NCBI GenBank assembly: GCA_945897965.1
Contig: CAMDHK010000001.1
Location: 16,231 to 80,230, forward strand
Direction of reading: 5' to 3'
Origin: Candidatus Kuenenia stuttgartensis
GTDB lineage: Bacteria > Planctomycetota > Planctomycetia > Gemmatales > Gemmataceae
Length of the DNA stretch: 64,000 nucleotides
Numbering within the stretch: the first letter of the stretch is position 1; every line of letters starts with the position of its first letter. Shown in pieces: positions 1-64,000 of this stretch. The translations under genes and the position numbers were made by a program. Under the pieces are notes generated by a model. The model saw nothing but the letters and a program-made list of their open reading frames with translations, had not been told where the DNA came from and did not search any database.

Positions 1-852
1 CAAGAAGGTATGCCTGTTCGTTTGTTGGAAGCAATGCGCTATAGCGTGCTTGCTCCCGGGAAAAGGCTAAGGCCTGTTCTTGTATTACTGGCATCAAATG
101 CCTTTGGTTTTGAAAACACAAATCCATGGCCCGCAGCGTGTGCTGTAGAATTTATTCATGCTTATTCATTGATTCACGACGATCTGCCTGCTATGGATGA
201 TGATGACTTAAGACGTGGCAGACCAACTTGCCATAAAGTTTATGGCGAAGCCTTGGCAATTCTTGCGGGAGATGCGCTTCTTACAAAAGCCTTCGAAGTG
301 CTGGCTAAGAGTTATCCAGCCCTAGCCGGCGCAGAATGCTGTTTAGAACTAGCAAAAGGGGCAGGGGCCAGCGGAATGGTTGGGGGCCAAGTAGAAGATT
401 TAGCGTGGGAAGGAAAACCCGGAGTGCGGGGCGAAGATCACCCTAAAGAAGCAACAATAGAGCACTTAAAGAATTTGCATGACCGAAAAACAGGAGCTTT
501 GATTCGGACAAGTCTAAAATTAGGGGCAATAGTTTCGTTTGCTAGCCAAAACCGAACACCCCCTGAAGATTTGTTGCAAATACTTGATAACTACGGTCAA
601 AATATTGGGTTAGCCTTTCAAGTAACTGACGATCTTCTTGATGTTCTAGGAAAATGCGAATCTGCAGGAAAACGAGTTGGAAAAGATGCGCAAAAGGGTA
701 AACTAACTTATCCCGGTTTATTGGGGATTGAACAGAGTAAGCTTTTAGCGGTAGACCTTTGTAAAAATGCGCAGAATCTGGCAAGCCAACTTGGCCCCAA
801 TGCTGCGCCTTTAATTGATTTGGCGGATTACCTTGTTTCACGCGATCATTAG
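1..852 (+). CDS. ispA: polyprenyl (farnesyl/geranylgeranyl) diphosphate synthase; 5' end probably outside the window
   Basis: The reading frame is open to base 1. Both Asp-rich trans-prenyltransferase motifs are present (LIHDDLPAMDDDDLRRGRPT and FQVTDDLLD). It lies directly upstream of dxs, as in the classical ispA-dxs arrangement. Confidence 0.9.
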   Translation, partial: QEGMPVRLLEAMRYSVLAPGKRLRPVLVLLASNAFGFENTNPWPAACAVEFIHAYSLIHDDLPAMDDDDLRRGRPTCHKVYGEALAILAGDALLTKAFEVLAKSYPALAGAECCLELAKGAGASGMVGGQVEDLAWEGKPGVRGEDHPKEATIEHLKNLHDRKTGALIRTSLKLGAIVSFASQNRTPPEDLLQILDNYGQNIGLAFQVTDDLLDVLGKCESAGKRVGKDAQKGKLTYPGLLGIEQSKLLAVDLCKNAQNLASQLGPNAAPLIDLADYLVSRDH

Positions 853-914
853 GTATAATGAAAACACATCTGGCAATCGACGCCGGGTTTTAGGATGCAC
901 AAAGGATAGTTGCA

Positions 915-2828
915 ATGCATAGAATTCTTCCGAAAATTGAAGGCCCCGAAGATCTTAAACTTCTTGACCATCAGGAACTTGAAATCCTATGTCAGGAAAT
1001 GCGGGACGAATTAGTCCGAGTACTTAGTTTAAGACCTGCGCATTTTGCCAGCAATTTGGGCGTGGTTGAATTATGCGTCGCACTTCACTTGAGCTACGAT
1101 TTCTCCAAAGACCGCATTATCTGGGACACCGGGCATCAGATTTATCCCCATAAATTAATTACGGGCCGTTATCGAAATTTTGATACCATTCGCACTAAGG
1201 GTGGCCTGATGGGTTACCCTAATCCCGCTGAAAGTGATTTCGATCTTTTCATGACAGGCCATGCAGGCTGCAGTCTTTCTACTGCTCTTGGATTAAAAGT
1301 CGGCGATGACCTCAACGGGAATACCGACAGGCACAGTATTGCAGTTATAGGCGATGGGGCCCTTCCTTCGGGGATTGTATTTGAAGCACTTAATAACGCT
1401 GGTGGCCTTGATAAAAACCTCCTCGTAATTCTTAACGACAATGAAATGTCGATTTGTCCAAGAGTGGGATCGCTTGCAAAATGCCTTGATCAAGCAAGAT
1501 TAACCTCGCTTTACCAAGATTCAAAACGACAAATAAAAGACCTTCTGGAAAAGATTCCTTTCGGTAGCGTCGCAAAACAAGCTCTTGAACAACTAAAAGA
1601 CGGACTCAAAGCGTCTTTAATGGGCGGAAGATTGTTCGAAGAGTTTGGATTCCGCTATTTTGGCCCAATTGATGGCCATGACTTGCCCGGAATGCTCAAA
1701 TGGTTTGCCGATATCAAAGAACAAAAAGGCCCAATCCTTTTGCATGTGCTCACCCAAAAAGGATGCGGGGTACCTCAGGCAAGTGAAGATCCTGTTACAT
1801 TCCATACACCACCAGTTTTCGAAAAAGTTGGCCCAGAGCGGACCCTTATTTCAATGAAAATGGGCGGAAGCAAAGGTTACACCGATGCTGTTAGCTCTAG
1901 CATTTTCAAAATCATGCAGGAAAACAAAAAAGTTTGCGTTATAACTGCGGCCATGTGCCAAGGAAACAAACTCGAAAAGATCAGAGAGGTATTTCCCGAG
2001 AGATTCTTTGATGTGGGCATTTGCGAATCCCATGCAGTCGCTTTTGCAGCGGGCCTCGCCAAAACTGGTAATCGCCCTATCGTTGATATTTATTCAACAT
2101 TCTTACAACGATCTTTTGATCAGGTTTTTCAAGAAGTATCTCTACAAAATCTACCTGTACTCTTTTGCTTGGATCGCGCGGGGATTACCGGCCCCGATGG
2201 CCCTACCCATCATGGGGCTTTTGATAATACCTACATGCGGGTTTTCCCCAACATGACCGTGATGGCTCCTGGTGATGAACTTGATGTTGAACCAATGCTT
2301 CGTCTTTCGCTGGCTCATAATGGCCCCACGGTTATTCGATACCCAAAAGCCAACCTCGAGCGTATTGAACGCGATTTTGTCCCCCTTGAAATTGGGCAAT
2401 CAGAAGTCCTTGAATGGGGCGACGACATCACCCTTATTGGCTATGGAACCCTGCTTGGCGAATGCTGCAAAGCTGCTGATATTTTACGTGAAGAAGGCTT
2501 CCAAGTTGGCATCATCAATGCTCGATTCTTAAAACCATTAGATAAAAACACCTTGTTTAAAGCCATGGAAGAATCCAACTTGGTTGTTACCATCGAGGAA
2601 GGATCTTTAGAAGGTGGGTTTGGTAGTGCGCTTCTTGAAGCCGCCAACTCTGCTGGTATTGAAACCCGCAAGCTGATTCGACTTGGGTTGCCCGATAGTT
2701 TTGTCGAACATGGTGAAAGAACCGAACTTCTTCATGACTTGGGGCTTGATGCAATTGGCATTGCCAACGCTGCAAAGCAATGGTTCGCAAAAGATGTAAC
2801 CGCCTCCAGACAAACCCTTGGAAAATAA
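915..2828 (+). CDS. dxs: 1-deoxy-D-xylulose-5-phosphate synthase
   Basis: 637 aa. It has a thiamine-diphosphate binding block (IAVIGDGALPSGIVFEALNNAG ... LNDNEMSI), a transketolase-like pyrimidine-binding region (FDVGICESHAV) and a C-terminal domain. The layout is full-length Dxs-like. Confidence 0.95.
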   Translation: MHRILPKIEGPEDLKLLDHQELEILCQEMRDELVRVLSLRPAHFASNLGVVELCVALHLSYDFSKDRIIWDTGHQIYPHKLITGRYRNFDTIRTKGGLMGYPNPAESDFDLFMTGHAGCSLSTALGLKVGDDLNGNTDRHSIAVIGDGALPSGIVFEALNNAGGLDKNLLVILNDNEMSICPRVGSLAKCLDQARLTSLYQDSKRQIKDLLEKIPFGSVAKQALEQLKDGLKASLMGGRLFEEFGFRYFGPIDGHDLPGMLKWFADIKEQKGPILLHVLTQKGCGVPQASEDPVTFHTPPVFEKVGPERTLISMKMGGSKGYTDAVSSSIFKIMQENKKVCVITAAMCQGNKLEKIREVFPERFFDVGICESHAVAFAAGLAKTGNRPIVDIYSTFLQRSFDQVFQEVSLQNLPVLFCLDRAGITGPDGPTHHGAFDNTYMRVFPNMTVMAPGDELDVEPMLRLSLAHNGPTVIRYPKANLERIERDFVPLEIGQSEVLEWGDDITLIGYGTLLGECCKAADILREEGFQVGIINARFLKPLDKNTLFKAMEESNLVVTIEEGSLEGGFGSALLEAANSAGIETRKLIRLGLPDSFVEHGERTELLHDLGLDAIGIANAAKQWFAKDVTASRQTLGK

Positions 2829-2848
2829 CCTACGGACCTCCACATTTG

Positions 2849-3691
2849 ATGAAAATTTTCATCCTAGGAAATGCACAACGCCCTGGCGTCACCACCCAGT
2901 CAGAAAAACTACTCCCCTTGCTTAAAAAGCACTTTGAAGTTGTATTGGTTGATCTTGAACAAAAAGAAGACCTGTCCAAACACAAAGCTGATCTTACTTT
3001 TGTCTTGGGAGGGGATGGCGCAATCCTCAGGGCTGCTAGACAAATGGGCTATAACCAAATCCCAGTACTTGGCATAAACCTTGGGCGCTTGGGCTTTCTG
3101 GCTGACTTAAATATTGCGGAACTAGAAGAGTGCATTCCGGAAATCGCCAAAAGCAATTTCAGGATTACCAGCCACCTGATGTTTGAGTGTCTCACCAATG
3201 TAAAAGATAAATCTGGGCCCTTTTTGGGCCTTAATGAGATTTCAATCCATGCTGGTGCACCTTTCCATATGGTTGAAATTGATTTAATTGTCGATGGGGA
3301 AACCGTTTGTACCTATATGGCAGACGGTTTAATTATGAGTACCCCTATCGGGTCAACGGCCTACAATCTTTCTGCAGGCGGGCCTATTTTAAATCAAGAA
3401 ATCGAAGCGTTTGTCATCAATCCGATTTGCCCACATGTGCTTACAAGCCGCTGTGTAGTTGATTCTTCGGCAAAAGTTTACAATTTGGTCATGAACCGGG
3501 TAACTAAAGGAACCAGCCTTGTTATCGATGGACAGGAAAAAATCACACTAGTTAAAGGCTCCAGCATCACTTTCAAAAAAGCACCTATAAAATTCCAATT
3601 GGCCAAGGTTGCCAATAAAAACTTTTATCGCACTCTGCGTGAAAAATTAAATTGGGGCGTACACCCAAACTACCGCATTGAAACTAATTAA
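2849..3691 (+). CDS. nadK: NAD(+) kinase
   Basis: Carries the GGDG motif (FVLGGDGAILRAAR) and the TPIGSTAYNLSAGGPI motif. I prefer the ATG at 2849 over the ORF-track start at 2780, which would overlap the dxs 3' end. Confidence 0.9.
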   Translation: MKIFILGNAQRPGVTTQSEKLLPLLKKHFEVVLVDLEQKEDLSKHKADLTFVLGGDGAILRAARQMGYNQIPVLGINLGRLGFLADLNIAELEECIPEIAKSNFRITSHLMFECLTNVKDKSGPFLGLNEISIHAGAPFHMVEIDLIVDGETVCTYMADGLIMSTPIGSTAYNLSAGGPILNQEIEAFVINPICPHVLTSRCVVDSSAKVYNLVMNRVTKGTSLVIDGQEKITLVKGSSITFKKAPIKFQLAKVANKNFYRTLREKLNWGVHPNYRIETN

Positions 3692-3695
3692 ACCT

Positions 3696-3977
3696 ATGCA
3701 TAGCAACAACTTACACTGTATTAAAGCAGTAGTTTCCGGAATGGTCCAAGGTGTTGGATTTAGACAAACAGTCCTTCAAATCGCCCAGCATTTGGAACTA
3801 GTTGGGCGAGTCAAAAACCTGCCAAATGGAACCGTTGAACTCTCGGCCGAAGGAGATAAGGAAAAGGTTGACTCATTCCTAAAATTGGTACAAGATAGAT
3901 TTCACGATAACATCACAGATATAAAGGTAAATATTATTTCCTCTCTTGGCTATGTCGACTATAACATAGATTATTAA
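3696..3977 (+). CDS. acyP: acylphosphatase
   Basis: About 93 aa. It has the acylphosphatase phosphate-binding loop VSGMVQGVGFRQ and the GRVKNLPNGTVEL block. An alternative start at 3678 would overlap the nadK end. Confidence 0.8.
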   Translation: MHSNNLHCIKAVVSGMVQGVGFRQTVLQIAQHLELVGRVKNLPNGTVELSAEGDKEKVDSFLKLVQDRFHDNITDIKVNIISSLGYVDYNIDY

Positions 3978-4048
3978 AGTGCTGCTTTTACTTATTTGTA
4001 CTGTGTTTTGCTACTTAGCATGTTGGTTTTTCCCGAGGCTTGGATCTT

Positions 4049-5272
4049 ATGAACTTATCGTTTCAACAATGGCTTATAGAATCAGGCTTTATTTGGGCCC
4101 AATTTTTAATCGCCATTCCTTGGATGATCACTCTTTTCTTCTCGGAAAATTACTCCAACGCCAAACCCAAAACTATTGCATTATTGGGCACATTGGCAAC
4201 CATGTTTATTCTAGGTGCGATTTTTCCCCCGATTTTTCATACCTTCCTCCAAGAAACCAATAGTATCGAAACCGCTGGTAGAGTTTACGGAGGGATCTTT
4301 CAAACACAGCTTATACTTGACACCTTTGTTCTTACTTTTTTTGTCCTACTCAAAATCTGGCCTAAGGGTGGTGCTGTTGCTCAAGCCGCTTTTCGTGAAG
4401 GCATCAGGCAACCTATGTTTTGGCTCCTTTCCAGCCTCGCACTTTTTGCTCTGCTTGTTTCACCTTTTATTCCTTACTTCACCTTCGGCGAAGATCTCAT
4501 TATGGTTAAGGAACTAGGCTACGACACCATAATGCTAGCAGCAGTGGTGTTCGGCACTTTGGCAGCCAGTATTTCCGTAAGTGAAGAAATCGAAGGCCGT
4601 ACCGCAGTCACACTCATGAGTAAACCCATTTCACGCAGGCAATTTCTTATCGGTAAATTTGTCGGTATTCTTCTTTCAGCTTTCCTCATGTCCTCGATTT
4701 TGTTTGTCATATTTCAATCCATCCTTCTTTACAAACATTGGCTCGACAGAATGGATCCTGTATCCAACCCCGAGTGGATCAAACTTTTTTTATCTAATTC
4801 AACTCTGCCATCCGAAACCAAAGACCTTATCAACGGGCTTGCCTTCTGGATACAACACACACTTGAAACCTTCCCAGGCCTAATTCTCAGCTTTTGCCAA
4901 GTCAGCGTTTTGGTTTCCATTTCCGTGTCGCTTGCAACTCGCTTGCCCATGGTTGTAAATCTTAGCACCGTACTCGTAATCTATTTTCTTGCACACCTGA
5001 CCCCTGTACTGGTTGCGATTGGCGAAAAAGCTAAAGCAACAGACCCTGATTCTCCAGTTTCGCGACTTCTTGGATTTATGGCGGGAGTCTTTGATTTATT
5101 CCTGCCAGGCTTGGAGTTTTTCCGGGTGGGACCAGCCATCGTTGGCGATACGCCTCCAGATTTTATACCCTTTGCTATTTATGTTTTATCCGTTAGTTTC
5201 TATGGATTAATTTACACCACAGTTGCACTTATTGTTGGCCTGATTTTGTTTGAAGATCGAGATCTGGCTTAG
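4049..5272 (+). CDS. ABC-2 type transporter permease-like polytopic membrane protein
   Basis: Multiple hydrophobic spans. The block SEEIEGRTAVTLMSKPISRRQFLIGKFVGIL matches the E-x-E-x-x-T ... P-x-SR ... GK pattern typical of ABC-2 permeases. A GAGG sits about 12 nt upstream of the ATG at 4049. Confidence 0.6.
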   Translation: MNLSFQQWLIESGFIWAQFLIAIPWMITLFFSENYSNAKPKTIALLGTLATMFILGAIFPPIFHTFLQETNSIETAGRVYGGIFQTQLILDTFVLTFFVLLKIWPKGGAVAQAAFREGIRQPMFWLLSSLALFALLVSPFIPYFTFGEDLIMVKELGYDTIMLAAVVFGTLAASISVSEEIEGRTAVTLMSKPISRRQFLIGKFVGILLSAFLMSSILFVIFQSILLYKHWLDRMDPVSNPEWIKLFLSNSTLPSETKDLINGLAFWIQHTLETFPGLILSFCQVSVLVSISVSLATRLPMVVNLSTVLVIYFLAHLTPVLVAIGEKAKATDPDSPVSRLLGFMAGVFDLFLPGLEFFRVGPAIVGDTPPDFIPFAIYVLSVSFYGLIYTTVALIVGLILFEDRDLA

Positions 5273-5313
5273 ATAATTTTTTGCCACGGATTTGGCACTT
5301 ACACGGGTGGGAT

Positions 5314-7137
5314 ATGCCCGAAGTTATTGAACATGAACTGTTTTTTTTCAAACTTATCAACTACCAATCCACCCATCGTTGGTTGCGTTATGTTGCATTT
5401 TTTCTGTCGTTTCTAAAATACTCAGCAATTTTGTTTGTCTTATTTCTTTGTTGGTGCACATGCTTTTTTCTATTTTCGGAAGCACTCCCATTCATAAAAA
5501 GTGAAACAGATTTAACCCCAGGGCCTAAAACTTCATCAGCATTTGTCAATTACTTTTGGGCTTGGATTTCGCTTCACGGTTGGGGCCCAAACCCACAAAT
5601 TGCAATTTCAATACTTATCCCCTCTTTCAGCTTTTCTTTTCTTGTAATCCGCTTGTTGGAACAATCAATCTGTTTTTATGGCAAAGAAAAACAACTCTCC
5701 ATATTACAAAAAGTTTTCTATCAGAATGATTTTTTAAAGTCTCAACAATCACTGCTAAACCATACAGGAAAAATTTCGGATGTAGATAAACTCATCGAAA
5801 AAACTGGCGAACTCTTTTTGCTTTACACCTCTAAAATACAACCAACTATTATTGCAATAATTCTTTTTACCACTGCAGGGCTAATTGCAAATACTGCTCT
5901 TTTTCTTATATTCTCTGGGTTATTCTTCCTTATTCTTGCCATTCAGACAATTCTTGCAAACAAAATCAAACTGCTCCTTCAGGAACAAAAACAATCCTCT
6001 GCGATTGAATCAGTCTGGTTTCTTAAACTTTACAATGTCATGTCCTTTTCTAAAGCTTTCGGACTTTCACACATATGGCTCGAAAAACTTTCCCTTGCAT
6101 CAGACAAACACCTAAACACGAAATTACGGATCAACCTCTACATCAACCTTGAACAACACCTCGGATATTTTTGCTTCATTCTATGCCTTGGAATTTATCT
6201 TCTGTTATCCGAAATTTTCCTAACCCTTAAAATAACAAGCACACCCGATTTATTCATCTCAGGCTCGACCGCTTTTTTTACTGCTTTTTATTCAAAGCTA
6301 TTGATTAACTGCAAAAACATAATGAATGAGAATTTCCCAGCAACAACGGAACTGTTTAAAAAACTGGAAGACAAATCAGGATTTAACCAACATCATGAAG
6401 GCTCGCTTGCTTTCCCAATCTTCAAAACAATTCATTTAGATGCTATCTCCATTAAAAACCATTCCAATAACCCTTTAATCAACGACCTTACTCTTCATAT
6501 CGATAAAAACAGCCGCATCGGTTTTGCTGGCCTTCTAAAAGAACAGCGAACAGCACTTGGTCTTCTCTTATCTTGCGCTCTTACCCCGGACATGGGGGAA
6601 ATACGCTTCGACAACATCAACGCTAGAAGTTTAAACATCAATTTAATTCCAAAAGAAATAACTTTCGTCCCAGAACTATTCCAAATCATGCCTGACACTT
6701 TCCAAAACATCATATGCAATTACTCACAAAATCCTGATTGGCCAAGAATGCTTGAAGCAGCAAAATCCACTAACATTCATGCAGCCATTCTTACCCAGCC
6801 TGATAGTTATAATTTTTTTTACGATCCTGAAAACAGCTCTTTTGATTCTGTTTTTCAATTTCTTCTGGGCATAACTCGATCTGTTTACCTAGACGCAAAA
6901 ACACTAATCTTGGAAGAACCTAACAATATTGATCCAACCCAAAACCAAGATATTATCAGTGCTGTTTACGAAAAAACACTTGGAGGAAAAACTATTATTT
7001 TTCTCCAGGGAAGCGAAGCAACTCTGTCTATTTGCGATAAAATTTACTTTTTTCAAAACAAAAGGGTAATCGCTTCGGGTACGCACAAAACCCTTTCACA
7101 AGATTACCCCGGCTACCATTTAATCAATAATCTTTAA
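5314..7137 (+). CDS. ABC exporter-like TMD-NBD fusion protein with a degenerate (probably non-hydrolytic) nucleotide-binding domain
   Basis: The N-terminal half is polytopic. The C-terminal ~230 aa aligns by eye to an ABC NBD, but the Walker A is GFAGLLKEQRT (no GKS/T), the signature region is SSFDSVFQ (no LSGGQ), the Walker B is TLILEEP and the H-loop position reads FLQGS. The ATG at 5314 is preceded by GGGTGGGA. Confidence 0.5.
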   Translation: MPEVIEHELFFFKLINYQSTHRWLRYVAFFLSFLKYSAILFVLFLCWCTCFFLFSEALPFIKSETDLTPGPKTSSAFVNYFWAWISLHGWGPNPQIAISILIPSFSFSFLVIRLLEQSICFYGKEKQLSILQKVFYQNDFLKSQQSLLNHTGKISDVDKLIEKTGELFLLYTSKIQPTIIAIILFTTAGLIANTALFLIFSGLFFLILAIQTILANKIKLLLQEQKQSSAIESVWFLKLYNVMSFSKAFGLSHIWLEKLSLASDKHLNTKLRINLYINLEQHLGYFCFILCLGIYLLLSEIFLTLKITSTPDLFISGSTAFFTAFYSKLLINCKNIMNENFPATTELFKKLEDKSGFNQHHEGSLAFPIFKTIHLDAISIKNHSNNPLINDLTLHIDKNSRIGFAGLLKEQRTALGLLLSCALTPDMGEIRFDNINARSLNINLIPKEITFVPELFQIMPDTFQNIICNYSQNPDWPRMLEAAKSTNIHAAILTQPDSYNFFYDPENSSFDSVFQFLLGITRSVYLDAKTLILEEPNNIDPTQNQDIISAVYEKTLGGKTIIFLQGSEATLSICDKIYFFQNKRVIASGTHKTLSQDYPGYHLINNL

Positions 7138-8314
7138 GAATCGGCACGATATAAGTCTGTGGCTCTCCACCTGTCACTTGAATTTTCTTGTCCCAATCCA
7201 CAAAAACATTCACCTCACTCCGAACACCAAACTCTTCAAGATAAATCCCAGGTTCAATGGAAAACAAACTTCCAGGAAGAATCTTCCTCGTATCCAAGGT
7301 CTCTAATCCATCAATATTTGCGCCATTCCCATGGGTCTCTTTGCCAATCGAGTGCCCGGTACGGTGGCAAAAATATTCCCCATAACCAGCCTTAACTATC
7401 ACTTCTCGGGTTACATTATCAATTTCCCAGCCTTCGATTGGCGTGCCATCCGCAAAAGCTTTTGTTACTTTCTCAATCGCAGCGTCACGTGCACGGGATA
7501 CAATATCAAAGATTTTTGTGTATTTTTCAGGTACAACAGTTCCAACAAATCCTGTCCGAGTCAGGTCGCTATAAATTCCTTCAGGATCGTTTAACTTGGC
7601 CCACAAATCAACAAGGATAAAATCTCCTTCTTGGATCTTTCGATCTGTTTCGCTGGAAGTAGAATAATGCGGGTCCCCGCTATGCGAGTTAACCCCAACA
7701 ATTGGTGCGTGATCCGTAAACAAATTATTTCTGGAAAAATGTTCCATAATAATCCGAATTACATCACTTTCTTTAATTTCTATTTTTTTCCGAATTGATT
7801 CCGCAATAAAACGAAAAACAACCTCATATGCTTCCCGTGTATGAACTGCTGCATCAAGATGGTTTTGAAATTGCTTTTGGTTTAAACAAGATTCAAAAAC
7901 TTGGATCAAATCACCCGAAGAAACTACATCAACTCCAAGAGTTTTGATGAATTCAATAGTCCCAGCATCAACTCGCGAAAGATACGGTATGGCATTGTTC
8001 GGAGAATATTCCATTGCGATTCTTTTTTTACCTGTCAAAACTGTTTTTAAGGATGACTCTAATTCCTGCCATCGAAGATAAATTTTTGAAATCCCTGGGT
8101 AAGAAGCAAGCGCAGCAGGTTCGATCTTATGATTAATTTTTACTGGATCACCGCTTGCAGGAATAAAATAAAACCAGCGTCTTGAGAGAAAAAGCTTTTC
8201 GGATAACCCAAGCACACGCCTTGCCAAAGGATTGCAAAAACGAAAATCATAAAGCAACCACCCATCAAACCCGAATTCTTTTAATTTTTCCTGTATCTTT
8301 TCAAGAGAAAACAT
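7124..8314 (-). CDS. M24 family Xaa-Pro aminopeptidase/dipeptidase
   Basis: 396 aa. It has a creatinase-like N-terminal domain plus a pita-bread C-domain. Metal-ligand contexts are FILVDLWAK, YSDLTRT, HRTGHSIG, SIEPGIY and VRSEVNV. Confidence 0.85.
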   Translation of the reverse strand: MFSLEKIQEKLKEFGFDGWLLYDFRFCNPLARRVLGLSEKLFLSRRWFYFIPASGDPVKINHKIEPAALASYPGISKIYLRWQELESSLKTVLTGKKRIAMEYSPNNAIPYLSRVDAGTIEFIKTLGVDVVSSGDLIQVFESCLNQKQFQNHLDAAVHTREAYEVVFRFIAESIRKKIEIKESDVIRIIMEHFSRNNLFTDHAPIVGVNSHSGDPHYSTSSETDRKIQEGDFILVDLWAKLNDPEGIYSDLTRTGFVGTVVPEKYTKIFDIVSRARDAAIEKVTKAFADGTPIEGWEIDNVTREVIVKAGYGEYFCHRTGHSIGKETHGNGANIDGLETLDTRKILPGSLFSIEPGIYLEEFGVRSEVNVFVDWDKKIQVTGGEPQTYIVPILKDY

Positions 8315-8343
8315 TAAACACCTGCAATCTTTTAGAAGTAAAT

Positions 8344-8372
8344 TTTAGAACCCTATCAACGTAGGTTATAAT
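8344..8372 (+). promoter_or_regulatory. candidate sigma70-type promoter for tadA
   Basis: A perfect TATAAT (8367-8372) lies 17 nt downstream of TTTAGA (8344-8349), in the divergent intergenic region about 55 nt upstream of the tadA ATG. Promoter consensus in this phylum is poorly defined, so this is only a candidate. Confidence 0.25.
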
Positions 8373-8426
8373 CTAAAGTAACTGGTTGATTTAACCCTTT
8401 ATTTTAAATATTGAAATTAGATTATC

Positions 8427-8948
8427 ATGGATATGGACCAATTCAATCTTGAACTTTCAGACCCAAGCCATCAATTCCACATAATGCACATGGAAATTGC
8501 ACTCGAAGAAGCTCGTCTTGCAGAACAAGAAGACGAAGTGCCCGTTGGGGCTCTAATTATTTCTGCCAAAGAGGGCATCATCGCTCGGGCACACAACCAA
8601 AGAGAACTTCTTAAAGATCCAACTGCGCATGCGGAGATGATTGCAATCACCCAAGCAGCGCAATTCTTGCAATCCTGGCGCCTTGAAAACTGCATTTTAT
8701 ATGTAACCCTCGAGCCTTGCCCTATGTGCGCTGGAGCAATCGTTCAATCGCGTATACCCTGGGTTGTATACGGATGCATGGATCCAAAAGCAGGGGCATG
8801 CCATTCCCTTTTTAATCTTTTAAATGACCCTAGGTTAAACCATCGAAGTAGAGTTGTTACTGGTGTGCTTGAAAATGAATGCTCAAGCATTCTTTCGGAA
8901 TTTTTCCAGAAAAAAAGGCATAACCGTAAAGGTTTTCCCAAATTGTGA
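8427..8948 (+). CDS. tadA: tRNA-specific adenosine deaminase
   Basis: Carries the CDA-fold zinc motifs HAEMIAI and [10 protein letters not shown]. Size and layout are typical of TadA. Confidence 0.9.
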
Positions 8949-9049
8949 TGATCACAAGATATTTTGAATTTTAAATTGTCAAACTTATAACGCATTTGTA
9001 ATCCTGTGGTAGATTCCATTTGATACCATTTTTAAAAGGGATTTTGTAA

Positions 9050-10729
9050 ATGCGAACTTTCTACCTTACCTTAATCTTGTTCATCTGTGGGTATACTGCC
9101 GAAGCAGCAGATAATCTTAGGGTTTTTTCCCAACCCGAAATCCCCTCCCAAGAAGTTCTAGACAGGCTTAACCTAAAAATGATGTGGCGGGCATTCTCAC
9201 CAATGGAAGGAAAGCGGGATGGTTATCACGATATTCAAATTTCAGAAAATCAAGTCATAGCCCAAACTCGAAGTGGCACAATAGTTGTTTTTAATTCAGA
9301 AACAGGCGAGGTCATTTGGAAATCTCACTTCGGGAAACCTTATCAAGTATTTTACAACCTTGCTTTCAACGACAAATTTGTTTTTGCAGTCAACGAAAAT
9401 GATCTTTACGCTCTTGATAGAAAAACCGGTAATATTGCATGGCAATCAAGTTTTGGAATATCGATTTCTGCCCCACCATCAGTCGACAAGCATCACCTAT
9501 ATCTATCAGGATCAAACGGTAGAATTTATTGTTATGCTCTGCCTTTGTTCAAAAAGAATGGTGAATTTATAGGTTATGAAAAGTCCGACTTTTTCAATCG
9601 TATCACCAAAAAAGCAATTGTTGATGTTCCCGATAACGATGCTGAAGCAGATGCTTTAGCTCCCGCATTTGGTTCAGGAACATCTCGCTCGAGAGGCCCG
9701 CAACCAAAAATCATCTGGGAATTTCAAACCCGCTTGATTTTAAATTACCCACTCTTGGTCACTGATGAAATTGTTTCTGCTGTTGGCATTAAAGGCGACT
9801 TGGTAGCCCTTAACAAACATTCAGATTTAAGCCACACCACTCTTGAGGCGAACCAAGGTTACTCTGCCGACAAACCTGTCATTGTTCCTGCTTCCCTCTA
9901 TGAATCTATTGCCTACATCGGTTCTATGGATGCTTGTTTACACTCTTTTGATTTGCAATCAGGAAAACTTTTATGGCGATACACGATTGGAAGCACAGTT
10001 CATCATCGCCCGTTTGTGACTGATAACGAAATATTTGTAACTGGTGAAAGAAACGGGTTGGTAAAATTATCTCGTGAAACCGGTTATCCCATGTGGAACA
10101 TCAATAATGGAAACCGATTTACACAATCCCAAGAAAAATCTGATCGTCTAATCGCAGCTAATTCCAAGTTCCTTTACACCCTTGATCGAAGCGGCAGAAT
10201 GGTGATCATTGATCGAAACAATGGTGCATATTTAACCACCTGGGATATTCATGACTTTGTATTTCCAGTTGTAAATCGAACGAACGACAGGATATTTCTT
10301 GCCGCAAACAATGGGTTATTAATCTCAATGCGTGACAGAGATTTTGTTAAACCTATGTTTCACGTTAAAAAATCCATTGAAAAAGGTTCCGATTCGGTTC
10401 CCACGATTGATGCACCAGCACCAAATGACAACATGAAAAAAATACTCGAAACCAAAATTAAGGAAGATGAAGGCGTTGAAAAGCCTCTTCAAGAATTGCT
10501 TGACGAATTAACAACAAAATACAATGTTAAGTTTGAAATCAGCAAAAAAGCATTTGCAGATATGATGATCAACGATGCAGACAAAAAACCTGTAAAAGCT
10601 TCAGCCGCTGACAATATTCCCTTTGCAGTATGGCTAACTGGAATTTTAGATCCTTTAGGAATTACTTACCAACCGGTTGAAGACACTATTCTTTTGTTTC
10701 CCGCAGCTAAACCAATGAAAGATAAATAA
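9050..10729 (+). CDS. secreted PQQ-like beta-propeller repeat protein with a C-terminal STN-like module
   Basis: Signal peptide MRTFYLTLILFICGYTAEA. It has repeated propeller-blade motifs (GEVIWKSHFG, GNIAWQSSFG, GKLLWRYTIG, GYPMWNINNG). The C-terminal ~90 aa (PLQELLDELTTKYNVKFEI ... LGITYQPVEDTILLFP) resembles secretin/TonB short N-terminal type modules. Confidence 0.65.
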   Translation: MRTFYLTLILFICGYTAEAADNLRVFSQPEIPSQEVLDRLNLKMMWRAFSPMEGKRDGYHDIQISENQVIAQTRSGTIVVFNSETGEVIWKSHFGKPYQVFYNLAFNDKFVFAVNENDLYALDRKTGNIAWQSSFGISISAPPSVDKHHLYLSGSNGRIYCYALPLFKKNGEFIGYEKSDFFNRITKKAIVDVPDNDAEADALAPAFGSGTSRSRGPQPKIIWEFQTRLILNYPLLVTDEIVSAVGIKGDLVALNKHSDLSHTTLEANQGYSADKPVIVPASLYESIAYIGSMDACLHSFDLQSGKLLWRYTIGSTVHHRPFVTDNEIFVTGERNGLVKLSRETGYPMWNINNGNRFTQSQEKSDRLIAANSKFLYTLDRSGRMVIIDRNNGAYLTTWDIHDFVFPVVNRTNDRIFLAANNGLLISMRDRDFVKPMFHVKKSIEKGSDSVPTIDAPAPNDNMKKILETKIKEDEGVEKPLQELLDELTTKYNVKFEISKKAFADMMINDADKKPVKASAADNIPFAVWLTGILDPLGITYQPVEDTILLFPAAKPMKDK

Positions 10730-11494
10730 TTACTTACTAGTTCCAGAAGTTTGAAATATCTTTTGAAAGAACCCTTGATTTTGATCTTTATCTGACGAGT
10801 TGTGCAGATATTTCGCCCACACTTCATAATTCGCAGGCAAGTTCTTACCTGTTATTGCCTGTAATGAATCTCTGCAACAATTCACCAATGCGACATCTTG
10901 TTCACTTTGGAGCACGGATAGCAAACATTCTGATGCTTGATATTCCTTGTATTTCCCTAACGCCTTAGCAGCAATAATTCTTTCATCAACTTTTTGTTGG
11001 CGATCCTGCTCAGAACCAACAACTGCTGGTTCTTTCAACACTTTAACCAGTAGCTCTAAACCCGATGGAGTTTTTACTTCACCTAAGGAATTCAGGACTT
11101 GGCACTTAATAACCGTGGCTGTTTCTGGATTAAAATTTGAAGCCCGATAGTAGGCATCTTTCAAAACTTCCGAGGTTCGCGAATCCTTAAATGTGCGAAG
11201 TGTTGATATTGCTTGAAGTCTGCATATCGCTTGTCGGTCAACTAATGCTGCGTCCGAAAGAATTTTAAATACCTTTTCTTGATCTTCAGCGGTTCCATTA
11301 TTTGCCAATGGTTCTTTAAGGGAAGCAAGTGCAGCAGCACGTTTATCCCCATCTACACTCTTTTCTAAAACGACCAAAGGCGGATCAGAAGGCATAAACA
11401 AATTCTGAACCCTAAATTCTCTACTGGTAACGGAATCCCACAATGAGGCACAACCCGGAGCAGCAATTAACAATCCAATCAACATGGATCTCAT
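10730..11494 (-). CDS. HEAT-repeat lipoprotein
   Basis: The internal start gives MRSMLIGLLIAAPGC, a lipobox-like signal. The rest is helical repeat sequence with the HEAT-like periodicity (R..A..AL) seen in planctomycete HEAT proteins. Confidence 0.55.
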   Translation of the reverse strand: MRSMLIGLLIAAPGCASLWDSVTSREFRVQNLFMPSDPPLVVLEKSVDGDKRAAALASLKEPLANNGTAEDQEKVFKILSDAALVDRQAICRLQAISTLRTFKDSRTSEVLKDAYYRASNFNPETATVIKCQVLNSLGEVKTPSGLELLVKVLKEPAVVGSEQDRQQKVDERIIAAKALGKYKEYQASECLLSVLQSEQDVALVNCCRDSLQAITGKNLPANYEVWAKYLHNSSDKDQNQGFFQKIFQTSGTSK

Positions 11495-11775
11495 TATAAT
11501 TCGCTTGCTTACTCGTATTTGATAAAAAACCATGTTTGTTTACCAGCTTATTATGTTATTTCACCCACGATGTTAAAATCCCCAACTACAAGCGAACCAA
11601 ATAGCCTTGATAACATTTTTCTTCAATACGAGTTTACAACTTTCTAAACAAAATAATTCTAAACCTACTTCACATCTTTCCCCTAGAACACCGGAACTAA
11701 CAAAACATCAACCTTTTAACCAAAATTTAACGCCTTCCATCGAAATCCTTATATTTACGTGCAATAATAATTATT

Positions 11776-13182
11776 ATGGAAATCGAAGAATTTATTGGTT
11801 TGGTTCATCTAACCGAAAAACTCGGCCTTATCACTCCTCCTATTGCAGAAGAAGTGCTGGCACATACTAGATCAGTGAATGGCAATTTTATTGATCCGAA
11901 AATTCTAGTCCAAAACAATCATCTAACCGCTTGGCAGATTGGAAAAATTATAGCAGGCGATGGTACCATGCTTTTGTTTAACGGTTACCAACTTCTTTCA
12001 CCCATTGGATTAGGCAATTTAGGCCGTACATACAAAGCAAAAAAAATTGATACTGGTGAAATTGTTGCATTAAAAGTATTACGAAAAAGACACACCAGCA
12101 ATAATCCTGAAACTTTGAAATTTCTGCGCCAAGGAGAAATTCTAAATGACATCAACCACCCCAACATTGTAAAAACCTTGGACTTATTTCCCGGAACTAA
12201 AAACATTCCGCCATACCTTGCACTTGAATGGGTTAAAGGTGGATCTGTTTATGACTGGCTAGAAATCAAAACATTCCTAAGTTGCACTGAAGCTTGTTTA
12301 ATTATGGAAGATATTAGCAAGGCTTTTTTATATTTACAAAAGATGGGTATATCACACGGGAATTTCTCAGGGGCAAAAGTTCTACTGGATAATACCTCAC
12401 ACCCAAAAATCAACAATTTTCGTTTTGCTTCAATTTTTGATCCTGCAACAGGGCAGATTAAAAACCAAAACTCTTTATCCTTTGATTATGCGGGATTAGA
12501 AAAGCATTCAAGCGCATCTTCATCCCCTACGCAATCAGATATATTTTTTGCAGGTTGTCTTTTCTATCACCTCCTTACAGGAAAATCTCCGCTTCCAGGA
12601 TCATTTCAAAAAAGAAAAGAAATATATAGCCGCAATGAATTTAAGCTTCTATTCAACACGGAATTCGAAAAAACATTACCATCGGAAACCTTGCCTATCA
12701 TCAAAAACATGATTTCAATCGACCCTAAAACTCGCTACAACGACTTCCTACAGGTTCAAATCGCTATTCAATCTATTCGAAAAAAAATCCAATCTGAATA
12801 TGATGTTAATCCAGCAGGGAATGGTTCCACTATATTTTTGGTAATCCGCAGTGATAAAAAAAGGCAACTGATTAAAGCATATATGCAAAACAGAGGATTT
12901 AGAATTTTGCAGGCAAACAACCTTGAACAAGCGCTTAATGTTTACAGTCGTGAATCTTTCAAGCACCTTATTATTGAATTAGATAGCTATCTTTCCATCA
13001 AAGAAACTTTCGCAAAAATGATCACAGAATCAGAGTTACGCAGGCGATTCCTTCATACTATTTTCCTAGTGGGCAAAAAAAAACTGATGCATATTCCTGC
13101 CAGGCATGGAAACACCTTCATCGAAACTCCAATTGATTTATCATTGGTCATGGAAAAAATATTGCTTCATGAAAAAACATGA
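11776..13182 (+). CDS. Hanks-type pseudokinase fused to a receiver-like C-terminal domain
   Basis: The G-loop IGLGNLGRTY and the beta3 Lys (VALKVL) are retained. The catalytic loop reads ISHGNFSGAKV instead of HRDLKPxN, and the DFG position reads NNFRF. The C-terminus (STIFLVIRSDKK ... HLIIELDS) looks CheY-like but lacks the N-terminal acidic pair. Confidence 0.7.
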   Translation: MEIEEFIGLVHLTEKLGLITPPIAEEVLAHTRSVNGNFIDPKILVQNNHLTAWQIGKIIAGDGTMLLFNGYQLLSPIGLGNLGRTYKAKKIDTGEIVALKVLRKRHTSNNPETLKFLRQGEILNDINHPNIVKTLDLFPGTKNIPPYLALEWVKGGSVYDWLEIKTFLSCTEACLIMEDISKAFLYLQKMGISHGNFSGAKVLLDNTSHPKINNFRFASIFDPATGQIKNQNSLSFDYAGLEKHSSASSSPTQSDIFFAGCLFYHLLTGKSPLPGSFQKRKEIYSRNEFKLLFNTEFEKTLPSETLPIIKNMISIDPKTRYNDFLQVQIAIQSIRKKIQSEYDVNPAGNGSTIFLVIRSDKKRQLIKAYMQNRGFRILQANNLEQALNVYSRESFKHLIIELDSYLSIKETFAKMITESELRRRFLHTIFLVGKKKLMHIPARHGNTFIETPIDLSLVMEKILLHEKT

Positions 13183-13183
13183 A

Positions 13184-13978
13184 TCAAGGTGTTGGAAGCA
13201 TCCGTCCAAGGTGCGAAATTAAGAACTTCATATCTTCCCAAACTTCTTTTTTCTTTTCAGGATTACGTATTAAATATAACGGATGATAAGTACATAAAAC
13301 TTGGATCCCTTTCCAGTCGTAGAATTTGCCTCTTAATTTATTGGTTGGTATTTTAGTATCAAGCAGATTTTCTGCAGCACAAGACCCAAGACAGCAAATT
13401 ACTTTTGGTTTTACCAATGCCAGTTGTTTTTCAAGAAACCCTCGACAGTTGGTAACTTCGGTCGGCAATGGCAATCGTTTATCAGGTGGTTTACAACTAA
13501 TAATATTTAGAAAATAAACCTCATCCCGGGATAAGCCACAAGCCTTCAAAATTTTGTCTAACAATAAACCATCTTCGCCAACAAATGGAATTCCTTTTTC
13601 ATCTTCAGTAATACCGGGAGCTTCCCCAACAAAACAAATATCGGGTTCAATTTTACCAATTCCAAAGACGGTATTTTTTCTTGTTTGAGCAAGTTGAGGG
13701 CATTTCACACAAGATGCAACTTCATCTTTAAGCTGCTGCAATAATAGTGTTTTCTTTTCCAGAGAATGCAGTGATGGGATTACTGGGGCAGGGGATGCTA
13801 CAACAACATTCTGAGTTCCAGCCATACTTACCAAAGGTAAATGATCATTAACTATAGGCACACTAGTTTGCGAAGTGCAGTTATTATTGTTTTCGAGCCA
13901 TTCAATACCCGAAATCCTTAGGCATTCGAGATGCATTTTAATTTGTTTATGTAAGTCACTTAAAGAAATATTCTGCAC
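13184..13978 (-). CDS. uracil-DNA glycosylase, family 4
   Basis: Carries the GEAPGITEDEKGIPFVGEDGLLLDKIL motif and the C-terminal HPLYLIRNP motif. The GTG start at 13978 gives an N-terminal extension; an alternative ATG lies at 13936. Confidence 0.85.
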   Translation of the reverse strand: MQNISLSDLHKQIKMHLECLRISGIEWLENNNNCTSQTSVPIVNDHLPLVSMAGTQNVVVASPAPVIPSLHSLEKKTLLLQQLKDEVASCVKCPQLAQTRKNTVFGIGKIEPDICFVGEAPGITEDEKGIPFVGEDGLLLDKILKACGLSRDEVYFLNIISCKPPDKRLPLPTEVTNCRGFLEKQLALVKPKVICCLGSCAAENLLDTKIPTNKLRGKFYDWKGIQVLCTYHPLYLIRNPEKKKEVWEDMKFLISHLGRMLPTP

Positions 13979-14088
13979 GCATCAACTCCAAGACTTATCA
14001 ACAGGTTTTTAATAGCCTATTCAATAATAGATCATTGCTTATTTTATACTTTAGCATCGGCTTGGGCCTGAATTTCCGGAAAAACCTT

Positions 14089-14988
14089 ATGCAAAAAGAT
14101 GATATTTTCAATATCGGATTAATCCAGATGGCATGCCAGCAAGATTCAAATACGAATCTTGAAAAGGCTATTGCTGGTATTGACGAAGCTGCATCCAAAG
14201 GGGCGCAGATTATTTGCCTGCAAGAACTTTTTCTTACACCTTATTTTTGCCAGGTACAAGATCCGGCATTATTTGAGCTAGCAGAACCTATTCCGGGCCC
14301 AACCACGGACGCTCTGGCGCTTTGTGCAAAAAAAAACCGTTGCGTTGTTATTGGTTCAGTTTTTGAAAAACGAGCCCCAGGCCTTTATCACAACACTGCT
14401 GTCGTTATTGGCCCAGATGGAAACATCATTGGTATTTATCGCAAAATGCATATTCCTGATGATCCTCTTTTTTATGAAAAATATTATTTCACTCCGGGAG
14501 ACCTTGGCTTTAAGTCCTTTAAAACCCCATTTGCCGAAGTAGGGGTTCTTGTTTGCTGGGACCAATGGTACCCAGAAGCCGCAAGGCTTACCGCTCTTGA
14601 AGGCGCAGAAATTATTTTTTACCCCACCGCTATTGGCTGGCATTCTCATGAGAAAGAAATATACGGCAAAGCACAAGCGGAGGCTTGGCTAACAATGCAC
14701 CGCTCCCATTCGATCGCAAACGGGGTATATGTTGCAGCGGTAAATCGTGTCGGTTTAGAGAAAAACAATTCTGGCGGCAGTTTAGAGTTTTGGGGAAATT
14801 CGCATGTATTAAACACTTATGGGGGCTATCTGCATCATTCAAATGAGCAGAAAGACGAAGTCATAGTTACAAGTTGCTCTAGGAAGATGATTGAAGAAAC
14901 ACGTAGAAACTGGCCATTTTTTCGGGATCGGAGGGTTGATTTTTATAAAGGAATATCAAACCGCTGGAATAGCAAAACCACGCTATGA
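14089..14988 (+). CDS. aguB: N-carbamoylputrescine amidase (carbon-nitrogen hydrolase family)
   Basis: Nitrilase-superfamily Glu-Lys-Cys contexts are present (CLQELF, YRKMHIP, LVCWDQWYPEAAR). The CWDQW(F/Y)PE block is characteristic of AguB-type enzymes. I prefer the ATG at 14089 over the ORF-track start at 14035. Confidence 0.8.
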   Translation: MQKDDIFNIGLIQMACQQDSNTNLEKAIAGIDEAASKGAQIICLQELFLTPYFCQVQDPALFELAEPIPGPTTDALALCAKKNRCVVIGSVFEKRAPGLYHNTAVVIGPDGNIIGIYRKMHIPDDPLFYEKYYFTPGDLGFKSFKTPFAEVGVLVCWDQWYPEAARLTALEGAEIIFYPTAIGWHSHEKEIYGKAQAEAWLTMHRSHSIANGVYVAAVNRVGLEKNNSGGSLEFWGNSHVLNTYGGYLHHSNEQKDEVIVTSCSRKMIEETRRNWPFFRDRRVDFYKGISNRWNSKTTL

Positions 14989-15066
14989 CTTACTTGGTTT
15001 TACCTTAGAAAAATTACTAACTAATAATGATTTTTTGTAACGTAAAATTGATATCTAAAAATAGCA

Positions 15067-15087
15067 GGGGTTTTGGGCGAAAACCCC
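15067..15087. other. 8-bp GC/AT hairpin in a convergent intergenic region
   Basis: The sequence GGGGTTTT-GGGCG-AAAACCCC lies about 80 nt downstream of aguB. There is no adjacent T-tract on the plus strand and only a displaced T-run on the minus strand. Confidence 0.4.
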
Positions 15088-15279
15088 CACCGATTCAACA
15101 TTGAACTCTAAAATGCACAAAAAAGTAACTGCTTATGGGCAAAAGACTTTACTTTAATCGTTGCAATCTAAAAAATTCATTGTTACATCTGTTATTGCAA
15201 ACGCCATGCCAACAAATTAGAAAAACCAAATATGTTTATTTAAGGCTATATTTAAAGCAACATCGATTTTTTATTGAGT

Positions 15280-15317
15280 AAAAAAACAAAACACCAGCCG
15301 GAAAACCCGACTGGTGT
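15280..15317 (-). terminator. rho-independent terminator downstream of the DUF3500 gene
   Basis: On the minus strand the stem ACACCAG/CTGGTGT, extended by CGG/CCG around one mismatch, is followed by TTTGTTTTTTT. It lies 28 nt after the stop codon at 15345. Confidence 0.6.
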
Positions 15318-15344
15318 CGAAAAAACCGACTATTGGAGGAATAT

Positions 15345-16400
15345 CTAGTTTCTATTTCCAAAATCCCCCTTGGAAGCCCTCCAGGCACTATGAATATGAT
15401 TTGCTGGGTTTCCGCTTGCATCAGCTTGCATATTTAAAAACTCAATTAAGAAATCAGGTCCTTGAAGCCTATAGGTGTAGGGATCACCTGGTTTTGATTT
15501 ATCCAAAGCATAACTAAAATCAATTTTTGCAAAATCAGAACCAACAAGTCTTGCTGCTTCTTTTTCAGCAAAATCCTGTGGGAACCGATTAGAGTAAGCA
15601 CGGATCATTTCTTGAACGATTTTCTTCTGTTCAGGATTTAATGCACCAGATTCCAGCCCCTTCGAAAAAGTCGGAGCCAACGATTTTCCTTGCTCGATTT
15701 CTGCAAACAACTTATCAGTAAATGCCACTTTTTTTTGTTCATCGGAAAGAGATGCGATCAATTTCTTTGCAAAATCTTCGGTTTCAGGAAGGGTGCGGAG
15801 TCCTTTTTTAGTACCATTTAAAACTAAAGCTGGATTTGCACCGAAAAAAGATGGAGTTGCGCTTACCACTTTATTACCTTCGATCACAAAGTTTAAGGAA
15901 AGATGGTGGCCTTCAAAACGCCATCCCCATTTTTTCCCTGCGCCAGGAGTTCCAAAAACAGAGACAAAATACCAATCAGAACTTCGAACGTTGGTACCGT
16001 TTTTCTCGTTTTCCTTTAAAACTTGCTCAAGGCCCATAATTCCACGAACTCTGGAATAACCTTCTTTGCTGGTACCAGCTTGAACCATACTCAGCGCAAG
16101 TTGCTTTTGCTCTCCAGACATTTCTTCCATACGCAAGCCTTTTCGCGTAGGATTTTTAGCTTTATCTTGCAATGGAACAAAATTCCAATTGGTTCTCTCA
16201 GAATCCTCAAAAGTAAATAAAGCCTTCTTTTTCTGGTCCGCAGAAAGGGTTGCGGAAAATTCGTCAACAGCTTTAGCCATTGCACCCGCAGTTTGTAGAT
16301 TAGTATCCGCATTGGATATGTATGCCGCAATAAGCACAAACCCAGTACAAAAAACCAAACCTGTTTTAATCCACAATTTGTTATGCGACGAGGAAACCAT
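15345..16400 (-). CDS. secreted DUF3500-family protein
   Basis: N-terminal hydrophobic signal/anchor (LVFCTGFVLIAAYI). The WRFEGHHLSLNF block is what I recall as characteristic of DUF3500 proteins. Function is unknown. Confidence 0.55.
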   Translation of the reverse strand: MVSSSHNKLWIKTGLVFCTGFVLIAAYISNADTNLQTAGAMAKAVDEFSATLSADQKKKALFTFEDSERTNWNFVPLQDKAKNPTRKGLRMEEMSGEQKQLALSMVQAGTSKEGYSRVRGIMGLEQVLKENEKNGTNVRSSDWYFVSVFGTPGAGKKWGWRFEGHHLSLNFVIEGNKVVSATPSFFGANPALVLNGTKKGLRTLPETEDFAKKLIASLSDEQKKVAFTDKLFAEIEQGKSLAPTFSKGLESGALNPEQKKIVQEMIRAYSNRFPQDFAEKEAARLVGSDFAKIDFSYALDKSKPGDPYTYRLQGPDFLIEFLNMQADASGNPANHIHSAWRASKGDFGNRN

Positions 16401-16448
16401 TTGTATTACTCCAGAAAAAAATAAGATGCAAAATGAAACAAAACGATA

Positions 16449-16928
16449 TTATGGGAATGAAATTTCTTTTACTTCGTAACGAAGCAGGCCCTTGGGAACC
16501 TTAAACGAAACCTTGTCACCACACTTTTTACCCAATAAGGCCTGACCGCGTGGACTAGAAGATAATATTTTATTATTGTCGTAGTCTTCATCCCCGGGGC
16601 CAACAAGCTCGTATGTTTCATGCTCACCAGAGTCTAAATCTTTGATAACAACTCGAGCGCCAAATACAACTTTATCAGAAGGTAGACTGCTCATGTCCAC
16701 AATTAGTGCACGAGCTAGTTTATCTTTAAGTGCATCAACTCTGGCCTGCAACATACCCTGATCTTCTCGGGCAGCATGGTATTCGGCATTTTCGCTGAGA
16801 TCGCCCAAAGCACGAGCATCGGCAATGCGCGTAGCGATTTCGATCATTTCCGAATTCTGCATTCGGTTTAATTGGACCATCAAATTTTCATAACCCTCTC
16901 GGGTCATCGGGACGCGTTCTATTGTCAT
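16449..16928 (-). CDS. greA: transcription elongation factor GreA
   Basis: 159 aa. The N-terminal coiled coil carries DLSENAEYHAAREDQ, and the C-terminal FKBP-like domain carries ISSSSPRGQALLGKKCGD. Confidence 0.95.
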   Translation of the reverse strand: MTIERVPMTREGYENLMVQLNRMQNSEMIEIATRIADARALGDLSENAEYHAAREDQGMLQARVDALKDKLARALIVDMSSLPSDKVVFGARVVIKDLDSGEHETYELVGPGDEDYDNNKILSSSPRGQALLGKKCGDKVSFKVPKGLLRYEVKEISFP

Positions 16929-17227
16929 TTCTTCACCACATACAAATAATTACCATTTGCGGAATAACACTCCGCATCATGGTTAAAACAAAAACTTCAT
17001 TAACTACTTATATTAAATAGCAAAAACGATGAAATTGCCATCTTTTATTTAAAACCGGACAATATTGTACATCTTGGAATGATTCTGCTCCTACGGGGAA
17101 GTCTATCTTTTGTTGTTATAAAGCAAAAATCATCCTAATGTTAATAAAAATTGAGTATACGGGATTGATTTTACAAAAAACCATGCGAAACTTAGTTTGT
17201 AGCTTTATTTCCTAGGATTGAATTACG

Positions 17228-17482
17228 ATGAAGAAAAAATCAAAAAAAGATGAAGCAAAGGTTTTAGGGTTTGTTGGATTGGGCCTTGATAACAAGGACG
17301 ACCACCAGAGAATAACTAATTGCGAACATTTTTATTTGGTGGGGGGTTCTGAAGAAACCCACGAAAGAATGCAAGATACTGCCATTCGTTTTTCTGAATC
17401 ATTAGAAAAAAAAGGCAAAAGACTCGAAGATACCTGCCCCCAGGAAGCGATCGATTTGCTGCGCAATTCGATGCGAGACTAA
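17228..17482 (+). CDS. hypothetical small protein
   Basis: An 84-aa ORF in an otherwise empty intergenic stretch. It has a lysine-rich N-terminus and a protein-like composition. No motif recognised. Confidence 0.4.
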   Translation: MKKKSKKDEAKVLGFVGLGLDNKDDHQRITNCEHFYLVGGSEETHERMQDTAIRFSESLEKKGKRLEDTCPQEAIDLLRNSMRD

Positions 17483-17528
17483 AAAGCCCTCCTTTAAACT
17501 TATCCACCTCAAAAAACGAGAATTTTTC

Positions 17529-19559
17529 ATGCAAGTAACTAACATTGCAAGGTTTGTATTTTTCATTGCATTGCCAACCGGAATCGCATTATTTCCAACT
17601 TCATCCTTTTCTCAACAAGATGTCGCAACAAAACAAGGAAAAGAAATAAATCTCAAAGAAGAAGTCTCTAATCTTTTGACAAAAAGAGCTCTTCTAACAA
17701 AAGAACTTGAATCACTTAAAAAAAACCAGGCTCATGAGCACGATTTACCTGATATCGAAATTTACATCAAAGCTATTGATTGGCTTGTTAGAACCAAAGA
17801 TTTTGATCAAAAAGATACATTCAAAAAAGCGAATTTTATTGCAGACCAAGGAATTGCCAGGGCTTTAAAACTTCAAAACAATCAAAAACCTTGGTTATCC
17901 ACTTTCAACACACCCCAAGCTAGGGCTTATCGCTCCGCAATCGATAATTCACTGCAAGCGTATGCAATCATTTATCCAAAAGATTTTGGCTTAATTAAAA
18001 CAAAGAAATACCCTTTACACCTAGTACTACATGGCAAGAACGAAAAGCTAAATGAAGTTAATTTTCTTTATGAAAACAGGGGTGATAAACCGCTTTCAGG
18101 TGATCAGGATTTTATCCAGCTTTCGATATATGGAAGGGGAAATAATGCATACCGCTGGGCTGGGGAAACAGATCTCAATGAAGCCATACAAAACTTTACA
18201 GAACAAGAAAAACGCCTAGGACGGGACCACTTGATTGATAACGCCCGTTTTGTTGTTCGCGGTTTCTCCATGGGGGGTGCCGGCACTTGGCATCTGGGTT
18301 TGCATCAACCGGATCGCTGGTGCGTGATGGGGCCAGGGGCCGGCTTTACAATCACTCATGGTTATGCTCCAAATTTGCCTGCAAAACTTCCCGATCAACA
18401 GGAAGCATGCTTGAGTATTTACGACGCGTATCTTTATGCTGAAAATGCATTCAATATTCCGGTGGTTGCCTATTCAGGCGAGATCGACAAACAAAAGCAA
18501 GCTGCAGACATCATGGAAAAAAACATCAAAAGTTTTGGCTTGCCGATGCAACACTTAATCGCTCCGGGGTTGGAACATAAATTTCCACCTGAATGGCAAC
18601 AAAAAGCGTTTGCCGCTTATGCGCCACATATTGCCAAGGGCAGGGCACCTTATCCTGAAAAAATCAAATTCGTAACCTACACGCTCAAGTATGCAAAATG
18701 CGATTGGATTGAGATTTTAGGATTAAAAAAGCACTACATTCGATCAAGAGTTGAAGGTTCATTTAACGGCCAAAGCTACCAGTTGCAAAGCGAAAACATA
18801 ACAAAAATTTCGATCAGTTTACCAGTGGACAAAAGTAAATCCAGCCTACCAAACAAATCAATTGCACTGGTTTTTGATGGGCAAAAAATCTCCGCTACTC
18901 CAATATTAGTTGATGGTGCAATGAAAATAATTTTGGAAAAGGATGAAAAGAATATCTGGTCTATGGCTGCCACAAAATCAGGGGCAAATAAGGCTAAAAT
19001 TCCTGGCTTACAGGGACCGATCGACGATGCTTTTACCAAGGGGTTTTTGTGCGTGACTGGCACTGGCACTCCTTGGAATGAACTTGCGCACAAAACATCA
19101 CTTCAAGAACTTGAACGATTCAAAAAAGATTGGGAATTGTTTTTCAGAGCGGAACTTCCCGTTAAAAAAGATTCCATGGTAACTACCAATGATCTTGAAT
19201 CAAAAAACGTCATTCTTTTTGGAGATGGCGGTTCAAATTCATTAATTACAAAGGTTCTGCCAATGGCACCAATACAATGGAATAAATCTTCCATCCTTTT
19301 GAAAAACAAAACCTTTAATAGTGCGGAACATATGCCTGCATTAATTTTCCCAAGTCCATTTTCAAGTAAAAATTATGTAGTTATCAACAGTGGACATACT
19401 TTCCGGACAGAAGATTTAAAAGGAACCAATGCGCTTTTATTTCCGCGTTGGGGAGATTATGCGATTTTAAAAATCTCGCCTGCAATGCCCATAAAAGCCG
19501 AGTTACAAGAATCAGGGATTTTTGATGAGTCTTGGAGTTTGACAGAACGACCAAAGTAA
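17529..19559 (+). CDS. secreted alpha/beta hydrolase (esterase/peptidase-like)
   Basis: Signal peptide (FFIALPTGIALFPTSSFSQQ). The nucleophile elbow GFSMGG sits within VVRGFSMGGAGTWHLG. The protein is large, with a C-terminal extension. Confidence 0.6.
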   Translation: MQVTNIARFVFFIALPTGIALFPTSSFSQQDVATKQGKEINLKEEVSNLLTKRALLTKELESLKKNQAHEHDLPDIEIYIKAIDWLVRTKDFDQKDTFKKANFIADQGIARALKLQNNQKPWLSTFNTPQARAYRSAIDNSLQAYAIIYPKDFGLIKTKKYPLHLVLHGKNEKLNEVNFLYENRGDKPLSGDQDFIQLSIYGRGNNAYRWAGETDLNEAIQNFTEQEKRLGRDHLIDNARFVVRGFSMGGAGTWHLGLHQPDRWCVMGPGAGFTITHGYAPNLPAKLPDQQEACLSIYDAYLYAENAFNIPVVAYSGEIDKQKQAADIMEKNIKSFGLPMQHLIAPGLEHKFPPEWQQKAFAAYAPHIAKGRAPYPEKIKFVTYTLKYAKCDWIEILGLKKHYIRSRVEGSFNGQSYQLQSENITKISISLPVDKSKSSLPNKSIALVFDGQKISATPILVDGAMKIILEKDEKNIWSMAATKSGANKAKIPGLQGPIDDAFTKGFLCVTGTGTPWNELAHKTSLQELERFKKDWELFFRAELPVKKDSMVTTNDLESKNVILFGDGGSNSLITKVLPMAPIQWNKSSILLKNKTFNSAEHMPALIFPSPFSSKNYVVINSGHTFRTEDLKGTNALLFPRWGDYAILKISPAMPIKAELQESGIFDESWSLTERPK

Positions 19560-19798
19560 CACGATAAATGATCGTCATGCACAAACCGGGAAGCTGAATA
19601 TTTGAAAAGACCGGATTAATCGATATTTTTAAACAATTTCAAATTTATTCTTTAACATGATTTTTTCCTCTTAATTCCTATTCCATTAGATTAAGAGGGA
19701 ACATTTGTGGTATTAATGCAAGCGATTTAAAATAGCAGGCAATTAAAAGTGCTATATTTTAAAAACTATATCGGGCTCCGTTTAAAAGGAAAACGTCA

Positions 19799-21394
19799 AT
19801 GGATATGGATAAACTTGTTTCGCTTTGCAAAAGAAGAGGCTTCCTTTTCCAGTCGAGTGAAATTTATGGCGGGCTTAACGGCTTTTGGGATTATGGCCCC
19901 TTAGGAGTCGAATTAAAACGAAACATCAAGGAAGCTTGGTGGCAGGATATGATTTCAGGCCACAACGAACTTCTTATCAATAACGGGGCCCCATGCGAAC
20001 ACCAAATGGTTGGTATTGATTGCAGCATCATCATGCATCCTCAGGTTTGGAAATGCTCGGGCCATTACGATTTATTTCATGACTTCATGGTCGATTGCAA
20101 AGAATCAAAAAAACGCTATAGACATGATCAGGTAAGAGGTCGATGGGCTCTTGCCAAAGAACAGCGGGTATTTATTGCAACGCAATCAGGTGGGGAAGAA
20201 GGGCTTCAAGAAACGGAACAAAAGGCCTTAAAGTTCTTTAATCTGCGCGCAAAATCATTAGAAGAAATATCCTGGGATGGGCCTTTGGTTTCACTGATTA
20301 CCATTACCGATTTCGATAAAGTGCTGGGGCCGGATGCAAAGGCAATCGGCACACTTACCCCGCCACGCGAATTTAACCTGATGTTCAAGACCATTGTTGG
20401 GGCCATGGGAGGCGAAGAAAGCTCGGCGTTTCTAAGGCCCGAAACTGCTCAGGGAATTTTCGTAAACTTTAAAAATGTAGTCGATTCTACCAGAGTAAAA
20501 ATACCTTTTGGCATTGCCCAGATAGGTAAAAGCTTCCGAAACGAAATTACTCCTCGCAACTTCACATTTAGATCCCGTGAATTCGAACAAATGGAAATTG
20601 AGTTTTTCTGTCACCCAAGCCAATCACCAGAATGGTATAAATATTGGCGCGATCGCAGATACAAATGGTATACCGATCTTGGCTTATCTTCTTCCAGATT
20701 ACAATTACGCGACCACGACAAAGACGAATTAAGCCATTATTCTTGTGGCACCGCTGACATTGAATACGCTTTCCCATTTTTACCTCCAGGCGAATTTGGC
20801 GAACTTGAAGGCATTGCCCATCGGGGTGATTTTGATCTTAAGAGCCATATGGAAGGAAAATTAGTTCGTTCCGGTGATGAACTAGTAGTCGAACTAGGTG
20901 AAGATGGAAAACCAAAACACCGTGGTTCAGGCAAAGACCTCCGATACTTCAATGACCAAACTCGGGAACGATTTATCCCCCATGTGATCGAACCATCCGC
21001 AGGCGCAGACCGGGGTACTTTGGCTTTCCTTTGCGAAGCATACTTCGAAGAGGAAATCGAAGGCGAAACCAGAGTTGTCTTGCGTTTAAATCCTAGAATC
21101 GCCCCTGTAAAAGCGGCTATTTTCCCGCTCGTCAACAAGGATGGTATGCCTGAAAAAGCGAAGGCTATCTATGGCGATCTTAAAAAAGAATTTGCTGTAT
21201 ATTTTGATGATGGAGGAGCCATTGGCAGAAGGTACCGTAGGCAGGACGAAATCGGCACCCCGATTTGCATCACCGTCGATGGCCAAACCAACCAAGACGA
21301 TACGGTTACCTGGCGAGATCGGGACACTCTCCAACAGAAACGCATTCCCATCCAAGGCCTGAAGGAAGAGTTGCGGAACTTATTAAAATCTTAG
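19799..21394 (+). CDS. glyQS: glycine--tRNA ligase (homodimeric class II type)
   Basis: N-terminus RGFLFQSSEIYGGLNGFWDYGPLG. Class II motifs FLRPETAQGIF, QIGKSFRNEITPR and SAGADRGTLA are present, with a C-terminal anticodon-binding domain. Confidence 0.95.
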   Translation: MDMDKLVSLCKRRGFLFQSSEIYGGLNGFWDYGPLGVELKRNIKEAWWQDMISGHNELLINNGAPCEHQMVGIDCSIIMHPQVWKCSGHYDLFHDFMVDCKESKKRYRHDQVRGRWALAKEQRVFIATQSGGEEGLQETEQKALKFFNLRAKSLEEISWDGPLVSLITITDFDKVLGPDAKAIGTLTPPREFNLMFKTIVGAMGGEESSAFLRPETAQGIFVNFKNVVDSTRVKIPFGIAQIGKSFRNEITPRNFTFRSREFEQMEIEFFCHPSQSPEWYKYWRDRRYKWYTDLGLSSSRLQLRDHDKDELSHYSCGTADIEYAFPFLPPGEFGELEGIAHRGDFDLKSHMEGKLVRSGDELVVELGEDGKPKHRGSGKDLRYFNDQTRERFIPHVIEPSAGADRGTLAFLCEAYFEEEIEGETRVVLRLNPRIAPVKAAIFPLVNKDGMPEKAKAIYGDLKKEFAVYFDDGGAIGRRYRRQDEIGTPICITVDGQTNQDDTVTWRDRDTLQQKRIPIQGLKEELRNLLKS

Positions 21395-21397
21395 GTT

Positions 21398-22471
21398 TTA
21401 GGGCTTTTTGTGCAACCTTAACGCATCCAGCGTCTGCTGGATGTCTGCAGGCACGGGGGCCTTTATTTCCAACAGTTGATTCGTTCGCGGATGCTTAAAA
21501 CGCAATCGAAATGCATGCAACGCCTGACGCCCAAGAAGTAAGGAATCTTCCTCATCTGGCAGATTTGGAAGGAAGCTTTTCAAGTGGATACTATCGCGCC
21601 CGCTATAGATTTTATCCGCTAATACTGGGTGCCCGATACTTCCCAAATGCACCCGAATCTGATGCGTCCGCCCGGTTCTGGGTTGCACTCGCACATAGGT
21701 ATAACCCTTGAATCGCTCGATCACCTCATAATAACTACACGCATCTTTGGCGTCTTCATTTCCCACATCATTAGTTACGATCATTTTCACCCGATCGGTC
21801 GGGTGATGGGCAATTTTCGCCTCTATGTAATCGGTATCTCTTTCTATAACACCCGAAGTGATTGCTATATATTCCTTAAACACTTTCCGCTGTTCAAACA
21901 ACATTGATAATTCGCGATGCGTTTGCTCATGCTTAGCAACAAGAATAACCCCGCTAGTATCTCGATCTAGCCTATGAACAATCCCTGGTCTATAATCACC
22001 ATTAATTGTACTTAATGTCTCAAAATGAAACCGCAAAGCATTTACAAGGGTACCACTCCAATGGCCTTTAGCTGGATGTACAACCATATTTGGGGGCTTA
22101 TTTATTACTGCGAGGTATTCATCTTCGTAAACAACATCCAGAGGGATATTTTCGGCCTGAGGTGCTGAACGCGTCGCGACAGGAGGTATTATTTTGATGA
22201 AGTCGCCATGCTTGACTCTGTAGCTCGACTTAGCTATTTTCTGATTAACAGTAACCCCGCCGCCTTCTATCACTCTTTGAACAACAGCCCGGCTATAGTC
22301 GGGGAATTGCATGACGAGAAATTGATCTAGCCTAACATTTTCAAGCCTTATTTTGGCGTGAACATCGATTTCGCGCGGGGCAGGAGGCTGAGCTTCAGCA
22401 TCAGGGGTTTCGATTTCTGCAAATTCAGTTTCATCCGTATCAATGTCATCAATTGGTTCAAATTCATCCAT
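21398..22471 (-). CDS. rluD: RluA-family 23S rRNA pseudouridine synthase (RluD-like)
   Basis: S4-like N-terminal domain (RLDQFL ...). The catalytic motif HRLDRDTSGV is present, along with KEYIAI and GRTHQIRVHL. Confidence 0.9.
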   Translation of the reverse strand: MDEFEPIDDIDTDETEFAEIETPDAEAQPPAPREIDVHAKIRLENVRLDQFLVMQFPDYSRAVVQRVIEGGGVTVNQKIAKSSYRVKHGDFIKIIPPVATRSAPQAENIPLDVVYEDEYLAVINKPPNMVVHPAKGHWSGTLVNALRFHFETLSTINGDYRPGIVHRLDRDTSGVILVAKHEQTHRELSMLFEQRKVFKEYIAITSGVIERDTDYIEAKIAHHPTDRVKMIVTNDVGNEDAKDACSYYEVIERFKGYTYVRVQPRTGRTHQIRVHLGSIGHPVLADKIYSGRDSIHLKSFLPNLPDEEDSLLLGRQALHAFRLRFKHPRTNQLLEIKAPVPADIQQTLDALRLHKKP

Positions 22472-22476
22472 TATAA

Positions 22477-23097
22477 TTAATCAAAATTCTTGTAGAAAGT
22501 CGCCAAATCAACCTGGTTATCCTGAAGATTTTTCAGGTATTTAACCGCAAGTGCACCCGCACCAGTTTTGTCGCCCAACAAACTAGCCTGAGTGTAGTAA
22601 TCTTTAGCTTTATCAAAGCGCCTGAGGGCCTCATGACCTTTTCCAGCATTAAGAAGAGATTGCGCCTTTAATTCAGGAATCAACATTGGGTCATTTATAA
22701 CCAGATCATAAAGTTCGATGGCTTTTTCAATATTGTTCGTTGCTTCTTTTTTAATCTCGAGGTTGGTGCTTGCAAAAAGAGTCATCCCTTGAGCAAGCAA
22801 AACTCTAGCAGCTTCAACTCGTGCAATTAAAGCTTGACTTGTACCTGAATTTTTTTGTGCAAACTCTTGAAGCGCTGCAGATTGCTGACTAAACCCTAGA
22901 CCTGCCCAACGCTTCGACTCTTCTTCAAAAACATTATTTGAAACCGTAGTGACGGTAAAATAAATTGCGCAAAGCAAAATCATCGAAATAGCAGCAACAA
23001 TGATTTTCTTTCCATGAATTTCTGCAAAATCCGCAAAGGACATCCTCATGGAATGAACTTCAACTAACTGATTATGGGGTTGCTCTTGTGTTGTCAT
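22477..23097 (-). CDS. membrane-anchored TPR-like protein
   Basis: One TM span (IIVAAISMILLCAIYFTV) is followed by helical-repeat sequence. The ATG at 23097 is preceded by GGAGAAGGA; the ORF-track TTG at 23112 is less likely. Confidence 0.5.
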   Translation of the reverse strand: MTTQEQPHNQLVEVHSMRMSFADFAEIHGKKIIVAAISMILLCAIYFTVTTVSNNVFEEESKRWAGLGFSQQSAALQEFAQKNSGTSQALIARVEAARVLLAQGMTLFASTNLEIKKEATNNIEKAIELYDLVINDPMLIPELKAQSLLNAGKGHEALRRFDKAKDYYTQASLLGDKTGAGALAVKYLKNLQDNQVDLATFYKNFD

Positions 23098-23215
23098 TCC
23101 TTCTCCAAACAATTTGAACTGATTAAAGCTCTAATGCCTAATTACAATAAGGTTGTTATATGGAAAATATAAAGGGGATTTAATGAAGGGTCAATCGCAA
23201 GCAATGCAGAATAAG

Positions 23216-23581
23216 CTAATTCTTTTCAGGTAACTGAGCTTCATAACCAACTTTTTTGACTGCTTTTGCGAGGGTATCTGCTTCCATAATTGCCTTGGAA
23301 CCACCTACACCTGCCCTAACAAGGGCAACATACCAAAAGCGCAACCGATCCCTCTGAGGCAATTCAGCAGATTTCAAACCAAGGGTTTCAACATCATCGG
23401 GATTCCAACGGCTCTTTTTTAATTTTTCAGAAACTTGCCTAAAAGTTAATCCATTGGAAATAACTTGGCCACTTTCATCCGTAATACGGTAGGCAACCAA
23501 TAAATTAAGCAGCCCTAGGAATCTCCCGAGATGGAGAGATTTGGTTTTTACTGCCAACAAAAATTGATCAATAGAATCCAT
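23216..23581 (-). CDS. hypothetical protein
   Basis: 121-aa ORF with protein-like composition. No motif recognised. Confidence 0.4.
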   Translation of the reverse strand: MDSIDQFLLAVKTKSLHLGRFLGLLNLLVAYRITDESGQVISNGLTFRQVSEKLKKSRWNPDDVETLGLKSAELPQRDRLRFWYVALVRAGVGGSKAIMEADTLAKAVKKVGYEAQLPEKN

Positions 23582-23948
23582 GAACTTTTCAATTCAGCAA
23601 AATCACCTGTTACAAATCAACCACCGACGATTCGGAATATAAAAGCAACTTGCAACTGTTTCCTAGAGTAACACAAGACCATGATCATAAATATAGGGAA
23701 TACTGGCAATTTAACCGCTTTGTACTAAATATGCCGATTTTAACTGAATACCCCATGTTTTCATTCATTTTATCAGCAAAATAAAAACCTTTTTTCGATG
23801 CTTTAACAAAATATTTATTCAATTAAGCATAACTTTTGTCAGCTGAACAAATTCCAAAAGCTATGTTTTTTTCGCTGCTAAGCTTCTCAATCTACTTTTT
23901 AGCATTACCTTACATGGACAATTATTGAGTTCTTCTTAGGAGGCCAGG

Positions 23949-24935
23949 ATGGTCCAAGTTAAAAAATACAGTTCATCAAATCTTTATGAACTAAGGTCTG
24001 ATTTACCAAAACTCCCAGAAATTCGTATCCATGATAATTCAGAACGGAGTTTATATCATCTTTTCGACACATCAAAAGAAAGCATATTCGGCATTAATTT
24101 GGCTAAAAATTGCCCCTTTCAGCCTTCCCACCCCGGTTTAAACACCAACTTTCAAATGCTTGATTACAGTTTGCCTCGGGATGCGGAACAAAAAACAGGT
24201 TGGGAAATAGAATTCAGCAAAACATTACCAGATGCAATTTTAATAGGCCAGAACTACGAACCCTTTAGTTCCTTTGAAAAAACCCGAACTCTTGCTATTA
24301 GATTGGGGAAGTTCCTGGCAAATCAAGGTTTCAAGATTTGGTATCAAACCCGAGCAACCCTGGATCTCGAACTCTTTGAAACTTTGCTTTATTTAGAAGA
24401 AGATGTGCAACTCCTATTACCTTTTCACACCTTAAACGATCGGATCGCAAAATTAATCGAGCCTTTTTGCCCTGCTCCAAACACCAGGCTAAAACAGGTA
24501 GAAACTCTAAAGAACTTGGGGATTCCCTATGAAATATGCCTAGATTCGCTTATTCCTGGCTTAAACGACTCTAAAGCCAACCTTTTTCCATTACTGGAAT
24601 CTCTTGCAGAAAAAGGCATTAAAAGAGCCACCGTTTCGTTTATGCACCTTCCAACGGGGTTTCGTTCTAACCTAAACAAACAAAAACAGCAGATGTTTTC
24701 CATGTGGTCGGCTGGTATTGAGTTCGAATTTGCTGGCCTGGGTATTCGAAAGTTACTTAATGCAACCTACCGCAAGGCAAAATATGCTGAGATCATGGCA
24801 TGGGGTAAGGAATTCGGCATTAAAATCGTTGTCGATGGGATTGCAAACCCAGACTTGGCACGAAAATCTCTGCCAGATACCCAAAGTATTACCTCAAATC
24901 TTAAAGAACGATATTTGGCACTTTCTACCAAGTAG
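23949..24935 (+). CDS. hypothetical protein, possibly a radical-SAM/SplB-like TIM-barrel fold lacking the CX3CX2C cluster
   Basis: Strong Shine-Dalgarno (TAGGAGG) upstream of the ATG. The overall pattern resembles COG1533-type proteins, but the position of the Fe-S Cys triad reads INLAKNCPFQPSHPG. The homology call is weak. Confidence 0.4.
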   Translation: MVQVKKYSSSNLYELRSDLPKLPEIRIHDNSERSLYHLFDTSKESIFGINLAKNCPFQPSHPGLNTNFQMLDYSLPRDAEQKTGWEIEFSKTLPDAILIGQNYEPFSSFEKTRTLAIRLGKFLANQGFKIWYQTRATLDLELFETLLYLEEDVQLLLPFHTLNDRIAKLIEPFCPAPNTRLKQVETLKNLGIPYEICLDSLIPGLNDSKANLFPLLESLAEKGIKRATVSFMHLPTGFRSNLNKQKQQMFSMWSAGIEFEFAGLGIRKLLNATYRKAKYAEIMAWGKEFGIKIVVDGIANPDLARKSLPDTQSITSNLKERYLALSTK

Positions 24936-25032
24936 CAAAAAGCGTCTAAAATTTTATCTTATTCAATCTCAAGTCTTGGTATAACTACTCAATTGAATTT
25001 GAAGAATTAATAATTTTAAAACGGCAATTGAA

Positions 25033-27156
25033 ATGGCAAACGGCATCGAGAAAATTGACAACGCTCAGGTATATCAACCCGCCAACACTCTTTATTCACG
25101 GACTTTCATTGCGCTATTGATTGCCCAATTTTTTGCTGCTTTTAATGATCAGGCGATTCATGCTTCAGCAATGTTTTTTGCAATCAACAAATCGATTTTG
25201 AATGAAGCACAGGCTATTTCCCTTATGCCCATTCTTTTTTACGCACCTTGGGCGATCTTTTGCACTTTGGCAGGATACCTTGCAGATCGTTACAGCAAGC
25301 AAAGCTCATTAATATTTTGGAAGATGGCTGAACTTCTAATCACAGCAATTGCATTACTTGGATTCTGGCTTGGAAATCAGGATTACGATGAAGGCCCATG
25401 GATTGTACTTTCCACGGTATTTCTCATGGGCTTACATAGTGCTTTTTTTGTACCTGCAAAATATGGCATCATGCCCGAAATCCTAAAATCACACCTGCTT
25501 TCAAAAGGCAACGGTATGCTGGAATCCCTATCTTTTCTTGCGGTGATCTTGGGCACCGTTTTTGGCGGAGTATTGTCCTATCATTTTAAAGGCCAGGAAT
25601 ATTGGATAGGCATAATTCTTTTTATTCTTGCAGCAATTGGCGCCATTGCTAGCCTTTGGATCGAAAAAATCCCTTCTGCAAATCCCGATCGAAAGTTTCC
25701 GCCCTACCTTTATCAACCTGTTTATGCCAATCTCAAAGAAATGTTCCGCTCCAGACCATTAGCTATTGCAGTCATAGGCATTGCTTTTTTCACGTTTATT
25801 GTCGCATTTAGCAGAGCCACCATTTACATGCATGGCGAGTCCCAACTTCCCAGATGGAGCGAACAGGAAACAAGTGTAATAGTTGGGATGGTTGCACTTG
25901 GAATAGGATTTGGCAGTCCTCTAGTGGGATACCTTTCGGGTGGAAAAATTGAAATGGGCCTTATTCCTATTGGAATCATAGGAATGGTTTTTGGTCTAAT
26001 TGGGGAAGCGTTATTTCTTGACCACCTTGGCTTTCTTATTTCTTTTATCATAACAACAGGTTTCTTTACGGGTTTTTATGTTGTTCCACTTTTTACCCTA
26101 TTGCAAGATCGCGCTCCAAAATCAAGCAAAGGCGATGTCATCGCCACTAGCAACCTTATCAATGTCACGGGGGCAATTCTTGCTTCTTTTTTATTCTTTA
26201 TCATTGTAAAGATGGCTCATTTGTCTGGGGTTTGCCCGGAAATCCAACTCTATAAAATAACTGAGGGCAATCTTAAATCCATTCAATTGAACCATGGTCG
26301 ACCCATCAGTTATGAGCTAAGCATTACCACAATTGATGGCAACAAAACCGAAACATCTTTCAAAATCTCTCCAACAACCGCCATTGATAAATTTTCAGAG
26401 GATGTAGTGGTTGGCGCAGCAATAGTAGAAAAATCGTATCGCCTAGGGGGTGTTGAACATCGGAAGCTTTATGAACAAAACGAAAGCCAGCCAACGATGT
26501 TCGATAATCATTTTCTACCCAGATACCTTTTTCTTGTAGCTGCCTTTTTCACATTAGCTACTCTTATAATTATCAGAATCCGCATGCCTGATCTATTTCT
26601 AAGAACAATCCTTTGGGGGTTCTTCTTTTCGAAATACATTTTAAGAGCTCATGGTTTACACAATTTAAAAAGCCATGGCCCAGTTTTAATTGTTCATGAG
26701 GGCAACAACCTTGAGGATTCTTATTTGATTCTTTCGGCAACCGACCGAACCCCAAGGAATCTATTCCATGCAAATTCTTCTGGGGAAAACATCCCCGCCT
26801 TAATTAATCGGTTGGCAAAAAAACACAGTCTGGCTTGGTTGAATTCTAACGAATACTCCCCAGAGGAATTAACCAAGATACTTGCAAGATCCCGAAAAAA
26901 CATTGCAAAACAGCACGCCATTTCACTATCGTTGAAGGGGCCTTGGATTAATGGCATACTCGAAATGATTAACGAATTGAATATCCCTGTGGTTCCTGTA
27001 CTTATCTCACGCGAGCTAAATTCAACGACCAAGGCAAACAACCTTGTGTATGTTAATTTCGGCAAAGAAATTAATTCAAAAGTGAATCTGGAATCGCTGA
27101 TCTTAGCCTGCAGGGAAATTAAAACCCCAATTAACGGAGAGACTCCAAAGGCTTGA
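25033..27156 (+). CDS. MFS transporter fused to an acyltransferase-like C-terminal domain (LplT/Aas-like architecture)
   Basis: The N-terminal ~400 aa has about 12 TM spans with MFS-like loops (GYLADRYSK). The C-terminal ~180 aa resembles a PlsC-type acyltransferase, but its H-box reads VHEGNNLED rather than HX4D. Confidence 0.6.
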   Translation: MANGIEKIDNAQVYQPANTLYSRTFIALLIAQFFAAFNDQAIHASAMFFAINKSILNEAQAISLMPILFYAPWAIFCTLAGYLADRYSKQSSLIFWKMAELLITAIALLGFWLGNQDYDEGPWIVLSTVFLMGLHSAFFVPAKYGIMPEILKSHLLSKGNGMLESLSFLAVILGTVFGGVLSYHFKGQEYWIGIILFILAAIGAIASLWIEKIPSANPDRKFPPYLYQPVYANLKEMFRSRPLAIAVIGIAFFTFIVAFSRATIYMHGESQLPRWSEQETSVIVGMVALGIGFGSPLVGYLSGGKIEMGLIPIGIIGMVFGLIGEALFLDHLGFLISFIITTGFFTGFYVVPLFTLLQDRAPKSSKGDVIATSNLINVTGAILASFLFFIIVKMAHLSGVCPEIQLYKITEGNLKSIQLNHGRPISYELSITTIDGNKTETSFKISPTTAIDKFSEDVVVGAAIVEKSYRLGGVEHRKLYEQNESQPTMFDNHFLPRYLFLVAAFFTLATLIIIRIRMPDLFLRTILWGFFFSKYILRAHGLHNLKSHGPVLIVHEGNNLEDSYLILSATDRTPRNLFHANSSGENIPALINRLAKKHSLAWLNSNEYSPEELTKILARSRKNIAKQHAISLSLKGPWINGILEMINELNIPVVPVLISRELNSTTKANNLVYVNFGKEINSKVNLESLILACREIKTPINGETPKA

Positions 27157-28510
27157 TTCTCATTGCAGATATTGCAGGTAAAAAGCCACCTACCATACCC
27201 ATTGCTACCGCAAATAGAATTCCACTAAAGATAAGCTTCATATCTACGGTAAGTCGAAGGAGGATGTTTTTGCCACCGCCTGCACCACTACTCATAATAC
27301 TACTCGCAGTAAAACCATCCGCAAAGCTTCCGACAATACAACCCAATACACCGCCAAAAAATGAAAGAAGAATGGCTTCAAGAAAAAAGGAAACCAGTAT
27401 TTGCCAAGGGGCAAATCCAACGATCCGCAACACGCCAATATCTTTGCTTCGCTGGCTAATCGCAGCAAACATCGTGTTCATAATTCCGAAAACACCACCG
27501 ATGGCAACCACTGCTGCAACAAATAAGATCGCAACAAGAAATTGTTTATTAGTGTTGTTTAATTTGTCGTAGTAATCTGTTTCTACAAAAGCCTGCAAAG
27601 CTGCTTTTTTAAAGTTTTTGACAATGTCAGTTGCGGTAGAATATGCTGCTTCTTTGCTATCGGTTTTGATAACAAGAGTGGTGTATGTAACTTTGCCAAA
27701 CCTTTCTGCAACCGTCTTCCATTTGGCCCAGATTTCAGAATCAAAAGTAGAGCCACCTGAATCCATGATTCCTGCAACAACCCAATACTTATCTCCCATG
27801 TTAAAAACATCACCAACCTCAAGACTGGGTTTCATGTAATCAGGCCCGATTTCCTTGGCTATACCCTGACCTAAAACAGCTTCTGTAGCATTGACTTTTC
27901 TGGGTTCCTTACCGGGTTCTGAAACAGTAACTTCCCTAACCCCACCGCCAGCATCCCCAGTAGAAAACCAGTCTCCAGACTTCAAAATCAGATGATGAAC
28001 TTTCCCGGATCTTGCAGGATCTAGAATCCCACGGACCTGAATAAACCTCCTGCGCCTATCGCCTTTACGAGCATGCAAGGGGATAGGCTGATTAACAATC
28101 ACATAAGTTTCCCAACTGGTAAGGGGTTTTCCCAATTCGTCACGACTCACACCAGGATTAAATTCAATTTCACTAACATCGCTATAACCCAAGTTGCTGA
28201 AGATTTCATCGGTGGCCCCATCAGAAAGCACAATTATATTTTCAGGGTGGCCGCTACTCTCTGTCAATTTGTACATCCCATTAACAAAAGCAAGCATCAC
28301 AATAAGAACGCCAATCACCATGGTGAATGCGAGTGCAGTCATAAGAGAAATAGGCCAACGAACAATTAAGTTTCGAATGCTGTAATTGATAGGAACCTTG
28401 CCAACCAAAGCCAGCAAAATAGTAAGGGCGACAATAGAAATCAAAGAAGCCGCCAGCATAGAAAAAAGACTCATATAAAGGCTCCGATATAACTTAAGAG
28501 GTTCTTGCAA
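27131..28510 (-). CDS. ABC transporter permease, FtsX/MacB-like
   Basis: One N-terminal TM, a large periplasmic domain, then a C-terminal FtsX-type 3-TM bundle (GVLRIVGFAPWQIL ... ISAMRIKPLESLR). Confidence 0.8.
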   Translation of the reverse strand: MQEPLKLYRSLYMSLFSMLAASLISIVALTILLALVGKVPINYSIRNLIVRWPISLMTALAFTMVIGVLIVMLAFVNGMYKLTESSGHPENIIVLSDGATDEIFSNLGYSDVSEIEFNPGVSRDELGKPLTSWETYVIVNQPIPLHARKGDRRRRFIQVRGILDPARSGKVHHLILKSGDWFSTGDAGGGVREVTVSEPGKEPRKVNATEAVLGQGIAKEIGPDYMKPSLEVGDVFNMGDKYWVVAGIMDSGGSTFDSEIWAKWKTVAERFGKVTYTTLVIKTDSKEAAYSTATDIVKNFKKAALQAFVETDYYDKLNNTNKQFLVAILFVAAVVAIGGVFGIMNTMFAAISQRSKDIGVLRIVGFAPWQILVSFFLEAILLSFFGGVLGCIVGSFADGFTASSIMSSGAGGGKNILLRLTVDMKLIFSGILFAVAMGMVGGFLPAISAMRIKPLESLR

Positions 28511-29864
28511 ATACTTCAGAAACCTTTACCCTGCAAGCAGAAAGAGAGGGAAGCAAACTGCCCCCCAATGCGGTGCTAATTCCAATTGCAGGCCCCCACC
28601 AGATTGCATCAATGGGAATCATAAAAATCGGAAAGAACGCAATAGGGAATTTAATGCCACCAAACACATTATTTATAACCATGGTTGTCGCAATCGAACT
28701 AACCAACCCGCTAAATCCCCCGACCATAATCGCTTCGCCAAGCACCAGACAAAGAATTTGGATTGGTGTAAACCCAATAACTTTCATAACTGCGATTTCT
28801 TTCCTTCGTTCACGCACGCTAATGCTGATTGCAACCGCGATAATCAGTGCCATTGTTGCCAGAATAAATGGAGCCAAAATCCATCGAAGTCCCCAAAGAA
28901 GATCGCGATAAGCATCGAGAAATGTAGATATGCCAGAGGAAGCAGTCTCCACCTTCACAGCAGGGCTAGTAAAAGAAGGGGAATCAGTAATCTGTCGTTC
29001 AACTTTTTGAAAAACATCCTTGTCGGGAACCCTGATCCAAACAAGATTTAAGTTGCGATTGCTCATGGGATGTTTCGAATTCGGATTTTTTCTGTTGTAG
29101 TCATCCAAGGAATCATTTAGATAATCACGATTCAAAATAGCACTTTGGTTGTAACGACCTTCCGGAAATGAACCTATGATTTCAACTTCAAGATCAATAC
29201 CTTTATAATTAAAGCTAGTAAGCTTGATTCGTTCACCGACTTTTTTATTGATCGCCTGCAATCTTTCGGTTCCTACGATAATTTTGCGCTTATCCTTGAC
29301 CATTTCTTCGCAAAGCTTATTGAGTTGATCCAATTGCGAGGCGCTATATTCCTCCATCCCGTCCATCATCTTGGTCATCTTCATGGGTTCCATGCTGAAG
29401 AAAAAGATAATGTTATCGCGAGTTTTTTTCTCAGGATCAATTGTCGCGCCATAGAACTGCCAAGTCATCGCATCAACACTTTTATCAATCTTATAATCCC
29501 CCTCCTGGCTTGGCGCCCCTTCTGAAAGGCTGGCTTCATATGCATAAGGCATCTGGCTGGGGATCTGCCATTTCTCCGTAATTATCGCCTTGAAATCTTT
29601 TGCTTTTTCAGAAGTAACCAGATTTAAAAACCAAAGAACAGTCCAAACTAATGTGACAACAAACACCAAAACAATTGATGCAATCGCAGTAAGGCTGGTA
29701 CGAATTATATTCCGCCTAAGATTTAAAAACATAAGACGAAAGTAAAACAGATAGCTATTAGCAAATACAATTATTGCTAGGAAAGCGATCATTCCAAGAA
29801 TCAACGCGCCCAACTGCAGCGGGCTATCAAGTAATTCCAAAAGATACTTTTCAATATTATTCAT
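28494..29864 (-). CDS. ABC transporter permease, FtsX/MacB-like (second, divergent copy)
   Basis: Same topology as the neighbouring permease. FtsX block: IAVMKVIGFTPIQIL ... LSACRVKVSEVF. It overlaps the next permease gene by 17 nt. Confidence 0.8.
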   Translation of the reverse strand: MNNIEKYLLELLDSPLQLGALILGMIAFLAIIVFANSYLFYFRLMFLNLRRNIIRTSLTAIASIVLVFVVTLVWTVLWFLNLVTSEKAKDFKAIITEKWQIPSQMPYAYEASLSEGAPSQEGDYKIDKSVDAMTWQFYGATIDPEKKTRDNIIFFFSMEPMKMTKMMDGMEEYSASQLDQLNKLCEEMVKDKRKIIVGTERLQAINKKVGERIKLTSFNYKGIDLEVEIIGSFPEGRYNQSAILNRDYLNDSLDDYNRKNPNSKHPMSNRNLNLVWIRVPDKDVFQKVERQITDSPSFTSPAVKVETASSGISTFLDAYRDLLWGLRWILAPFILATMALIIAVAISISVRERRKEIAVMKVIGFTPIQILCLVLGEAIMVGGFSGLVSSIATTMVINNVFGGIKFPIAFFPIFMIPIDAIWWGPAIGISTALGGSLLPSLSACRVKVSEVFARTS

Positions 29865-29875
29865 GAGTCTAATCC

Positions 29876-30604
29876 CTAATTGCCAGCATTGCCGGTGACA
29901 TAAGAAAAGTTTCTAGAATCTTTGACGAGCTTGCCTTTTTCAAGTTGCAACACCCTCTGGGCTCGAGCCGCAGACCTTGGATCATGGGTAACCATGATGA
30001 TGGTTTTACCTAAAGTTTTCTGAAGCACCCCCATTAAATCAAGAATCTCATCCGCTGACTTTGAATCCAAATCCCCTGTTGGTTCATCCGCAACGATTAA
30101 TTCGGGATCGGTCACAATCGCCCGAGCAATACCAACACGCTGTTGTTGCCCGCCAGAAAGTTGACCAGGAATATGATTTATTCGCCCAGACAAACCAACA
30201 AGATCAAGAACATTCATAACTTGGACTTTTCGCTGAGCCCGGGTCATAGGCAAAAGAAGCAGGGGCAATTCAACATTTTCGTATGCAGTTAAAACCGGCA
30301 AGAGATGATAGAACTGAAAAACAAAACCAACATGACGGGTTCGCCATGATGCAAGCATTGATTCACTCATCTTGCTAATCAGATTTTTCCCAACGGTAAC
30401 AGTTCCACTCGTAGGCGTATCAAGTCCAGCAATGATATTCAGAAGAGTTGTTTTACCAGAACCACTAGGGCCCATAAGAGCCAAGAATTCTCCCGATTCA
30501 ACCTCGAGTGTCAATTCTTCAAGGACATCAATTTTCTCACTGCCTCTGCTAAAACTTTTGGTAAGGTTTTCGACTCGAACAACAATATTTTCAGCCATGA
30601 TCAT
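29876..30604 (-). CDS. ABC transporter ATP-binding protein (MacB/LolD-type)
   Basis: Walker [11 protein letters not shown]-loop FVFQ, signature LSGGQQQRV, Walker [13 protein letters not shown] and H-loop VTHD are all present. Confidence 0.9.
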
Positions 30605-30619
30605 CCTTTTTAAAATTCG

Positions 30620-31867
30620 TTACTTGGAAGATTGGTCTTTCATAAAAGAAACAATCACACCCATATCGGGCTTTAAATAAACGCCCTCTTCTTCAGGGGA
30701 AACTTTAATTCTAACACGAACAGGTATAGCACCTTTACCGCGATCCGCAATTGGCATTAATCTCGAAATCGTTCCCTCATAACCTTTAGGATGAACCTTC
30801 AAGAAAGGTGCATAATTTTGAAAAGCCTCTGGCATGACAAGGCATTTTTGACCTTTAAAAACCGAAGCAACATCCCGTTCTTGAATGGAAAGATCAACTT
30901 CAAGATCGGTGAGATCGGCCATATCACAAAGCGAAGCGGAAATATTAAAAGCAGCAGGGTTGATAATATTTCCTTCTTCGGATTTTTTAGTCAGAATAAC
31001 TCCGGAAACGGGAGCAACTATAACGCAATTATTAAGCCGCCATTCAGCCTTTGTCAAATCTGCAACCGCTTGGTCAACTTCAGCTTCCGCTGCTTTGAGT
31101 TTCTCTTCCCTTGGCCCCTTGACCATTAAATCAAAAGCAGATTTCAACTTACTGCACTTACGCTCCACTCCTTCAAAACTAAAAGAAGCAACATCCATTT
31201 CGCGCTGTGAGAGTGAAGCAGAGCCTGTGAGCCTTCGATTTCGAACTAAATCGGACCGTAACTGCTCAAGGTTTGAAAGGCATTCAAGATACTCTTGTTT
31301 TGATTGCTCAATTTCTTCAGGCCGATTACCATTTTTAATCTCCAGCTTTCTTTGAGTTGCAGCTTGCAAGACGGCTTTAGCCTTATCAAAATCAGCCTTG
31401 TAATCGATGGATTCAAGCACCGCAAGAACATCGCCTTTTTTCACTCTTTTACCTTCTTCAACATAAAGCTTTTCGATCATACCTGGAACTTTCGGACTAA
31501 CTTGAATCTGATGTATTGGGATAATGTAACCTTTAGCCTCAAGAACAATATTCTCCTTTCCGGGGATCGAAGGGGCTGGAGAAGATTTTTCAGAACCGGT
31601 TTTCACCGTATCAGTACCAGACGATTTGTTTATCTGGCTCGGAAGCTTTTGCAGAACTGAATCGGAACCTGTAGGCGTCATTTTATAACTCCTCCAAGTC
31701 ATCAATCCAGCAACAATCATCATGATAAAGCAAAGTCCCCAAGCGAAAATTGTCGATTTAGGCATCGATTGGGTTTCGGGAGAAGAACTAATTTTGAGCG
31801 ATTTAACTCGTTCTTCCAAACTGGCTTGGTTTTTTGAAACTGATTGGGAACTATTGAGAATGTTCAT
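30620..31867 (-). CDS. efflux transporter periplasmic adaptor subunit (HlyD/MacA family)
   Basis: N-terminal TM anchor, a lipoyl-like hairpin (VKKGDVLAVLES), a long coiled-coil segment and a beta-barrel C-terminus (APVSGVILTK). Confidence 0.85.
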   Translation of the reverse strand: MNILNSSQSVSKNQASLEERVKSLKISSSPETQSMPKSTIFAWGLCFIMMIVAGLMTWRSYKMTPTGSDSVLQKLPSQINKSSGTDTVKTGSEKSSPAPSIPGKENIVLEAKGYIIPIHQIQVSPKVPGMIEKLYVEEGKRVKKGDVLAVLESIDYKADFDKAKAVLQAATQRKLEIKNGNRPEEIEQSKQEYLECLSNLEQLRSDLVRNRRLTGSASLSQREMDVASFSFEGVERKCSKLKSAFDLMVKGPREEKLKAAEAEVDQAVADLTKAEWRLNNCVIVAPVSGVILTKKSEEGNIINPAAFNISASLCDMADLTDLEVDLSIQERDVASVFKGQKCLVMPEAFQNYAPFLKVHPKGYEGTISRLMPIADRGKGAIPVRVRIKVSPEEEGVYLKPDMGVIVSFMKDQSSK

Positions 31868-32538
31868 CGTCGAACTCCTTCAGATCTTTTCTTTTTAATG
31901 ACTTGTTTATTTAAACCAAACTTGGATTTCATGTAGGTAAATAGAATATTTAAAACCAGATCAGACATTGTTTTAGGATCAAATGCATCAGGATCAGCGG
32001 CCCGCTGCATCGATAAGCCATGCAAAATAGCCTCGATCAAGGTTGCAAGGCTACGTAAATCTAAATCATTAGTTACTGATGTAAACTCGTGTTTTAAATC
32101 AGCGGTGATCCTAGTACGCCATTCCTCATACAAAGCACTAAGCCTTAAGCGAAAGTCGGCCCTATGAGAAATTTGAGAAAGAAAAGTGTATTGAAGAGCA
32201 TGAAAGCCATCCCCCTCGACGGGCCTTGCCAACACATTTTCAATAATTCTTGAAATGCGCTCCCATCCTTCAAGTTGATCTGCAGATGGCTTTCCTGTGT
32301 TTTTATCCTGAACTTGACAATCAAGCTGCATCAAAAAAAGGAACCGATCAAAAACTGCCAGCAAAATATCTTCCTTTGCAGGAAAGTAATATGTAAGCTG
32401 ACCTCGACTCATATGCGCTTTCTTTTCAATTTCAGAAAGCGAAAAATTCTGCAACCCTTGCTGCGCAATTACACAAACAGCAGCATCAACAATCTGCTCT
32501 TTGCGAATGAAGGTTATATCAATGCGACTTTGATTCAT
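31864..32538 (-). CDS. TetR/AcrR family transcriptional regulator
   Basis: N-terminal HTH (FSLSEIEKKAHMSRGQLTYYFPAKEDIL). Its stop overlaps the adaptor-gene start in ATGA. I prefer the ATG at 32538 over the TTG at 32559. Confidence 0.85.
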   Translation of the reverse strand: MNQSRIDITFIRKEQIVDAAVCVIAQQGLQNFSLSEIEKKAHMSRGQLTYYFPAKEDILLAVFDRFLFLMQLDCQVQDKNTGKPSADQLEGWERISRIIENVLARPVEGDGFHALQYTFLSQISHRADFRLRLSALYEEWRTRITADLKHEFTSVTNDLDLRSLATLIEAILHGLSMQRAADPDAFDPKTMSDLVLNILFTYMKSKFGLNKQVIKKKRSEGVRR

Positions 32539-32560
32539 GACATAAAGCTCGAACCACAAT

Positions 32561-32576
32561 TAGACCGAACAGTCTA
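32561..32576. promoter_or_regulatory. candidate TetR operator palindrome
   Basis: TAGAC-CGAACA-GTCTA lies 23-38 nt upstream of the tetR ATG, in the 78-nt gap between the PP2C gene and the tetR-efflux operon. Confidence 0.3.
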
Positions 32577-32637
32577 TTTATAGTCCAACCAGTTTAGCCC
32601 TGTCAAGGATTCTTCCAAATTTAACCAACCACTTTGA

Positions 32638-34812
32638 TTAAGTACAACGGATAACAACCACGGTTGCATTGTCTGTTGCACCCTCAATATTTGCAAGATT
32701 GACCAACCTTCGGGCTGCCATTTGCGCAGATTGCGCCTCATTGGCAAGCATGGTTTTAAGATCTTTATTGGAAATGTGATTGGTTAAGCCATCCGAACAA
32801 ACAAACACCCAGTCCCCAGCAAGAACTCTTGCATGATAGATTCCAACTTCTACATCCGGTTGGCCGCCAATAGCTTGCTGAAGCTCATTTTTTCGAGGGT
32901 GATCCTCGGCCTCTTCGGCAGTAATGCTTCCAAGCTCAACAAGTCGATTTACCAAAGTTTGATCTCTCGTAACTTGGATTAACTCCCCTTGGGAAAGATG
33001 ATAAACCCTGCTATCGCCGACATGACCAACGACCAGATTTTTGCCATCAATGTAAGCGGCTTCAGCAGTGCAACCCATACCACGCCTTTTGCTACCTGGA
33101 GCTCTGGAAGCAGTAAAGATTTGGCGATTTGCATCTTTGAGAGCACCTTTAAACAACATCTTGCAACCTTCCACATCAAGCTCTGCGGGAGCGTGGGTTT
33201 CGCCTTTAGGCGGAGGGGTTGCTGCATCATTAGTGAAGGCCGAGCCACCAGCAAATTGAGCGAACATTTTATTCATGGTAAGGTTTTGCCTAAGAATCTG
33301 CATAGTCATCGCAGCAGCAATTTCTCCAGCTTCATAACCGCCCATGCCATCCGCCAAAAACACCAGAGCAGTATCCGTTAAATCATCCTGGCGCGATTCG
33401 GTGGCATGCATGAGAGCAAAAGCATCTTCATTGCCCGTACGAACCATACCCGTGGTTGTCCAACTAGCAATTTCAAGCCTGCACCTATCCAAGCTACGGC
33501 CGACAGAAGCCAGCGTTGCAATGAGTTCTGTAAACCCACTTTTATCATCACGGCCCGCCTCATCAGTGGGGAATCTTGCATGAATTTCGGTACGAAACGT
33601 TTTTGAAATCAACCTGCCAAACGCAGGATGAATATCAGGGAACCTAGGTATGAAAGGCTTGGGAACCCCTGGTTTTTCAAAATCATTTTCACTTAATTCA
33701 CGATGCAATATTTCCAACGAATAGATCAGCGCACCAAAGCTGTAAAGAGAAGGCCTAGGTGAGGTGCAACCCTTGCCCGACAACAACTCTGGGGGAGTAT
33801 ATAACGTTCCACGCACGGGACTTCCCGGGGGAAAAGGTAGTGGCAGAATTTCCAGAACATCCTTAAGCTTTAATTTACCCTCACTGGTCAGCACAACACT
33901 TTCAGGCCGAACAAATTCAAGAAATGCACCGACTTTGTGTAGTGATACCAATATACGAGCAAGATCTTGCAGATACGAAAATCTGATGCTGGCGTTTTGA
34001 CTTTCATCATCCCAAATTTCCCATAGGTCTTTTCCTGTAGGAATTTCAAGAACAAGATAATTTGTGGAATTTTCAGTGCCACCAAAAAGAACTTTAGGCA
34101 GCCCAACTGTATCCGCAGCATCCAAAGTCGATCTTAACCAACCCAAATTAGGCCATACCAATAGCTTTGGCATTTCACTCGTCAAATCAATTCCGCCCGT
34201 ACCAGAAAGCAACGCATCATCAAAGCTTGGTAAAAAATCATCGGACTCATCATTTTCGGGGGCGACCACTTTAGCGGTCTCGATTTGCTCACCAGCATCT
34301 GCTTGCGAATAAATGAAAACATCAACCGGGCCGCCCGAAGCTGCAATATCAACTCCAGCTTGAATTTTTACACCTGCGTATTCTCGCAATACTTTTGTGG
34401 CCTTATATCTGCCCGCAATTACTGACTCCGAACTAACTACAGCACCTAAACTATCTGCAACTATCGCAGCTCCAGCCAGATCAAGTTCAGTAAAATAATA
34501 TCCGCAATCCTGACATGAACTATTATCTTGCTCTCTTCGAGATCCACACACCTTGCATAGAATTACCACTGCTTCAAGTTTGGAATCATTCTGCGGAACT
34601 ATGACTTCAGGCAAAACCGTTGGTGAAGATTCAATCATTTCAACCTGAGAAACAACATTCAAGGCCCCATCTTCTATCTCAACAGGCAACGCCATGGGTA
34701 TAAAGCCCTCCTCCAACTGATCAGCGTTTTCAACGGGCACTGCCAGAGGAATATCCCCTTGCATCTCAGCTTGGGGTTCATGGTTGTTGGAGGAAGAAGG
34801 GTCAGTATGCAT
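32638..34812 (-). CDS. zinc-ribbon / pseudokinase / PP2C (PPM) Ser/Thr phosphatase fusion protein
   Basis: Zinc ribbon CKVCG-x12-CQDCG. The central Hanks-like domain has no G-loop or beta3 Lys, and its catalytic loop reads LEFVRPES instead of HRDLKPEN. The C-terminal PPM domain carries TGNEDAF, LADGMGGYEAGEIAA, GHVGDSRVY, CSDGLTN and ATDNATVVVI. Confidence 0.8.
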   Translation of the reverse strand: MHTDPSSSNNHEPQAEMQGDIPLAVPVENADQLEEGFIPMALPVEIEDGALNVVSQVEMIESSPTVLPEVIVPQNDSKLEAVVILCKVCGSRREQDNSSCQDCGYYFTELDLAGAAIVADSLGAVVSSESVIAGRYKATKVLREYAGVKIQAGVDIAASGGPVDVFIYSQADAGEQIETAKVVAPENDESDDFLPSFDDALLSGTGGIDLTSEMPKLLVWPNLGWLRSTLDAADTVGLPKVLFGGTENSTNYLVLEIPTGKDLWEIWDDESQNASIRFSYLQDLARILVSLHKVGAFLEFVRPESVVLTSEGKLKLKDVLEILPLPFPPGSPVRGTLYTPPELLSGKGCTSPRPSLYSFGALIYSLEILHRELSENDFEKPGVPKPFIPRFPDIHPAFGRLISKTFRTEIHARFPTDEAGRDDKSGFTELIATLASVGRSLDRCRLEIASWTTTGMVRTGNEDAFALMHATESRQDDLTDTALVFLADGMGGYEAGEIAAAMTMQILRQNLTMNKMFAQFAGGSAFTNDAATPPPKGETHAPAELDVEGCKMLFKGALKDANRQIFTASRAPGSKRRGMGCTAEAAYIDGKNLVVGHVGDSRVYHLSQGELIQVTRDQTLVNRLVELGSITAEEAEDHPRKNELQQAIGGQPDVEVGIYHARVLAGDWVFVCSDGLTNHISNKDLKTMLANEAQSAQMAARRLVNLANIEGATDNATVVVIRCT

Positions 34813-34859
34813 CGAAAATCACCTCTAAATCATTATCAAATAATTTTAAGAACATTGGC

Positions 34860-36335
34860 TTATCGAAGCCTGTTGCCACAATGAATACAACATCGACTGC
34901 CCATTCTGTTATTCTTACCACAGTAGTAACAAGGAGGGGTGGAGTCGGTTAAAGGCTCTGCGCATTTACCACAAAAAGGCTGACGAACTTTGTTCATCGA
35001 AGCACATTTTGAACAAGGTACTTCTTTGGTAACCTGTTTTTTTTCTAGATCAGCCTTGATATCCCGAGCGCTATAATAGCGTTCGTTAGGGTCTTCACTT
35101 AAATTAACTTTGATCATTTCAAAAAGCCATTGCGACTGCGGGGGAATCGGGTTGGAAGTATCTTTCAGCAAAAGATCAATTTCATGAACAGTAATGGACC
35201 CTTCTGGAACCTTACCTGTTGCCAATTGGTATAGAGTGCAAGCGAGTGCAAAAAGATCGCTACGAGGTTCAGGTTTACCTGCAATTTGCTCTAAGGGTGC
35301 ATAACCTTCTGTGTAAACTTTAGTCTTTGCAGCATGCCTGTCTTTTTGATTTTTACCCAAATCTCTGGCTGTACCAAAGTCGATCATTTTGATGGATTTT
35401 TTATCTTCAAGAAGCATTACATTTTCAGGTTTCAAATCGCGATGAACCAAAGGAGGAACTTGCGAATGCATATGCTGAAGCACATCGCAAATACTTCGAC
35501 CCCACTCGATCACACTTTCGATCGGGAACGGTGTATGGCCATTCGATTCAAGGATTTTCATCAAATCCTTACCCTTGATAAATTCAAGAACAAGATAAGC
35601 CCGCTCACCTTGTTCAATTAAATCATAAACCTTTGGCACGATGGAAACAGAATCCAATGATTTTAGAATGTCCGCTTCACGCCTGAAAAAGTTCAATCGA
35701 ATATCAAATTCGCCAGGATCTTCGCAAATCATATCCTTGATTGCTACTGGCCTGTTTGCTTCTTTAATATCCGTTGCAAGATAAACAGCACCAAAACCAC
35801 CTATCGCCAACTGCTTTTCAATTCGATATCGATTATTAATTAAATGCCCTGCAGCAAATGGAAGAACTTGACCACAACGCTGACAGTTTCGTTCCCCAGG
35901 AGGGTTTGCAGATCCGCAAACAGGATTAGTACAAATGGCAGGGCTTACCCCATCACCTTCTGCCAAGGTACTTTCAGCCTGCAAAAGGTAACCACAATCC
36001 ATACAAGAAATCGCACCAGGCAGAAGTTGAGCAGTACAAGCAGGGCAGTTAATTGGCCCAATCACTGGGGAACTTGGTTTGGAGGCAACCTGACTGGAAT
36101 CAGCTTTCGCAACTTTAGGCGTTGCAGCAACTGGCGCAACCCCGGGTGAAACAGCGGGCTTATTGACAACCGGAGCAAGTATATTTACGGAAGGCACTGA
36201 AGGAGAAGCCGGGGATGCAGAAGCTGGAACTGTAAACGGAACTTTGCAGGTTGGGCATGCAAAGGTCTTACCCACCGAATTATCGGGGAGTTGCATTTTC
36301 ATGTTACATTTCGGACAACCAAAGACTATCGGCAT
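34860..36335 (-). CDS. Hanks-type Ser/Thr protein kinase flanked by multiple zinc ribbons
   Basis: Intact kinase motifs: GGFGAVYLA, VAIKDM, HRDLKPENVML, DFGTARD, GYAPLEQ. There are three CxxC...CxxC units N-terminal (CPKC..CPTC, CPAC..CMDC, CTNPVC..CQRC) and two C-terminal (CSKC..CGKC, CYYC..CIHC). Confidence 0.9.
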   Translation of the reverse strand: MPIVFGCPKCNMKMQLPDNSVGKTFACPTCKVPFTVPASASPASPSVPSVNILAPVVNKPAVSPGVAPVAATPKVAKADSSQVASKPSSPVIGPINCPACTAQLLPGAISCMDCGYLLQAESTLAEGDGVSPAICTNPVCGSANPPGERNCQRCGQVLPFAAGHLINNRYRIEKQLAIGGFGAVYLATDIKEANRPVAIKDMICEDPGEFDIRLNFFRREADILKSLDSVSIVPKVYDLIEQGERAYLVLEFIKGKDLMKILESNGHTPFPIESVIEWGRSICDVLQHMHSQVPPLVHRDLKPENVMLLEDKKSIKMIDFGTARDLGKNQKDRHAAKTKVYTEGYAPLEQIAGKPEPRSDLFALACTLYQLATGKVPEGSITVHEIDLLLKDTSNPIPPQSQWLFEMIKVNLSEDPNERYYSARDIKADLEKKQVTKEVPCSKCASMNKVRQPFCGKCAEPLTDSTPPCYYCGKNNRMGSRCCIHCGNRLR

Positions 36336-36376
36336 AGCTTAAGACCTTAATTTACGAGCCTGTAAAAGAATATAGA

Positions 36377-37294
36377 TTACTTCTTTTTCCCGGGCTTCTC
36401 GTTGAACCTTAAAAGATAACTTCCCAAGCGAATAAGATCACCCGCCTTTAGTTCGGTGGGTTTGGTAACTTTCTGATCATTCAGAAAAGTCCCTGAAGCA
36501 CTACCTGCATCTGCAATCAAGTACCGATTTTTTTGCATTAACAATTTCGCATGAATCTTTTCAATCGAATTATCACCGAACAGGCCTATATCACAAGTTT
36601 CAGCCCGTCCAAAAAAGGTTTCGGGTTTAGAAAGAATAAGTTCTTTCCCAACTCTTTTACCCGCCTCAACACGCACCCAAGCTTCCTTTAAAACCACTTG
36701 CGCCAAACCAATAAAGAAACCAACAGCAGCGCCCAAAGCAACAAACCCAAGACCACTGGCACTAAGAAGATTTTCTCTGCCAAAAATGGCCCCAAGGCTT
36801 AATTTGAAGAACAAAAAGAATGCACCACCAAGAAAACCACCCAGAGCGCCACCCATAAGCCCATTTTTAATTTTGTTGTCATGAGGGGCAGGGGACTTTG
36901 TTGCAAGTGCAAACACCAAATCAAAAAGTCCAAGTGACAAGCCAATAAGTAGGCCAGAAATCGTCCAACCAATCAGCACAAAAAATTGAACTCCAGTAAT
37001 GCGAACAATAACCGAACCCGTAACACCTCCCAAAATGCCACCAAAAAGGCCAACAAAGCCTGCGCCCAAGGAGCGAATTACAAGCCTTTTAATGTCAGAC
37101 TTTCCCGTGCTCCAAACCGTATCAAGAACACCAACAGCAAAAGAAATAAGCGCGCCTACTAAAGCACCATCAATCACGGATTGCAATAATTCAGAAGTTA
37201 CACCTTGGGTTACCAATCTTGATACAAATGCAGCACTAAGGGCTGCATAGGCTCCAAATACCGCACAATAATAAAGAAAAAGATTAAAACTCAT
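36377..37294 (-). CDS. polytopic Gly-rich membrane protein with a C-terminal FHA domain
   Basis: About 6 hydrophobic Gly/Ala-rich spans (GAGFVGLFGGILGGVTG, GGALGGFLGGAFFLFF) are followed by an FHA core: FFGRAETCDIGL ... IHAKL ... YLIADAGSASGTFLNDQKV. Confidence 0.8.
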   Translation of the reverse strand: MSFNLFLYYCAVFGAYAALSAAFVSRLVTQGVTSELLQSVIDGALVGALISFAVGVLDTVWSTGKSDIKRLVIRSLGAGFVGLFGGILGGVTGSVIVRITGVQFFVLIGWTISGLLIGLSLGLFDLVFALATKSPAPHDNKIKNGLMGGALGGFLGGAFFLFFKLSLGAIFGRENLLSASGLGFVALGAAVGFFIGLAQVVLKEAWVRVEAGKRVGKELILSKPETFFGRAETCDIGLFGDNSIEKIHAKLLMQKNRYLIADAGSASGTFLNDQKVTKPTELKAGDLIRLGSYLLRFNEKPGKKK

Positions 37295-37308
37295 ATGGCT
37301 AAATTCCG

Positions 37309-39984
37309 TTACCTAAACAAACTACTGGAAGCTTCACGAACCTGAACTTTTGTTTGCGAACTAAACTGCCCACTCGCAACCTTTAATGAATAAACCCCTG
37401 CCTTTGAGGCACTAACCTTCCACGAAACCTGCGACATCTGGGTTGCTCTATCTACCTCAACAATTGCTTTTTCTTTTGTTTCACCCGATGCAAGGTTAAC
37501 GCCCTCAGGCAATGTGATCATAACGGGCTGCCCCTTGGTAGCATCTTTAACCAAAGCGGTAAGGGTGAAAGTTTTACCTGCGTTAGTATTACCACCGGTG
37601 GTTACAGAAAGTTTGCCGCCCGAACTACCATCGGGTTTTGAAATTTCTCCTAAACCATAGCTAAAGGCGAATTCCCTTACTTCACCAGGATTGGTGTCTC
37701 GCTCGTTCCAATAAAGAAAAGCGACGGAATCGGTAAAGCGAGAGCCATCTTTACCTTTTTTGGGTGCTAATTCAGAGGGGTCTGCGTCAAAGGAAAACTC
37801 TGTATTTCCGGGATTTTCACCCAAATAGAGTTTATACAAGGGCTCAGGCTCGCAATCGGGGAGTTGAAAGCCCTTCAAACCAAGATGGGCAATTACACCT
37901 GGAGCATCAAGATTTTGAAACTGCATTGCCTCAATAAAATCGGGCATATCTTTCTGGGTAAACTCGGTAAACTTCGTGACAAACCCATCGGTTCCTGGAA
38001 CAACAAATGGAACCCCATCTTCGCCACCAATAAATGTATCAAGCATCATTCTCAGACCAATTTTATGACTGTTTTTACCTTTGTTTTCAACTGTATAACG
38101 AATAACACACGTATCCAAATTACCTGATTGACTACCGGGGACAATTTGCACAAATTGTGAAACCTTGATCCTTTCACCCGCCAATAGATAATCACAAGAA
38201 ACACGCCAAACTCGCCTTTTGGAGTCTTCTTTGTCTTCTGTAACTCGAACCTCTTTCATTGCATGAGCAAACAAAAAATCACGACCATCAATTTTAATTC
38301 GGGTGTTATTTGAATCACCCTCCTGATCATAGGTAAGTCTAAGATTTTTGGAAGCATCTTTGGGGTCCTTTTTATCAGCAGCAAAAAGGCCGAAACGATA
38401 ATTCCTAGATTTTGCTTTATGGCTAAAGTCCAGCATCAATTCAGCTTTTTTATCAAGGTCGAACGAATAACCAAAAGAATTTTGTGCACTCTCATTTTTC
38501 GCTCCACCTGATCCCCCTTCAGTCTTACCACCCACCCCAACACCGACTGCATCCGCTATCAACAATATAACCATCAAAGAAACCAAACCCGCAAAGGGCA
38601 CAAAATGAATCAAGGGGATCGAAGAATTAGGCCCTTTGGTATTCTTTCTTAATTTTGGGTCAACCTTGATGGTGCTATCAGTTTCAGGAATATCGGTTGG
38701 GGGCGGGGCATTAGGAACAAAAACAGGCTGCTTAGTAAAAACCAACTCAGGTAATGGTTCGGACCTTGGAGCCACATACTTTCCAGAAACCTGAACATTG
38801 ACCTGAACCAGAAACTTCTGATTACCATTAGAAGTGACTGCAATTTTTGAAACCAACAACTCACCGGGTCTATCAGGAATCTGAGGAATAACAAATCCAA
38901 GAATTGCACTGCTACCCGTCAACTTGGGGTCTTTCGCAGTAATCCATGATTGATCTGCAAACCCATGAGCGAAAACAGGCCTCTTATCTTCGGTGCCAAC
39001 AGTCAATTCAAATGCGAGTTCCTGCCCAGGAGCACCGTTAAGATTGACCACCGTTTGATTAATAAAAGTTTTGGGCGGTGGTGTAAGACCCAACGCTTCA
39101 AAAAACTGCTGAATGGCTCCTACTCCTGATGCGCTTGGCCCTTGCACAGGATAAGACCAGCCATTGCTTTCGTACCACTTGGCAACAGAGCCGTTTTCAA
39201 AAAGAATGGCAGCTTCTTTAGCATTGGCTTTAGCTTTAGAAGCTATTTGTCTTGGGTTGAGAGCCCCAGAAAGCGGCATAAGTTGGAATGGGGTGACAGG
39301 CACTTCGGCCCGAATTAACACCACCGAACTTCCACCAGAAGAGTCAATTTTTAATTTGGCAACAAGCGGCTTATCCGATGCGCGTAATTTTTCAGGAACA
39401 ATCCGAAGAGGGACAGTTAATTCACCAGTGGTTTGAAAATTCTTAACCGAAGCATTACCAGTTTCCCCGATGGCAAGCCAATTGCTATCCGAAGTGATTG
39501 AACCAAAAAGAAGGCGCATACCCCCGTTTTCAATCGTAATTTTAATTTCCCGCTTGGCTGTTCTGCTTAGAACCCCAAGATTGATTTCCTGAGAAGAAAG
39601 ATTAAGCCTTGCTTCAGATAACACAGAAGAAGGAAACTTCCCTAGGAGTTCATCTAAACCACGAGAGGAGTCAGGAAACTTCGCAGCTTCCTTTGCAGCC
39701 ATCGACAAATCGATACGACCAATGCTTGCAAGAAAAGATTCAAGGAACCCTTGTTTCAACATGTCAGCAGCGGGCTTTGATTCTTCATGACAGGCAATGG
39801 CAAGGTCGTCAAAATTAAGGCAGGAACGACCACTCATAAAAACGAATGGACTTGGGAATCTAAGGCTATTAATTGCGAGAGGGCCCGTTCCAGCATCAGC
39901 ACCGCCTAGAACAAAGCCATCAAAATAGCAGTAAACAGCTTCTTGGGGATTAACTCTGGAACACTTGGGGCAAGTCATCATCAT
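37309..39984 (-). CDS. 891-aa single-pass membrane protein of unknown function with an N-terminal zinc-ribbon-like motif
   Basis: N-terminus MMMTCPKCSRVNPQEAVYCYFDG. Two beta-sandwich-looking segments follow (INLGVL..REIKITIENGGMRLLFGSITSDSNWLAI; VVNLNGAPGQELAFELTV ... FLVQVNVQVSG). One TM span lies near residues 456-486 (IPLIHFVPFAGLVSLMVILLIADAVGVGVGG). The ~400-aa beta-rich C-terminal domain is one I do not recognise. Confidence 0.75.
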   Translation of the reverse strand: MMMTCPKCSRVNPQEAVYCYFDGFVLGGADAGTGPLAINSLRFPSPFVFMSGRSCLNFDDLAIACHEESKPAADMLKQGFLESFLASIGRIDLSMAAKEAAKFPDSSRGLDELLGKFPSSVLSEARLNLSSQEINLGVLSRTAKREIKITIENGGMRLLFGSITSDSNWLAIGETGNASVKNFQTTGELTVPLRIVPEKLRASDKPLVAKLKIDSSGGSSVVLIRAEVPVTPFQLMPLSGALNPRQIASKAKANAKEAAILFENGSVAKWYESNGWSYPVQGPSASGVGAIQQFFEALGLTPPPKTFINQTVVNLNGAPGQELAFELTVGTEDKRPVFAHGFADQSWITAKDPKLTGSSAILGFVIPQIPDRPGELLVSKIAVTSNGNQKFLVQVNVQVSGKYVAPRSEPLPELVFTKQPVFVPNAPPPTDIPETDSTIKVDPKLRKNTKGPNSSIPLIHFVPFAGLVSLMVILLIADAVGVGVGGKTEGGSGGAKNESAQNSFGYSFDLDKKAELMLDFSHKAKSRNYRFGLFAADKKDPKDASKNLRLTYDQEGDSNNTRIKIDGRDFLFAHAMKEVRVTEDKEDSKRRVWRVSCDYLLAGERIKVSQFVQIVPGSQSGNLDTCVIRYTVENKGKNSHKIGLRMMLDTFIGGEDGVPFVVPGTDGFVTKFTEFTQKDMPDFIEAMQFQNLDAPGVIAHLGLKGFQLPDCEPEPLYKLYLGENPGNTEFSFDADPSELAPKKGKDGSRFTDSVAFLYWNERDTNPGEVREFAFSYGLGEISKPDGSSGGKLSVTTGGNTNAGKTFTLTALVKDATKGQPVMITLPEGVNLASGETKEKAIVEVDRATQMSQVSWKVSASKAGVYSLKVASGQFSSQTKVQVREASSSLFR

Positions 39985-40020
39985 GATTACTATTACTCAC
40001 ACAATCCAAGTTAGAGATTC

Positions 40021-40056
40021 AAAAAAAAAGCGCAGCCGTTATTTATCGAACTGCGC
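40021..40056 (-). terminator. weak intrinsic terminator/attenuator inside the signalling cluster
   Basis: On the minus strand the stem GCGCAG/CTGCGC (15-nt loop) is followed by T9. It lies 28 nt after the stop of the zinc-ribbon-FHA gene and 36 nt before the start of the 891-aa gene. Confidence 0.35.
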
Positions 40057-40083
40057 CAAGACATCAACTTTGAAGGCGCACTA

Positions 40084-40818
40084 TTAAAGCATAACCTTCA
40101 TTTGAATATTACCAATTTGCACCATATCGTTAGCCTTGAGTGGCATCTTTTGTCCGGGGTAAATCTTATTTCGGTTTAAGAAAGTACCGTTTGAACTATT
40201 AAGATCTTCGATGGTTATTTTGTTATCTTCGAACTCAATAACAGCGTGCTGCCTACTTGCCCAAACCCGTTCTGGGTTTTCTTGATCTTCAAGGTCGATA
40301 TCAACAGGCTTGTCGTCTGCTCTACCGATAAAGTTGAGGCCACCAAGAATTGGAAATTCAACCTTGGGTTTCTGGCCACGCACCACATACAATCGAGGAT
40401 TCGCAGAATCCGACACAAAGTAAGGGTCATCGGAAACAGGCGGGGCGACTGGGGCCGCAGCAATTGGGGCAGGGGCAACTTCTGCAGCAATTGGGGTCGG
40501 TATCGCTTCAGCAATTGGGGGCGGGGCAACTTCTTCAGCAATAGGCTCTGGCATCGCTTCAGCAACAGGCAAGGGTGGCATCTCTTCTATAGCCATCTCA
40601 GCCATTGGGAAAGAAGGAACTTCTTCGGCGATCTCAATTGCATCCGCCATGGCAAAAGGGATAGCTTCCTCAATTACTTCAGCAACAGGAAGAGGCGGGG
40701 CCTCAGCAGCAACAGGAACTGCAGGAGCAGAATCCACCCCTGTGAGATCAGACTTACACTGCTCACAAAAAAGGGCACCGTCTTCATTTTCAAAATGGCA
40801 AAAAGGACATACGATCAT
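40084..40818 (-). CDS. zinc-ribbon / Pro-Ala-Glu repeat linker / FHA domain protein
   Basis: N-terminus CPFC-x10-CEQC. A ~100-aa P-[IVMF]-A-[EA] repeat region follows. The C-terminal FHA core reads NFIGRADDKPVDIDL ... ASRQHAVIEF ... ITIEDLNSSNGTFLNRNKI. Confidence 0.85.
   Translation of the reverse strand: MIVCPFCHFENEDGALFCEQCKSDLTGVDSAPAVPVAAEAPPLPVAEVIEEAIPFAMADAIEIAEEVPSFPMAEMAIEEMPPLPVAEAMPEPIAEEVAPPPIAEAIPTPIAAEVAPAPIAAAPVAPPVSDDPYFVSDSANPRLYVVRGQKPKVEFPILGGLNFIGRADDKPVDIDLEDQENPERVWASRQHAVIEFEDNKITIEDLNSSNGTFLNRNKIYPGQKMPLKANDMVQIGNIQMKVML
40435..40728. repeat. degenerate ~30-nt coding tandem repeat (P-x-A-E decapeptides)
   Basis: The GCTTCAGCAA(T/C)(T/A)GG(G/C) type unit recurs about every 30 nt. 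It encodes PLPVAEVIEE / IPFAMADAIE / PSFPMAEMAIEE / PLPVAEAMPE / PIAEEVAPP / PIAEAIPT / PIAAEVAPA / PIAAAPVAP. It also generates long spurious ORFs in other frames. Confidence 0.8.
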
Positions 40819-40910
40819 CGAAATACCTCTCTTAAACTCTACTTAAAACTGACTACTAAATTCCTATTCCAAAGCGGCATCTTGCCTGTTAATAACGCCA
40901 GATAAACAAA

Positions 40911-42209
40911 TTACTCATCAGCAGCACGGGCAGCATCATCCACTGCCAACTGAGTCTTTTTCGAAACTTTACCGCCTTGATTAATTTCAGCAAGCACCTG
41001 CTTGGCAAGCATTGTTTTCTTTACCGCCCTAGCACCCATGACTTCGCCTTTTTTCTCAATACTTTGAGCAACTCGAACTGCTTCTTGAGTATTACCAGTG
41101 GAAATGGCATTTTGCAGGTTCTTGTTTAATTCGAAAATCTGAACTTCATCAATATGCTTTGCAACTTCAGCGTTAATATAACCATTACCTGCGGCGGTAT
41201 ATGACATTTCAATCGGAATCAAACCACTAGATTCTTTGACACCTGACCCTGTATCAAAAGTTATTTCAACATCAAGAAGCTTAAACTTTCCATCAGGCCG
41301 TTTAGGAAGGCTAAGGTCAAGAATGTAACGGGAAGTCTTATCTTTTTCCAAGGTGCCAAGTTGTGCAACTGAATGCCGATCTTCAACTTCCACCAAAGAC
41401 AAATCTTTAATTTCAGGCACAACCATGCGAACTCGCCTGATTTTAATATCTTTCATGAGACGAAAATGAATCTGCACATCCCGGAAACCTACCGCAGCAA
41501 GGCTTTGAAACTCGCTAGCAAAAACTTTCTGAGCAGAATCAACCTGATTAACATCAATGTAATGCCATTTGCCATTTGATAGCGACGCAAGATCTTTGAT
41601 AAGGCCTGAATTCCACTCGGTACCAACACCAATTACACTAAAATTGATTTTCTTTTCAGCAGCAGCTTTAGCGTATTCTTTGCACAACTGCTCGCCTGAT
41701 GTTTCGCCATCGGTAAGAACAACCAAATGCGAGATATTTCCGGTGCCCGTGCTTTTCTGAAGTTCAGAAAGGGCTAATTCGATACCTTGATCCATCGAGG
41801 TGCCGCCCGCATCCACGTTGAACATGTCAATCCGCATGATGACATCAATAATTTTATCTTTTTGAGAAACCAAGGTGGTAGGCAATACTAGTTCAGCATT
41901 ATTTGCAAATGCAACAATGGCAATCGAATCATTTGGCCTTAAGAAATTCAAAGCAGAACAAGCGGCTTCTTGAACTCTGCTAATACGGCTTTTGCCTGTA
42001 CCATCTTCTTCATACATTGAACCTGAAACATCCAAAACCATGGCCATGTTGATGCCGATTGAAGCCCCGCCGCCACCAACTGCTGGAATCAATTTCAATA
42101 GCGCATAACTAGCAATTGATTCACCAGCAACTGCGATGCTATTCCGGTGCATCATTCTTTCAACATGAATTTTAGCTTTGGAGATTGCTTGGCTCATTGA
42201 TAACTTCAA
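40911..42209 (-). CDS. von Willebrand factor type A (vWA) domain protein
   Basis: MIDAS motif MVLDVSGSM, plus GGTSMDQG and VVLTDGETSG. A ~200-aa C-terminal extension follows. It is the first gene of the cluster. Confidence 0.85.
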   Translation of the reverse strand: MKLSMSQAISKAKIHVERMMHRNSIAVAGESIASYALLKLIPAVGGGGASIGINMAMVLDVSGSMYEEDGTGKSRISRVQEAACSALNFLRPNDSIAIVAFANNAELVLPTTLVSQKDKIIDVIMRIDMFNVDAGGTSMDQGIELALSELQKSTGTGNISHLVVLTDGETSGEQLCKEYAKAAAEKKINFSVIGVGTEWNSGLIKDLASLSNGKWHYIDVNQVDSAQKVFASEFQSLAAVGFRDVQIHFRLMKDIKIRRVRMVVPEIKDLSLVEVEDRHSVAQLGTLEKDKTSRYILDLSLPKRPDGKFKLLDVEITFDTGSGVKESSGLIPIEMSYTAAGNGYINAEVAKHIDEVQIFELNKNLQNAISTGNTQEAVRVAQSIEKKGEVMGARAVKKTMLAKQVLAEINQGGKVSKKTQLAVDDAARAADE

Positions 42210-42495
42210 CCTAATTAAATTCTGTTAAAACCACAATTAATGCATTAGAATTATCTTATGCCAGCGCTTTAACCAATACAACAAAGAAACTTCTTCATTT
42301 CTTCAGTTTTTTAAGAGCGGAATGCACTTATCATCATCACCCGCAAGCAAGACTTAAATCACTACCTATCAACCAGCATTTCCCTAACACACATTAATCA
42401 AAAACCTTATCTCATATACAGCGAATTTGAATTTGCAATTTAATGGCTCTCCAGATGACAGAGACCGGCACTAAACACGAATCAGCCCTAATTAT

Positions 42496-43644
42496 TTAAC
42501 TTTGGCTAAGCGCAACGCCATCAATAATCACACGATTAATCCGGAACGGTACATCCTTGTTGGAATCAAACAAGATCAAATTCGCCATGCTGCCTGCCTC
42601 AATTTTAATCTCTGGCAACTGAAGCAACCTTCTGGGCGCATTGGTTGCCATTTCGATTGCCTGACTTCTTGAAACAACCCCAAGAGAAATTAAATGAGCC
42701 ACACAATCATCAGTGAAAGAGCCTGAGCCCGCCAGAAAAGGTGTTCCGGGCACCACAACTTTTCCGCTTGATAATATTTCAATTTCCTGATCCCACATCG
42801 AATACTTTCCAGGAGGAAGCCCGGCAAGCCCACTGGCATCGCATGTAATTATTTGTTTTTCGAATGGCTTGACACGGACTATCGTTTTTATCAGCGCCTC
42901 GGGTAGGTGATGCCCATCAGTAATAATACTTGCAGACAAAGAATCACAACCGAGCTGCTCCCAAAAATAATTTTCATGCCTAGGCAACATGGCATGAGAT
43001 CCATTCCCTAAATGCGTGGAAAGCCGCGCACCCGCTCCAATTGCCTCACGAATAATCATGGGGCTTGCTGCAGTATGTCCAATGGAAACGACGACACCTT
43101 CAAGGTTCATTTTCTTTATAAAATCAATTGCACCCGGAAGCTCTGGCGCAAGTGTAAGTAATTTTATTCGATTGCCAGAGGCCTCCTGATACTCTTTAAA
43201 TTCGTCATAAATTGGATTGCGAACATGTTGTTTCTGATGGGCGCCCCTCGGACCATCTTCATTACTTATATAAGGCCCTTCCAGATGAAAGCAGGGCATG
43301 GCACGGGCAATCACAGGATCACTTTCACATGCTTTTCGAAGGGTACTAAAGCCATGAATCAGAACAGGATGGGAGTTTGTTATAATTGTTGGGCAAATTG
43401 CATCGATACCGTGCCGTTTGCAAACCGAAAGAACCTTTCTGATTCCACTTTCATCTAGGTTGATGTCACTAAAAGCCACACCCATAGCACCATTGATTTG
43501 CAAATCAAAAAACGCAGGAGCAATATATGAGCCCTGGTAATCAGGGACAAAGTTTCCTGCTTGTTCCACAGAAACAATTTTGCCATTGTTGCAACGTACA
43601 TCAACCATCTGTTCGGTTTGATAATGCTTTGCCCGAAAAATCAT
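42496..43644 (-). CDS. nagA: N-acetylglucosamine-6-phosphate deacetylase-like amidohydrolase
   Basis: Metal-dependent amidohydrolase pattern: FDLQINGAMGVAF, SIGHTAAS, THLGNGSH, ITDGHH. Its start overlaps the upstream kinase stop (ATGA). Confidence 0.75.
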   Translation of the reverse strand: MIFRAKHYQTEQMVDVRCNNGKIVSVEQAGNFVPDYQGSYIAPAFFDLQINGAMGVAFSDINLDESGIRKVLSVCKRHGIDAICPTIITNSHPVLIHGFSTLRKACESDPVIARAMPCFHLEGPYISNEDGPRGAHQKQHVRNPIYDEFKEYQEASGNRIKLLTLAPELPGAIDFIKKMNLEGVVVSIGHTAASPMIIREAIGAGARLSTHLGNGSHAMLPRHENYFWEQLGCDSLSASIITDGHHLPEALIKTIVRVKPFEKQIITCDASGLAGLPPGKYSMWDQEIEILSSGKVVVPGTPFLAGSGSFTDDCVAHLISLGVVSRSQAIEMATNAPRRLLQLPEIKIEAGSMANLILFDSNKDVPFRINRVIIDGVALSQS

Positions 43645-45188
43645 TTTTTCCCATCTCCGCCCGTTTGGTATGAGGGTGAAGTTTCATTTTCTTTTTTTGA
43701 GGATGCAAAGATGGCCAAAGCAACGATGCAACCGATTAAAGTAGCGAGGGCACCCAACCCGATTCCTGTTCCCAGAAATAGCAATTCATTTCGAGTGAAT
43801 CGAGATAAGTTAAAAGCTCCAACCGAGGCTGGCTTTGATTTTCTAATGGATTTTTTATACACGGGCTCGGGATTATCAAAAGCAAAATCATCAGCTTCTT
43901 TGGGCATACTAGATACAAATGTAACTGAATAATCGTCCTCAATACCGGGATCGCTTTCAGAATCTTGGCCATCGCTATTATCTGAGGGAGGGTCATAGAG
44001 TATTCCCTCTTCTTTTTTATTTTTAATCTTTTCTTTGAGGGCAGTTTTCGAAGTTTCAAGCCAAGTGAGATATTTTTTAAGCTTGTTTTCGGAATCGGGA
44101 GCAGAAGGTGAGACAAAAGGCCCCGAATTCAAAAAAATCGCAAGTGCTTGAGCACATTTTTCAGGCGTCTGGTAGCGATCTGATGGCTCCTTCGCAAGCA
44201 TTGTATTAATGATCTTATTCAATCCCTCAGGAACCTTGGGATTAAATTGACTAGCAGGCTTTGGAGTTTCAGTTTGATGCCTGATAATTTGGTTAATAAT
44301 ATTGGTATCTGGGAAGGGGGGTTGACCTGTCAACAAGTGATACAGAACACACCCTAGTCCGTAAATATCTGCTCGAATATCAATATTTCGAGCATCCCGG
44401 GCCTGCTCGGGTGCCATGTAATCAGGAGTGCCCAAAATCGCCCCTTCATCGGTCAGGTTCAATGCGGTCACAACCTGATGCAGGGGTTCTTTATTCTTGG
44501 TGAGTTTACCCAAACCCATATCAAGAATTTTTAAAGTTTTATCCATCACCTTAGAAGTAAGAATTGGGCCTGCAAGCATCATATTTGCTGGCTTTAAATC
44601 TCGATGCACAAGCCCATGTTGATAAATACAATCCAGCCCCCGAAGCGCCTGATAAACAATATGGCAGGCTTCATCAGGAGGAACTTTACCACTCCGCTTT
44701 AAAAATTGGTCTAGTGTTTCACCCTCAAGGTAATCCATAACCATGTAATGAACACCGTTGTAAACTCCCGTTTCAAAAGTCCGAACAATATTTGGGTGAA
44801 TCAATTCCATGTTCATCTGAGCTTCACGGTGGAAGCGCATCAGGAAATTTTTTTCACGCGACTTAGATGGAGGCAGCACTTTTAAAGCAACAATTTGGCC
44901 TGTTTCATGCTCTGCTTTGTAAACACCGCCCATGCGGCCCGTTCCAAGCTTTTCCGAAATCTTGTAACTGTTTATAAAATATCCATCTGCATGGCCTTTG
45001 ATTAAAAGCTTAGCTTGGTATTCGGTCACGTACTTTCGGCTCACAAGCCAGTTAGCAAACTTTATCACATCGGATTGTGCAGTTTTCGATTCTTCTTTCC
45101 ATCGATCCAATACGATTTTCGCCTCATCAAGCTTCATCAGCTTGCTTCTCAAGATCAACCCATAAACATTATTAACAGTTAATTCCAT
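43641..45188 (-). CDS. Hanks-type Ser/Thr protein kinase with a C-terminal TM anchor
   Basis: Motifs: GTGRMGGVYKA, VALKVL, HRDLKPANMML, DMGLGK (a DFG variant), GTPDYMAPEQ. A C-terminal hydrophobic span (LLFLGTGIGLGALATLIGCIVALAIFA) is present. Confidence 0.9.
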   Translation of the reverse strand: MELTVNNVYGLILRSKLMKLDEAKIVLDRWKEESKTAQSDVIKFANWLVSRKYVTEYQAKLLIKGHADGYFINSYKISEKLGTGRMGGVYKAEHETGQIVALKVLPPSKSREKNFLMRFHREAQMNMELIHPNIVRTFETGVYNGVHYMVMDYLEGETLDQFLKRSGKVPPDEACHIVYQALRGLDCIYQHGLVHRDLKPANMMLAGPILTSKVMDKTLKILDMGLGKLTKNKEPLHQVVTALNLTDEGAILGTPDYMAPEQARDARNIDIRADIYGLGCVLYHLLTGQPPFPDTNIINQIIRHQTETPKPASQFNPKVPEGLNKIINTMLAKEPSDRYQTPEKCAQALAIFLNSGPFVSPSAPDSENKLKKYLTWLETSKTALKEKIKNKKEEGILYDPPSDNSDGQDSESDPGIEDDYSVTFVSSMPKEADDFAFDNPEPVYKKSIRKSKPASVGAFNLSRFTRNELLFLGTGIGLGALATLIGCIVALAIFASSKKENETSPSYQTGGDGKK

Positions 45189-45238
45189 AATAACCTAAAA
45201 ATTACTTTTCATGATGCTTTAGTATCTATAATACCTAC

Positions 45239-46060
45239 ATGAATTTAGATAGCGATCTTTTATTACTGGCAGAAAATCCAAATGCCAGTATTTGTTTAGA
45301 GACTCTGGCGCTCAGTCTTGCCTTAGATGAATATCCTAACTTGGATATTTCAGCCTACAAGTCTGAAATTGCAGCTTTTTCACATGGATGTAAACTTCCC
45401 GGGGGCACCGACCTTGAAGTTCGGGTTCGAGCCTTTGCCCGGTATTTATCACATGACCTTGGTTTTCATGGCAATAAAAACGATTATTATGACCCCCAAA
45501 ACAGCTACTTAAACCTTGTCATTGATCGTAGATTGGGTATCCCTATTTCTCTTTCAATTCTAGCAATTTGCATTGGAAAAAAGCTTGGACTTAGGCTTTT
45601 TGGCGTAGGACTTCCGGGGCACTTTGTAACCATGGCGTGCGAAGGAAACCATTCTGTTTATTTCGATGTTTTCAATGAGGGAAAAATCCTTTCACAAAGC
45701 GATTGTGAAAGCCTTTCATTTAAAGCCACAGGCGAACAGATCACCCTATCTGAAAATCATTTTTCGCCATTGCCCATGGCTTCGGTCATTATTCGCATGC
45801 TAACCAACCTTAAACTTATTTATTTTCGAAAAAATGATGTCCCAAGATCAATTCGTATTTTGAACAGACTCAGACAAATCGCCCCCAATGACCCATCACA
45901 AATGCGAGATTTAGGCGTGGCACTATTGCAAGCTGGCCACCCTGGCAAAGCTCTCATCAACCTTGAATCTTATACTCAATATGTACCCTCAGCCATCGAT
46001 GACAATGATATTCAAGCTTGGATCAAACAAGCTAGAAAAGATATTTCAAACAGAAACTAA
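45239..46060 (+). CDS. SirB1-like transglutaminase-fold/TPR protein
   Basis: The block NSYLNLVIDRRLGIPISLSILAICIGKKLGLRLFGVGLPGHFV matches the SirB1 (UPF0162) N-terminal family. The C-terminus is TPR-like. Confidence 0.6.
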   Translation: MNLDSDLLLLAENPNASICLETLALSLALDEYPNLDISAYKSEIAAFSHGCKLPGGTDLEVRVRAFARYLSHDLGFHGNKNDYYDPQNSYLNLVIDRRLGIPISLSILAICIGKKLGLRLFGVGLPGHFVTMACEGNHSVYFDVFNEGKILSQSDCESLSFKATGEQITLSENHFSPLPMASVIIRMLTNLKLIYFRKNDVPRSIRILNRLRQIAPNDPSQMRDLGVALLQAGHPGKALINLESYTQYVPSAIDDNDIQAWIKQARKDISNRN

Positions 46061-46074
46061 CAACGGGATTCACT

Positions 46075-46440
46075 ATGATTAAAGCTCTTTTGCTTATAGC
46101 GCACGGCAGCAGGAACAAGGAAGCTAACGAGGATTTGATTCATCTTGCAAAAAGGCTTGTTTCTAGCGAGCTTCAAATCGTTGAGCCATCCTATTTAGAA
46201 CTTGCTGAACCAGAAATTGAAACTGCGGGAGACACTTGCGTTGAAAAAGGCGCACAGTTGGTGATCATGGTGCCTTATTTTCTATCTGCAGGGATCCATG
46301 TTAGAAAAGACCTAATCGAATCTCTCGAACTATTAACTAAAAAGTATCCCGAAGTGCAGTTTAGACTTGCAGGACACCTCGGGCCACATCCCTTGCTTGA
46401 AACAATTATCCGTGAAAGAATCGAAGAGGCTCTTCGTTAA
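46075..46440 (+). CDS. CbiX/SirB-type sirohydrochlorin chelatase (short form)
   Basis: 121 aa. It has LLIAHGSR at the N-terminus and VPYFLSAGIHVRKD, typical of small CbiX chelatases. Confidence 0.7.
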   Translation: MIKALLLIAHGSRNKEANEDLIHLAKRLVSSELQIVEPSYLELAEPEIETAGDTCVEKGAQLVIMVPYFLSAGIHVRKDLIESLELLTKKYPEVQFRLAGHLGPHPLLETIIRERIEEALR

Positions 46441-47309
46441 AAATTCAGGGCAATTTCATAGACTTCCAGCGCATCCATGACCTGATCATTTCGGGTAAAC
46501 AATGCTGCTATTGCTGCGCGATGAATTTTCATCTTCAAATCTCCCACGCCAATTGCGCCATAGCAAATAACACCCTCCCGAACAACGCCTTTGTCCATCA
46601 CGCTGGTTCCCTCGATACCCATAGGCGGAACCGCGTTTAAATCAACAACCATTTTAATGCTGCTAACGGCCTGCCTAATTTTTTCAGGAAGGAGACAAAC
46701 GCCAGCGGCCCCCGTAGAGATTACTAGCTCCACCCCCTCTAATGCACTTTTTAATTCAACATCATTGGCAACCTGAATTGCAACCGGGGCAGGGCATTCC
46801 CCTATTTTCTTCCCTAATGAAACAATTGCTGATTGTGCTTTTTCAATAGTACGCGACGACAAATAAACCTTAGCACCAAGCTTGGCCAACAACAGCGCTG
46901 CTCTTTGACCGACAGGTCCGGTACCTGCAAGAATCAGTACTTTTTTATCTTTCAAATCAAGGTTTTTTGCTGCTATTCGAACCGCTGCGGCCGCGGTTGT
47001 ATTGCAACCATTTGCATCAAATAGCACTGATACCCGCAAGCCATATTCGGGGACCATGGCACCAAGAGCCTTGGCAAGTAATGCTTCACTTTTCTCAACA
47101 TTACCGCCGCCGATAAACAGGGCAGTATTTTTCAAATCTTTGGGACTGCGGGTAAAAATTGCGCCATGAACAAGATCTCTTACCTGATCGGGTTGCACAT
47201 TCGCATAGCTAAATAGTTCATTCACATTGGAATCTATAGCAACGACACGATCAAAGACACTCGCATGAGCATCAGGGTCAAGTTGGATTAGGATGGTTTT
47301 CTTTTCCAT
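46437..47309 (-). CDS. NAD(P)-dependent methylene-tetrahydromethanopterin dehydrogenase (MtdA/MtdB/MtdC family)
   Basis: 290 aa. N-terminus KTILIQLDPDAHASVFDRVVAID. Also present: FIGGGN, DANGCNTTAAAAV and the Rossmann loop LAGTGPVGQRAALLLAKLGAKV. By eye it is collinear with Methylobacterium MtdA. Confidence 0.8.
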   Translation of the reverse strand: MEKKTILIQLDPDAHASVFDRVVAIDSNVNELFSYANVQPDQVRDLVHGAIFTRSPKDLKNTALFIGGGNVEKSEALLAKALGAMVPEYGLRVSVLFDANGCNTTAAAAVRIAAKNLDLKDKKVLILAGTGPVGQRAALLLAKLGAKVYLSSRTIEKAQSAIVSLGKKIGECPAPVAIQVANDVELKSALEGVELVISTGAAGVCLLPEKIRQAVSSIKMVVDLNAVPPMGIEGTSVMDKGVVREGVICYGAIGVGDLKMKIHRAAIAALFTRNDQVMDALEVYEIALNF

Positions 47310-47344
47310 GACGAAATCACCTTATTTTAAGCCTATAAATAAGT

Positions 47345-47367
47345 CATGGGGGCAGTTAGCCCCCATG
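47345..47367 (-). other. 9-bp GC-rich hairpin between fae and mtd
   Basis: CATGGGGGC-AGTTA-GCCCCCATG sits in the 82-nt intercistronic gap. There is no strong T-tract on the coding (minus) strand. Confidence 0.5.
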
Positions 47368-47391
47368 TTTTGAACCTTAAAACCTAAAGTA

Positions 47392-47889
47392 TTACTTAGG
47401 TGAGAAAGGATGTTTTACTTTATCTTTTTGAGCAGTGATGGTTTCAACTTTTGGCTCATTCGCAAGGGCTTTTTTCAAAGCGTCTTTGGTGGCAGCATAG
47501 TTGTATTCAAAAATCTTGCTATCATCTGCAGCTTGGGGATGTATGAAAACACCACAAACGCAAACCAAGTTTTCGGCATCATGATTGCTGATAACGCCTT
47601 CAGCAACGCTATCTGCAACAGCACGAGCAACAGCAGCTTGGGCAGGGCCAAACATCTGAACTGCTTGCTTTAAGCCTTTAATAGTTACCTTGGTAATCAT
47701 TACAGTTGCGGGTTTGCAGATTAAATTTGGTGCAACAACTGCAAGTAGGCTATTGTGGCCTGCAGATTGGGTTGCAATTGCATTGGCAAAAGCTACGCCA
47801 ACTGGGCCATCTTTTGAACCGATCAATAGATCGATATGTGCAATTTCATTACCATCGCCTACCAAAGATTCGCCAATAAACATCGACAT
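47392..47889 (-). CDS. fae: formaldehyde-activating enzyme
   Basis: 165 aa. The N-terminus FIGESLVGDGNEIAHIDLLIGSKDGPVG closely matches the Fae signature (GEALVGDGNEVAHIDL). Confidence 0.9.
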   Translation of the reverse strand: MSMFIGESLVGDGNEIAHIDLLIGSKDGPVGVAFANAIATQSAGHNSLLAVVAPNLICKPATVMITKVTIKGLKQAVQMFGPAQAAVARAVADSVAEGVISNHDAENLVCVCGVFIHPQAADDSKIFEYNYAATKDALKKALANEPKVETITAQKDKVKHPFSPK

Positions 47890-48121
47890 AATTAAAACTC
47901 CGTTTGTTCACTAAGGACAATTAACAACCTCTCAGAATATATATAAAGAGTATCCCGTGGGGAAGCAAACAGATTATTAATGAAATCTTCAAGGGGATTT
48001 GAAGAAGTCATGAAATAGCATCATATTTGCATGATTAGTTCTTGCTCTGTCACCAAATACAAATAGAATTCCAAAAGCTTGATTTTTATACTCCGTTTTA
48101 AAAGTGAGGATTTATACAGTC

Positions 48122-49228
48122 ATGTCAAATTCATCTATCTCTGTAACTAGGCTCCTTGGGTTAGGCTTAACCCCGGGCAAACTCCGGGGCCTTCAGCGAA
48201 TCAGCAATGACAATGGCACACTCACCATGGTTGCTACCGACCAAAACAGCTCTATGATCAGTATGATACGCGACAGCCTCAAGAAAAAAGGCATCGATCG
48301 CGAACCCACATTCGATGAAATTGTCGAAGCTAAAATTATTCTTGCTGAGGCCCTTTCCAAGAATGCCAGTGGCGTTCTTGTTGATGGTTACTACGGCGTT
48401 TGGAACAGCGTTGCCTCTTTTAATATCCCCAAAACGGTTGGCATCTTGGTTCGCGTTGAGCAATCAGGTGGCGGCAAAAACAAGGTCAATGCGCCTTTGG
48501 GCGGTTTTGAACCAGGTTGGAGCGTAGAAAAAATCAAGAGTATCGGTGCCGATGCTGTAAAGCTTCTTGCTCAATACGAACCCACCGAACCTAATAGTGC
48601 TGAGCACCAATTCGAATTCATTCAACAAGTTTACGAAGATTGCAAAAAACATGACATCCTTATGCTTTTGGAAACCGTTGCTTTCCCATTCGGCGACGAA
48701 AAGAAAGACAGCAAAAGTTTCATCAATCGCAAGGCTGAAACTGTAATCGAAAGTGCTCATCAACTCAGCAGGTTCTGCGATATTTACAAAGCTGAGTTCC
48801 CAGGCCACCTCGGAAATGAATCCGATGCTCAGCTTGAGAAAAACCTTAAGGCTCTTGATGCTGTCAGCGAAAGGCCTTGGGTTCTACTTAGCGCAGGCGT
48901 TGATTTCCCTGCTTATAAGCAACAAGTTGAAATGGCAATGAAGGCTGGGGCAAGTGGGATTTTAGGTGGCAGAGCATTCTGGAAAGAATACTTCCTAGAA
49001 GAAACCGAAGTTGCACGGAAGACCTTTGCCAACACTGTTTGCAATGATCGCGTTCTTCAAATCCATGACATTGTCAAAGCAAAAGGTAAGCCATGGTTTT
49101 CACGATACGGCCTCACCATGGATGAACTTCATCGTATTCGGGTTGCTGAAGGCTGGCACTTCCGTTACGGCGGAAACCTCAAGGCCACTGGCAACTCTAA
49201 GGCTGGAGCCCCAGGCGAAGTTTACTAA
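48122..49228 (+). CDS. class I aldolase of the tagatose-bisphosphate aldolase (LacD/YihT) family
   Basis: Motifs: MVATDQNSSM (A-x-DQ), GADAVKLL, and the Schiff-base Lys context DIYKAEFPG. The ATG at 48122 has GAGGA about 11 nt upstream; the ORF-track GTG at 48104 is less likely. Confidence 0.65.
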   Translation: MSNSSISVTRLLGLGLTPGKLRGLQRISNDNGTLTMVATDQNSSMISMIRDSLKKKGIDREPTFDEIVEAKIILAEALSKNASGVLVDGYYGVWNSVASFNIPKTVGILVRVEQSGGGKNKVNAPLGGFEPGWSVEKIKSIGADAVKLLAQYEPTEPNSAEHQFEFIQQVYEDCKKHDILMLLETVAFPFGDEKKDSKSFINRKAETVIESAHQLSRFCDIYKAEFPGHLGNESDAQLEKNLKALDAVSERPWVLLSAGVDFPAYKQQVEMAMKAGASGILGGRAFWKEYFLEETEVARKTFANTVCNDRVLQIHDIVKAKGKPWFSRYGLTMDELHRIRVAEGWHFRYGGNLKATGNSKAGAPGEVY

Positions 49229-49250
49229 CAACTTTCCCTATATCCACAAA

Positions 49251-49286
49251 GAAAGCCAGACACTTTTGTCTGGCTTTCTTCTTTTA
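49251..49286. terminator. bidirectional rho-independent terminator between the convergent aldolase and lysC genes
   Basis: Perfect 12-bp stem GAAAGCCAGACA/TGTCTGGCTTTC with loop CTTT. It is followed by TTCTTTT on the plus strand and TTTGT on the minus strand. Confidence 0.75.
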
Positions 49287-49314
49287 GTACTCATCAATTT
49301 TATTGCTACCAGCC

Positions 49315-51135
49315 CTAATCTATATCGAAAACCTTTTTTAGTTTCTCTTCAGCAAGCTTACCTTGGTTTTTCTGCACCACTACACTGATACAGGTCTCGC
49401 TGGTATTTATCATCAGAATGTTGATGCCTGCAGATGCCAACGAACCAAAAATTCTTCGCGCAACACCGGTGTGCGTTCTCATGCCCACGCCAAGCACATA
49501 AAGGGTTGCAATTTCACTATCTGCAGAAGCCTGAATATCAACATCAATCGATCTGGCAGCCTCAATTGCAAGGGCTAGGGCCGGTTGCAATTTTTCCCTG
49601 GGCACACTAAACGAAAGATCAACTTTTCCACCACACAAATTCTGCACAATCATATCGACAACAATGCCACCGCTGGCAACAGCCTGAAAAATTGCAAGAC
49701 TATTCCCTGGTTTATCAGGCAGGCCAAACAGGGTGATTCTCCCCTGATCCACCGTTTGATGAATTTCGCTTACCAAGATTTCTTCCATACTTGCAAGTTG
49801 TTGGGTTATCTCAACAAGATCTCCCGAACTCGGACTGCTTTGACGGGTCGCAATTTTAGAATGATTTACATCTTCCACTGAGGCACCAGCACCATACCTT
49901 GGCTTTTCAAGCGAAAATGCGCTATGCACTGCCCGTAAGGCCTTCTCCGCATCCGCTTTGTCTACCAATACTGAAATCTTGATTTCACCCGTGGTGATCA
50001 TCTTCATGCTGATTTTTTCAGATGCGAGTGCTGCAAACATTTTTTCTGCAATACCCGTGTTGGTTTTCATTCCGGTACCAACAATCGAAACCTTGCTTAC
50101 TTGAGCATCATGAACTAATCTGGCACCCAATTCCTGAACCAAAGGCTGCAAGGCTTCAAGCGTGGCGGTCAAGTCGTGGGATGGGACTGTGAACCCAACA
50201 TTCGCTTTCCCATTGCTGCCAACGCTCTGGGCAATCATATCCACAACAATATTTCGGGCAGAAACGGCTTCGAATATTCGATGGCTTATTCCAGGCTGAT
50301 CAGGCACACCTTCCATTGATATCCGAGCTTCATCCCGCACCAAAGCGGCGCCACATACAGGAATTTTTGTCATCCACTCGGTTTCGGGAACAATCCAAGT
50401 GCCTTCGCTATCACTGAAAGAAGATCGCACCTGCAATGGTACATCAAACTTTCTCGCAAATTCTATACTTCGCGAATGCATTACCCCTGCACCTGCGCTT
50501 GCAAGTTCCAGCATTTCATCATAGCTGATCGCTTCAATCTTTCGAGCATCAGGGACAACTCTTGGGTCTGTTGTGTAAACCCCATCCACATCAGTAAATA
50601 TATCGCAGGCAACTTCCAATTTTGGGCCCGAGGGATCATGCTTCATCACCGCAGCAAGTGCCACTGCAGTAGTATCAGAACCGCCTCGGCCCAAAGTGGT
50701 AATATTATCATCTTCATCAATACCCTGAAAACCAGCAACGATGACGATATAGCCATCTTCTAAGGCTTTGCGCATTCTGGCGGTGGAAATACTTTTAATT
50801 CTTGCCTTGGTATGGGTGCTATCGGTAACGATTCCGACTTGGGCCCCGGTAAGGCTTATGGCTCGCTCACCCAAAGATTGGATCGCCATAGCCATCAATG
50901 AAATCGAAATCTGCTCGCCAGTGGATAAAAGCATATCCATTTCGCGAGCGGGCGGGGTTTCAGTAATTTCTTTGGCAAGCGCAATCAGCTCATCGGTGGT
51001 ATCACCCCTAGCGCTAACGACAACGATAACCTGATTGCCTGCATGTTTTGCGCGGATGGCTTTGCGTGCTGCAGCCATCACTCTTTGGGCATTGGCAACA
51101 CTCGAACCACCAAATTTCTGTACTACCAGACTCAA
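49315..51135 (-). CDS. lysC: aspartate kinase, long form with duplicated ACT regulatory region
   Basis: N-terminus LVVQKFGGSSV, then VVVSARGDTTDEL. The catalytic domain is followed by two ACT pairs (606 aa versus about 410 for common forms). The TTG start has GGAGA upstream. Confidence 0.9.
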   Translation of the reverse strand: MSLVVQKFGGSSVANAQRVMAAARKAIRAKHAGNQVIVVVSARGDTTDELIALAKEITETPPAREMDMLLSTGEQISISLMAMAIQSLGERAISLTGAQVGIVTDSTHTKARIKSISTARMRKALEDGYIVIVAGFQGIDEDDNITTLGRGGSDTTAVALAAVMKHDPSGPKLEVACDIFTDVDGVYTTDPRVVPDARKIEAISYDEMLELASAGAGVMHSRSIEFARKFDVPLQVRSSFSDSEGTWIVPETEWMTKIPVCGAALVRDEARISMEGVPDQPGISHRIFEAVSARNIVVDMIAQSVGSNGKANVGFTVPSHDLTATLEALQPLVQELGARLVHDAQVSKVSIVGTGMKTNTGIAEKMFAALASEKISMKMITTGEIKISVLVDKADAEKALRAVHSAFSLEKPRYGAGASVEDVNHSKIATRQSSPSSGDLVEITQQLASMEEILVSEIHQTVDQGRITLFGLPDKPGNSLAIFQAVASGGIVVDMIVQNLCGGKVDLSFSVPREKLQPALALAIEAARSIDVDIQASADSEIATLYVLGVGMRTHTGVARRIFGSLASAGINILMINTSETCISVVVQKNQGKLAEEKLKKVFDID

Positions 51136-51387
51136 TGGAATATCTCCGTAATTAAAGCAAAAGCCTTATTGTGTAAAATCTTAGGTGTAATGAGTGCGTT
51201 TGTCTAACAATCAATTCAATTTCTTGCATTCCATTTCCTTTCAAGGATACGATCATTTGCAAGTTTCATGAATATTCAGTGAATTATGCCAGTTCTTGGA
51301 TTATTTACGACCAAAAGAGACTTCAAAGATTATAGTGACTTTCTTTAACTGATGATTATTCACAACGCAAACTTTTAAGGCAATCCA

Positions 51388-52545
51388 ATGTCAATATTCT
51401 TGATCCTTGCAACTTTATGGAATTCGACCCAGCAATTAGAAGTTCAATTATTAGGCAAAACTTCTATTTCTGGAACCGCTTCCGATCTGTCGAGCATGAA
51501 AAATCTGCTGGAGGACAAATCGCCCAACAACAGACTCGGGGGCTTTGGTTCTGCAATCGCTTACACCGGCCAAGGAAACAAGTATCTTTTATTACCCGAT
51601 CGCGGCCCTGGTGATGGAGCAAACTCCTATTCATGCCGATTTCATTTAGCTGAAATAACTGTTTCAACTCCGGGAAAAATCGATTTCAAACTATTAAAAA
51701 CAACTCTGCTCAAAACACCAGAAGGCAACCTCTTAACTGGATTATCCAAGGACTTTGGCCCCTCGGGCAGCAGGTTTGACCCCGAAGGTATTCGCGTCTT
51801 AAAAAATGGCTCCATTCTTATTAGTGATGAATATGGACCATCAGTATGGCTCTTTGATTCCACCGGAAAACTAAAACATAAGTTCCTCATTCCTGAAAAG
51901 TTCCTCATCCAAAACAAATCTGATCATGCTGAAAAAGAATTCCCGCCCTTTAATAAAAAAGGTAGGCTGACCAATAAAGGGTTTGAAGGCATCGCTATTT
52001 CATCTGACCAAAAAAAATGGCTCGCATCTTTACAAGGATCTCTCATTCAGGATCGTAACCCCACAGATCAAAACTTGAAAACCAATGGCGACAACCTGCG
52101 CTTTTTAGAAACTTCCATCGATGGAAAACACCTGCGCGAAATTGTTTACAAAATGGAAAGTGCAAAGAATGGCGTAAATGAAATCCTGGCAATCGGCGAA
52201 GAAGACTATTTGGTGTTAGAGCGGGATGGCGATGCAGGTGAATCTGCAGGGTTCAAAAAGATCTTTCGCATTAGCACAAAAAATGCAACCGATGTTTCAA
52301 AGATACTTGAACTTCCCGCACCAATGCTCCCTGTAGGCATCGTTCCCGTAACCAAAACACTTTTTCTTGATTTGCTCGATCCAAAATTTGGACTCAAGGG
52401 AAAAGACTTTCCCGCAAAGATTGAAGGCCTTACTTTTGGCCCCGATCTTCCCGATGGCCGAAAATTGCTAATCATCACCACAGATAATGACTTTAAACCC
52501 GATGAACCCACTTGGATTTACGCTTTTGCTGTAAAAACCGATTGA
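51388..52545 (+). CDS. phytase-like esterase family protein (beta-propeller)
   Basis: Motifs FDPEGIRV, ISDEYGPS and NKGFEGIAIS are typical of the family annotated as 'esterase-like activity of phytase'. Confidence 0.55.
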   Translation: MSIFLILATLWNSTQQLEVQLLGKTSISGTASDLSSMKNLLEDKSPNNRLGGFGSAIAYTGQGNKYLLLPDRGPGDGANSYSCRFHLAEITVSTPGKIDFKLLKTTLLKTPEGNLLTGLSKDFGPSGSRFDPEGIRVLKNGSILISDEYGPSVWLFDSTGKLKHKFLIPEKFLIQNKSDHAEKEFPPFNKKGRLTNKGFEGIAISSDQKKWLASLQGSLIQDRNPTDQNLKTNGDNLRFLETSIDGKHLREIVYKMESAKNGVNEILAIGEEDYLVLERDGDAGESAGFKKIFRISTKNATDVSKILELPAPMLPVGIVPVTKTLFLDLLDPKFGLKGKDFPAKIEGLTFGPDLPDGRKLLIITTDNDFKPDEPTWIYAFAVKTD

Positions 52546-53652
52546 TTAGCTTTTCATCATCGATCCGCACTGGGCCTTCCAGCGCATCCAATGATCTGCA
52601 AGTACCAAGCAAATCATCGCCTCACCCATCGGTACAAACCTAGGCAACAAACAAGGATCATGCCTGCCTTTGGTTAGGATCTCTGTTTCAACCCCATGTT
52701 TGTCTACCGTTGGTTGTTTTTGGGGCAAGCTGCTAGTTGGCTTGATCGCAACCCTACAAACAATCGGCTGGCCACTCGAAATACCGCCTAGCATTCCGCC
52801 ATGGTTATTGGTTTTGGTTCCAACTTTGCTCGGAAGTTTTTCATCAGCAATAAAATGATCATTGCACTCGCTGCCACGCATACTAGCCACTTTAAACCCC
52901 GCACCATATTCAAAACCCAATACAGCAGGCAGAGACAATAATCCCTTGGCGATATCAGCCTTAAGTTTGTCAAATACCGGTTCGCCCAAGCCTGCAGGAA
53001 CCCCAGTTGCTACCATTTCGCAAATGCCACCAATCGAATCTCTTTCCAAACGCACCTGATCAATCAGGGCATACATTTTTTCTGCGATAACTGGGTCTGG
53101 GCAGCGCACCGCATTACTTTCAACTTGTTCTAAAGTAATTGCAGCGGGGTCTGTAGCTTCAAAACGAATATCACCAACCTGGGTTACATAACCTAAAACC
53201 CTAATACCTTGAGTCGCAAGTAATTTCCGGGCAATCGAACCAGCAGCCACCCTGCAAATAGTTTCTCGCGCACTCGAACGACCGCCTCCTCGATAATCTC
53301 TTAATCCATACTTGGCATCAAAAGTATAATCTGCATGGCCTGGTCGGTATTTATCCTTGATATCGCCATAATCATGGCTTCGCTGATCGTTGTTGCGGAA
53401 TAAAATGCCAATAGATGTACCATCCGTGATACCTTCAAAAACCCCCGAAAGAATTTCGGGTAGATCATCTTCCTTGCGTTGTGTGGTGATTTTTGACTGC
53501 CCAGGTTTTCGCCTTTGCAAATCCGGAATCAAATCTTCAACTCCGAGCGGTAGTCCGGGTGGGCAACCATCAATAATAGCAACATAACCCGGGCCATGGC
53601 TTACGCCCGATGTTGTTACTCTGAACAGTTCTCCGAATGAGTTTCCTGGCAT
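52546..53652 (-). CDS. aroC: chorismate synthase
   Basis: Motifs: GNSFGELFRVTTSGVSHGPG, GGGRSSARET, GRHDPC. Full-length at 368 aa. Confidence 0.95.
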   Translation of the reverse strand: MPGNSFGELFRVTTSGVSHGPGYVAIIDGCPPGLPLGVEDLIPDLQRRKPGQSKITTQRKEDDLPEILSGVFEGITDGTSIGILFRNNDQRSHDYGDIKDKYRPGHADYTFDAKYGLRDYRGGGRSSARETICRVAAGSIARKLLATQGIRVLGYVTQVGDIRFEATDPAAITLEQVESNAVRCPDPVIAEKMYALIDQVRLERDSIGGICEMVATGVPAGLGEPVFDKLKADIAKGLLSLPAVLGFEYGAGFKVASMRGSECNDHFIADEKLPSKVGTKTNNHGGMLGGISSGQPIVCRVAIKPTSSLPQKQPTVDKHGVETEILTKGRHDPCLLPRFVPMGEAMICLVLADHWMRWKAQCGSMMKS

Positions 53653-53726
53653 GATGGTAGTATAACCGAAAATGAGTACAATGTCCTATGTTCAAAACCC
53701 AAGTACCTTTTCAAGGCGGGGCAGCA

Positions 53727-54179
53727 ATGAAGAATGTAGTGATTGTTCTTTTTATGCTGGTGAATTTTGCTTACAACCCGGCCCCATTGCCTGCCCAAGC
53801 GGTTAAAGAAAGTGGCAGGTTTGGTATCGCACTTGATGAGGCTTCTTTCCCGCAAAACAGCCCCGATAACCTGCGTAAATCATTGCTAAAAGCACTTAAT
53901 TCGGATAAAATCGAGTACATGTTAGCCTACCTTGCAGACCCATCGTTCATCGATAAAAATGTCCGCGAAGTACATGAAGGCGATTTTGCCAAACAAGTTG
54001 CAGAAACTCGTGAAAAACTTAAAAAGGGCCTAAAATCTCCTCTAGAATCCCTTCTAAAAGAAGGAAAACTGAACTCCTCAGAAAAATCTGCTTCGCTAAA
54101 AGATCCTGCCCTCAAGGATTTCATCATCAGCATGAAACTCGAAAACAACAAATGGTACATGGAAAATAACAAAAAGTAA
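53727..54179 (+). CDS. hypothetical secreted protein
   Basis: The internal ATG gives the signal peptide MKNVVIVLFMLVNFAYNPAPLPAQA. The remainder is Lys/Glu-rich and helical. Confidence 0.45.
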   Translation: MKNVVIVLFMLVNFAYNPAPLPAQAVKESGRFGIALDEASFPQNSPDNLRKSLLKALNSDKIEYMLAYLADPSFIDKNVREVHEGDFAKQVAETREKLKKGLKSPLESLLKEGKLNSSEKSASLKDPALKDFIISMKLENNKWYMENNKK

Positions 54180-54211
54180 GACGGTTGATCTGACCTCAAA
54201 AGGATAATTAA

Positions 54212-55270
54212 ATGGCTGATTCATGGATCGATTTAAGAAGTGACACCGTAACCAAACCTTCGCCAGAAATGCGCGCTGCTATGCATGCTGCTGAAGTGGG
54301 CGATGATGTATTTAAAGAAGATCCAACGGTTATCAAATTAGAGGAACAAACCGCAGCAATGCTGGGTCACGAAGCAGCACTTTTTTGCCCATCGGGCACT
54401 ATGACCAACCAGATTTGCATTAAAGCGCACACCCAACCAGCTGACGAAATGATCTGCGAGGAATTTTGCCATGTCTTTAATTGGGAAGGTGGTGGCCCAG
54501 CAGCCCTAAGTAACATTTCCTGTAAAACCATCAGGGGAAATCACGGCTTAATCGATGTAGAAATGCTGCAAGATGCCATTCGCCCGCCCAATGATCATTA
54601 CCCCAGAACCAAGCTTCTATCCTTGGAAAACACCCATAATCGCTGCGGGGGCAGGGTACAACCATTCAAGGTAGTTAAAGAACTTCATGAGTGGACTCGC
54701 AAAAACGGACTTATCTTTCATCTCGATGGCGCAAGGCTATGGAACGCAATCGTTGCAACAGGTATCGAAGCCAAGGCTTGGGGCCAGCTTTTCGATTCGG
54801 TCTCGGTATGCTACTCCAAAGGATTGGGAGCACCTATAGGAAGCGCAATTGTAGGCACTAATGAATTTATCGCAAGGTGCAGAAGAATTCGCAAAAGGTT
54901 TGGGGGCGGTATGCGCCAGGCAGGCACCATTGCAGCGGGCGCAATTTACGCCTTGAACAATAACATCCATCGCCTGAAGGAAGACCATGAAAAAGCCAAA
55001 GTACTAGGTGAAGCCATCCAAAAAACCCCTGGGCTAAAAATGGATCAACCGACTGTTGATACCAACATCGTCTGGTTTCATGTGGATCCCAAACTTGCCC
55101 CAGTTCCTGAGTTCGTTGCTGCATTAAAAGAAAGAAAAATCCTAATTCATACAAGTGGTTTAAATCTGATGCGAGTGGTAACTCACCTCGATGTATCCAT
55201 GGAACAAGTTAAAAAAACAGCCGAAATCATCAGCGAAGTCACCAATAAGTTAACCAAAGGCAAAATTTAA
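54212..55270 (+). CDS. ltaE: low-specificity L-threonine aldolase
   Basis: N-terminus IDLRSDTVTKPS, PLP-Lys context SVCYSKGLGAP, and GGGMRQAG. It has a beta-eliminating-lyase fold. Confidence 0.85.
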   Translation: MADSWIDLRSDTVTKPSPEMRAAMHAAEVGDDVFKEDPTVIKLEEQTAAMLGHEAALFCPSGTMTNQICIKAHTQPADEMICEEFCHVFNWEGGGPAALSNISCKTIRGNHGLIDVEMLQDAIRPPNDHYPRTKLLSLENTHNRCGGRVQPFKVVKELHEWTRKNGLIFHLDGARLWNAIVATGIEAKAWGQLFDSVSVCYSKGLGAPIGSAIVGTNEFIARCRRIRKRFGGGMRQAGTIAAGAIYALNNNIHRLKEDHEKAKVLGEAIQKTPGLKMDQPTVDTNIVWFHVDPKLAPVPEFVAALKERKILIHTSGLNLMRVVTHLDVSMEQVKKTAEIISEVTNKLTKGKI

Positions 55271-55637
55271 TCTGTAAACTTGGGAAGGCTTGTTACAAAA
55301 TAAGAGCGATGCCGAAGTATAGGTAACCATGTGATCATCCTTTTATCGCATCCGCTACACCCCCAACTTACCACTTATAAATTTACTGTATTTTTTCTCA
55401 TCCTTTAGCATCTTGGAGACGATAAGTATGTTAGAATTCAGGTGTTGAGCGTTCGAACAGCAGGGCTCTGAAAAGGGCTCTACGAAGGCAGCCTGAAACC
55501 CATCTGCAAAATGGCCAAGGTTTCTCTTCTTGTCAGGGCCAGCATTAGGGTTGGCACTTCGGTGCCAAAGATTGTAGTATCTTCTTGGAAACTCCGACCC
55601 ATCTTTCCGGAGAATTCCTAGAGAAAGGACATGTATC

Positions 55638-55862
55638 ATGTTCAAGCACGGACCATCGACTATAAGCGGACCAGTTTCACGAAACGGCAAAAAGTGGAAA
55701 TCACAACCCAAAGCCGTCGCTAAGCGCAAAAATGAAGGTGCACCCATTAGGCAGGATTTGGTTAGCAGAGTGCGCCAAGAAATCGCTGCTGGCACCTACG
55801 ACACCCCTGAAAAATTTGAACTTGCTCTCGATAAAATGCTGGGCGAACTCGATTTAGGTTGA
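55638..55862 (+). CDS. flgM: anti-sigma-28 factor FlgM family protein
   Basis: 74 aa. The C-terminus RQDLVSRVRQEIAAGTYDTPEKFELALDKML matches the FlgM pattern (V..ik..I..G.Y.vd...iA.kml). AAAGGA lies upstream of the ATG. Confidence 0.6.
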   Translation: MFKHGPSTISGPVSRNGKKWKSQPKAVAKRKNEGAPIRQDLVSRVRQEIAAGTYDTPEKFELALDKMLGELDLG

Positions 55863-55908
55863 AAAATGTCTCTCTTTCCGGTTAAACCTTTGAGATCTTC
55901 AAGGAATC

Positions 55909-55950
55909 GATTATCATAATCTATCAGAGGAATTGCCCATTTCCTCTGAT
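55909..55950. promoter_or_regulatory. Fur-box-like palindrome plus an adjacent 10-bp inverted repeat upstream of fur
   Basis: GATTATcATAATC (55909-55921) is a perfect 6-1-6 palindrome built from the Fur-box hexamer ATTATC/GATAAT. It is followed immediately by ATCAGAGGAA-N8-TTCCTCTGAT (55923-55950). The fur GTG lies at 55976. Confidence 0.45.
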
Positions 55951-55975
55951 TTCCTGATCTGAAAGGACGTCTACC

Positions 55976-56464
55976 GTGAATCTGCAATCTGTTATCGTAT
56001 CGCAATCCCCAGAAGATAAGTTCAGGGAATACCTTACAACTGGTAACAAATCCCAGCGCTTCACTGGCCAGCAAAGAGATATGGTTCGCTTTATTTTCAG
56101 CCACCATGATCACTTTGATGCAGAAGCCCTCATTTCAGATATGCAGGCCGCTAGCCTAAAAATTAGCAGGGCTACCGCTTATCGAACCCTTAATAAACTT
56201 GTCGATGCTGGCCTTCTTCGCAGGCTAGAACTCGGCACCCGTACCTTCTACGAACACGATTATGGCTACCCACAACACGATCACCTGCAATGCACCAAGT
56301 GTGGCAAAGTGATCGAGTTTCAAAACCCTATCATCGAAGAAGCCATTAAGCAGGCTTCCCTCGCCCACGGTTTTCAAAGTGAAGGGCATTCCTTCATTGT
56401 TCGAGGGGTTTGCAAAGAATGCAACATCGCCCGCATGCCCAAACGTCAACTCGACCTCATCTAA
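55976..56464 (+). CDS. fur: Fur family transcriptional regulator
   Basis: Winged-helix N-domain (RFTGQQRDMVRFIF..HFDAEALI). Metal-binding motifs HDYGYPQHDHLQC, CTKCGKVIEF and CKEC are present. The GTG start is preceded by GAAAGGA. Confidence 0.85.
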   Translation: MNLQSVIVSQSPEDKFREYLTTGNKSQRFTGQQRDMVRFIFSHHDHFDAEALISDMQAASLKISRATAYRTLNKLVDAGLLRRLELGTRTFYEHDYGYPQHDHLQCTKCGKVIEFQNPIIEEAIKQASLAHGFQSEGHSFIVRGVCKECNIARMPKRQLDLI

Positions 56465-56496
56465 AAAAAGAGAGAGAGGCTTTTGGCCACTCTCTC
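56463..56496 (-). terminator. rho-independent terminator of the oxidoreductase gene (may also stop fur transcripts)
   Basis: On the minus strand a GAGAGAG..GGC / GCC..CTCTCTC stem (10 bp with one mismatch, 5-nt loop) is followed by T7. It lies 27 nt after the stop at 56523, between convergent genes. Confidence 0.65.
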
Positions 56497-56522
56497 CCTT
56501 TGAAACATCTCTTTTTTGCGCC

Positions 56523-57980
56523 TTAGATCTTCGCAGGTACCTCGTAACCTTTGCGATAGGGGCGGGTAAGCATCAAATTGGCTTCCGCATCATTGATAAA
56601 GGTTTCAGTCTTAGGATCCATAACCAGTTTTCTGCCAATCGTGACTTTCGTCTTGCTAGCATCCAACTTGTTATCAGCAAGATGGGCCGCCATCCTGCCT
56701 ACAGCTTCGGTAGCCTTTTCATCAAGCCCAGCCACTTTCTCAGAAAGCATTTGATCTTTCCCAAGCCTGTAGCTGATGTTGCCCAAATGGCAAAGTGCGC
56801 TGGAAAGATGGCCTTCAAGAATATCACCATTCAGCATCTCGGGCTTCCTAGCCCTTACTGCCTTGCAGAAATTCTCGAAGTGATGATTATCGCCACCGCC
56901 ACTAAACCGAGCTACTTCTTTATTATCTTTATCAAACACAATTCCCGTGGCATAACTTGGACAGACGATGTAACCATTGGTACCGTAGAAAATGTTCCCA
57001 ACCTTCGTTCCCATGAATTCCTTGGTAGGTAAACCTCGGACTTCAAAAATCAACGCCTTCTCACCATAATCGAAGGAACAAATCTGGGTATTAGGGGTCT
57101 GACCATCATCCTCATAACCCAACCTGCCACCCATGCTAAATACGCCCTTGGGCAATTCCATGGCTTTAAGCGCCCAACGAGCCTTATCCATTTCATGAAT
57201 ACCCTGATTCCCTAAGTCGCCATTGCCGTATTCCCAAATCCAATGCCAATCGTAATGAATTTTATTTCTATGAACGGGATTCATCGGGGCAGGGCCACAC
57301 CACAAATCAAAATCCATGGTCGAAGGAATCGGCTTATCTGCGGCAACTTTACCAATGCTACCTCTGGGCTTGTAGCAAAGCCCACGGGTCATCATGATTT
57401 CACCAATCTTGCCACTGTGGGCGTATTCGATCGATTGTCGCATGCCAGGGTTACTACGGCTTTGCGTACCGGATTGGCAAACCCGATTGTACTTGCGCGC
57501 AGCTTCGACAACCCTTCGGCCTTCGCTAACATTATGGCTCACAGGCTTTTCAACATACACATCTTTTCCTGCCTGTAATGCCCATATCGCCATCAAAGAA
57601 TGCCAATGATTTGGGGTTGCAATGCTTATTACATCAATCGACTTATCATCCAGAAGTTTACGAAAATCTTTCTCGAACTTAGGTGCTTTGCCTTGAACTT
57701 TTTCAATGGTTTTCATGGCATTGCCAATCACCGCTTCATCGCAATCACAAATGGTGGTAACCACGCAATTGTTCTTGCCTGCAAAGCCGCCCACATGGCT
57801 CATGCCTCTGCCATTAACCCCAACCACAGCCACCCTAAGTTGTTCGCCAGAAGCGCCCTTTGCATTTGCAGGCTCCTTGGCTTGGGTATCCACTTTAGAA
57901 AAATCAAGACCAGCAGCAGCAATAGCTGCGCCAACAACGCTATCTTTTACGAATTCCCGGCGATCCATGAAAAAGCTCAT
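56523..57980 (-). CDS. Gfo/Idh/MocA family oxidoreductase with a twin-arginine signal
   Basis: TAT motif DRREFVKDSVVGAAIAAAG, Rossmann segment LRVAVVGVNGRGMSH, and EKP motif (VYVEKPVSHN). Confidence 0.85.
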   Translation of the reverse strand: MSFFMDRREFVKDSVVGAAIAAAGLDFSKVDTQAKEPANAKGASGEQLRVAVVGVNGRGMSHVGGFAGKNNCVVTTICDCDEAVIGNAMKTIEKVQGKAPKFEKDFRKLLDDKSIDVISIATPNHWHSLMAIWALQAGKDVYVEKPVSHNVSEGRRVVEAARKYNRVCQSGTQSRSNPGMRQSIEYAHSGKIGEIMMTRGLCYKPRGSIGKVAADKPIPSTMDFDLWCGPAPMNPVHRNKIHYDWHWIWEYGNGDLGNQGIHEMDKARWALKAMELPKGVFSMGGRLGYEDDGQTPNTQICSFDYGEKALIFEVRGLPTKEFMGTKVGNIFYGTNGYIVCPSYATGIVFDKDNKEVARFSGGGDNHHFENFCKAVRARKPEMLNGDILEGHLSSALCHLGNISYRLGKDQMLSEKVAGLDEKATEAVGRMAAHLADNKLDASKTKVTIGRKLVMDPKTETFINDAEANLMLTRPYRKGYEVPAKI

Positions 57981-58122
57981 TGTTTAATTCCTTGAAAAAG
58001 TTTTAGGTGTGCATATCAGACAATTTAGAATACCCCTAATAAACATTACGAGTCAATCATTTACCATTGATTTCATCATAAAAGATTCACATTCATCAAG
58101 GTTTTGGATAACATGTACTATC

Positions 58123-58596
58123 ATGCTTGAACACTCACAGATTCTGATTTCTACTTTCAAACCAGGCTATGGTTTATTGTTTGAAAACCCTGAAAACTTA
58201 ACGCTATTGGGCAACGCCACTTATAAATCTAGTCTTCTTAGTCAGAATTGGACTGTCTGCGAGGATGATGACAACCCGTTGGTATTTACACTAAACAAGC
58301 TTAAAGTTCCGTTTGCCAACTGGACTATCAGCGATGCCTGCGATCTTACCGTGGGGTTTCTCTATTCCAACCAATTGCTAATGCCTACGAGCAAGATTTA
58401 TTGCTACAGAACTATTAAGTCATCAGGTATTACGGTATGGGAGGACGAAGTTGGCAGCCAATTGGCCAGCCTTCAACCTCAAAGCTCAAAAGCCAACCTG
58501 CTGGTTTTTAATGAACACCAGAGGGGGTTACCCTTTGGCAGGATGCTGATACTTGCAGATTATCTGATTCAATATGGTGCAGAACTGCAGCTTTGA
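58123..58596 (+). CDS. hypothetical protein
   Basis: Open frame with protein-like composition. No motif recognised, and the start is uncertain (ORF-track GTG-type start at 58009, ATG at 58123). Confidence 0.35.
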   Translation: MLEHSQILISTFKPGYGLLFENPENLTLLGNATYKSSLLSQNWTVCEDDDNPLVFTLNKLKVPFANWTISDACDLTVGFLYSNQLLMPTSKIYCYRTIKSSGITVWEDEVGSQLASLQPQSSKANLLVFNEHQRGLPFGRMLILADYLIQYGAELQL

Positions 58597-58697
58597 TCAC
58601 TTCGCGCCTCTTTTGGGGGGTCTGCCATGATTTCCATAATGATTCAAGTTTACCCCCTTTAAAACCCGATGAAATGAGCTACATTAGTTTGTAGATA

Positions 58698-58771
58698 GGG
58701 CGCTTAGCTCAGTTGGCTAGAGCACCAGCTCGACACGCTGGGGGTCACAGGTTCGAATCCTGTAGCGCCCA
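58698..58771 (+). tRNA. tRNA-Val (anticodon GAC), no encoded CCA
   Basis: Manual cloverleaf fold: perfect 7-bp acceptor GGGCGCT/AGCGCCC, D-arm GCTC/GAGC, anticodon stem CCAGC/GCTGG with loop TCGACAC, variable loop GGGTC, and T-arm ACAGG-TTCGAAT-CCTGT. It closely resembles E. coli tRNA-Val(GAC). Confidence 0.9.
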
Positions 58772-58775
58772 TAAA

Positions 58776-58807
58776 AGACCAAGGTTGACACCCTTGGTCT
58801 TTTTTTT
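58776..58807 (+). terminator. rho-independent terminator of the tRNA-Val gene
   Basis: Perfect 9-bp stem AGACCAAGG/CCTTGGTCT, 7-nt loop, followed by T7. Confidence 0.8.
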
Positions 58808-59027
58808 ATTCAACCTTTTGCTCACAATGCCACACTTCTGGCTCAACAAAGGGCAGGAATCCCTTATTCGTTGATATCTTGCTTTAATCCAAGCCAATCG
58901 GCATACTTCAAACCGACCAACACATGGCTAATTGAACGCCGACTCCTTAAAATATTTGGTAGACTCGACCACCGCAGGCTCAGCAATTGAAAGCGCTTAG
59001 CGAAGAATTGTCAGTCCATTAGGCCAT

Positions 59028-59101
59028 CTAGTGTCGCATCTGGCACTTCAATTCCTGAGACAAAATTTGAAACCTTGTCATGTGACAAATGTTACTAGTA
59101 A
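59028..59101. repeat. conserved 74-nt 3' flank, copy A (paralogous to 60892-60965)
   Basis: Manual alignment with copy B gives 68 of 74 identical positions. It lies immediately after the stop codon of the FGE-like lipoprotein gene and ends in the palindrome TTACTAGTAA. Confidence 0.85.
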
Positions 59102-59893
59102 TTATTTTGTCCTCGCCAAACGAAAACCCCCGACGATAACTTGGTCCCCCGGCGTGAGATAATCATCCCTGCAAAAAGAACTAGCAGCCAATTCATCGCC
59201 TCGGAAAGACCCGCCGCGCAACACACGGTAGGTCCCCGTTCTTGGGCCCTTTGGATCTTGCACCAATCCCTTATAATAATCTGCTTTCCAATCTTCACAC
59301 CACTCCCACACATTCCCATGCATATCGTATAAGCCAAAGGCATTTGGCTGGTAACTCCCTACCGCTACCGGTTTGTCTATTTTTGAGCCGCTATAATTTG
59401 CTTCCTTGGGCGTGATATTATCCCCAAACGAATACGCAGTTGTGGTTCCTGCCCTGCAAGAATATTCCCACTCAGCTTCCGTTGGCAATCTAAAACCACC
59501 CGTTGTCTTATCATTCAACTTCTTGATAAACTCCTGGCAATCATTCCACGAAACATTTGTAATCGGCATATTTTCGCCTTTGTTTCGTCTTGGGTCATTA
59601 CCCATTACTGCCTCCCACTGCTCCTGCGTTACCTCATACTTTCCCATGTAATACTGCTTCGTTAATGTTACCTCATGCTGTGGTTCTTTTTTTTCACGAC
59701 CTTTCGATCCCATTATGAACTTCCCCTCAGGAATTAACACCATCTCCAACTTCACATTTTTTTCAAGATCAATCACTTCTATCTTCCCGGGTTTCACTAC
59801 CTGCGCAAGTGTCTCCGCCTTTGCTTGCGGTGCCATTCCTTTGGAACAACCAACCAAACCTAACATCAAGACTGCGCCTAGTATTCTTTTCAT
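59102..59893 (-). CDS. FGE/SUMF1-fold (formylglycine-generating enzyme family) lipoprotein, probably non-catalytic
   Basis: Lipobox LMLGLVGCS. FGE-sulfatase fold motifs are present: RLPTEAEWEYSCRAGTTT, YDMHGNVWEWCEDW, RVLRGGSF. The paired-Cys active-site block of true FGEs is missing (see the finding at 60966-64000). Confidence 0.85.
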   Translation of the reverse strand: MKRILGAVLMLGLVGCSKGMAPQAKAETLAQVVKPGKIEVIDLEKNVKLEMVLIPEGKFIMGSKGREKKEPQHEVTLTKQYYMGKYEVTQEQWEAVMGNDPRRNKGENMPITNVSWNDCQEFIKKLNDKTTGGFRLPTEAEWEYSCRAGTTTAYSFGDNITPKEANYSGSKIDKPVAVGSYQPNAFGLYDMHGNVWEWCEDWKADYYKGLVQDPKGPRTGTYRVLRGGSFRGDELAASSFCRDDYLTPGDQVIVGGFRLARTK

Positions 59894-60144
59894 TTCTCAC
59901 CTCTGGGGATATAGTTAAACCGTAATGCCTTAACTTTAGGGCAACGTGTTTTCGTAATCTATTTAAATCTAAACCGTACACTATATAATCCAGACAATTC
60001 ACGAGCAATTTGAACACCTGTGGTACCCAATACATTCCTTCCTTAACTTAAAGAATTAATCCCTTTAATAAAAAATCTATAGTGATCACGACAATGCTTG
60101 TTACAATTTTTAAAGTTAAGTAACAGCCAATCTAGCGGGGCATC

Positions 60145-60303
60145 ATGAGCGAACTATTAAAAGCAGTCGAAGCAGCAGCGCACAGATTAGCAGCAGCGCA
60201 GGCGAAAAAAGCAGTGATCGAAAGATCGCTTAATGGGATAATAGCAGAGCAGGAACGCAGAGCAGCGGCGAAAGAAGCAGCGAATAAAGCCAAAGATGTT
60301 TAA
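60145..60303 (+). CDS. candidate 52-aa Ala/Lys/Glu-rich small protein
   Basis: ATG..TAA frame encoding MSELLKAVEAAAHRLAAAQAKKAVIERSLNGIIAEQERRAAAKEAANKAKDV. It is below the ORF-track cutoff, lies on the opposite strand to both neighbours, and has only a weak ribosome-binding site. Confidence 0.25.
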   Translation: MSELLKAVEAAAHRLAAAQAKKAVIERSLNGIIAEQERRAAAKEAANKAKDV

Positions 60304-60389
60304 AGCTGAATTGCACCATGCCCTAAAGGCTCATTTCGAGTAAAACTTTTTTCCCAGCCAAGTGGCTATTTCAAAAGCCGATATCACCT

Positions 60390-60860
60390 TCACCATTTCC
60401 AATCCCCAAGTTGGGTGCCGATAAAATGCCGGACATGTTCAACAAAATCTGGTCCAAAGGAACGATTGCCGTGCCCTAACCCCGGCACCACATAAGCCTC
60501 ACCATCGGGAAACAATTTAGCGCAGGCTATTGCAGCCGCAGGTTTCACTAACGGATCATTCTCCCCAACTAAAAACCTTACCCTGCGATGCTTTTCAACT
60601 AGGTGCCGATAAGTCATAGGATTTGCCTGTTGGGTCAGATTGTCGCCTTTGCTAACGGCCTGAAGAACAGACAGAAAATCTAGCGCACCATCAACAATAG
60701 TGGGACCGGGGCCCAGAAAAACATTGGCAACCTTGCCAATCATCCTACCCAAAGGTGAGATTAATAGCGGTGTAATAAATGGTGTGTAGCTTCCCGTAAA
60801 ACCAACTAGGTCTGCGTGGCCAATGGTACCCAGCAAGCGAGAACCGATCCCAAACCTCAT
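60390..60860 (-). CDS. alpha/beta hydrolase fold protein, N-terminally truncated (possible pseudogene remnant)
   Basis: Only the C-terminal ~156 aa of the fold is present (FLVGENDPLV Asp region, PGLGHGN His region). The nucleophile-elbow position reads GHADLVG (Ser replaced by Ala). No Shine-Dalgarno is present. The frame runs upstream into the conserved flank repeat and stops there. Confidence 0.45.
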   Translation of the reverse strand: MRFGIGSRLLGTIGHADLVGFTGSYTPFITPLLISPLGRMIGKVANVFLGPGPTIVDGALDFLSVLQAVSKGDNLTQQANPMTYRHLVEKHRRVRFLVGENDPLVKPAAAIACAKLFPDGEAYVVPGLGHGNRSFGPDFVEHVRHFIGTQLGDWKW

Positions 60861-60891
60861 GAATGCATAGGAGGAAAGTAGCGTACCCCAG

Positions 60892-60965
60892 CTAGTGTCG
60901 TAGCTGGCACTTTAATTCCTGAGACAAAATTTGAAAACTTGTCATGTGAAAAATATTACTAGTAA
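60892..60965. repeat. conserved 74-nt 3' flank, copy B (paralogous to 59028-59101)
   Basis: Same element, immediately after the stop of the Hsp70-FGE fusion gene. This copy contains a 7-bp hairpin CCAGCTA-GTGTCG-TAGCTGG that is not conserved in copy A. Confidence 0.85.
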
Positions 60966-63380
60966 TTATTTTGTCCACGCCAAACGAAACCCGGAGGAGA
61001 GACTAAAGAACCGACCGGTCGGCGTGCGCGAGTTCCGGTAAGAAGAACGAGCATCCGATCCACCGACGTCGCAAGACCCGCCACGCAATATACGGTACTC
61101 TCCCGTCACTGTCCCCTTTGGGTCTGTTACCACACCCGCTGAATAGTAATCCCCGTACCAATCTTCACACCATTCCTCAACGTTTCCGTGCATATCGTAA
61201 AGTCCAAAAGCATTCGACTTGTAACTTCCTACAGCCTTAGGTGAATTAAAAACAAATAGAGTAAAAAAAGACACTAAAATACTTGAGGCATAGTTTGCAT
61301 CCTTGGGGGTGATATTATCCCCAAATGAATAAGCGGTGGTTGTTCCTGCCCTGCAGGCATATTCCCACTCAGCCTCCGTTGGAAGCCTGTAACCACCATT
61401 CGTCTTCGCATTCAACTTCTTTATGAACTCCTGGCAATCTTCCCATGAAACTCCGTGTACTGGTAATTTGGCACCTTTATTGCCACTAGGGTTATTTTCC
61501 ATCAATCCTTCCCATTGTTCTTGCGTTACAGTGTATATTCCTAAGTAAAAGCCTTTGGTAATAATCACCTTATGGGAAGTTTCATTTGAGTTACGGTATT
61601 CTTCTGATTCAGGCGAACCCATCATAAATGTGCCTGGTGGAATCCACGCAAATTTCATCCCCAATTCATTCGTTATAACCTCGCCTGCTTTTTGACCGAC
61701 ATCGTCTTGTGGTTTAACCGGGGGCGTCGGGCGAGAATCATAAAAAAGTTCCTTTGGCATCCCAAGAACCTCGGTCTCAATTTGACTTGCCTGCTCCTTT
61801 GATAAACCCAACTCAGTACTTATGCGAGTCAAATTTTCCAGATCTTTAATTGTAAAATTATGGTTGCCGAGAAAATTCTTAGCCTTAACCTCCTCGCGGT
61901 ATCTTGACAGAATTTCTTTGAGCTTTTTTCCCTTTGGAATCCCAATAATCTCGGTCTCAATTTGACTTGCCTGCTCTTCTGATAAACCCAACTCTGCACT
62001 TATACGAGTCAAATCTTCAAGATCTTTAATTGTAAAATTATGGTTACCGAGAAAATTCTTAGCCTTAACCTCCTCACGGTATCTTGACAGAATTTCTTTG
62101 AGCTTTTGTTCTTGGCATAAATCGTAAAAAAGCTCCTTTGGCATTCCAAAAACCTCAGTCTCAATTCGACTTGCCTCCTCCTTTGACAAACCCAACTGAG
62201 CACTCAAGCGAGTCAAATCTTCCAGGTTTTTAATTGTATAATTCTGTTTGTCAATGAAGTTTTTAACTACCTCTCGGTATCTTTGAGGTTGTGGAGATTG
62301 CTTAGGTATAGTTTTTAATAGAGGTGTGGCTGCTCCGAGAACTGTGGCGTAATCAGAGTGATTCCATTGAAACACCCGTCCTGGAGCTAAGACCTCTATA
62401 GCTTCTTTAAGGCCAGAAAGACGGGAGCCCCCGCCAACTAAAAGTATAGGAATCTCATGGACCTTTACCACATTACTGCATCTGATCAAAAAACGCTTAA
62501 GTCCTTCAACCGTCTTTTCAATATACAGATGCCCACTATCTTTTACCGTCTTAAGAGGTACTTGTAAGGTAATCCCGTTCAAGGATATTGGCTTCTCGCT
62601 TGCTGGATGTCTGGCAAACAATTCCTTGGCCTGGCGGATTTTCACAAGAAAGGCTCCCCTAGAGTTTCTGGCGGAGTCTGCGTCATTGGTTCCGGCCTCT
62701 AGAACTCGGTCCAGAATCGATTCATCGATGTCGTTTCCCCCAGAGGGAAATCCATCCGTGGGTACATCGGGTACAGACTCGAACCTGCCTTTTTCATATC
62801 GCAACAATCCAAAATCGGTAGTCCCCCCCCCAGCATCACAAATTATCACATGATCTGTTGCTAATGTTTTGCCCGCCGTGGACAACCACGCCCTAGCCGC
62901 TGCTACTGGTTCCTCAATCAGCATGATTTGCTTAAAACCAGCAAGCTCAGCAGCCTTACGAATACAATCACGTTGTTTTTCTTCAAAAGAAACGGGGACA
63001 GTCAAAGTGCAAATGTTAAGGTTGATGTTCTTTTCAAGAAAAACTTCTTTCTGACACAACCGGCGAATTAACGAAAAAATATCACTGGCCAATTGAACGC
63101 GCTCGATAGGGGGGCGCCCAGGACCACAACGAACCATGCCCGTTCGATGAATTTCCTTTTTTAAGCCTATTACAATGCCTTCGGGATCGTGGTCTACCAT
63201 CATTAGTGCGTCATCGCCTACCAAGCGATCGCCTTCTTTTGGGATGTAAAAAACCGAAGGAATGATGGCCCTAATTTCTTGGCCCAACTCGATCAACTGG
63301 GGCTCATTCTTGCTGGAATCAAAATAGGCCACCTTTGTCCGGGTGGAACCAAAATCAATAGCAAGACCTAGCGGCTCCAT
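60966..63380 (-). CDS. Hsp70-like ATPase domain / triple helical repeat / FGE-fold domain fusion protein
   Basis: Residues 1-350 form an actin-fold Hsp70 NBD (AIDFGSTRTKVAY, EPVAAA, IICDAGGGTTDFG, ILLVGGGSRL) with no substrate-binding domain. Residues 367-549 are three 60-66-aa repeats. Residues ~570-804 form an FGE-sulfatase fold (RLPTEAEWEYACRAGTTT, YDMHGNVEEWCEDW, RILRGGS). Confidence 0.85.
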   Translation of the reverse strand: MEPLGLAIDFGSTRTKVAYFDSSKNEPQLIELGQEIRAIIPSVFYIPKEGDRLVGDDALMMVDHDPEGIVIGLKKEIHRTGMVRCGPGRPPIERVQLASDIFSLIRRLCQKEVFLEKNINLNICTLTVPVSFEEKQRDCIRKAAELAGFKQIMLIEEPVAAARAWLSTAGKTLATDHVIICDAGGGTTDFGLLRYEKGRFESVPDVPTDGFPSGGNDIDESILDRVLEAGTNDADSARNSRGAFLVKIRQAKELFARHPASEKPISLNGITLQVPLKTVKDSGHLYIEKTVEGLKRFLIRCSNVVKVHEIPILLVGGGSRLSGLKEAIEVLAPGRVFQWNHSDYATVLGAATPLLKTIPKQSPQPQRYREVVKNFIDKQNYTIKNLEDLTRLSAQLGLSKEEASRIETEVFGMPKELFYDLCQEQKLKEILSRYREEVKAKNFLGNHNFTIKDLEDLTRISAELGLSEEQASQIETEIIGIPKGKKLKEILSRYREEVKAKNFLGNHNFTIKDLENLTRISTELGLSKEQASQIETEVLGMPKELFYDSRPTPPVKPQDDVGQKAGEVITNELGMKFAWIPPGTFMMGSPESEEYRNSNETSHKVIITKGFYLGIYTVTQEQWEGLMENNPSGNKGAKLPVHGVSWEDCQEFIKKLNAKTNGGYRLPTEAEWEYACRAGTTTAYSFGDNITPKDANYASSILVSFFTLFVFNSPKAVGSYKSNAFGLYDMHGNVEEWCEDWYGDYYSAGVVTDPKGTVTGEYRILRGGSCDVGGSDARSSYRNSRTPTGRFFSLSSGFRLAWTK
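61734..62282. repeat. in-frame tandem repeat, three units (two of exactly 180 nt, about 93 percent identical)
   Basis: 61751-61927 aligned to 61931-62107 gives about 12 mismatches over about 177 nt by manual count. A third, more divergent unit follows at 198-nt spacing. Each unit encodes R-Y-R-E-E-V-K-A-K-N-F-L-G-N-H-N-F-T-I-K-D-L-E-D-L-T-R-I-S-A-E-L-G-L-S-x-E-Q-A-S-Q-I-E-T-E. Confidence 0.9.
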
Positions 63381-63382
63381 GA

Positions 63383-64000
63383 TTATAATTCCTTTCGTGA
63401 GTCATCTTGTTCCAATTGGTCTGCCATTTGGCTGAGCCGAAGGACTGCATGGTCAAATAGCAAGCCAAGGCCGGGCTGCGTATTGGACTTTTGACGCCGA
63501 GCCCTCTCGATGTTTCGCTCAATATCATTTACGGTAACACTTTCCCTACCCGGGCCAAGTAAAGGTGCCAACCGATCGAGAAGGGCGGGGCCGTTATTCC
63601 CAAACAAACCACGCAAAATGCGGGTCCAATCTTCTCCCAGCTCCGTTTGCGCTTCCTCCGCCTTTTCCAACATGCGTAGATCGCCCTCCATGTCATCGTA
63701 TGCATCTTTGATCAATAGGACCTTCTCCCCCAAGCGTCGAAGTGTCTCCGTAGCATTGCGCACATCGTCTTCCACGAAACGGATTGTTTCTTCGATATAC
63801 CGTTGAACCGGCTCAAGCTGATGGGCACCATTTGCAATCGCTGCAACCAAAGGACTAATTGAATCCTGGGCTTCTTTTTGAAGGATGCCAAAACGAATCT
63901 TGTGGTTACGAAGCCGCCCTGAAGCGATTTGACATGGTTCCCAAGCTTTGGACAAAATGCTTAACGCTTTAATCGTTCGCGACCTTGCAAAAAAACGATC
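63383..64000 (-). CDS. hypothetical helical protein tightly coupled to the Hsp70-FGE gene; 5' end probably outside the window
   Basis: The frame stays open from 63955 to the window edge. Its stop lies 2 nt before the Hsp70-like gene start. The sequence is charged and helical (EETIRFVEDDVRNATETLRRLGEKVLLIKDAYDDMEGDLRMLEKAEEAQTELGE). No motif recognised. Confidence 0.55.
   Translation of the reverse strand, partial: DRFFARSRTIKALSILSKAWEPCQIASGRLRNHKIRFGILQKEAQDSISPLVAAIANGAHQLEPVQRYIEETIRFVEDDVRNATETLRRLGEKVLLIKDAYDDMEGDLRMLEKAEEAQTELGEDWTRILRGLFGNNGPALLDRLAPLLGPGRESVTVNDIERNIERARRQKSNTQPGLGLLFDHAVLRLSQMADQLEQDDSRKEL

Follow-up and report, generated by a model that had tools for sequence, protein, structure and literature searches.

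Do six adjacent genes for signalling proteins, found together in a 64,000-nucleotide stretch of DNA (the window) from a freshwater planctomycete of the Gemmataceae, encode a single pathway and, if so, of what kind? The original prediction was a membrane phospho-signalling system, specified by six minus-strand genes separated by 14-99 nt. Our open reading frame listing matched this layout exactly. Gene 1 encodes a vWA protein (positions 40911-42209, 432 aa) and gene 2 a protein with a zinc ribbon and an FHA domain (40084-40818, 244 aa). These are followed by gene 3, for an "orphan" receptor or scaffold (37309-39984, 891 aa), and gene 4, for a membrane protein with an FHA domain (TM-FHA; 36377-37294, 305 aa). 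Genes 5 and 6 encode a zinc-ribbon kinase (34860-36335, 491 aa) and a pseudokinase-PP2C fusion (32638-34812, 724 aa), respectively. From gene 1 to gene 6, the intergenic gaps are 92, 99, 14, 41 and 47 nt, a spacing that suggests co-transcription. The only long gap of the cluster is an AT-rich region of 286 nt upstream of the vWA gene (42210..42495, minus strand). Hence, the promoter is likely to lie here, judging by position. A consensus promoter scan upstream of the vWA gene gave no more than the shuffled expectation, and promoter and terminator scans of the cluster yielded no informative signal.

We compared 80 Gemmatales loci. The order vWA, Zn-ribbon-FHA, orphan, 6-TM FHA, kinase and pseudokinase-PP2C was found in approximately 22 complete loci, and in some 15 more that are truncated by contig ends but consistent. 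It is kept down to ~35-40% orphan identity, and dozens of genomes from independent assemblies share it. Hence, the arrangement is not due to chance and the cluster is real and conserved. Synteny in other genomes, proposed at the outset as a check, was thus observed. Other loci hold parts of the set, and several locus types co-occur within one genome. In ~17 of the 80 only the orphan/TM-FHA pair is present, and most loci have gene 4 next to an orphan homologue, on one side or the other. Synteny therefore shows genes 3 and 4 to be the evolutionary core pair. Sixteen loci have an extra pair upstream, comprising a TM-FHA paralogue and an orphan-type cytoplasmic module on ~4 TM helices. A further ~12 of the 80 have only the vWA, Zn-ribbon-FHA and orphan genes, with no kinase or PP2C gene adjacent. 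Hence, the kinase may not be dedicated to the orphan receptor. In the neighbourhoods compared, genes beyond the cluster were unrelated housekeeping genes.

Domains were identified with Pfam and NCBIfam, and PADLOC supplied models of defence systems, candidate ones included. The domain content was essentially as predicted. Gene 1 matched Pfam VWA (1.8e-16). As anticipated, the vWA domain (residues 54-230; nt 41520-42050, minus strand) has an intact MIDAS, with DxSxS...T...D readable as VLDVSGSM / GGTSMD / LTDGETS. The C-terminal ~200 aa (nt 40914-41507, minus strand) are strand-rich and then helical, and close with a tail that has invariant T399, S416 and T419. Homologues align from residue 5. 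Hence, the true start of the gene is probably the ATG at 42197. Column identity in the family alignment (A4) is 75%. Matches in the PDB include ArnB (8s05_A) and vWA2 (5a8j_A; ArnE, an ArnB paralogue). The ArnB_C model matched 3 of 11 family members, at best with 0.0012, which is below the Pfam threshold. In the window protein the match was also sub-threshold (0.089), at the expected place (residues 353-386). The C-terminal half alone found no PDB match by sequence. Hence, no firm case can be made for likeness to ArnB outside the vWA domain.

Gene 2 matched Pfam FHA (1.6e-16) and DZR (2e-4). The zinc ribbon (residues 4-21; nt 40756-40809), the linker of P-[VI]-A-E repeats and the FHA domain (residues 145-242; nt 40093-40386, both on the minus strand) were found as described. 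The linker is rich in Pro, Ala and Glu, and the gene contains DNA tandem repeats at 40442-40565. Across 12 homologues C4, C7, C18, C21, GR, SRQH and NGT are invariant, while linker length varies. The best PDB match is ArnA (5a8i_A, 1.8e-7), followed by 8s05_C. The protein thus has an ArnA / FraH-type architecture.

Gene 5 had been described as an active Hanks kinase flanked by five zinc ribbons, and this description holds. The kinase domain (residues 170-421; nt 35073-35828, minus strand; Pkinase 5e-38) retains GxGxxG (LAIGGFGAVY), VAIK, HRDLKPEN and DFG. Three Cys4 ribbons precede it and two follow; four have the form CxxC...CxxC and one Cx4C...CxxC. The protein also matched DZR (2e-10) and 4Cys_prefix_kin (NCBIfam). 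By hydropathy, TM segments are absent from the kinase, PP2C, vWA and Zn-ribbon-FHA proteins. The gene 5 product is thus predicted to be a soluble, catalytically intact Hanks-type Ser/Thr kinase. The gene 6 product has two IP[LM]A[LV]PVE motifs in its N-terminal region. A zinc ribbon (residues 86-103; nt 34504-34557) comes next, then a pseudokinase (approximately residues 125-440; nt 33493-34440) and finally a PP2C phosphatase (residues 452-721; nt 32650-33459), all on the minus strand. The family profile matched PP2C structures (7e-42) and kinase C-lobes (6e-12), and hhalign aligned gene 6 with gene 5 across zinc ribbon and kinase (probability 97.7%). In the pseudokinase LEF stands in place of HRD, with loss of the catalytic Asp, and the Lys and Asn of the catalytic loop have become Arg and Ser. 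The beta3 (VAIK) Lys and the Gly loop are likewise missing; only the Asp of DFG and the APE motif remain. These substitutions mark it as a true pseudokinase, and the alignment as a paralogue of the gene 5 kinase, which verifies the domain composition first assigned. The PP2C domain (Stp1_PP2C 3e-60) has intact metal-binding motifs, as befits an active phosphatase.

The orphan itself matched nothing in Pfam, NCBIfam or PADLOC. We collected 496 homologues; those with named hosts belong to Gemmataceae or Planctomycetota. Briefly, the protein consists of four regions: a cytoplasmic module (residues 1-400; nt 38785-39984), a disordered Pro/Thr-rich linker (residues 404-457), a single TM helix identified by hydropathy (residues 458-478; nt 38551-38613) and an ectodomain (residues 500-891; nt 37312-38487), with all coordinates on the minus strand. 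The cytoplasmic module begins with a motif and continues with helical, Ig, helical and Ig segments. That motif, originally called zinc-ribbon-like, is present but has the form Cx2C-x10-Cx2D, and is invariant in 20 homologues. Weak matches to BACON, HYDIN-Ig and DUF5717_N fall on the N-terminal part of homologues. The outer 400 aa had been considered an unrecognised orphan domain. This is not so at the level of fold: Pfam was silent, but a structure model and Foldseek gave an answer. An AF2 model of the full-length protein had a pLDDT of 79, and one of the ectodomain a pLDDT of 88.6 (pTM 0.89). Foldseek returned galactose-mutarotase-like supersandwiches, including polysaccharide lyases, N-domains of GH94/GH65, YidC P1 and aldose epimerase. 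The matches are moderate (TM 0.3-0.5, E 5e-7 to 3e-4) and give the fold class, not the ligand. On the model, the region is confidently assigned as a galactose-mutarotase-like beta-supersandwich with a C-terminal Ig domain. It belongs to an unnamed family of 2,592 50%-identity clusters that has no Pfam model. Elsewhere in this family one TM helix joins the ectodomain to Ser/Thr kinases (P0263, P0276, P0310, P0349, P0358 and P0400) or ECF sigma factors (P0293, P0321, P0334, P0337 and P0338). Other forms are Zn-ribbon-TM-ectodomain, ectodomain-PASTA and lipoprotein. Hence, these fusions show the ectodomain to be a sensor module, and the predicted single-TM orphan is best read as a receptor.

Gene 4 starts 14 nt past the orphan gene. 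As predicted, it encodes a polytopic membrane protein with an FHA domain. A Gly-rich membrane region with ~6 hydrophobic segments (residues 1-205; nt 36680-37294) precedes a cytoplasmic, C-terminal FHA domain (residues 209-299; nt 36398-36670, both on the minus strand) that scored equally with Pfam FHA (8e-16) and Yop-YscD_cpl (1.7e-15), the T3SS YscD cytoplasmic-domain model. For both FHA proteins the best NCBIfam match is FhaB/FipA, below its cut-off. In the family alignment (A5) GR, His, Thr and Asn are kept, but the Ser of SxxH is replaced by Glu and the Asn of NG by Ser/Gly. Hence, two canonical pThr-binding residues are missing and a phospho-reader role for the membrane FHA domain appears doubtful. 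Of the two pThr readers originally proposed, the canonical domain of gene 2 stands and that of gene 4 is questionable. We conclude that the locus is a conserved, syntenic and uncharacterised membrane phospho-signalling cluster.

With moderate confidence, we favour a split pathway for transmembrane Ser/Thr phospho-signalling in Gemmatales. The periplasmic supersandwich and Ig ectodomain of the receptor would bind a cue derived from the envelope, with a glycan or a fragment of the cell wall as the likeliest candidate; this ligand class is suggested by the fold and the PASTA fusion. Having no enzymatic domain, the cytoplasmic module with its Zn motif, helical and Ig segments would form a scaffold with the 6-TM FHA protein, and we infer that the two products form a physical complex. 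The soluble five-ribbon kinase and the pseudokinase-PP2C protein would be recruited to this scaffold, and pairing of kinase with pseudokinase would couple writing to erasing. Phosphorylation would probably fall on the receptor's juxtamembrane linker, rich in Pro and Thr, and on conserved Thr/Ser in the helical tail of the vWA protein. By analogy with archaeal ArnA-ArnB, the gene 2 zinc ribbon may dock constitutively on the vWA protein, with phosphorylation of the latter allowing FHA binding and a loose-to-tight switch. The output of the pathway would pass through this ArnAB-like phospho-switch. With their Glu residues, the P-x-A-E repeats may serve as MIDAS ligands. No output domain is encoded in the cluster.

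It is unlikely, though the best of the alternatives, that the locus is an envelope-biogenesis checkpoint. Here, the orphan and TM-FHA proteins would be part of, or directly regulate, a membrane machine whose assembly is gated by the kinase, PP2C and FHA proteins. Such a machine might make or export peptidoglycan or polysaccharide, or serve the growth of budding cells, and the TM-FHA protein would be a regulated effector, not a scaffold. The gating would resemble that of the T6SS by PpkA, PppA and Fha1. The equal YscD score fits such a role, and the gene 4 FHA domain is non-canonical, as structural FHA domains are. The ectodomain fold is common to the YidC periplasmic domain and glycan-processing enzymes, and it occurs beside PASTA. 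Pseudokinase, FHA protein and an extracytoplasmic sugar-binding-like domain also parallel MviN/FhaA, where phosphorylation of the MviN pseudokinase by PknB recruits FhaA (PMC12599244). In the window lineage and at two distant loci (L023, L071), the cluster is followed directly by a MacAB-like TetR-HlyD-ABC-FtsX operon, and a paralogous pair adjoins a 2xFHA-ABC transporter in L036. However, this efflux operon is unlinked elsewhere, and the neighbourhoods compared have no conserved adjoining gene for a synthase, flippase, secretin, T6SS, T3SS or cell division. Several paralogous copies per genome suit sensors better than a single housekeeping machine, and the kinases and ECF sigma factors to which the ectodomain is fused elsewhere indicate signalling.

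Somewhat less likely still is threat sensing of the TerY-P or Esr kind, with a surface-exposed ectodomain that detects phage or an antagonist and a kinase cascade that induces a defence programme or activates the Gly-zipper protein as a membrane-perturbing effector. The vWA, PP2C and zinc-ribbon kinase proteins amount to the TerY-P composition defined in PMC11090510. According to the same source, TerY-P-like modules can act in antiphage defence (citing Gao 2020) and Gly-zipper TM proteins serve as effectors in conflict systems. The vWA-TerF-like model matched 9 of 11 vWA family members (best 4.5e-7), with the window protein, at 22.8 bits, below the curated cut-off of 29.4. Genomes hold multiple diverged paralogous sensor pairs, and Esr combines a surface sensor, vWA protein, kinase, phosphatase and an FHA output protein that in many cases carries a zinc finger (PMC13622651, preprint 2026). 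Against this, the only PADLOC match was a generic one to the kinase; the vWA, PP2C, FHA and orphan proteins had none. In the neighbourhoods compared, the cluster had no gene nearby for a MoxR ATPase, a nuclease, restriction or Ter. Flanks and chromosomal position are unchanged from 96% to ~58% orphan identity. Cluster GC (0.43-0.45) shows no anomaly within the window range (0.37-0.47). We found no homologues on phages, and those on plasmids were ectodomain-only matches on three Bacillus cereus plasmids. The ectodomain is not hypervariable (34-76% identity, 43 invariant columns).

Very improbably, the genes are functionally independent neighbours in a kinase- and FHA-rich genome: Gemmataceae encode ~100-150 Ser/Thr kinases (PMC11032199), two further kinases lie in the window (43641-45188 and 11776-13182) and sub-clusters without kinase and PP2C genes exist, but order and orientation are kept in ~37 loci over wide divergence, gaps are short, four of the proteins have zinc ribbons and the gene 5 kinase has a paralogue in the pseudokinase next to it.

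How does the split receptor-kinase pathway compare with known systems? Genes 1 and 2 have a close parallel in ArnA-ArnB of Sulfolobus acidocaldarius, which regulates the archaellum with kinases ArnC/ArnD (PMC6509490, PMC12852372). In both cases, adjoining genes encode a Cys4 zinc ribbon, linker and canonical FHA domain, and a cytoplasmic vWA protein whose MIDAS is intact and which also has a strand-rich segment and, at its C-terminus, a helical domain with conserved Thr/Ser. Both are regulated by Hanks-type kinases. The idea that zinc ribbons nucleate a common assembly has a structural precedent in the docking of ArnA on ArnB through its zinc finger (PMC12852372). However, Arn is crenarchaeal, similarity outside the vWA/FHA cores falls below curated thresholds, and the eraser is PP2A rather than a PP2C-pseudokinase fusion. 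The receptor and TM-FHA protein have no counterpart in the Arn network, and there is no archaellum here.

The TerY-P triad was reportedly described by Anantharaman, Iyer and Aravind in 2012. Its vWA protein, PP2C phosphatase and Ser/Thr kinase with C-terminal zinc ribbons are all represented in the cluster. The vWA-STPK-FHA-PP2C operon studied in Deinococcus, DRA0331-0334 (bioRxiv 10.64898/2026.01.23.701218), also has a FraH-like FHA protein. The PP2C protein of the cluster carries a pseudokinase instead of a KI-FHA, and the cluster adds two membrane proteins. The DRA0332 kinase has TM helices, whereas that of the cluster is soluble; Ter, restriction and CoCoNuT genes are not near the cluster.

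In Actinobacteria the Ser/Thr kinase PknG is soluble, carries a Cys4 metal-binding domain and acts on the FHA-domain protein GarA/OdhI. The PknG-GlnX-GlnH-GarA/OdhI pathway, summarised in PMC11032199, is a precedent for split-receptor logic, in which separate membrane and extracytoplasmic sensor proteins feed a soluble kinase. The components are unrelated. The cluster has no GlnH-type solute-binding protein, TPR or GarA-type metabolic target, combines sensor and transducer in one polypeptide, and adds vWA, PP2C and pseudokinase proteins.

Also actinobacterial is the MviN(MurJ) pseudokinase-FhaA-PknB checkpoint, as is the FhaA/FhaB-PstP-PknA/B cluster (PMC12599244). As in our cluster, one functional unit brings together a Hanks-type kinase, PP2C as the eraser, an FHA adaptor that depends on phosphorylation, a pseudokinase serving as scaffold, and a membrane protein whose extracytoplasmic domain is of the carbohydrate-binding type. 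The phyla differ, MurJ, RodA, PbpA and PASTA-kinase genes are absent, and the pseudokinase is fused to the phosphatase rather than to the membrane protein. In the Esr pathway of Actinomycetales, as in the cluster, no classical transcription factor is encoded as the output. Unlike Esr, the cluster has no MoxR ATPase, beta-propeller filament sensor or Esx secretion linkage, and it senses through a supersandwich ectodomain borne by an integral membrane protein. A transglutaminase-like gene (45239-46060) falls beyond the limits of the conserved cluster and differs in type. The composition, originally not recognised as that of any characterised system, is therefore related to known ones, given relatives in ArnA and ArnB/vWA2, the TerY-P composition and the Deinococcus operon. 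We conclude that the cluster is not a wholly new system but a lineage-specific elaboration of known kinase, phosphatase, vWA and FHA modules.

Six open reading frames occupy the minus strand between positions 32638 and 42209, each where the original prediction had placed it. Searches with Pfam and NCBIfam matched the domains claimed for them. Briefly, the first gene (40911-42209) encodes a vWA domain, in which the MIDAS motif (DxSxS...T...D) can be read, and ZnFHA (40084-40818) combines a zinc ribbon with an FHA domain. The third gene (37309-39984) encodes an 891-amino-acid protein that had been called unrecognised; neither database gave a match and we refer to it as the orphan. TM-FHA (36377-37294) joins about six hydrophobic segments to an FHA domain. 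The kinase gene (34860-36335) specifies a Hanks-type enzyme with every catalytic motif and five Cys4 ribbons. The last gene (32638-34812) encodes an Stp1-type PP2C phosphatase (NCBIfam, 3e-60). Gaps between successive genes are 92, 99, 14, 41 and 47 nt. Promoter and terminator consensus scans of positions 31800-42800 performed no better than with shuffled sequence. None of the six proteins has an output domain. An ORF of 219 amino acids (40246-40905, plus strand) lies antisense to ZnFHA. Its translation, rich in G, W, R and N, mirrors the DNA of the P-x-A-E repeats, where tandem repeats occupy 40442-40565. This ORF is almost certainly a repeat artefact and not a gene.

To assess conservation, we scanned genomes, one for each species, by pattern plus tblastn. 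This identified 203 loci with a gene for a relative of the orphan. We retained the best 80 (L-numbers below) and compared their ORFs with the six window proteins. All 80 are from Gemmatales-like MAGs, a few with implausible taxon labels, and none is from a cultured host. Records labelled 'Candidatus Kuenenia sp.' or 'uncultured Alcaligenaceae bacterium' (L005, L037, L041, L045, L052, L063, L072 and L074) probably carry taxonomic mislabels from the source. The window lineage is a freshwater member of the Gemmataceae (Planctomycetota) and the nearest loci, also MAGs, share 92-96% protein identity. Consistent with the original prediction, the orphan co-occurs with vWA, FHA, kinase and PP2C genes. 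About 22 of the 80 loci have all six genes, arranged as vWA, ZnFHA, orphan, TM-FHA, kinase, PP2C. Approximately 15 more are cut by contig ends but have a compatible order. The six-gene order is kept down to about 35-40% orphan identity.

The same 80 loci include smaller arrangements. About 12 have vWA, ZnFHA and the orphan alone, about 17 only the orphan/TM-FHA pair, with either gene first, and 5 a solo orphan. Two or three locus types co-occur in several genomes. In the lineage of the window, for instance, a further orphan/TM-FHA pair is present, about 30% identical (L056, L058, L061 and L064). These locus types identify the orphan/TM-FHA pair as the evolutionary core. An extra gene pair precedes 16 loci with vWA, ZnFHA and the orphan, the majority of them full clusters. 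It comprises a TM-FHA paralogue and a protein of about 600 amino acids, in which the cytoplasmic module of the orphan is followed by about four TM helices, rather than by one TM helix and an external domain. The pair is found at 4737-7509 of L016, and at the equivalent position in 15 further loci, but is missing from the window. The window cluster is thus the fullest form built on the orphan/TM-FHA core, minus the extra upstream pair. Beside paralogous orphan/TM-FHA pairs the neighbours are inconsistent, with no output gene in common. Among them are a WD40-HEAT protein (L066 and L073), a 2xFHA-ABC transporter (L036), and BON and Uma2 genes. The WD40 and HEAT-repeat proteins, of about 1,000 amino acids, are encoded directly downstream of the pairs (9995-12886 in L066, 12765-15851 in L073). 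The long contig with P0188, considered in the search for a cultured host, has a solo TM-FHA paralogue only.

Genes past the cluster boundaries are unrelated, with malic enzyme, DUF1501, FeoB and peptidases among them. The window flanks encode an amidohydrolase, a kinase, a TetR-HlyD-ABC-FtsX set, malic enzyme and DUF1501. Two neighbouring units were rejected as members. A MacAB-like efflux operon (27131-32559, minus strand), encoding a TetR regulator, an HlyD-type adaptor, an ABC ATPase and two FtsX/MacB-type permeases, begins 78 nt downstream of the PP2C gene. It is linked to the cluster only in the window lineage and at two distant loci (L023 and L071). Directly upstream (42496-45188, minus strand), a gene for a 515-amino-acid Ser/Thr kinase shares 4 nt with an amidohydrolase gene. 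The two are 286 nt from the cluster and are kept only in the near lineage, where synteny extends to loci with about 58% orphan identity. Genomes further away have the extra TM-FHA/orphan-N pair in place of these two genes, and in L008 a gene for a 1,079-amino-acid kinase separates the two from the cluster. Also outside the conserved cluster are a transglutaminase-like gene with a TPR domain (45239-46060, plus strand) and a methylene-tetrahydromethanopterin dehydrogenase-like gene (46437-47309, minus strand; Mpt_N, 3.5e-28). The latter is consistent with the planctomycetal C1-transfer pathway. H4MPT-pathway genes are typical of Planctomycetota, and this is the one in the window.

Neither a TM segment nor a PASTA domain is present in the kinase, and two of its Cys4 ribbons are C-terminal (residues 441-458 and 469-486). 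The PP2C protein was predicted to contain a pseudokinase, and this is genuine. Its HRD motif is LEF, the catalytic-loop Lys and Asn are Arg and Ser, and both the VAIK lysine and the Gly loop are missing. The family profile matches kinase C-lobes (6e-12). Alignment with the neighbouring kinase (hhalign probability 97.7%) takes in the zinc ribbon; hence, pseudokinase and kinase are paralogues. A keyword search of a recent review of bacterial pseudokinases (PMC12599244) returned no mention of a pseudokinase-PP2C fusion. Of the two phosphothreonine readers originally proposed, ZnFHA stands, having a canonical FHA domain. The TM-FHA domain keeps GR and His but, throughout the family, has Glu for the phosphate-contacting Ser and Ser or Gly for the NG Asn. 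Judged by these residues, it may not be a phosphothreonine reader.

We next consider the orphan. Its full-length AlphaFold model has a pLDDT of 79. The N-terminus, which carries an invariant Cx2C-x10-Cx2D motif, is poorly modelled. In the model, residues 58-399 alternate between helical and Ig parts: first a helical bundle with an Ig domain after it, then another helical segment and another Ig domain. Next come a disordered linker rich in Pro and Thr, a single TM helix (458-478) and a large beta-rich external part. BACON, HYDIN-type Ig and DUF5717_N match the cytoplasmic Ig domains of orphan homologues weakly, and a whole-orphan profile had no match in the PDB. Foldseek with the full-length model was uninformative, since generic Ig arrays (HYDIN, titin) dominated. 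Hence, we modelled the ectodomain (residues 500-891) separately (pLDDT 88.6, pTM 0.89). The model resembles a galactose-mutarotase-like beta-supersandwich followed by a C-terminal Ig domain. Foldseek matches were polysaccharide lyases, GH94 and GH65 phosphorylase N-domains, aldose 1-epimerases, the YidC periplasmic domain and PnsB2 (E 5e-7 to 3e-4, TM 0.3-0.5). On this predicted structure the ectodomain belongs to a carbohydrate-associated class, an assignment of fold and not of ligand.

An alignment headed by the window orphan (A2; 43 invariant columns) defines the family. Members have a beta-supersandwich of about 280 residues and a C-terminal Ig domain, with RFG, DP, SNNT and LDTxIGxxDGVPF invariant, and the window orphan conforms. 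The domain is external to the membrane and follows a TM helix or signal peptide. R645, D649, T650 and D656 of the orphan are among its invariant residues. Searched against 1.84 billion cluster representatives, the A2 profile matched 2,592 clusters (E <= 1e-3), of which 706 reached E <= 1e-30. Among the best 150 of the 2,592, the orphan's cytoplasmic module is found in 50. Others of these 150 fuse the ectodomain, via a TM helix, to a Ser/Thr kinase (six examples checked), an ECF sigma factor (five examples checked) or a zinc ribbon; in some PASTA follows the ectodomain, and some are lipoproteins or secreted. HEAT-repeat fusions were also seen (P0463, P0468, P0475, P0483 and P0487). A distant relative (27.5% identity, E 7e-17) is a 1,192-amino-acid hypothetical protein of Bacillus cereus plasmid pJ2_2 (NZ_AP022929.1, L081 6671-10249), encoded amid IS elements. 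Here, an LCAT/lipase-like alpha/beta-hydrolase domain follows the ectodomain copy. The match recurs on two other B. cereus plasmids, and tblastn of the orphan against phages found nothing. The strongest evidence that the orphan is a receptor is fusion of its ectodomain to two unrelated classes of cytoplasmic signal transducer. We regard the sensor role predicted from these architectures as established.

The best PDB match for ZnFHA, and its closest solved relative, is ArnA (5a8i_A, 1.8e-7). It has the ArnA-type architecture of Cys4 ribbon, linker and canonical FHA, with C4, C7, C18, C21, GR, SRQH and NGT invariant. The vWA part of its neighbour matches ArnB (8s05_A, 2.7e-6 with the profile) and the paralogue vWA2 among other vWA domains. 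In ArnB, the vWA is inserted in a beta-sandwich and an ArnB_C helical domain follows. The window protein scores 13.1 bits with the ArnB_C model (cut-off 26.3; best family E 0.0012). These sub-threshold matches fall on its C-terminal helical region; the C-terminal half alone has no PDB match even at E 10. Any ArnB-likeness of this half is tentative. T399, S416 and T419 in its tail are invariant. In Sulfolobus, the ArnA zinc finger docks at the ArnB beta-sandwich/helical junction, and the FHA domain is recruited after kinase phosphorylation of the helical domain (PMC6509490, PMC12852372). The ArnB authors also proposed a Glu ligand for the MIDAS site. Residues 20-50 of the PP2C protein contain two IP[LM]A[LV]PVE motifs, resembling the P-[VI]-A-E repeats of the ZnFHA linker; all 11 homologues of the PP2C protein compared retain P26 and P39. 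The two may be a shared short linear motif. At L053 (9082-9837) the linker of the FHA protein consists of almost perfect (AHPVAE)n repeats.

With the orphan as receptor, the cluster amounts to a receptor kinase whose parts are made as separate polypeptides. We favour this model, as a whole, by a modest measure. The receptor would bind an envelope cue, probably a glycan. Its cytoplasmic Ig/helical module and TM-FHA would form a membrane scaffold, recruiting the soluble zinc-ribbon kinase and its pseudokinase-PP2C paralogue. Thr and Ser residues of the receptor linker and vWA tail would become phosphorylated, and the ArnA-like FHA protein would lock onto the ArnB-like vWA protein. In our own reading, the Glu-bearing P-x-A-E repeats are candidate MIDAS ligands.

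A more far-reaching proposal, made with considerable reservation, is that the orphan/TM-FHA pair represents an unrecognised class of bacterial receptor. Here, an ectodomain of glycan-binding-like type would pass its signal to an Ig/helical scaffold that lacks enzymatic activity, and zinc-ribbon 'tags' on four proteins would anchor these to an ArnB-like vWA hub. Kinase, pseudokinase-phosphatase and FHA adaptor would assemble at the membrane, with the Gly-zipper TM-FHA protein as phospho-gated effector. Were this so, bacterial envelope surveillance would be tied to the archaeal ArnAB switch, and a domain family with about 2,600 clusters would gain a function.

It is doubtful that the cluster is a checkpoint for an envelope machine, in the manner of MviN/FhaA or the T6SS phosphorylation pathway. 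The T6SS pathway and the actinobacterial FhaA/FhaB system had been suggested as precedents at the outset, and neither linkage was found. The window flanks and related loci contain no T6SS genes, and a TagH/Fha1-type FHA, as in PpkA-PppA-Fha1, is lacking (TIGR03354 about 30 bits, cut-off 120). Unlike the FhaA/FhaB-PstP-RodA-PbpA-PknA/B system, the cluster has no PASTA receptor kinase; FhaB_Rv0019c scores 47-55 bits (cut-off 125), and RodA and PbpA genes are absent from the surroundings within the window.

A threat sensor, TerY-P-like or Esr-like, is unlikely. TerY-P combines a vWA protein, PP2C and a kinase with a zinc ribbon (PMC11090510). This precedent, also suggested originally, holds in part: the cluster has PP2C and a Ser/Thr kinase with C-terminal zinc ribbons in a close same-strand array. 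The vWA-TerF-like model gives the window protein 22.8 bits (cut-off 29.4), and 9 of 11 family members match (best E 4.5e-7). However, the flanks lack Ter, restriction and DNA-processing genes or a defence island. Esr and vWA-MoxR ternary systems pair a MoxR AAA+ ATPase with vWA, but no such gene is in or beside the cluster (window, L016 and L056). The defence reading is further weakened by stable chromosomal context, normal base composition and PADLOC, which matches the kinase alone, generically, and not the vWA protein. In addition, relatives are absent from phages and, on plasmids, confined to ectodomain-only matches on those of B. cereus. Coincidental adjacency of the six genes, beside an order kept across Gemmatales-like genomes, is very improbable.

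Gemmataceae have Ser/Thr-kinase repertoires among the largest in bacteria. To our knowledge, the input is known for hardly any of these kinases. The cluster offers no new signalling principle but is a useful, defined, conserved and testable unit of sensor, scaffold, writer, eraser and reader. The orphan gains a role: its ectodomain is a widespread unnamed sensor module, common to receptor kinases and membrane-tethered ECF sigma factors. Hence, discovery of the ligand would annotate thousands of proteins together. The ArnA/ArnB-like pair suggests that the Sulfolobus vWA-FHA phospho-switch is an ancient module also present in bacteria, where genetics could aid the search for its output.

A vWA-STPK-FHA-PP2C operon is being studied in Deinococcus (bioRxiv 10.64898/2026.01.23.701218). 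The claim that the composition matches no characterised system needs revision, as the parts are of known kinds: a TerY-P triad, an ArnAB pair, a FraH/ArnA-type FHA protein and split-receptor logic like that of PknG-GlnX-GlnH. What is new is the Gemmatales-specific receptor/TM-FHA pair, the pseudokinase-PP2C fusion and recognition of a large, unnamed family of sensor domains.

What the first reader, a model, noticed from the sequence alone, without database searches (positions are those of the whole stretch)
60966..64000. Hsp70 ATPase-domain / repeat / non-catalytic FGE-fold fusion with a coupled helical partner: candidate uncharacterised chaperone-like or sensor system
The 804-aa protein has a complete actin-fold Hsp70 nucleotide-binding domain but no Hsp70 substrate-binding domain. 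In its place are three helical ~60-aa repeats and an FGE/SUMF1-fold domain. That domain lacks the paired-Cys active-site block of true formylglycine-generating enzymes (RILRGGSCDVGGSDARSSYRNSR instead of the RGGS-x-LC-x-x-SYC-x-RYR type). The FGE fold therefore probably acts as a ligand-binding module under ATPase control. The upstream gene ends 2 nt before this one and encodes a charged helical protein, possibly an exchange-factor or co-chaperone analogue. The system may continue beyond the window edge. FGE-fold domains fused to kinases and caspase-like proteins are widespread in Planctomycetes and cyanobacteria. To my knowledge they are functionally unexplained.
Basis: partly seen in the sequence, partly recalled or inferred. 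Interest (0 to 1): 0.7.

Follow-up and report, generated by a model that had tools for sequence, protein, structure and literature searches.

The report
Dynamin-pair operon with sensor-tipped Hsp70 ATPase
The Hsp70–FGE fusion is real, but its "helical partner" is the tail of a dynamin-like GTPase, and the gene is the last member of a widespread, uncharacterised four-gene membrane cassette whose Hsp70-like ATPase carries a swappable binding domain.

Summary
It has a complete Hsp70 nucleotide-binding domain (NBD) with no substrate-binding domain, three ~60-aa helical repeats, and an FGE-fold domain lacking the catalytic Cys pair.

The "coupled helical partner" is not a small co-chaperone. Its reading frame runs off the window. 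Two metagenome contigs of the same organism show it is the last 205 residues of a 567-aa dynamin-like GTPase.

The full operon is C39-like cysteine peptidase, DLP1 (membrane paddle), DLP2, then Hsp70NBD-X. In this genome a membrane-anchored J-protein lies upstream. The cassette recurs in Planctomycetota, Myxococcota, Verrucomicrobiota, Proteobacteria and Cloacimonadota, and all catalytic motifs are conserved.

X is hypervariable: TM anchor, Sel1, TPR, ankyrin, WD40, Lcl_C or FGE. Orthologues 85-97% identical in the NBD carry a TM tail where the window carries FGE, a clean cassette replacement. In one relative, two Hsp70NBD-FGE genes are verified targets of a diversity-generating retroelement (DGR). 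The window's FGE has the same hypervariable-loop signature, but no retroelement was found.

Best reading: a membrane-associated Hsp70-type ATPase uses a swappable ligand-binding module to direct a dynamin pair, probably in envelope surveillance or anti-invader defence. Function is untested. I rate it a new variant of known kinds.

The parts
63383..64000 (-). 3' end (residues 363-567) of the DLP2 gene, a 567-aa LeoA/Cj-DLP2-like dynamin-family GTPase. It is truncated by the window edge.
   Evidence: There is no in-frame stop up to base 64000. It is 100% identical to residues 363-567 of the 567-aa Dynamin_N protein on contigs L001/L002. The nearest PDB relative is Cj-DLP2, 5owv_C.
62301..63380 (-). 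Hsp70-type nucleotide-binding domain (aa 1-360) of the 804-aa protein. Catalytic residues D9, K74, E157, D182, G184-G186, T187 and D189 are present.
   Evidence: These residues are invariant or nearly so in family alignments A2 and A4.
61671..62294 (-). Three tandem ~60-aa helical units (aa 363-570) with the core motif LGLS-x-E-x-AS-x-IE-x-E-x-x-G. Each unit is modelled as three short helices plus a long connector.
   Evidence: TRF finds a 180-nt period and a self-alignment confirms the units. AF2 gives pLDDT mostly ~85-90. The same unit is found just after the NBD in 21 of 173 family representatives and in loci L015, L017, L018, L020 and L021.
60966..61670 (-). Non-catalytic FGE-sulfatase (C-type-lectin-like fold) domain, aa 571-804, plus the stop codon.
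   Evidence: Pfam E=1.2e-43. The Cys pair is absent. The closest relatives are ~257-aa planctomycete FGE-family proteins at 62-68% identity.
60993..61073 (-). Hypervariable C-terminal loop (aa 770-796) at the position of the variable region of DGR-type lectin-fold proteins.
   Evidence: Identity to the sister strain is 46% over the last 30 residues (15 non-synonymous vs 2 synonymous codon changes), against about 90% in the best-conserved parts of the FGE core. Across the subfamily this stretch contains K/E/Q/M/W at 3.7% vs 25% in the core. In the window, 16 of 18 variable codons end in C/T vs 50% elsewhere, p=7e-4.
61242..61286 (-). Strongly hydrophobic insertion SSILVSFFTLFVFNS (aa 699-713) inside the FGE domain.
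   Evidence: It is present only in the window protein and in sister-strain protein P0038, and absent from 45 aligned close FGE relatives. It is one of only two hydropathy peaks in the protein.
60896..61715 (-). The 820-nt replacement segment that carries the FGE module. It sits where orthologous contig L003 has 690 nt encoding a transmembrane tail and the 5' half of an alpha/beta-hydrolase gene.
   Evidence: BLASTN shows 87% identity to L003 on both sides of the segment and no match inside it. The segment has 0 SNPs against L040, while the flanks have 36.
60390..60860 (-). A 156-aa ORF that is the 3' half of an alpha/beta-hydrolase gene (338 aa in L003/L004). It is a remnant left by the cassette replacement.
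   Evidence: It matches the profile built from the L003 hydrolase with E=2e-97, and DNA alignment places it on the 3' half of that gene. Pfam finds only the C-terminal part of Abhydrolase_1.

Best explanation
The 804-aa gene is the fourth gene of a conserved operon: C39-like cysteine peptidase, DLP1, DLP2, then an Hsp70-type ATPase that lacks a substrate-binding domain. DLP1 is a dynamin-like GTPase with a hydrophobic membrane paddle. DLP2 is a soluble dynamin-like GTPase.

The ATPase carries a C-terminal module that is exchanged freely between lineages. In this organism the module is a non-catalytic FGE/C-type-lectin-fold domain with a hypervariable binding loop.

**Proposed mechanism (inferred)**
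1. The C-terminal module binds a specific ligand at the cytoplasmic face of the membrane.
2. Membrane association comes from the hydrophobic loop here, and from a TM tail in orthologues. In this genome a 2-TM J-protein encoded upstream may also contribute.
3. Ligand binding is coupled to the ATP cycle of the Hsp70-like domain.
4. That cycle recruits, activates or recycles the DLP1/DLP2 heterotypic complex, which remodels or seals the membrane at that site.
5. The peptidase processes a still unknown component.

The most likely biological role is envelope surveillance or anti-invader defence, with the swappable or diversified module setting specificity.

**Shown versus inferred**
- Shown computationally: gene order, active-site conservation, module variability, DGR targeting in a relative, and loss of FGE catalysis.
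- Inferred: the coupling between the parts and the biological role.
For: **Full operon.** It was recovered from contigs of the same organism. Window base 64000 corresponds to L001/L002 position 5226, and L002 has 8 mismatches over 7.4 kb. The genes are tightly packed: a 17-nt overlap between DLP1 and DLP2, and a 2-nt gap between DLP2 and the Hsp70 gene.

**Cassette conservation.**
- C39-DLP1-DLP2-NBD is found in metagenome loci down to 32% NBD identity.
- Of the 25 GTDB genome loci in which an NBD gene was called (29 loci retrieved), 20 have at least one DLP next to it.
- Eleven of them have all three partner genes.
- The loci come from Planctomycetota, Myxococcales, Opitutaceae, Chromatiales, Cloacimonadota and Belnapia.

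**Active sites.** The following are conserved over 20-23 loci:
- the C39 Cys/His/Asn-Asp residues;
- DLP motifs G1, G3 and G4.

The NBD catalytic residues are invariant.

**Variable C-terminus.**
- Modules seen include a TM tail, Sel1, TPR, ankyrin, cyclophilin+FGE, Lcl_C, zinc ribbons and WD40.
- A census of 57 family representatives gave Sel1 in 11, TPR in about 8 and FGE in 5.
- Several loci carry 2-3 paralogous NBD genes with different tips (L005, L022, L025, L026).

**Recent swap in this lineage.** Orthologues 85-97% identical in the NBD have a TM tail instead of FGE, with clean replacement junctions.

**DGR link.** In L005 two NBD-FGE genes sit beside bAvd and a reverse transcriptase. 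All 19 template/variable-region mismatches inside the repeat fall at template adenines; the single exception (T->G) lies at its 3' edge. The window's loop carries the same compositional and codon signature.

**Membrane theme.** This appears in the DLP1 paddle, the 2-TM J-protein, the TM tails of orthologues and the hydrophobic insertion.

**Literature.**
- A two-dynamin operon homologous to the Leo genes protects against phage (10.1101/2022.05.11.491447).
- B. subtilis DynA does the same (PMC8844932).
- DnaK-domain genes downstream of cyanobacterial BDLPs have been noted (PMC5827413).
- FGS/FGE domains are discussed as non-enzymatic binders or sensors in conflict systems (PMC7159879, PMC12642450).
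Against: - No experiment exists on any member of the cassette.
- PADLOC matches are weak or partial: LeoBC 5.6e-19, LeoA 1.6e-7 over only 70 residues, and nothing for C39 or DnaJ.
- The window side of the locus is housekeeping and is not a defence island. It encodes Fur, an oxidoreductase, chorismate synthase and aspartate kinase.
- No recognisable toxin effector is present.
- The J-protein is found only in this genome's loci, so J-domain stimulation is not a general feature.
- No reverse transcriptase or template repeat lies within 69 kb, and none was found in JGI metagenome contigs. The loop is identical in a strain that differs at 36 other sites. Active diversification here is therefore not supported.
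- The FGE domain could not be modelled (pLDDT 49), so the surface position of the hydrophobic insertion and of the variable loop is not shown.
- The variable positions used for the codon test were chosen after looking at the alignment.
Confidence: 0.55

Rival explanations
1. Housekeeping reading. The cassette is a constitutive membrane-remodelling or repair machine. The Hsp70-like ATPase acts as a dedicated disassembly or recycling chaperone for DLP polymers, analogous to Hsc70/auxilin acting on endocytic coats. The C-terminal modules are targeting adaptors for different membrane sites or clients, not invader sensors.
For: - The flanks are housekeeping in the window and in L003, which has the isc operon, ferritin and gatB.
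- Several components are predicted to associate with the membrane: DLP1, the orthologues' TM tails and this genome's J-protein.
- A membrane J-protein with an intact HPD motif lies next to the cassette in this genome.
- All enzymes look active.
- Bacterial DLPs have documented repair and fusion roles (PMC6104087, PMC8844932).
Against: - The C-terminus turns over very fast, even between strains 85-97% identical in the NBD.
- Loci carry multiple paralogues with different tips.
- One relative is targeted by a DGR.
- Phyletic distribution is patchy, and several loci sit near mobile elements or toxin-antitoxin genes.
- These features are more typical of arms-race loci than of housekeeping machines.
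- The J-protein is not conserved with the cassette.
Confidence: 0.25
2. First reader's model. This is a two-gene chaperone-like system in which the small helical upstream protein is a nucleotide-exchange factor or co-chaperone for the Hsp70-FGE protein.
For: The 2-nt spacing and the conserved adjacency of the two genes.
Against: The upstream ORF is cut by the window edge and belongs to a 567-aa dynamin-family GTPase with conserved G1/G3/G4 motifs. The visible part gives no Pfam or NCBIfam match at all, to GrpE, BAG, DnaJ or anything else.
Confidence: 0.03
3. The FGE fusion is a non-functional by-product of a local rearrangement next to a tRNA integration hotspot, that is, a chimeric gene on its way to decay.
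For: - The replacement destroyed the downstream alpha/beta-hydrolase gene.
- The locus lies 2.2 kb from a tRNA-Val at which strains differ.
- The fusion is seen only in one narrow lineage.
Against: - The 804-aa frame is intact in four independent assemblies (L001, L002, L040, and L039 with a diverged copy).
- The hydrophobic insertion keeps its character in the diverged copy.
- NBD-FGE fusions arose in at least five other lineages: L005, L013, L016, L025, and 5 of 57 family representatives.
Confidence: 0.07
4. The FGE domain is a working formylglycine-generating or related oxidative enzyme (EgtB/PvdO-like). The Hsp70 domain chaperones its substrate, for example the many planctomycete sulfatases.
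For: There is strong FGE-sulfatase fold similarity and weak similarity to PvdO and EgtB models.
Against: - All NCBIfam scores are far below their cut-offs: PvdO 102 vs 500, EgtB 74 vs 360.
- The catalytic Cys pair is absent, and the lone Cys is not conserved.
- The would-be active-site stretch is the hypervariable loop.
- No sulfatase gene is in the operon.
Confidence: 0.03

Closest known systems
Paired bacterial dynamin-like proteins (E. coli LeoA/LeoBC and the two-dynamin anti-phage operon of Millman et al.; Campylobacter Cj-DLP1/2; B. subtilis DynA; mycobacterial IniA)
   Same: - There are two adjacent dynamin-family GTPase genes. One has a hydrophobic membrane segment and the other is soluble.
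- Motifs G1, G3 and G4 are conserved.
- The nearest solved relatives are IniA and Nostoc BDLP for DLP1, and Cj-DLP2 for DLP2.
- The Campylobacter operon also carries an HcpA-like gene (PMC6104087). From my own knowledge, HcpA is a Sel1-repeat protein, and Sel1 is the commonest module on the Hsp70-like partner here.
   Different: - This cassette always adds a C39-like peptidase upstream and an Hsp70-type ATPase with a variable tip downstream.
- PADLOC Leo profiles match only weakly.
- No function has been tested.
'Chaperone group' of cyanobacterial BDLPs (Jilly et al. 2018, PMC5827413)
   Same: A DnaK-domain protein is encoded directly downstream of a bacterial dynamin-like gene. That paper explicitly noted the link between a membrane remodeller and an Hsp70.
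   Different: - The group was described only in cyanobacteria and only as a neighbourhood class.
- As far as the passages I read show, the paper says nothing about loss of the substrate-binding domain, the variable C-terminal modules, the C39-like peptidase or the DGR link.
- I did not test whether the cyanobacterial proteins belong to the same NBD family.
NTP-dependent conflict systems of Kaur, Burroughs, Iyer and Aravind 2020 (PMC7159879), including DO-GTPase systems with HSP70 lacking the peptide-binding domain and FGS-domain effectors linked to DGRs
   Same: - The logic is the same: constant NTPase core genes plus a highly variable, mostly non-enzymatic module.
- That paper describes an Hsp70 domain without a peptide-binding domain next to paired GTPases.
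- FGS/FGE domains are always C-terminal and are sometimes diversified by a DGR.
- Planctomycetes are among the carriers.
   Different: - The GTPases here are dynamin family by Pfam, not DO-GTPases.
- GAP1 was not looked for, and none of the Pfam-annotated cassette genes is an obvious candidate.
- 'Dynamin' does not occur in that paper.
- In that paper FGS sits on the vWA component of vWA-MoxR systems, or is an effector of GAP1-N2 GTPase systems. It is not described on an Hsp70 domain.
DGR variable proteins with FGE/C-type-lectin fold (Treponema TvpA, PDB 2Y3C; Bordetella phage Mtd class)
   Same: - The fold is the same; TvpA hits with E=4e-20.
- The variable stretch lies at the extreme C-terminus and ends in G-F-R-L.
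- The amino-acid and codon bias is that expected from AAY-codon mutagenesis.
- A relative has a verified template repeat and reverse transcriptase.
   Different: - No reverse transcriptase or template repeat was found for the window gene.
- The loop is static between two strains.
- Fusion to an Hsp70 ATPase is not among the DGR target architectures in the papers I could search.
Canonical Hsp70 chaperones (DnaK, HscA) and SBD-less relatives such as E. coli YegD
   Same: The NBD is complete, has all catalytic residues and has the Hsp70 fold. In this genome a J-protein with an HPD motif is encoded nearby.
   Different: - There is no substrate-binding domain, no lid and no conserved hydrophobic linker.
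- All NCBIfam scores are far below the family cut-offs.
- The gene is in an operon with dynamins rather than with GrpE and DnaJ.

Membership tests
Hsp70/DnaK chaperones | Actin-fold nucleotide-binding domain with catalytic Asp/Lys/Glu/Asp-Gly-Gly-Gly-Thr residues | tested here: met
   Pfam HSP70 scores 2.3e-20. DnaK NBD 5obx aligns to residues 6-351. Foldseek's top 50 hits are all Hsp70 NBDs. D9, K74, E157, D182, G184-186, T187 and D189 are invariant or nearly so in family alignments.
Hsp70/DnaK chaperones | C-terminal substrate-binding beta-domain and helical lid | tested here: not met
   The HSP70 profile match ends at position 369 of 599. Residues 363-804 are helical repeats plus FGE.
Hsp70/DnaK chaperones | Conserved hydrophobic interdomain linker (DnaK VLLLD) | tested here: not met
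   The sequence after the NBD is GAATPLLKTIPKQSPQP. The family consensus shows no conserved residues there.
Hsp70/DnaK chaperones | Dedicated J-domain co-chaperone | tested here: inconclusive
   A 267-aa protein with a J-domain (HPD motif), two TM helices and a zinc ribbon ends 269 nt upstream of the cassette in this genome. No J-domain was found in the other ~35 loci, apart from an unrelated HscB.
Hsp70/DnaK chaperones | GrpE-type nucleotide-exchange factor in the system | not tested
   No GrpE profile was run on the loci. None of the Pfam-annotated neighbours is GrpE.
Formylglycine-generating enzymes (SUMF1/FGE) | FGE-sulfatase fold | tested here: met
   PF03781 scores E=1.2e-43 over residues 578-802. 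Human FGE structures score E~3e-21.
Formylglycine-generating enzymes (SUMF1/FGE) | Catalytic (copper-binding) Cys pair, human Cys336 and Cys341 | tested here: not met
   The two alternative alignments place the single Cys770 opposite either Tyr or Cys336, and never give a partner for Cys341. Cys770 is Phe in the sister strain and in most relatives.
DGR variable proteins (FGE/C-type-lectin class) | Lectin-like fold with a variable region at the C-terminal end | tested here: met
   TvpA (2y3c) hits at 4.4e-20. The hypervariable stretch lies between RGGS and GFRL.
DGR variable proteins (FGE/C-type-lectin class) | Variability pattern of adenine mutagenesis (AAY-derived residues, NNY codons) | tested here: met
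   K/E/Q/M/W make up 3.7% of the stretch vs 25% of the core (p=1.5e-58). 16 of 18 variable codons end in C/T vs 50% elsewhere (p=7e-4). The positions were chosen by eye.
DGR variable proteins (FGE/C-type-lectin class) | Cognate template repeat with reverse transcriptase and Avd | tested here: not met
   No reverse transcriptase or second copy lies in the window plus 5 kb. A degenerate template-repeat pattern found only the variable region itself in JGI metagenome contigs. The feature is met in relative L005.
Paired bacterial dynamin-like proteins / Eleos (LeoA-LeoBC) | Two adjacent Dynamin_N GTPases with intact G motifs | tested here: met
   Dynamin_N scores 1.8e-18 and 5.7e-18. G1, G3 and G4 are invariant in 20-23 loci.
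Paired bacterial dynamin-like proteins / Eleos (LeoA-LeoBC) | One partner with a membrane-inserting hydrophobic segment | tested here: met
   DLP1 residues ~495-535 exceed the hydropathy threshold, while DLP2 has no such segment. This rests on hydropathy only.
Paired bacterial dynamin-like proteins / Eleos (LeoA-LeoBC) | Match to the LeoA and LeoBC defence-system profiles | tested here: inconclusive
   LeoBC matches at 5.6e-19 over most of DLP1. LeoA matches at 1.6e-7 over only residues 12-81 of DLP2.
Paired bacterial dynamin-like proteins / Eleos (LeoA-LeoBC) | Protection against phage | not testable with these tools
   This needs an experiment.
DO-GTPase/GAP1 conflict systems (Kaur et al. 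2020) | GTPases of the DO-GTPase family | tested here: not met
   Pfam assigns both GTPases to Dynamin_N, with no DO-GTPase1/2 hit. A weak DO-GTPase hit occurs only on an extra gene in L008.
DO-GTPase/GAP1 conflict systems (Kaur et al. 2020) | GAP1 component | not tested
   No GAP1 profile was available or run.

The most novel reading that the evidence does not exclude
The C39-DLP1-DLP2-Hsp70NBD-X cassette is an undescribed, widespread class of bacterial membrane immunity or surveillance machine. In it an Hsp70 ATPase that has lost its substrate-binding domain plays the role of an NLR-like receptor. Its swappable, and in some lineages DGR-diversified, tip recognises an invader or a damage cue. 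The ATP cycle then licenses a dynamin pair to act on the membrane. This would be a prokaryotic counterpart of the Hsc70/J-protein-dynamin axis and of Mx-type antiviral dynamins.
Probability: 0.3. Interest if true: 0.8.

Novelty: new variant of a known kind. Interest (0 to 1): 0.6.

Why it matters
- **Partners for bacterial dynamins.** Bacterial dynamin pairs are known to protect against phage and membrane damage. How they are targeted and switched on is unknown. This cassette supplies candidate answers: a dedicated Hsp70-type ATPase with an exchangeable recognition module, and a conserved cysteine peptidase.
- **A new job for the Hsp70 ATPase domain.** It would show the domain reused as a signalling or adaptor switch rather than as a protein-folding engine.
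- **A new class of DGR target.** It adds an ATPase-linked, cytoplasmic or membrane-proximal class of targets for diversity-generating retroelements.
- **Testability.** A cultured carrier exists (Aporhodopirellula aestuarii ICT_H3.1, locus L020), and the cassette is only about 7 kb.

Tried and rejected
- **Homologues of the repeat region.** A word-indexed search with the three-repeat region returned a single fragment. I could not learn from it which other architectures carry the unit. A local HMM found the unit in 21 of 173 family representatives.
- **Structure of the FGE domain.** AF2 failed twice: pLDDT below 50 within the full-length model and 49 for the domain alone with 47 close relatives. 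I therefore ran no fold search on it, and the positions of the hydrophobic insertion and the variable loop remain unmodelled.
- **Search for a DGR acting on the window gene.**
  - tblastn with the L005 reverse transcriptase and Avd found nothing.
  - BLASTN of the 3' end of the gene found only the 70%-identical paralogue.
  - A template-repeat pattern scan of JGI metagenome contigs found only another copy of the variable region.
- **J-domain conservation.** A J-domain HMM hit only this genome's loci and an unrelated HscB. I dropped the J-protein from the conserved core.
- **PADLOC.** It gave only weak Leo hits and a marginal PDC-M61B hit to the NBD. I do not call this a known defence system.
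- **C39-like peptidase.** It has no significant sequence match in the PDB.
- **Literature.** Searches for the dynamin + Hsp70 + peptidase or DGR combination returned only Jilly 2018 and Kaur 2020 as relevant.
- **Catalytic FGE and NEF-partner readings.** Both were considered and rejected (see the rival explanations).

Full report
**1. What is in the window**

The minus-strand ORF at 60966-63380 encodes 804 aa. It has three parts.

- **Residues 1-355: a complete Hsp70-type nucleotide-binding domain (NBD).**
  - Pfam HSP70 scores E=2.3e-20, and the match ends at profile position 369 of 599.
  - TIGR HscA aligns to residues 6-351.
  - The DnaK NBD structure 5obx aligns to residues 6-351.
  - In an AF2 model this part has pLDDT above 90 in most 10-residue blocks. 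All of the top 50 Foldseek PDB hits are Hsp70 NBDs, with TM-score up to 0.74 on the target. None is MreB, FtsA or actin.
  - There is no substrate-binding domain.
- **Residues 363-570: three ~60-aa helical units.**
  - TRF finds a 180-nt period at 93% identity for two copies.
  - A third, more divergent copy appears in a self-alignment.
  - AF2 models the units as helical with pLDDT mostly ~85-90.
- **Residues 578-802: an FGE-sulfatase domain (E=1.2e-43).**
  - Aligned to human FGE, the stretch GGSCDVGGSDARSSYR offers at most one Cys for the Cys336/Cys341 pair.
  - That Cys is Phe in a sister strain and in most close relatives.

**2. The 'partner' is the tail of a dynamin**

The upstream ORF ends 2 nt before the ATG. 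Its frame contains no stop codon up to base 64000. An exact-protein look-up of the 804-aa product returned two metagenome contigs, L001 and L002. Window base 64000 corresponds to position 5226 in both. L002 differs from the window at 8 of 7433 bases.

On these contigs the upstream gene is 567 aa. The window holds only residues 363-567. The protein is a dynamin-family GTPase: Pfam Dynamin_N scores 5.7e-18, and its nearest solved relative is Campylobacter Cj-DLP2.

Upstream of it, in order, lie:
- **DLP1**, 649 aa. Dynamin_N scores 1.8e-18 and PADLOC LeoBC 5.6e-19. The nearest structures are IniA and Nostoc BDLP. A strongly hydrophobic segment spans residues ~495-535.
- **A C39-like cysteine peptidase**, 294 aa (Pfam Peptidase_C39_2).
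- **A J-protein**, 267 aa, separated by a 269-nt gap. It has a J-domain with the HPD motif, two predicted transmembrane helices and a C-terminal zinc ribbon.

DLP1 and DLP2 overlap by 17 nt. Only 25 nt separate the peptidase gene from DLP1. The four genes therefore look like one operon.

**3. The cassette is conserved and widespread**

- Contigs carrying NBD homologues at 88%, 47% and 32% identity show the same order, C39-DLP1-DLP2-NBD. A contig with a 36%-identical homologue (L005) carries the cassette too (see section 5).
- A scan of one genome per GTDB species returned 29 loci.
  - An NBD gene was called in 25 of them.
  - In 20 of those 25, at least one DLP lies beside the NBD gene.
  - In 11, all three partner genes are present.
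- The loci come from Planctomycetota (Rhodopirellula, Thermoguttaceae, Pirellulaceae, Aporhodopirellula aestuarii), Myxococcales, Opitutaceae, Chromatiales, Cloacimonadota and Belnapia.
- Active sites are conserved:
  - peptidase Cys61 in 19 of 21 loci;
  - peptidase His161 and Asn181-Asp182 in 21 of 21;
  - G1, G3 and G4 motifs of both DLPs essentially invariant over 20-23 loci.
- The NBD catalytic residues are invariant or nearly so in alignments of 35 and 57 family members.
- A profile search of 1.84 billion cluster representatives gave 5,244 hits at E<1e-30. That number also includes ordinary Hsp70s.
- The best 150 hits all score E<1e-87. They are 220-1477 aa long, with the NBD at the N-terminus in almost all.
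- The J-protein is not part of the conserved core. A J-domain HMM hit only this genome's contigs and an unrelated HscB.

**4. The C-terminal part is a swappable module**

- Orthologues 85-97% identical in the NBD (P0002-P0005) have the same three helical units. They are followed by a transmembrane tail rather than FGE.
- At the DNA level the replacement is clean:
  - Window 61716-63999 matches contig L003 at 87%.
  - Window 60372-60895 also matches at 87%.
  - Between them, the window has 820 nt carrying the FGE module.
  - In the same place L003 has 690 nt encoding the TM tail and the 5' half of an alpha/beta-hydrolase gene.
  - The 156-aa ORF at 60390-60860 is the leftover 3' half of that hydrolase.
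- Other family members carry TPR, ten Sel1 repeats, ankyrin repeats, cyclophilin plus zinc ribbons plus FGE, Lcl_C, or double zinc ribbons.
- Some have a transmembrane helix followed by Big_2-like, pilin-like or FGE domains that would then lie outside the cytoplasm.
- A Pfam census of 57 family representatives found Sel1 in 11, TPR in about 8, FGE in 5, and beta-helix, GYF and ankyrin in 2 each, plus WD40 in 1.
- Several loci hold two or three NBD paralogues with different tips.
- A sister strain (L039) has the same NBD-repeat-FGE architecture. Its identity to the window is mosaic:

| Region | Amino-acid identity to the window |
|---|---|
| NBD (overlapping part, aa 259-348) | 93-100% |
| Repeats | 57-77% in the first two units, 87-90% in the third |
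| FGE core | 73-93% |
| Last 30 residues | 46% |

- Another contig (L040) differs from the window at 36 sites in 3.1 kb, with none inside the FGE segment.
- Together this points to module exchange by recombination.

**5. What the FGE domain is**

- Its closest relatives are thousands of ~257-aa planctomycete FGE-family proteins at 62-68% identity. One is the lipoprotein encoded 1 kb downstream at 59102-59893.
- In this subfamily the core is very conserved.
- The stretch between RGGSF and GFRLARTP is hypervariable on a fixed scaffold: xxxx-S-x-ARSS-x-R-xxx-TPxxR-xxxx.
- Its composition almost excludes K, E, Q, M and W: 3.7% against 25% in the core, p=1.5e-58. This is what mutagenesis of AAY codons by a diversity-generating retroelement (DGR) produces.
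- In the window gene, 16 of 18 variable codons end in C or T, against 50% in the rest of the gene (p=7e-4). I chose the variable positions by eye.
- Contig L005 gives a direct link.
  - Two NBD-FGE genes, 36% identical to the window NBD, lie next to bAvd and a reverse transcriptase.
  - The template repeat differs from both variable regions only at template adenines within the repeat. One T-to-G difference lies at its 3' edge.
  - The same contig continues with C39-DLP1-DLP2 and a third NBD gene tipped with Sel1.
- For the window gene itself I found no reverse transcriptase or template repeat within 69 kb.
- None turned up in JGI metagenome contigs either.
- The loop is identical in L040.
- The domain is therefore a non-catalytic binding module of the DGR-target type. 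Active diversification in this organism is not shown.
- A hydrophobic insertion (SSILVSFFTLFVFNS, residues 699-713) is unique to the two Hsp70-fused versions among 47 aligned sequences.
- Because it appears in the lineage that lost the TM tail, it may be a membrane-dipping loop. This is inference only. Both attempts to model the domain failed.

**6. How it most likely works**

Shown computationally:
- a tightly packed, phylogenetically broad operon of three predicted active enzymes plus an Hsp70-type ATPase;
- predicted membrane association of several components;
- a recognition-type module on the ATPase that turns over quickly and is DGR-diversified in at least one lineage.

Inferred:
- The tip binds a ligand at the membrane.
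- The Hsp70-type domain converts this into a nucleotide-dependent change that recruits, activates or recycles the DLP1/DLP2 complex.
- The peptidase processes an unknown component.
- In this genome the 2-TM J-protein may stimulate the ATPase at the membrane.

A two-dynamin operon homologous to the Leo genes and B. subtilis DynA both protect against phage (10.1101/2022.05.11.491447, PMC8844932). The variability pattern here resembles arms-race loci. I therefore favour envelope surveillance or anti-invader defence, with confidence 0.55 for the overall model.

The main rival is a housekeeping membrane-remodelling machine with targeting adaptors (0.25). It is favoured by the housekeeping flanks in the window and in L003.

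**7. Relation to what is known**

- Jilly et al. 2018 noted a 'chaperone group' of cyanobacterial BDLPs with a DnaK-domain gene downstream.
- Liu et al. 2018 noted a DnaJ-like domain on the neighbour of Nostoc BDLP1 and an HcpA-like gene in the Campylobacter operon.
- Kaur et al. 2020 described HSP70 without a peptide-binding domain in DO-GTPase systems, and FGS domains with DGRs in vWA-MoxR systems. That paper never mentions dynamin.
- A 2025 preprint lists FGE among the sensors of protease-effector defence modules.
- I found no paper describing the C39-DLP-DLP-Hsp70NBD cassette, its variable tips or DGR targeting of an Hsp70 fusion. The library does not hold most subscription journals.
- By the membership tests the protein is:
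  - not a canonical Hsp70, because it has no SBD and no linker;
  - not an FGE enzyme, because it has no Cys pair;
  - not shown to be an active DGR target;
  - not part of a DO-GTPase system, because the flanking GTPases are dynamins.

**8. Verdict**

A sensor-like, non-catalytic FGE on an ATPase is supported. A helical exchange-factor partner and a two-gene system are not.
- The finding is best filed as one instance of a broader, uncharacterised dynamin-pair cassette.
- It is a new variant of known kinds, of moderate-to-high interest (0.6).

Noticed in passing
window 58698-58771 (+): A tRNA-Val(gac) gene lies exactly where contig L001 (same species) stops matching the window. Beyond it L001 carries HTH_17 and DUF3987 genes. 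This looks like a strain-variable integrative element inserted at the tRNA. L003 keeps the same tRNA 320 nt after its hydrolase gene.
   Followed up: partly
window 59102-59893 (-): A 263-aa FGE-fold lipoprotein with a lipobox signal (LVGC) is 57% identical to the FGE part of the fusion. It belongs to a very large planctomycete family of ~257-aa proteins with the same hypervariable C-terminal stretch. It is absent at this position in L003, so it is a second FGE insertion in this lineage.
   Followed up: partly
window 60390-60860 (-): The 156-aa ORF is only the 3' half of an alpha/beta-hydrolase gene that is intact (329-338 aa as called) right after the Hsp70 gene in L003/L004. It is probably a dead remnant.
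   Followed up: yes
L005 4288-10859: Two NBD-FGE genes have identical variable regions and flank a 235-aa unknown gene. A DGR (bAvd, reverse transcriptase, template repeat inside the called reverse-transcriptase ORF) follows. A second C39-like gene precedes the first NBD-FGE gene. A PIN/RHH toxin-antitoxin pair and a transposase lie just upstream.
   Followed up: partly
L040 (= window 60625-63744): A JGI contig 98.8% identical to the window has 36 SNPs. None lies in the 750-nt FGE segment. Eleven amino-acid changes cluster in NBD residues 51-84 and in the third repeat. This suggests recent acquisition or a sweep of the FGE module.
   Followed up: yes
L009 13521-18441: Three further dynamin-like genes and a sigma-70 region-4 protein lie a few kb downstream of the C39-DLP1-DLP2-NBD cassette.
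   Followed up: no
protein P0073 (999 aa): An Hsp70 match spanning both the NBD and most of the SBD (residues 2-540, profile positions 1-544 of 599) is fused in front of a second, family-type NBD (540-898) and a Sel1 repeat.
   Followed up: no
proteins P0002-P0005, P0014: The transmembrane tails of the orthologues are followed by a conserved short motif, K-(Y/K)-G-C-G or A-K-G-C-P. Its meaning is unknown; it could be a lipidation or metal site.
   Followed up: no
L008 1-16479: A DLP-NBD pair (387-aa NBD with no tip) is followed by a weak DO-GTPase-like gene. It sits among VapE-like, RadC, N6-methylase, DUF1257/DUF2997 and PD-(D/E)xK genes, so it is probably on a mobile element or prophage.
   Followed up: no
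window 43641-47309: A Ser/Thr protein kinase (43641-45188), a transglutaminase-like/TPR protein (45239-46060) and a methylene-tetrahydromethanopterin dehydrogenase (46437-47309) lie here. The last is consistent with a planctomycete origin of the window. They are ordinary genes unrelated to the finding.
   Followed up: no
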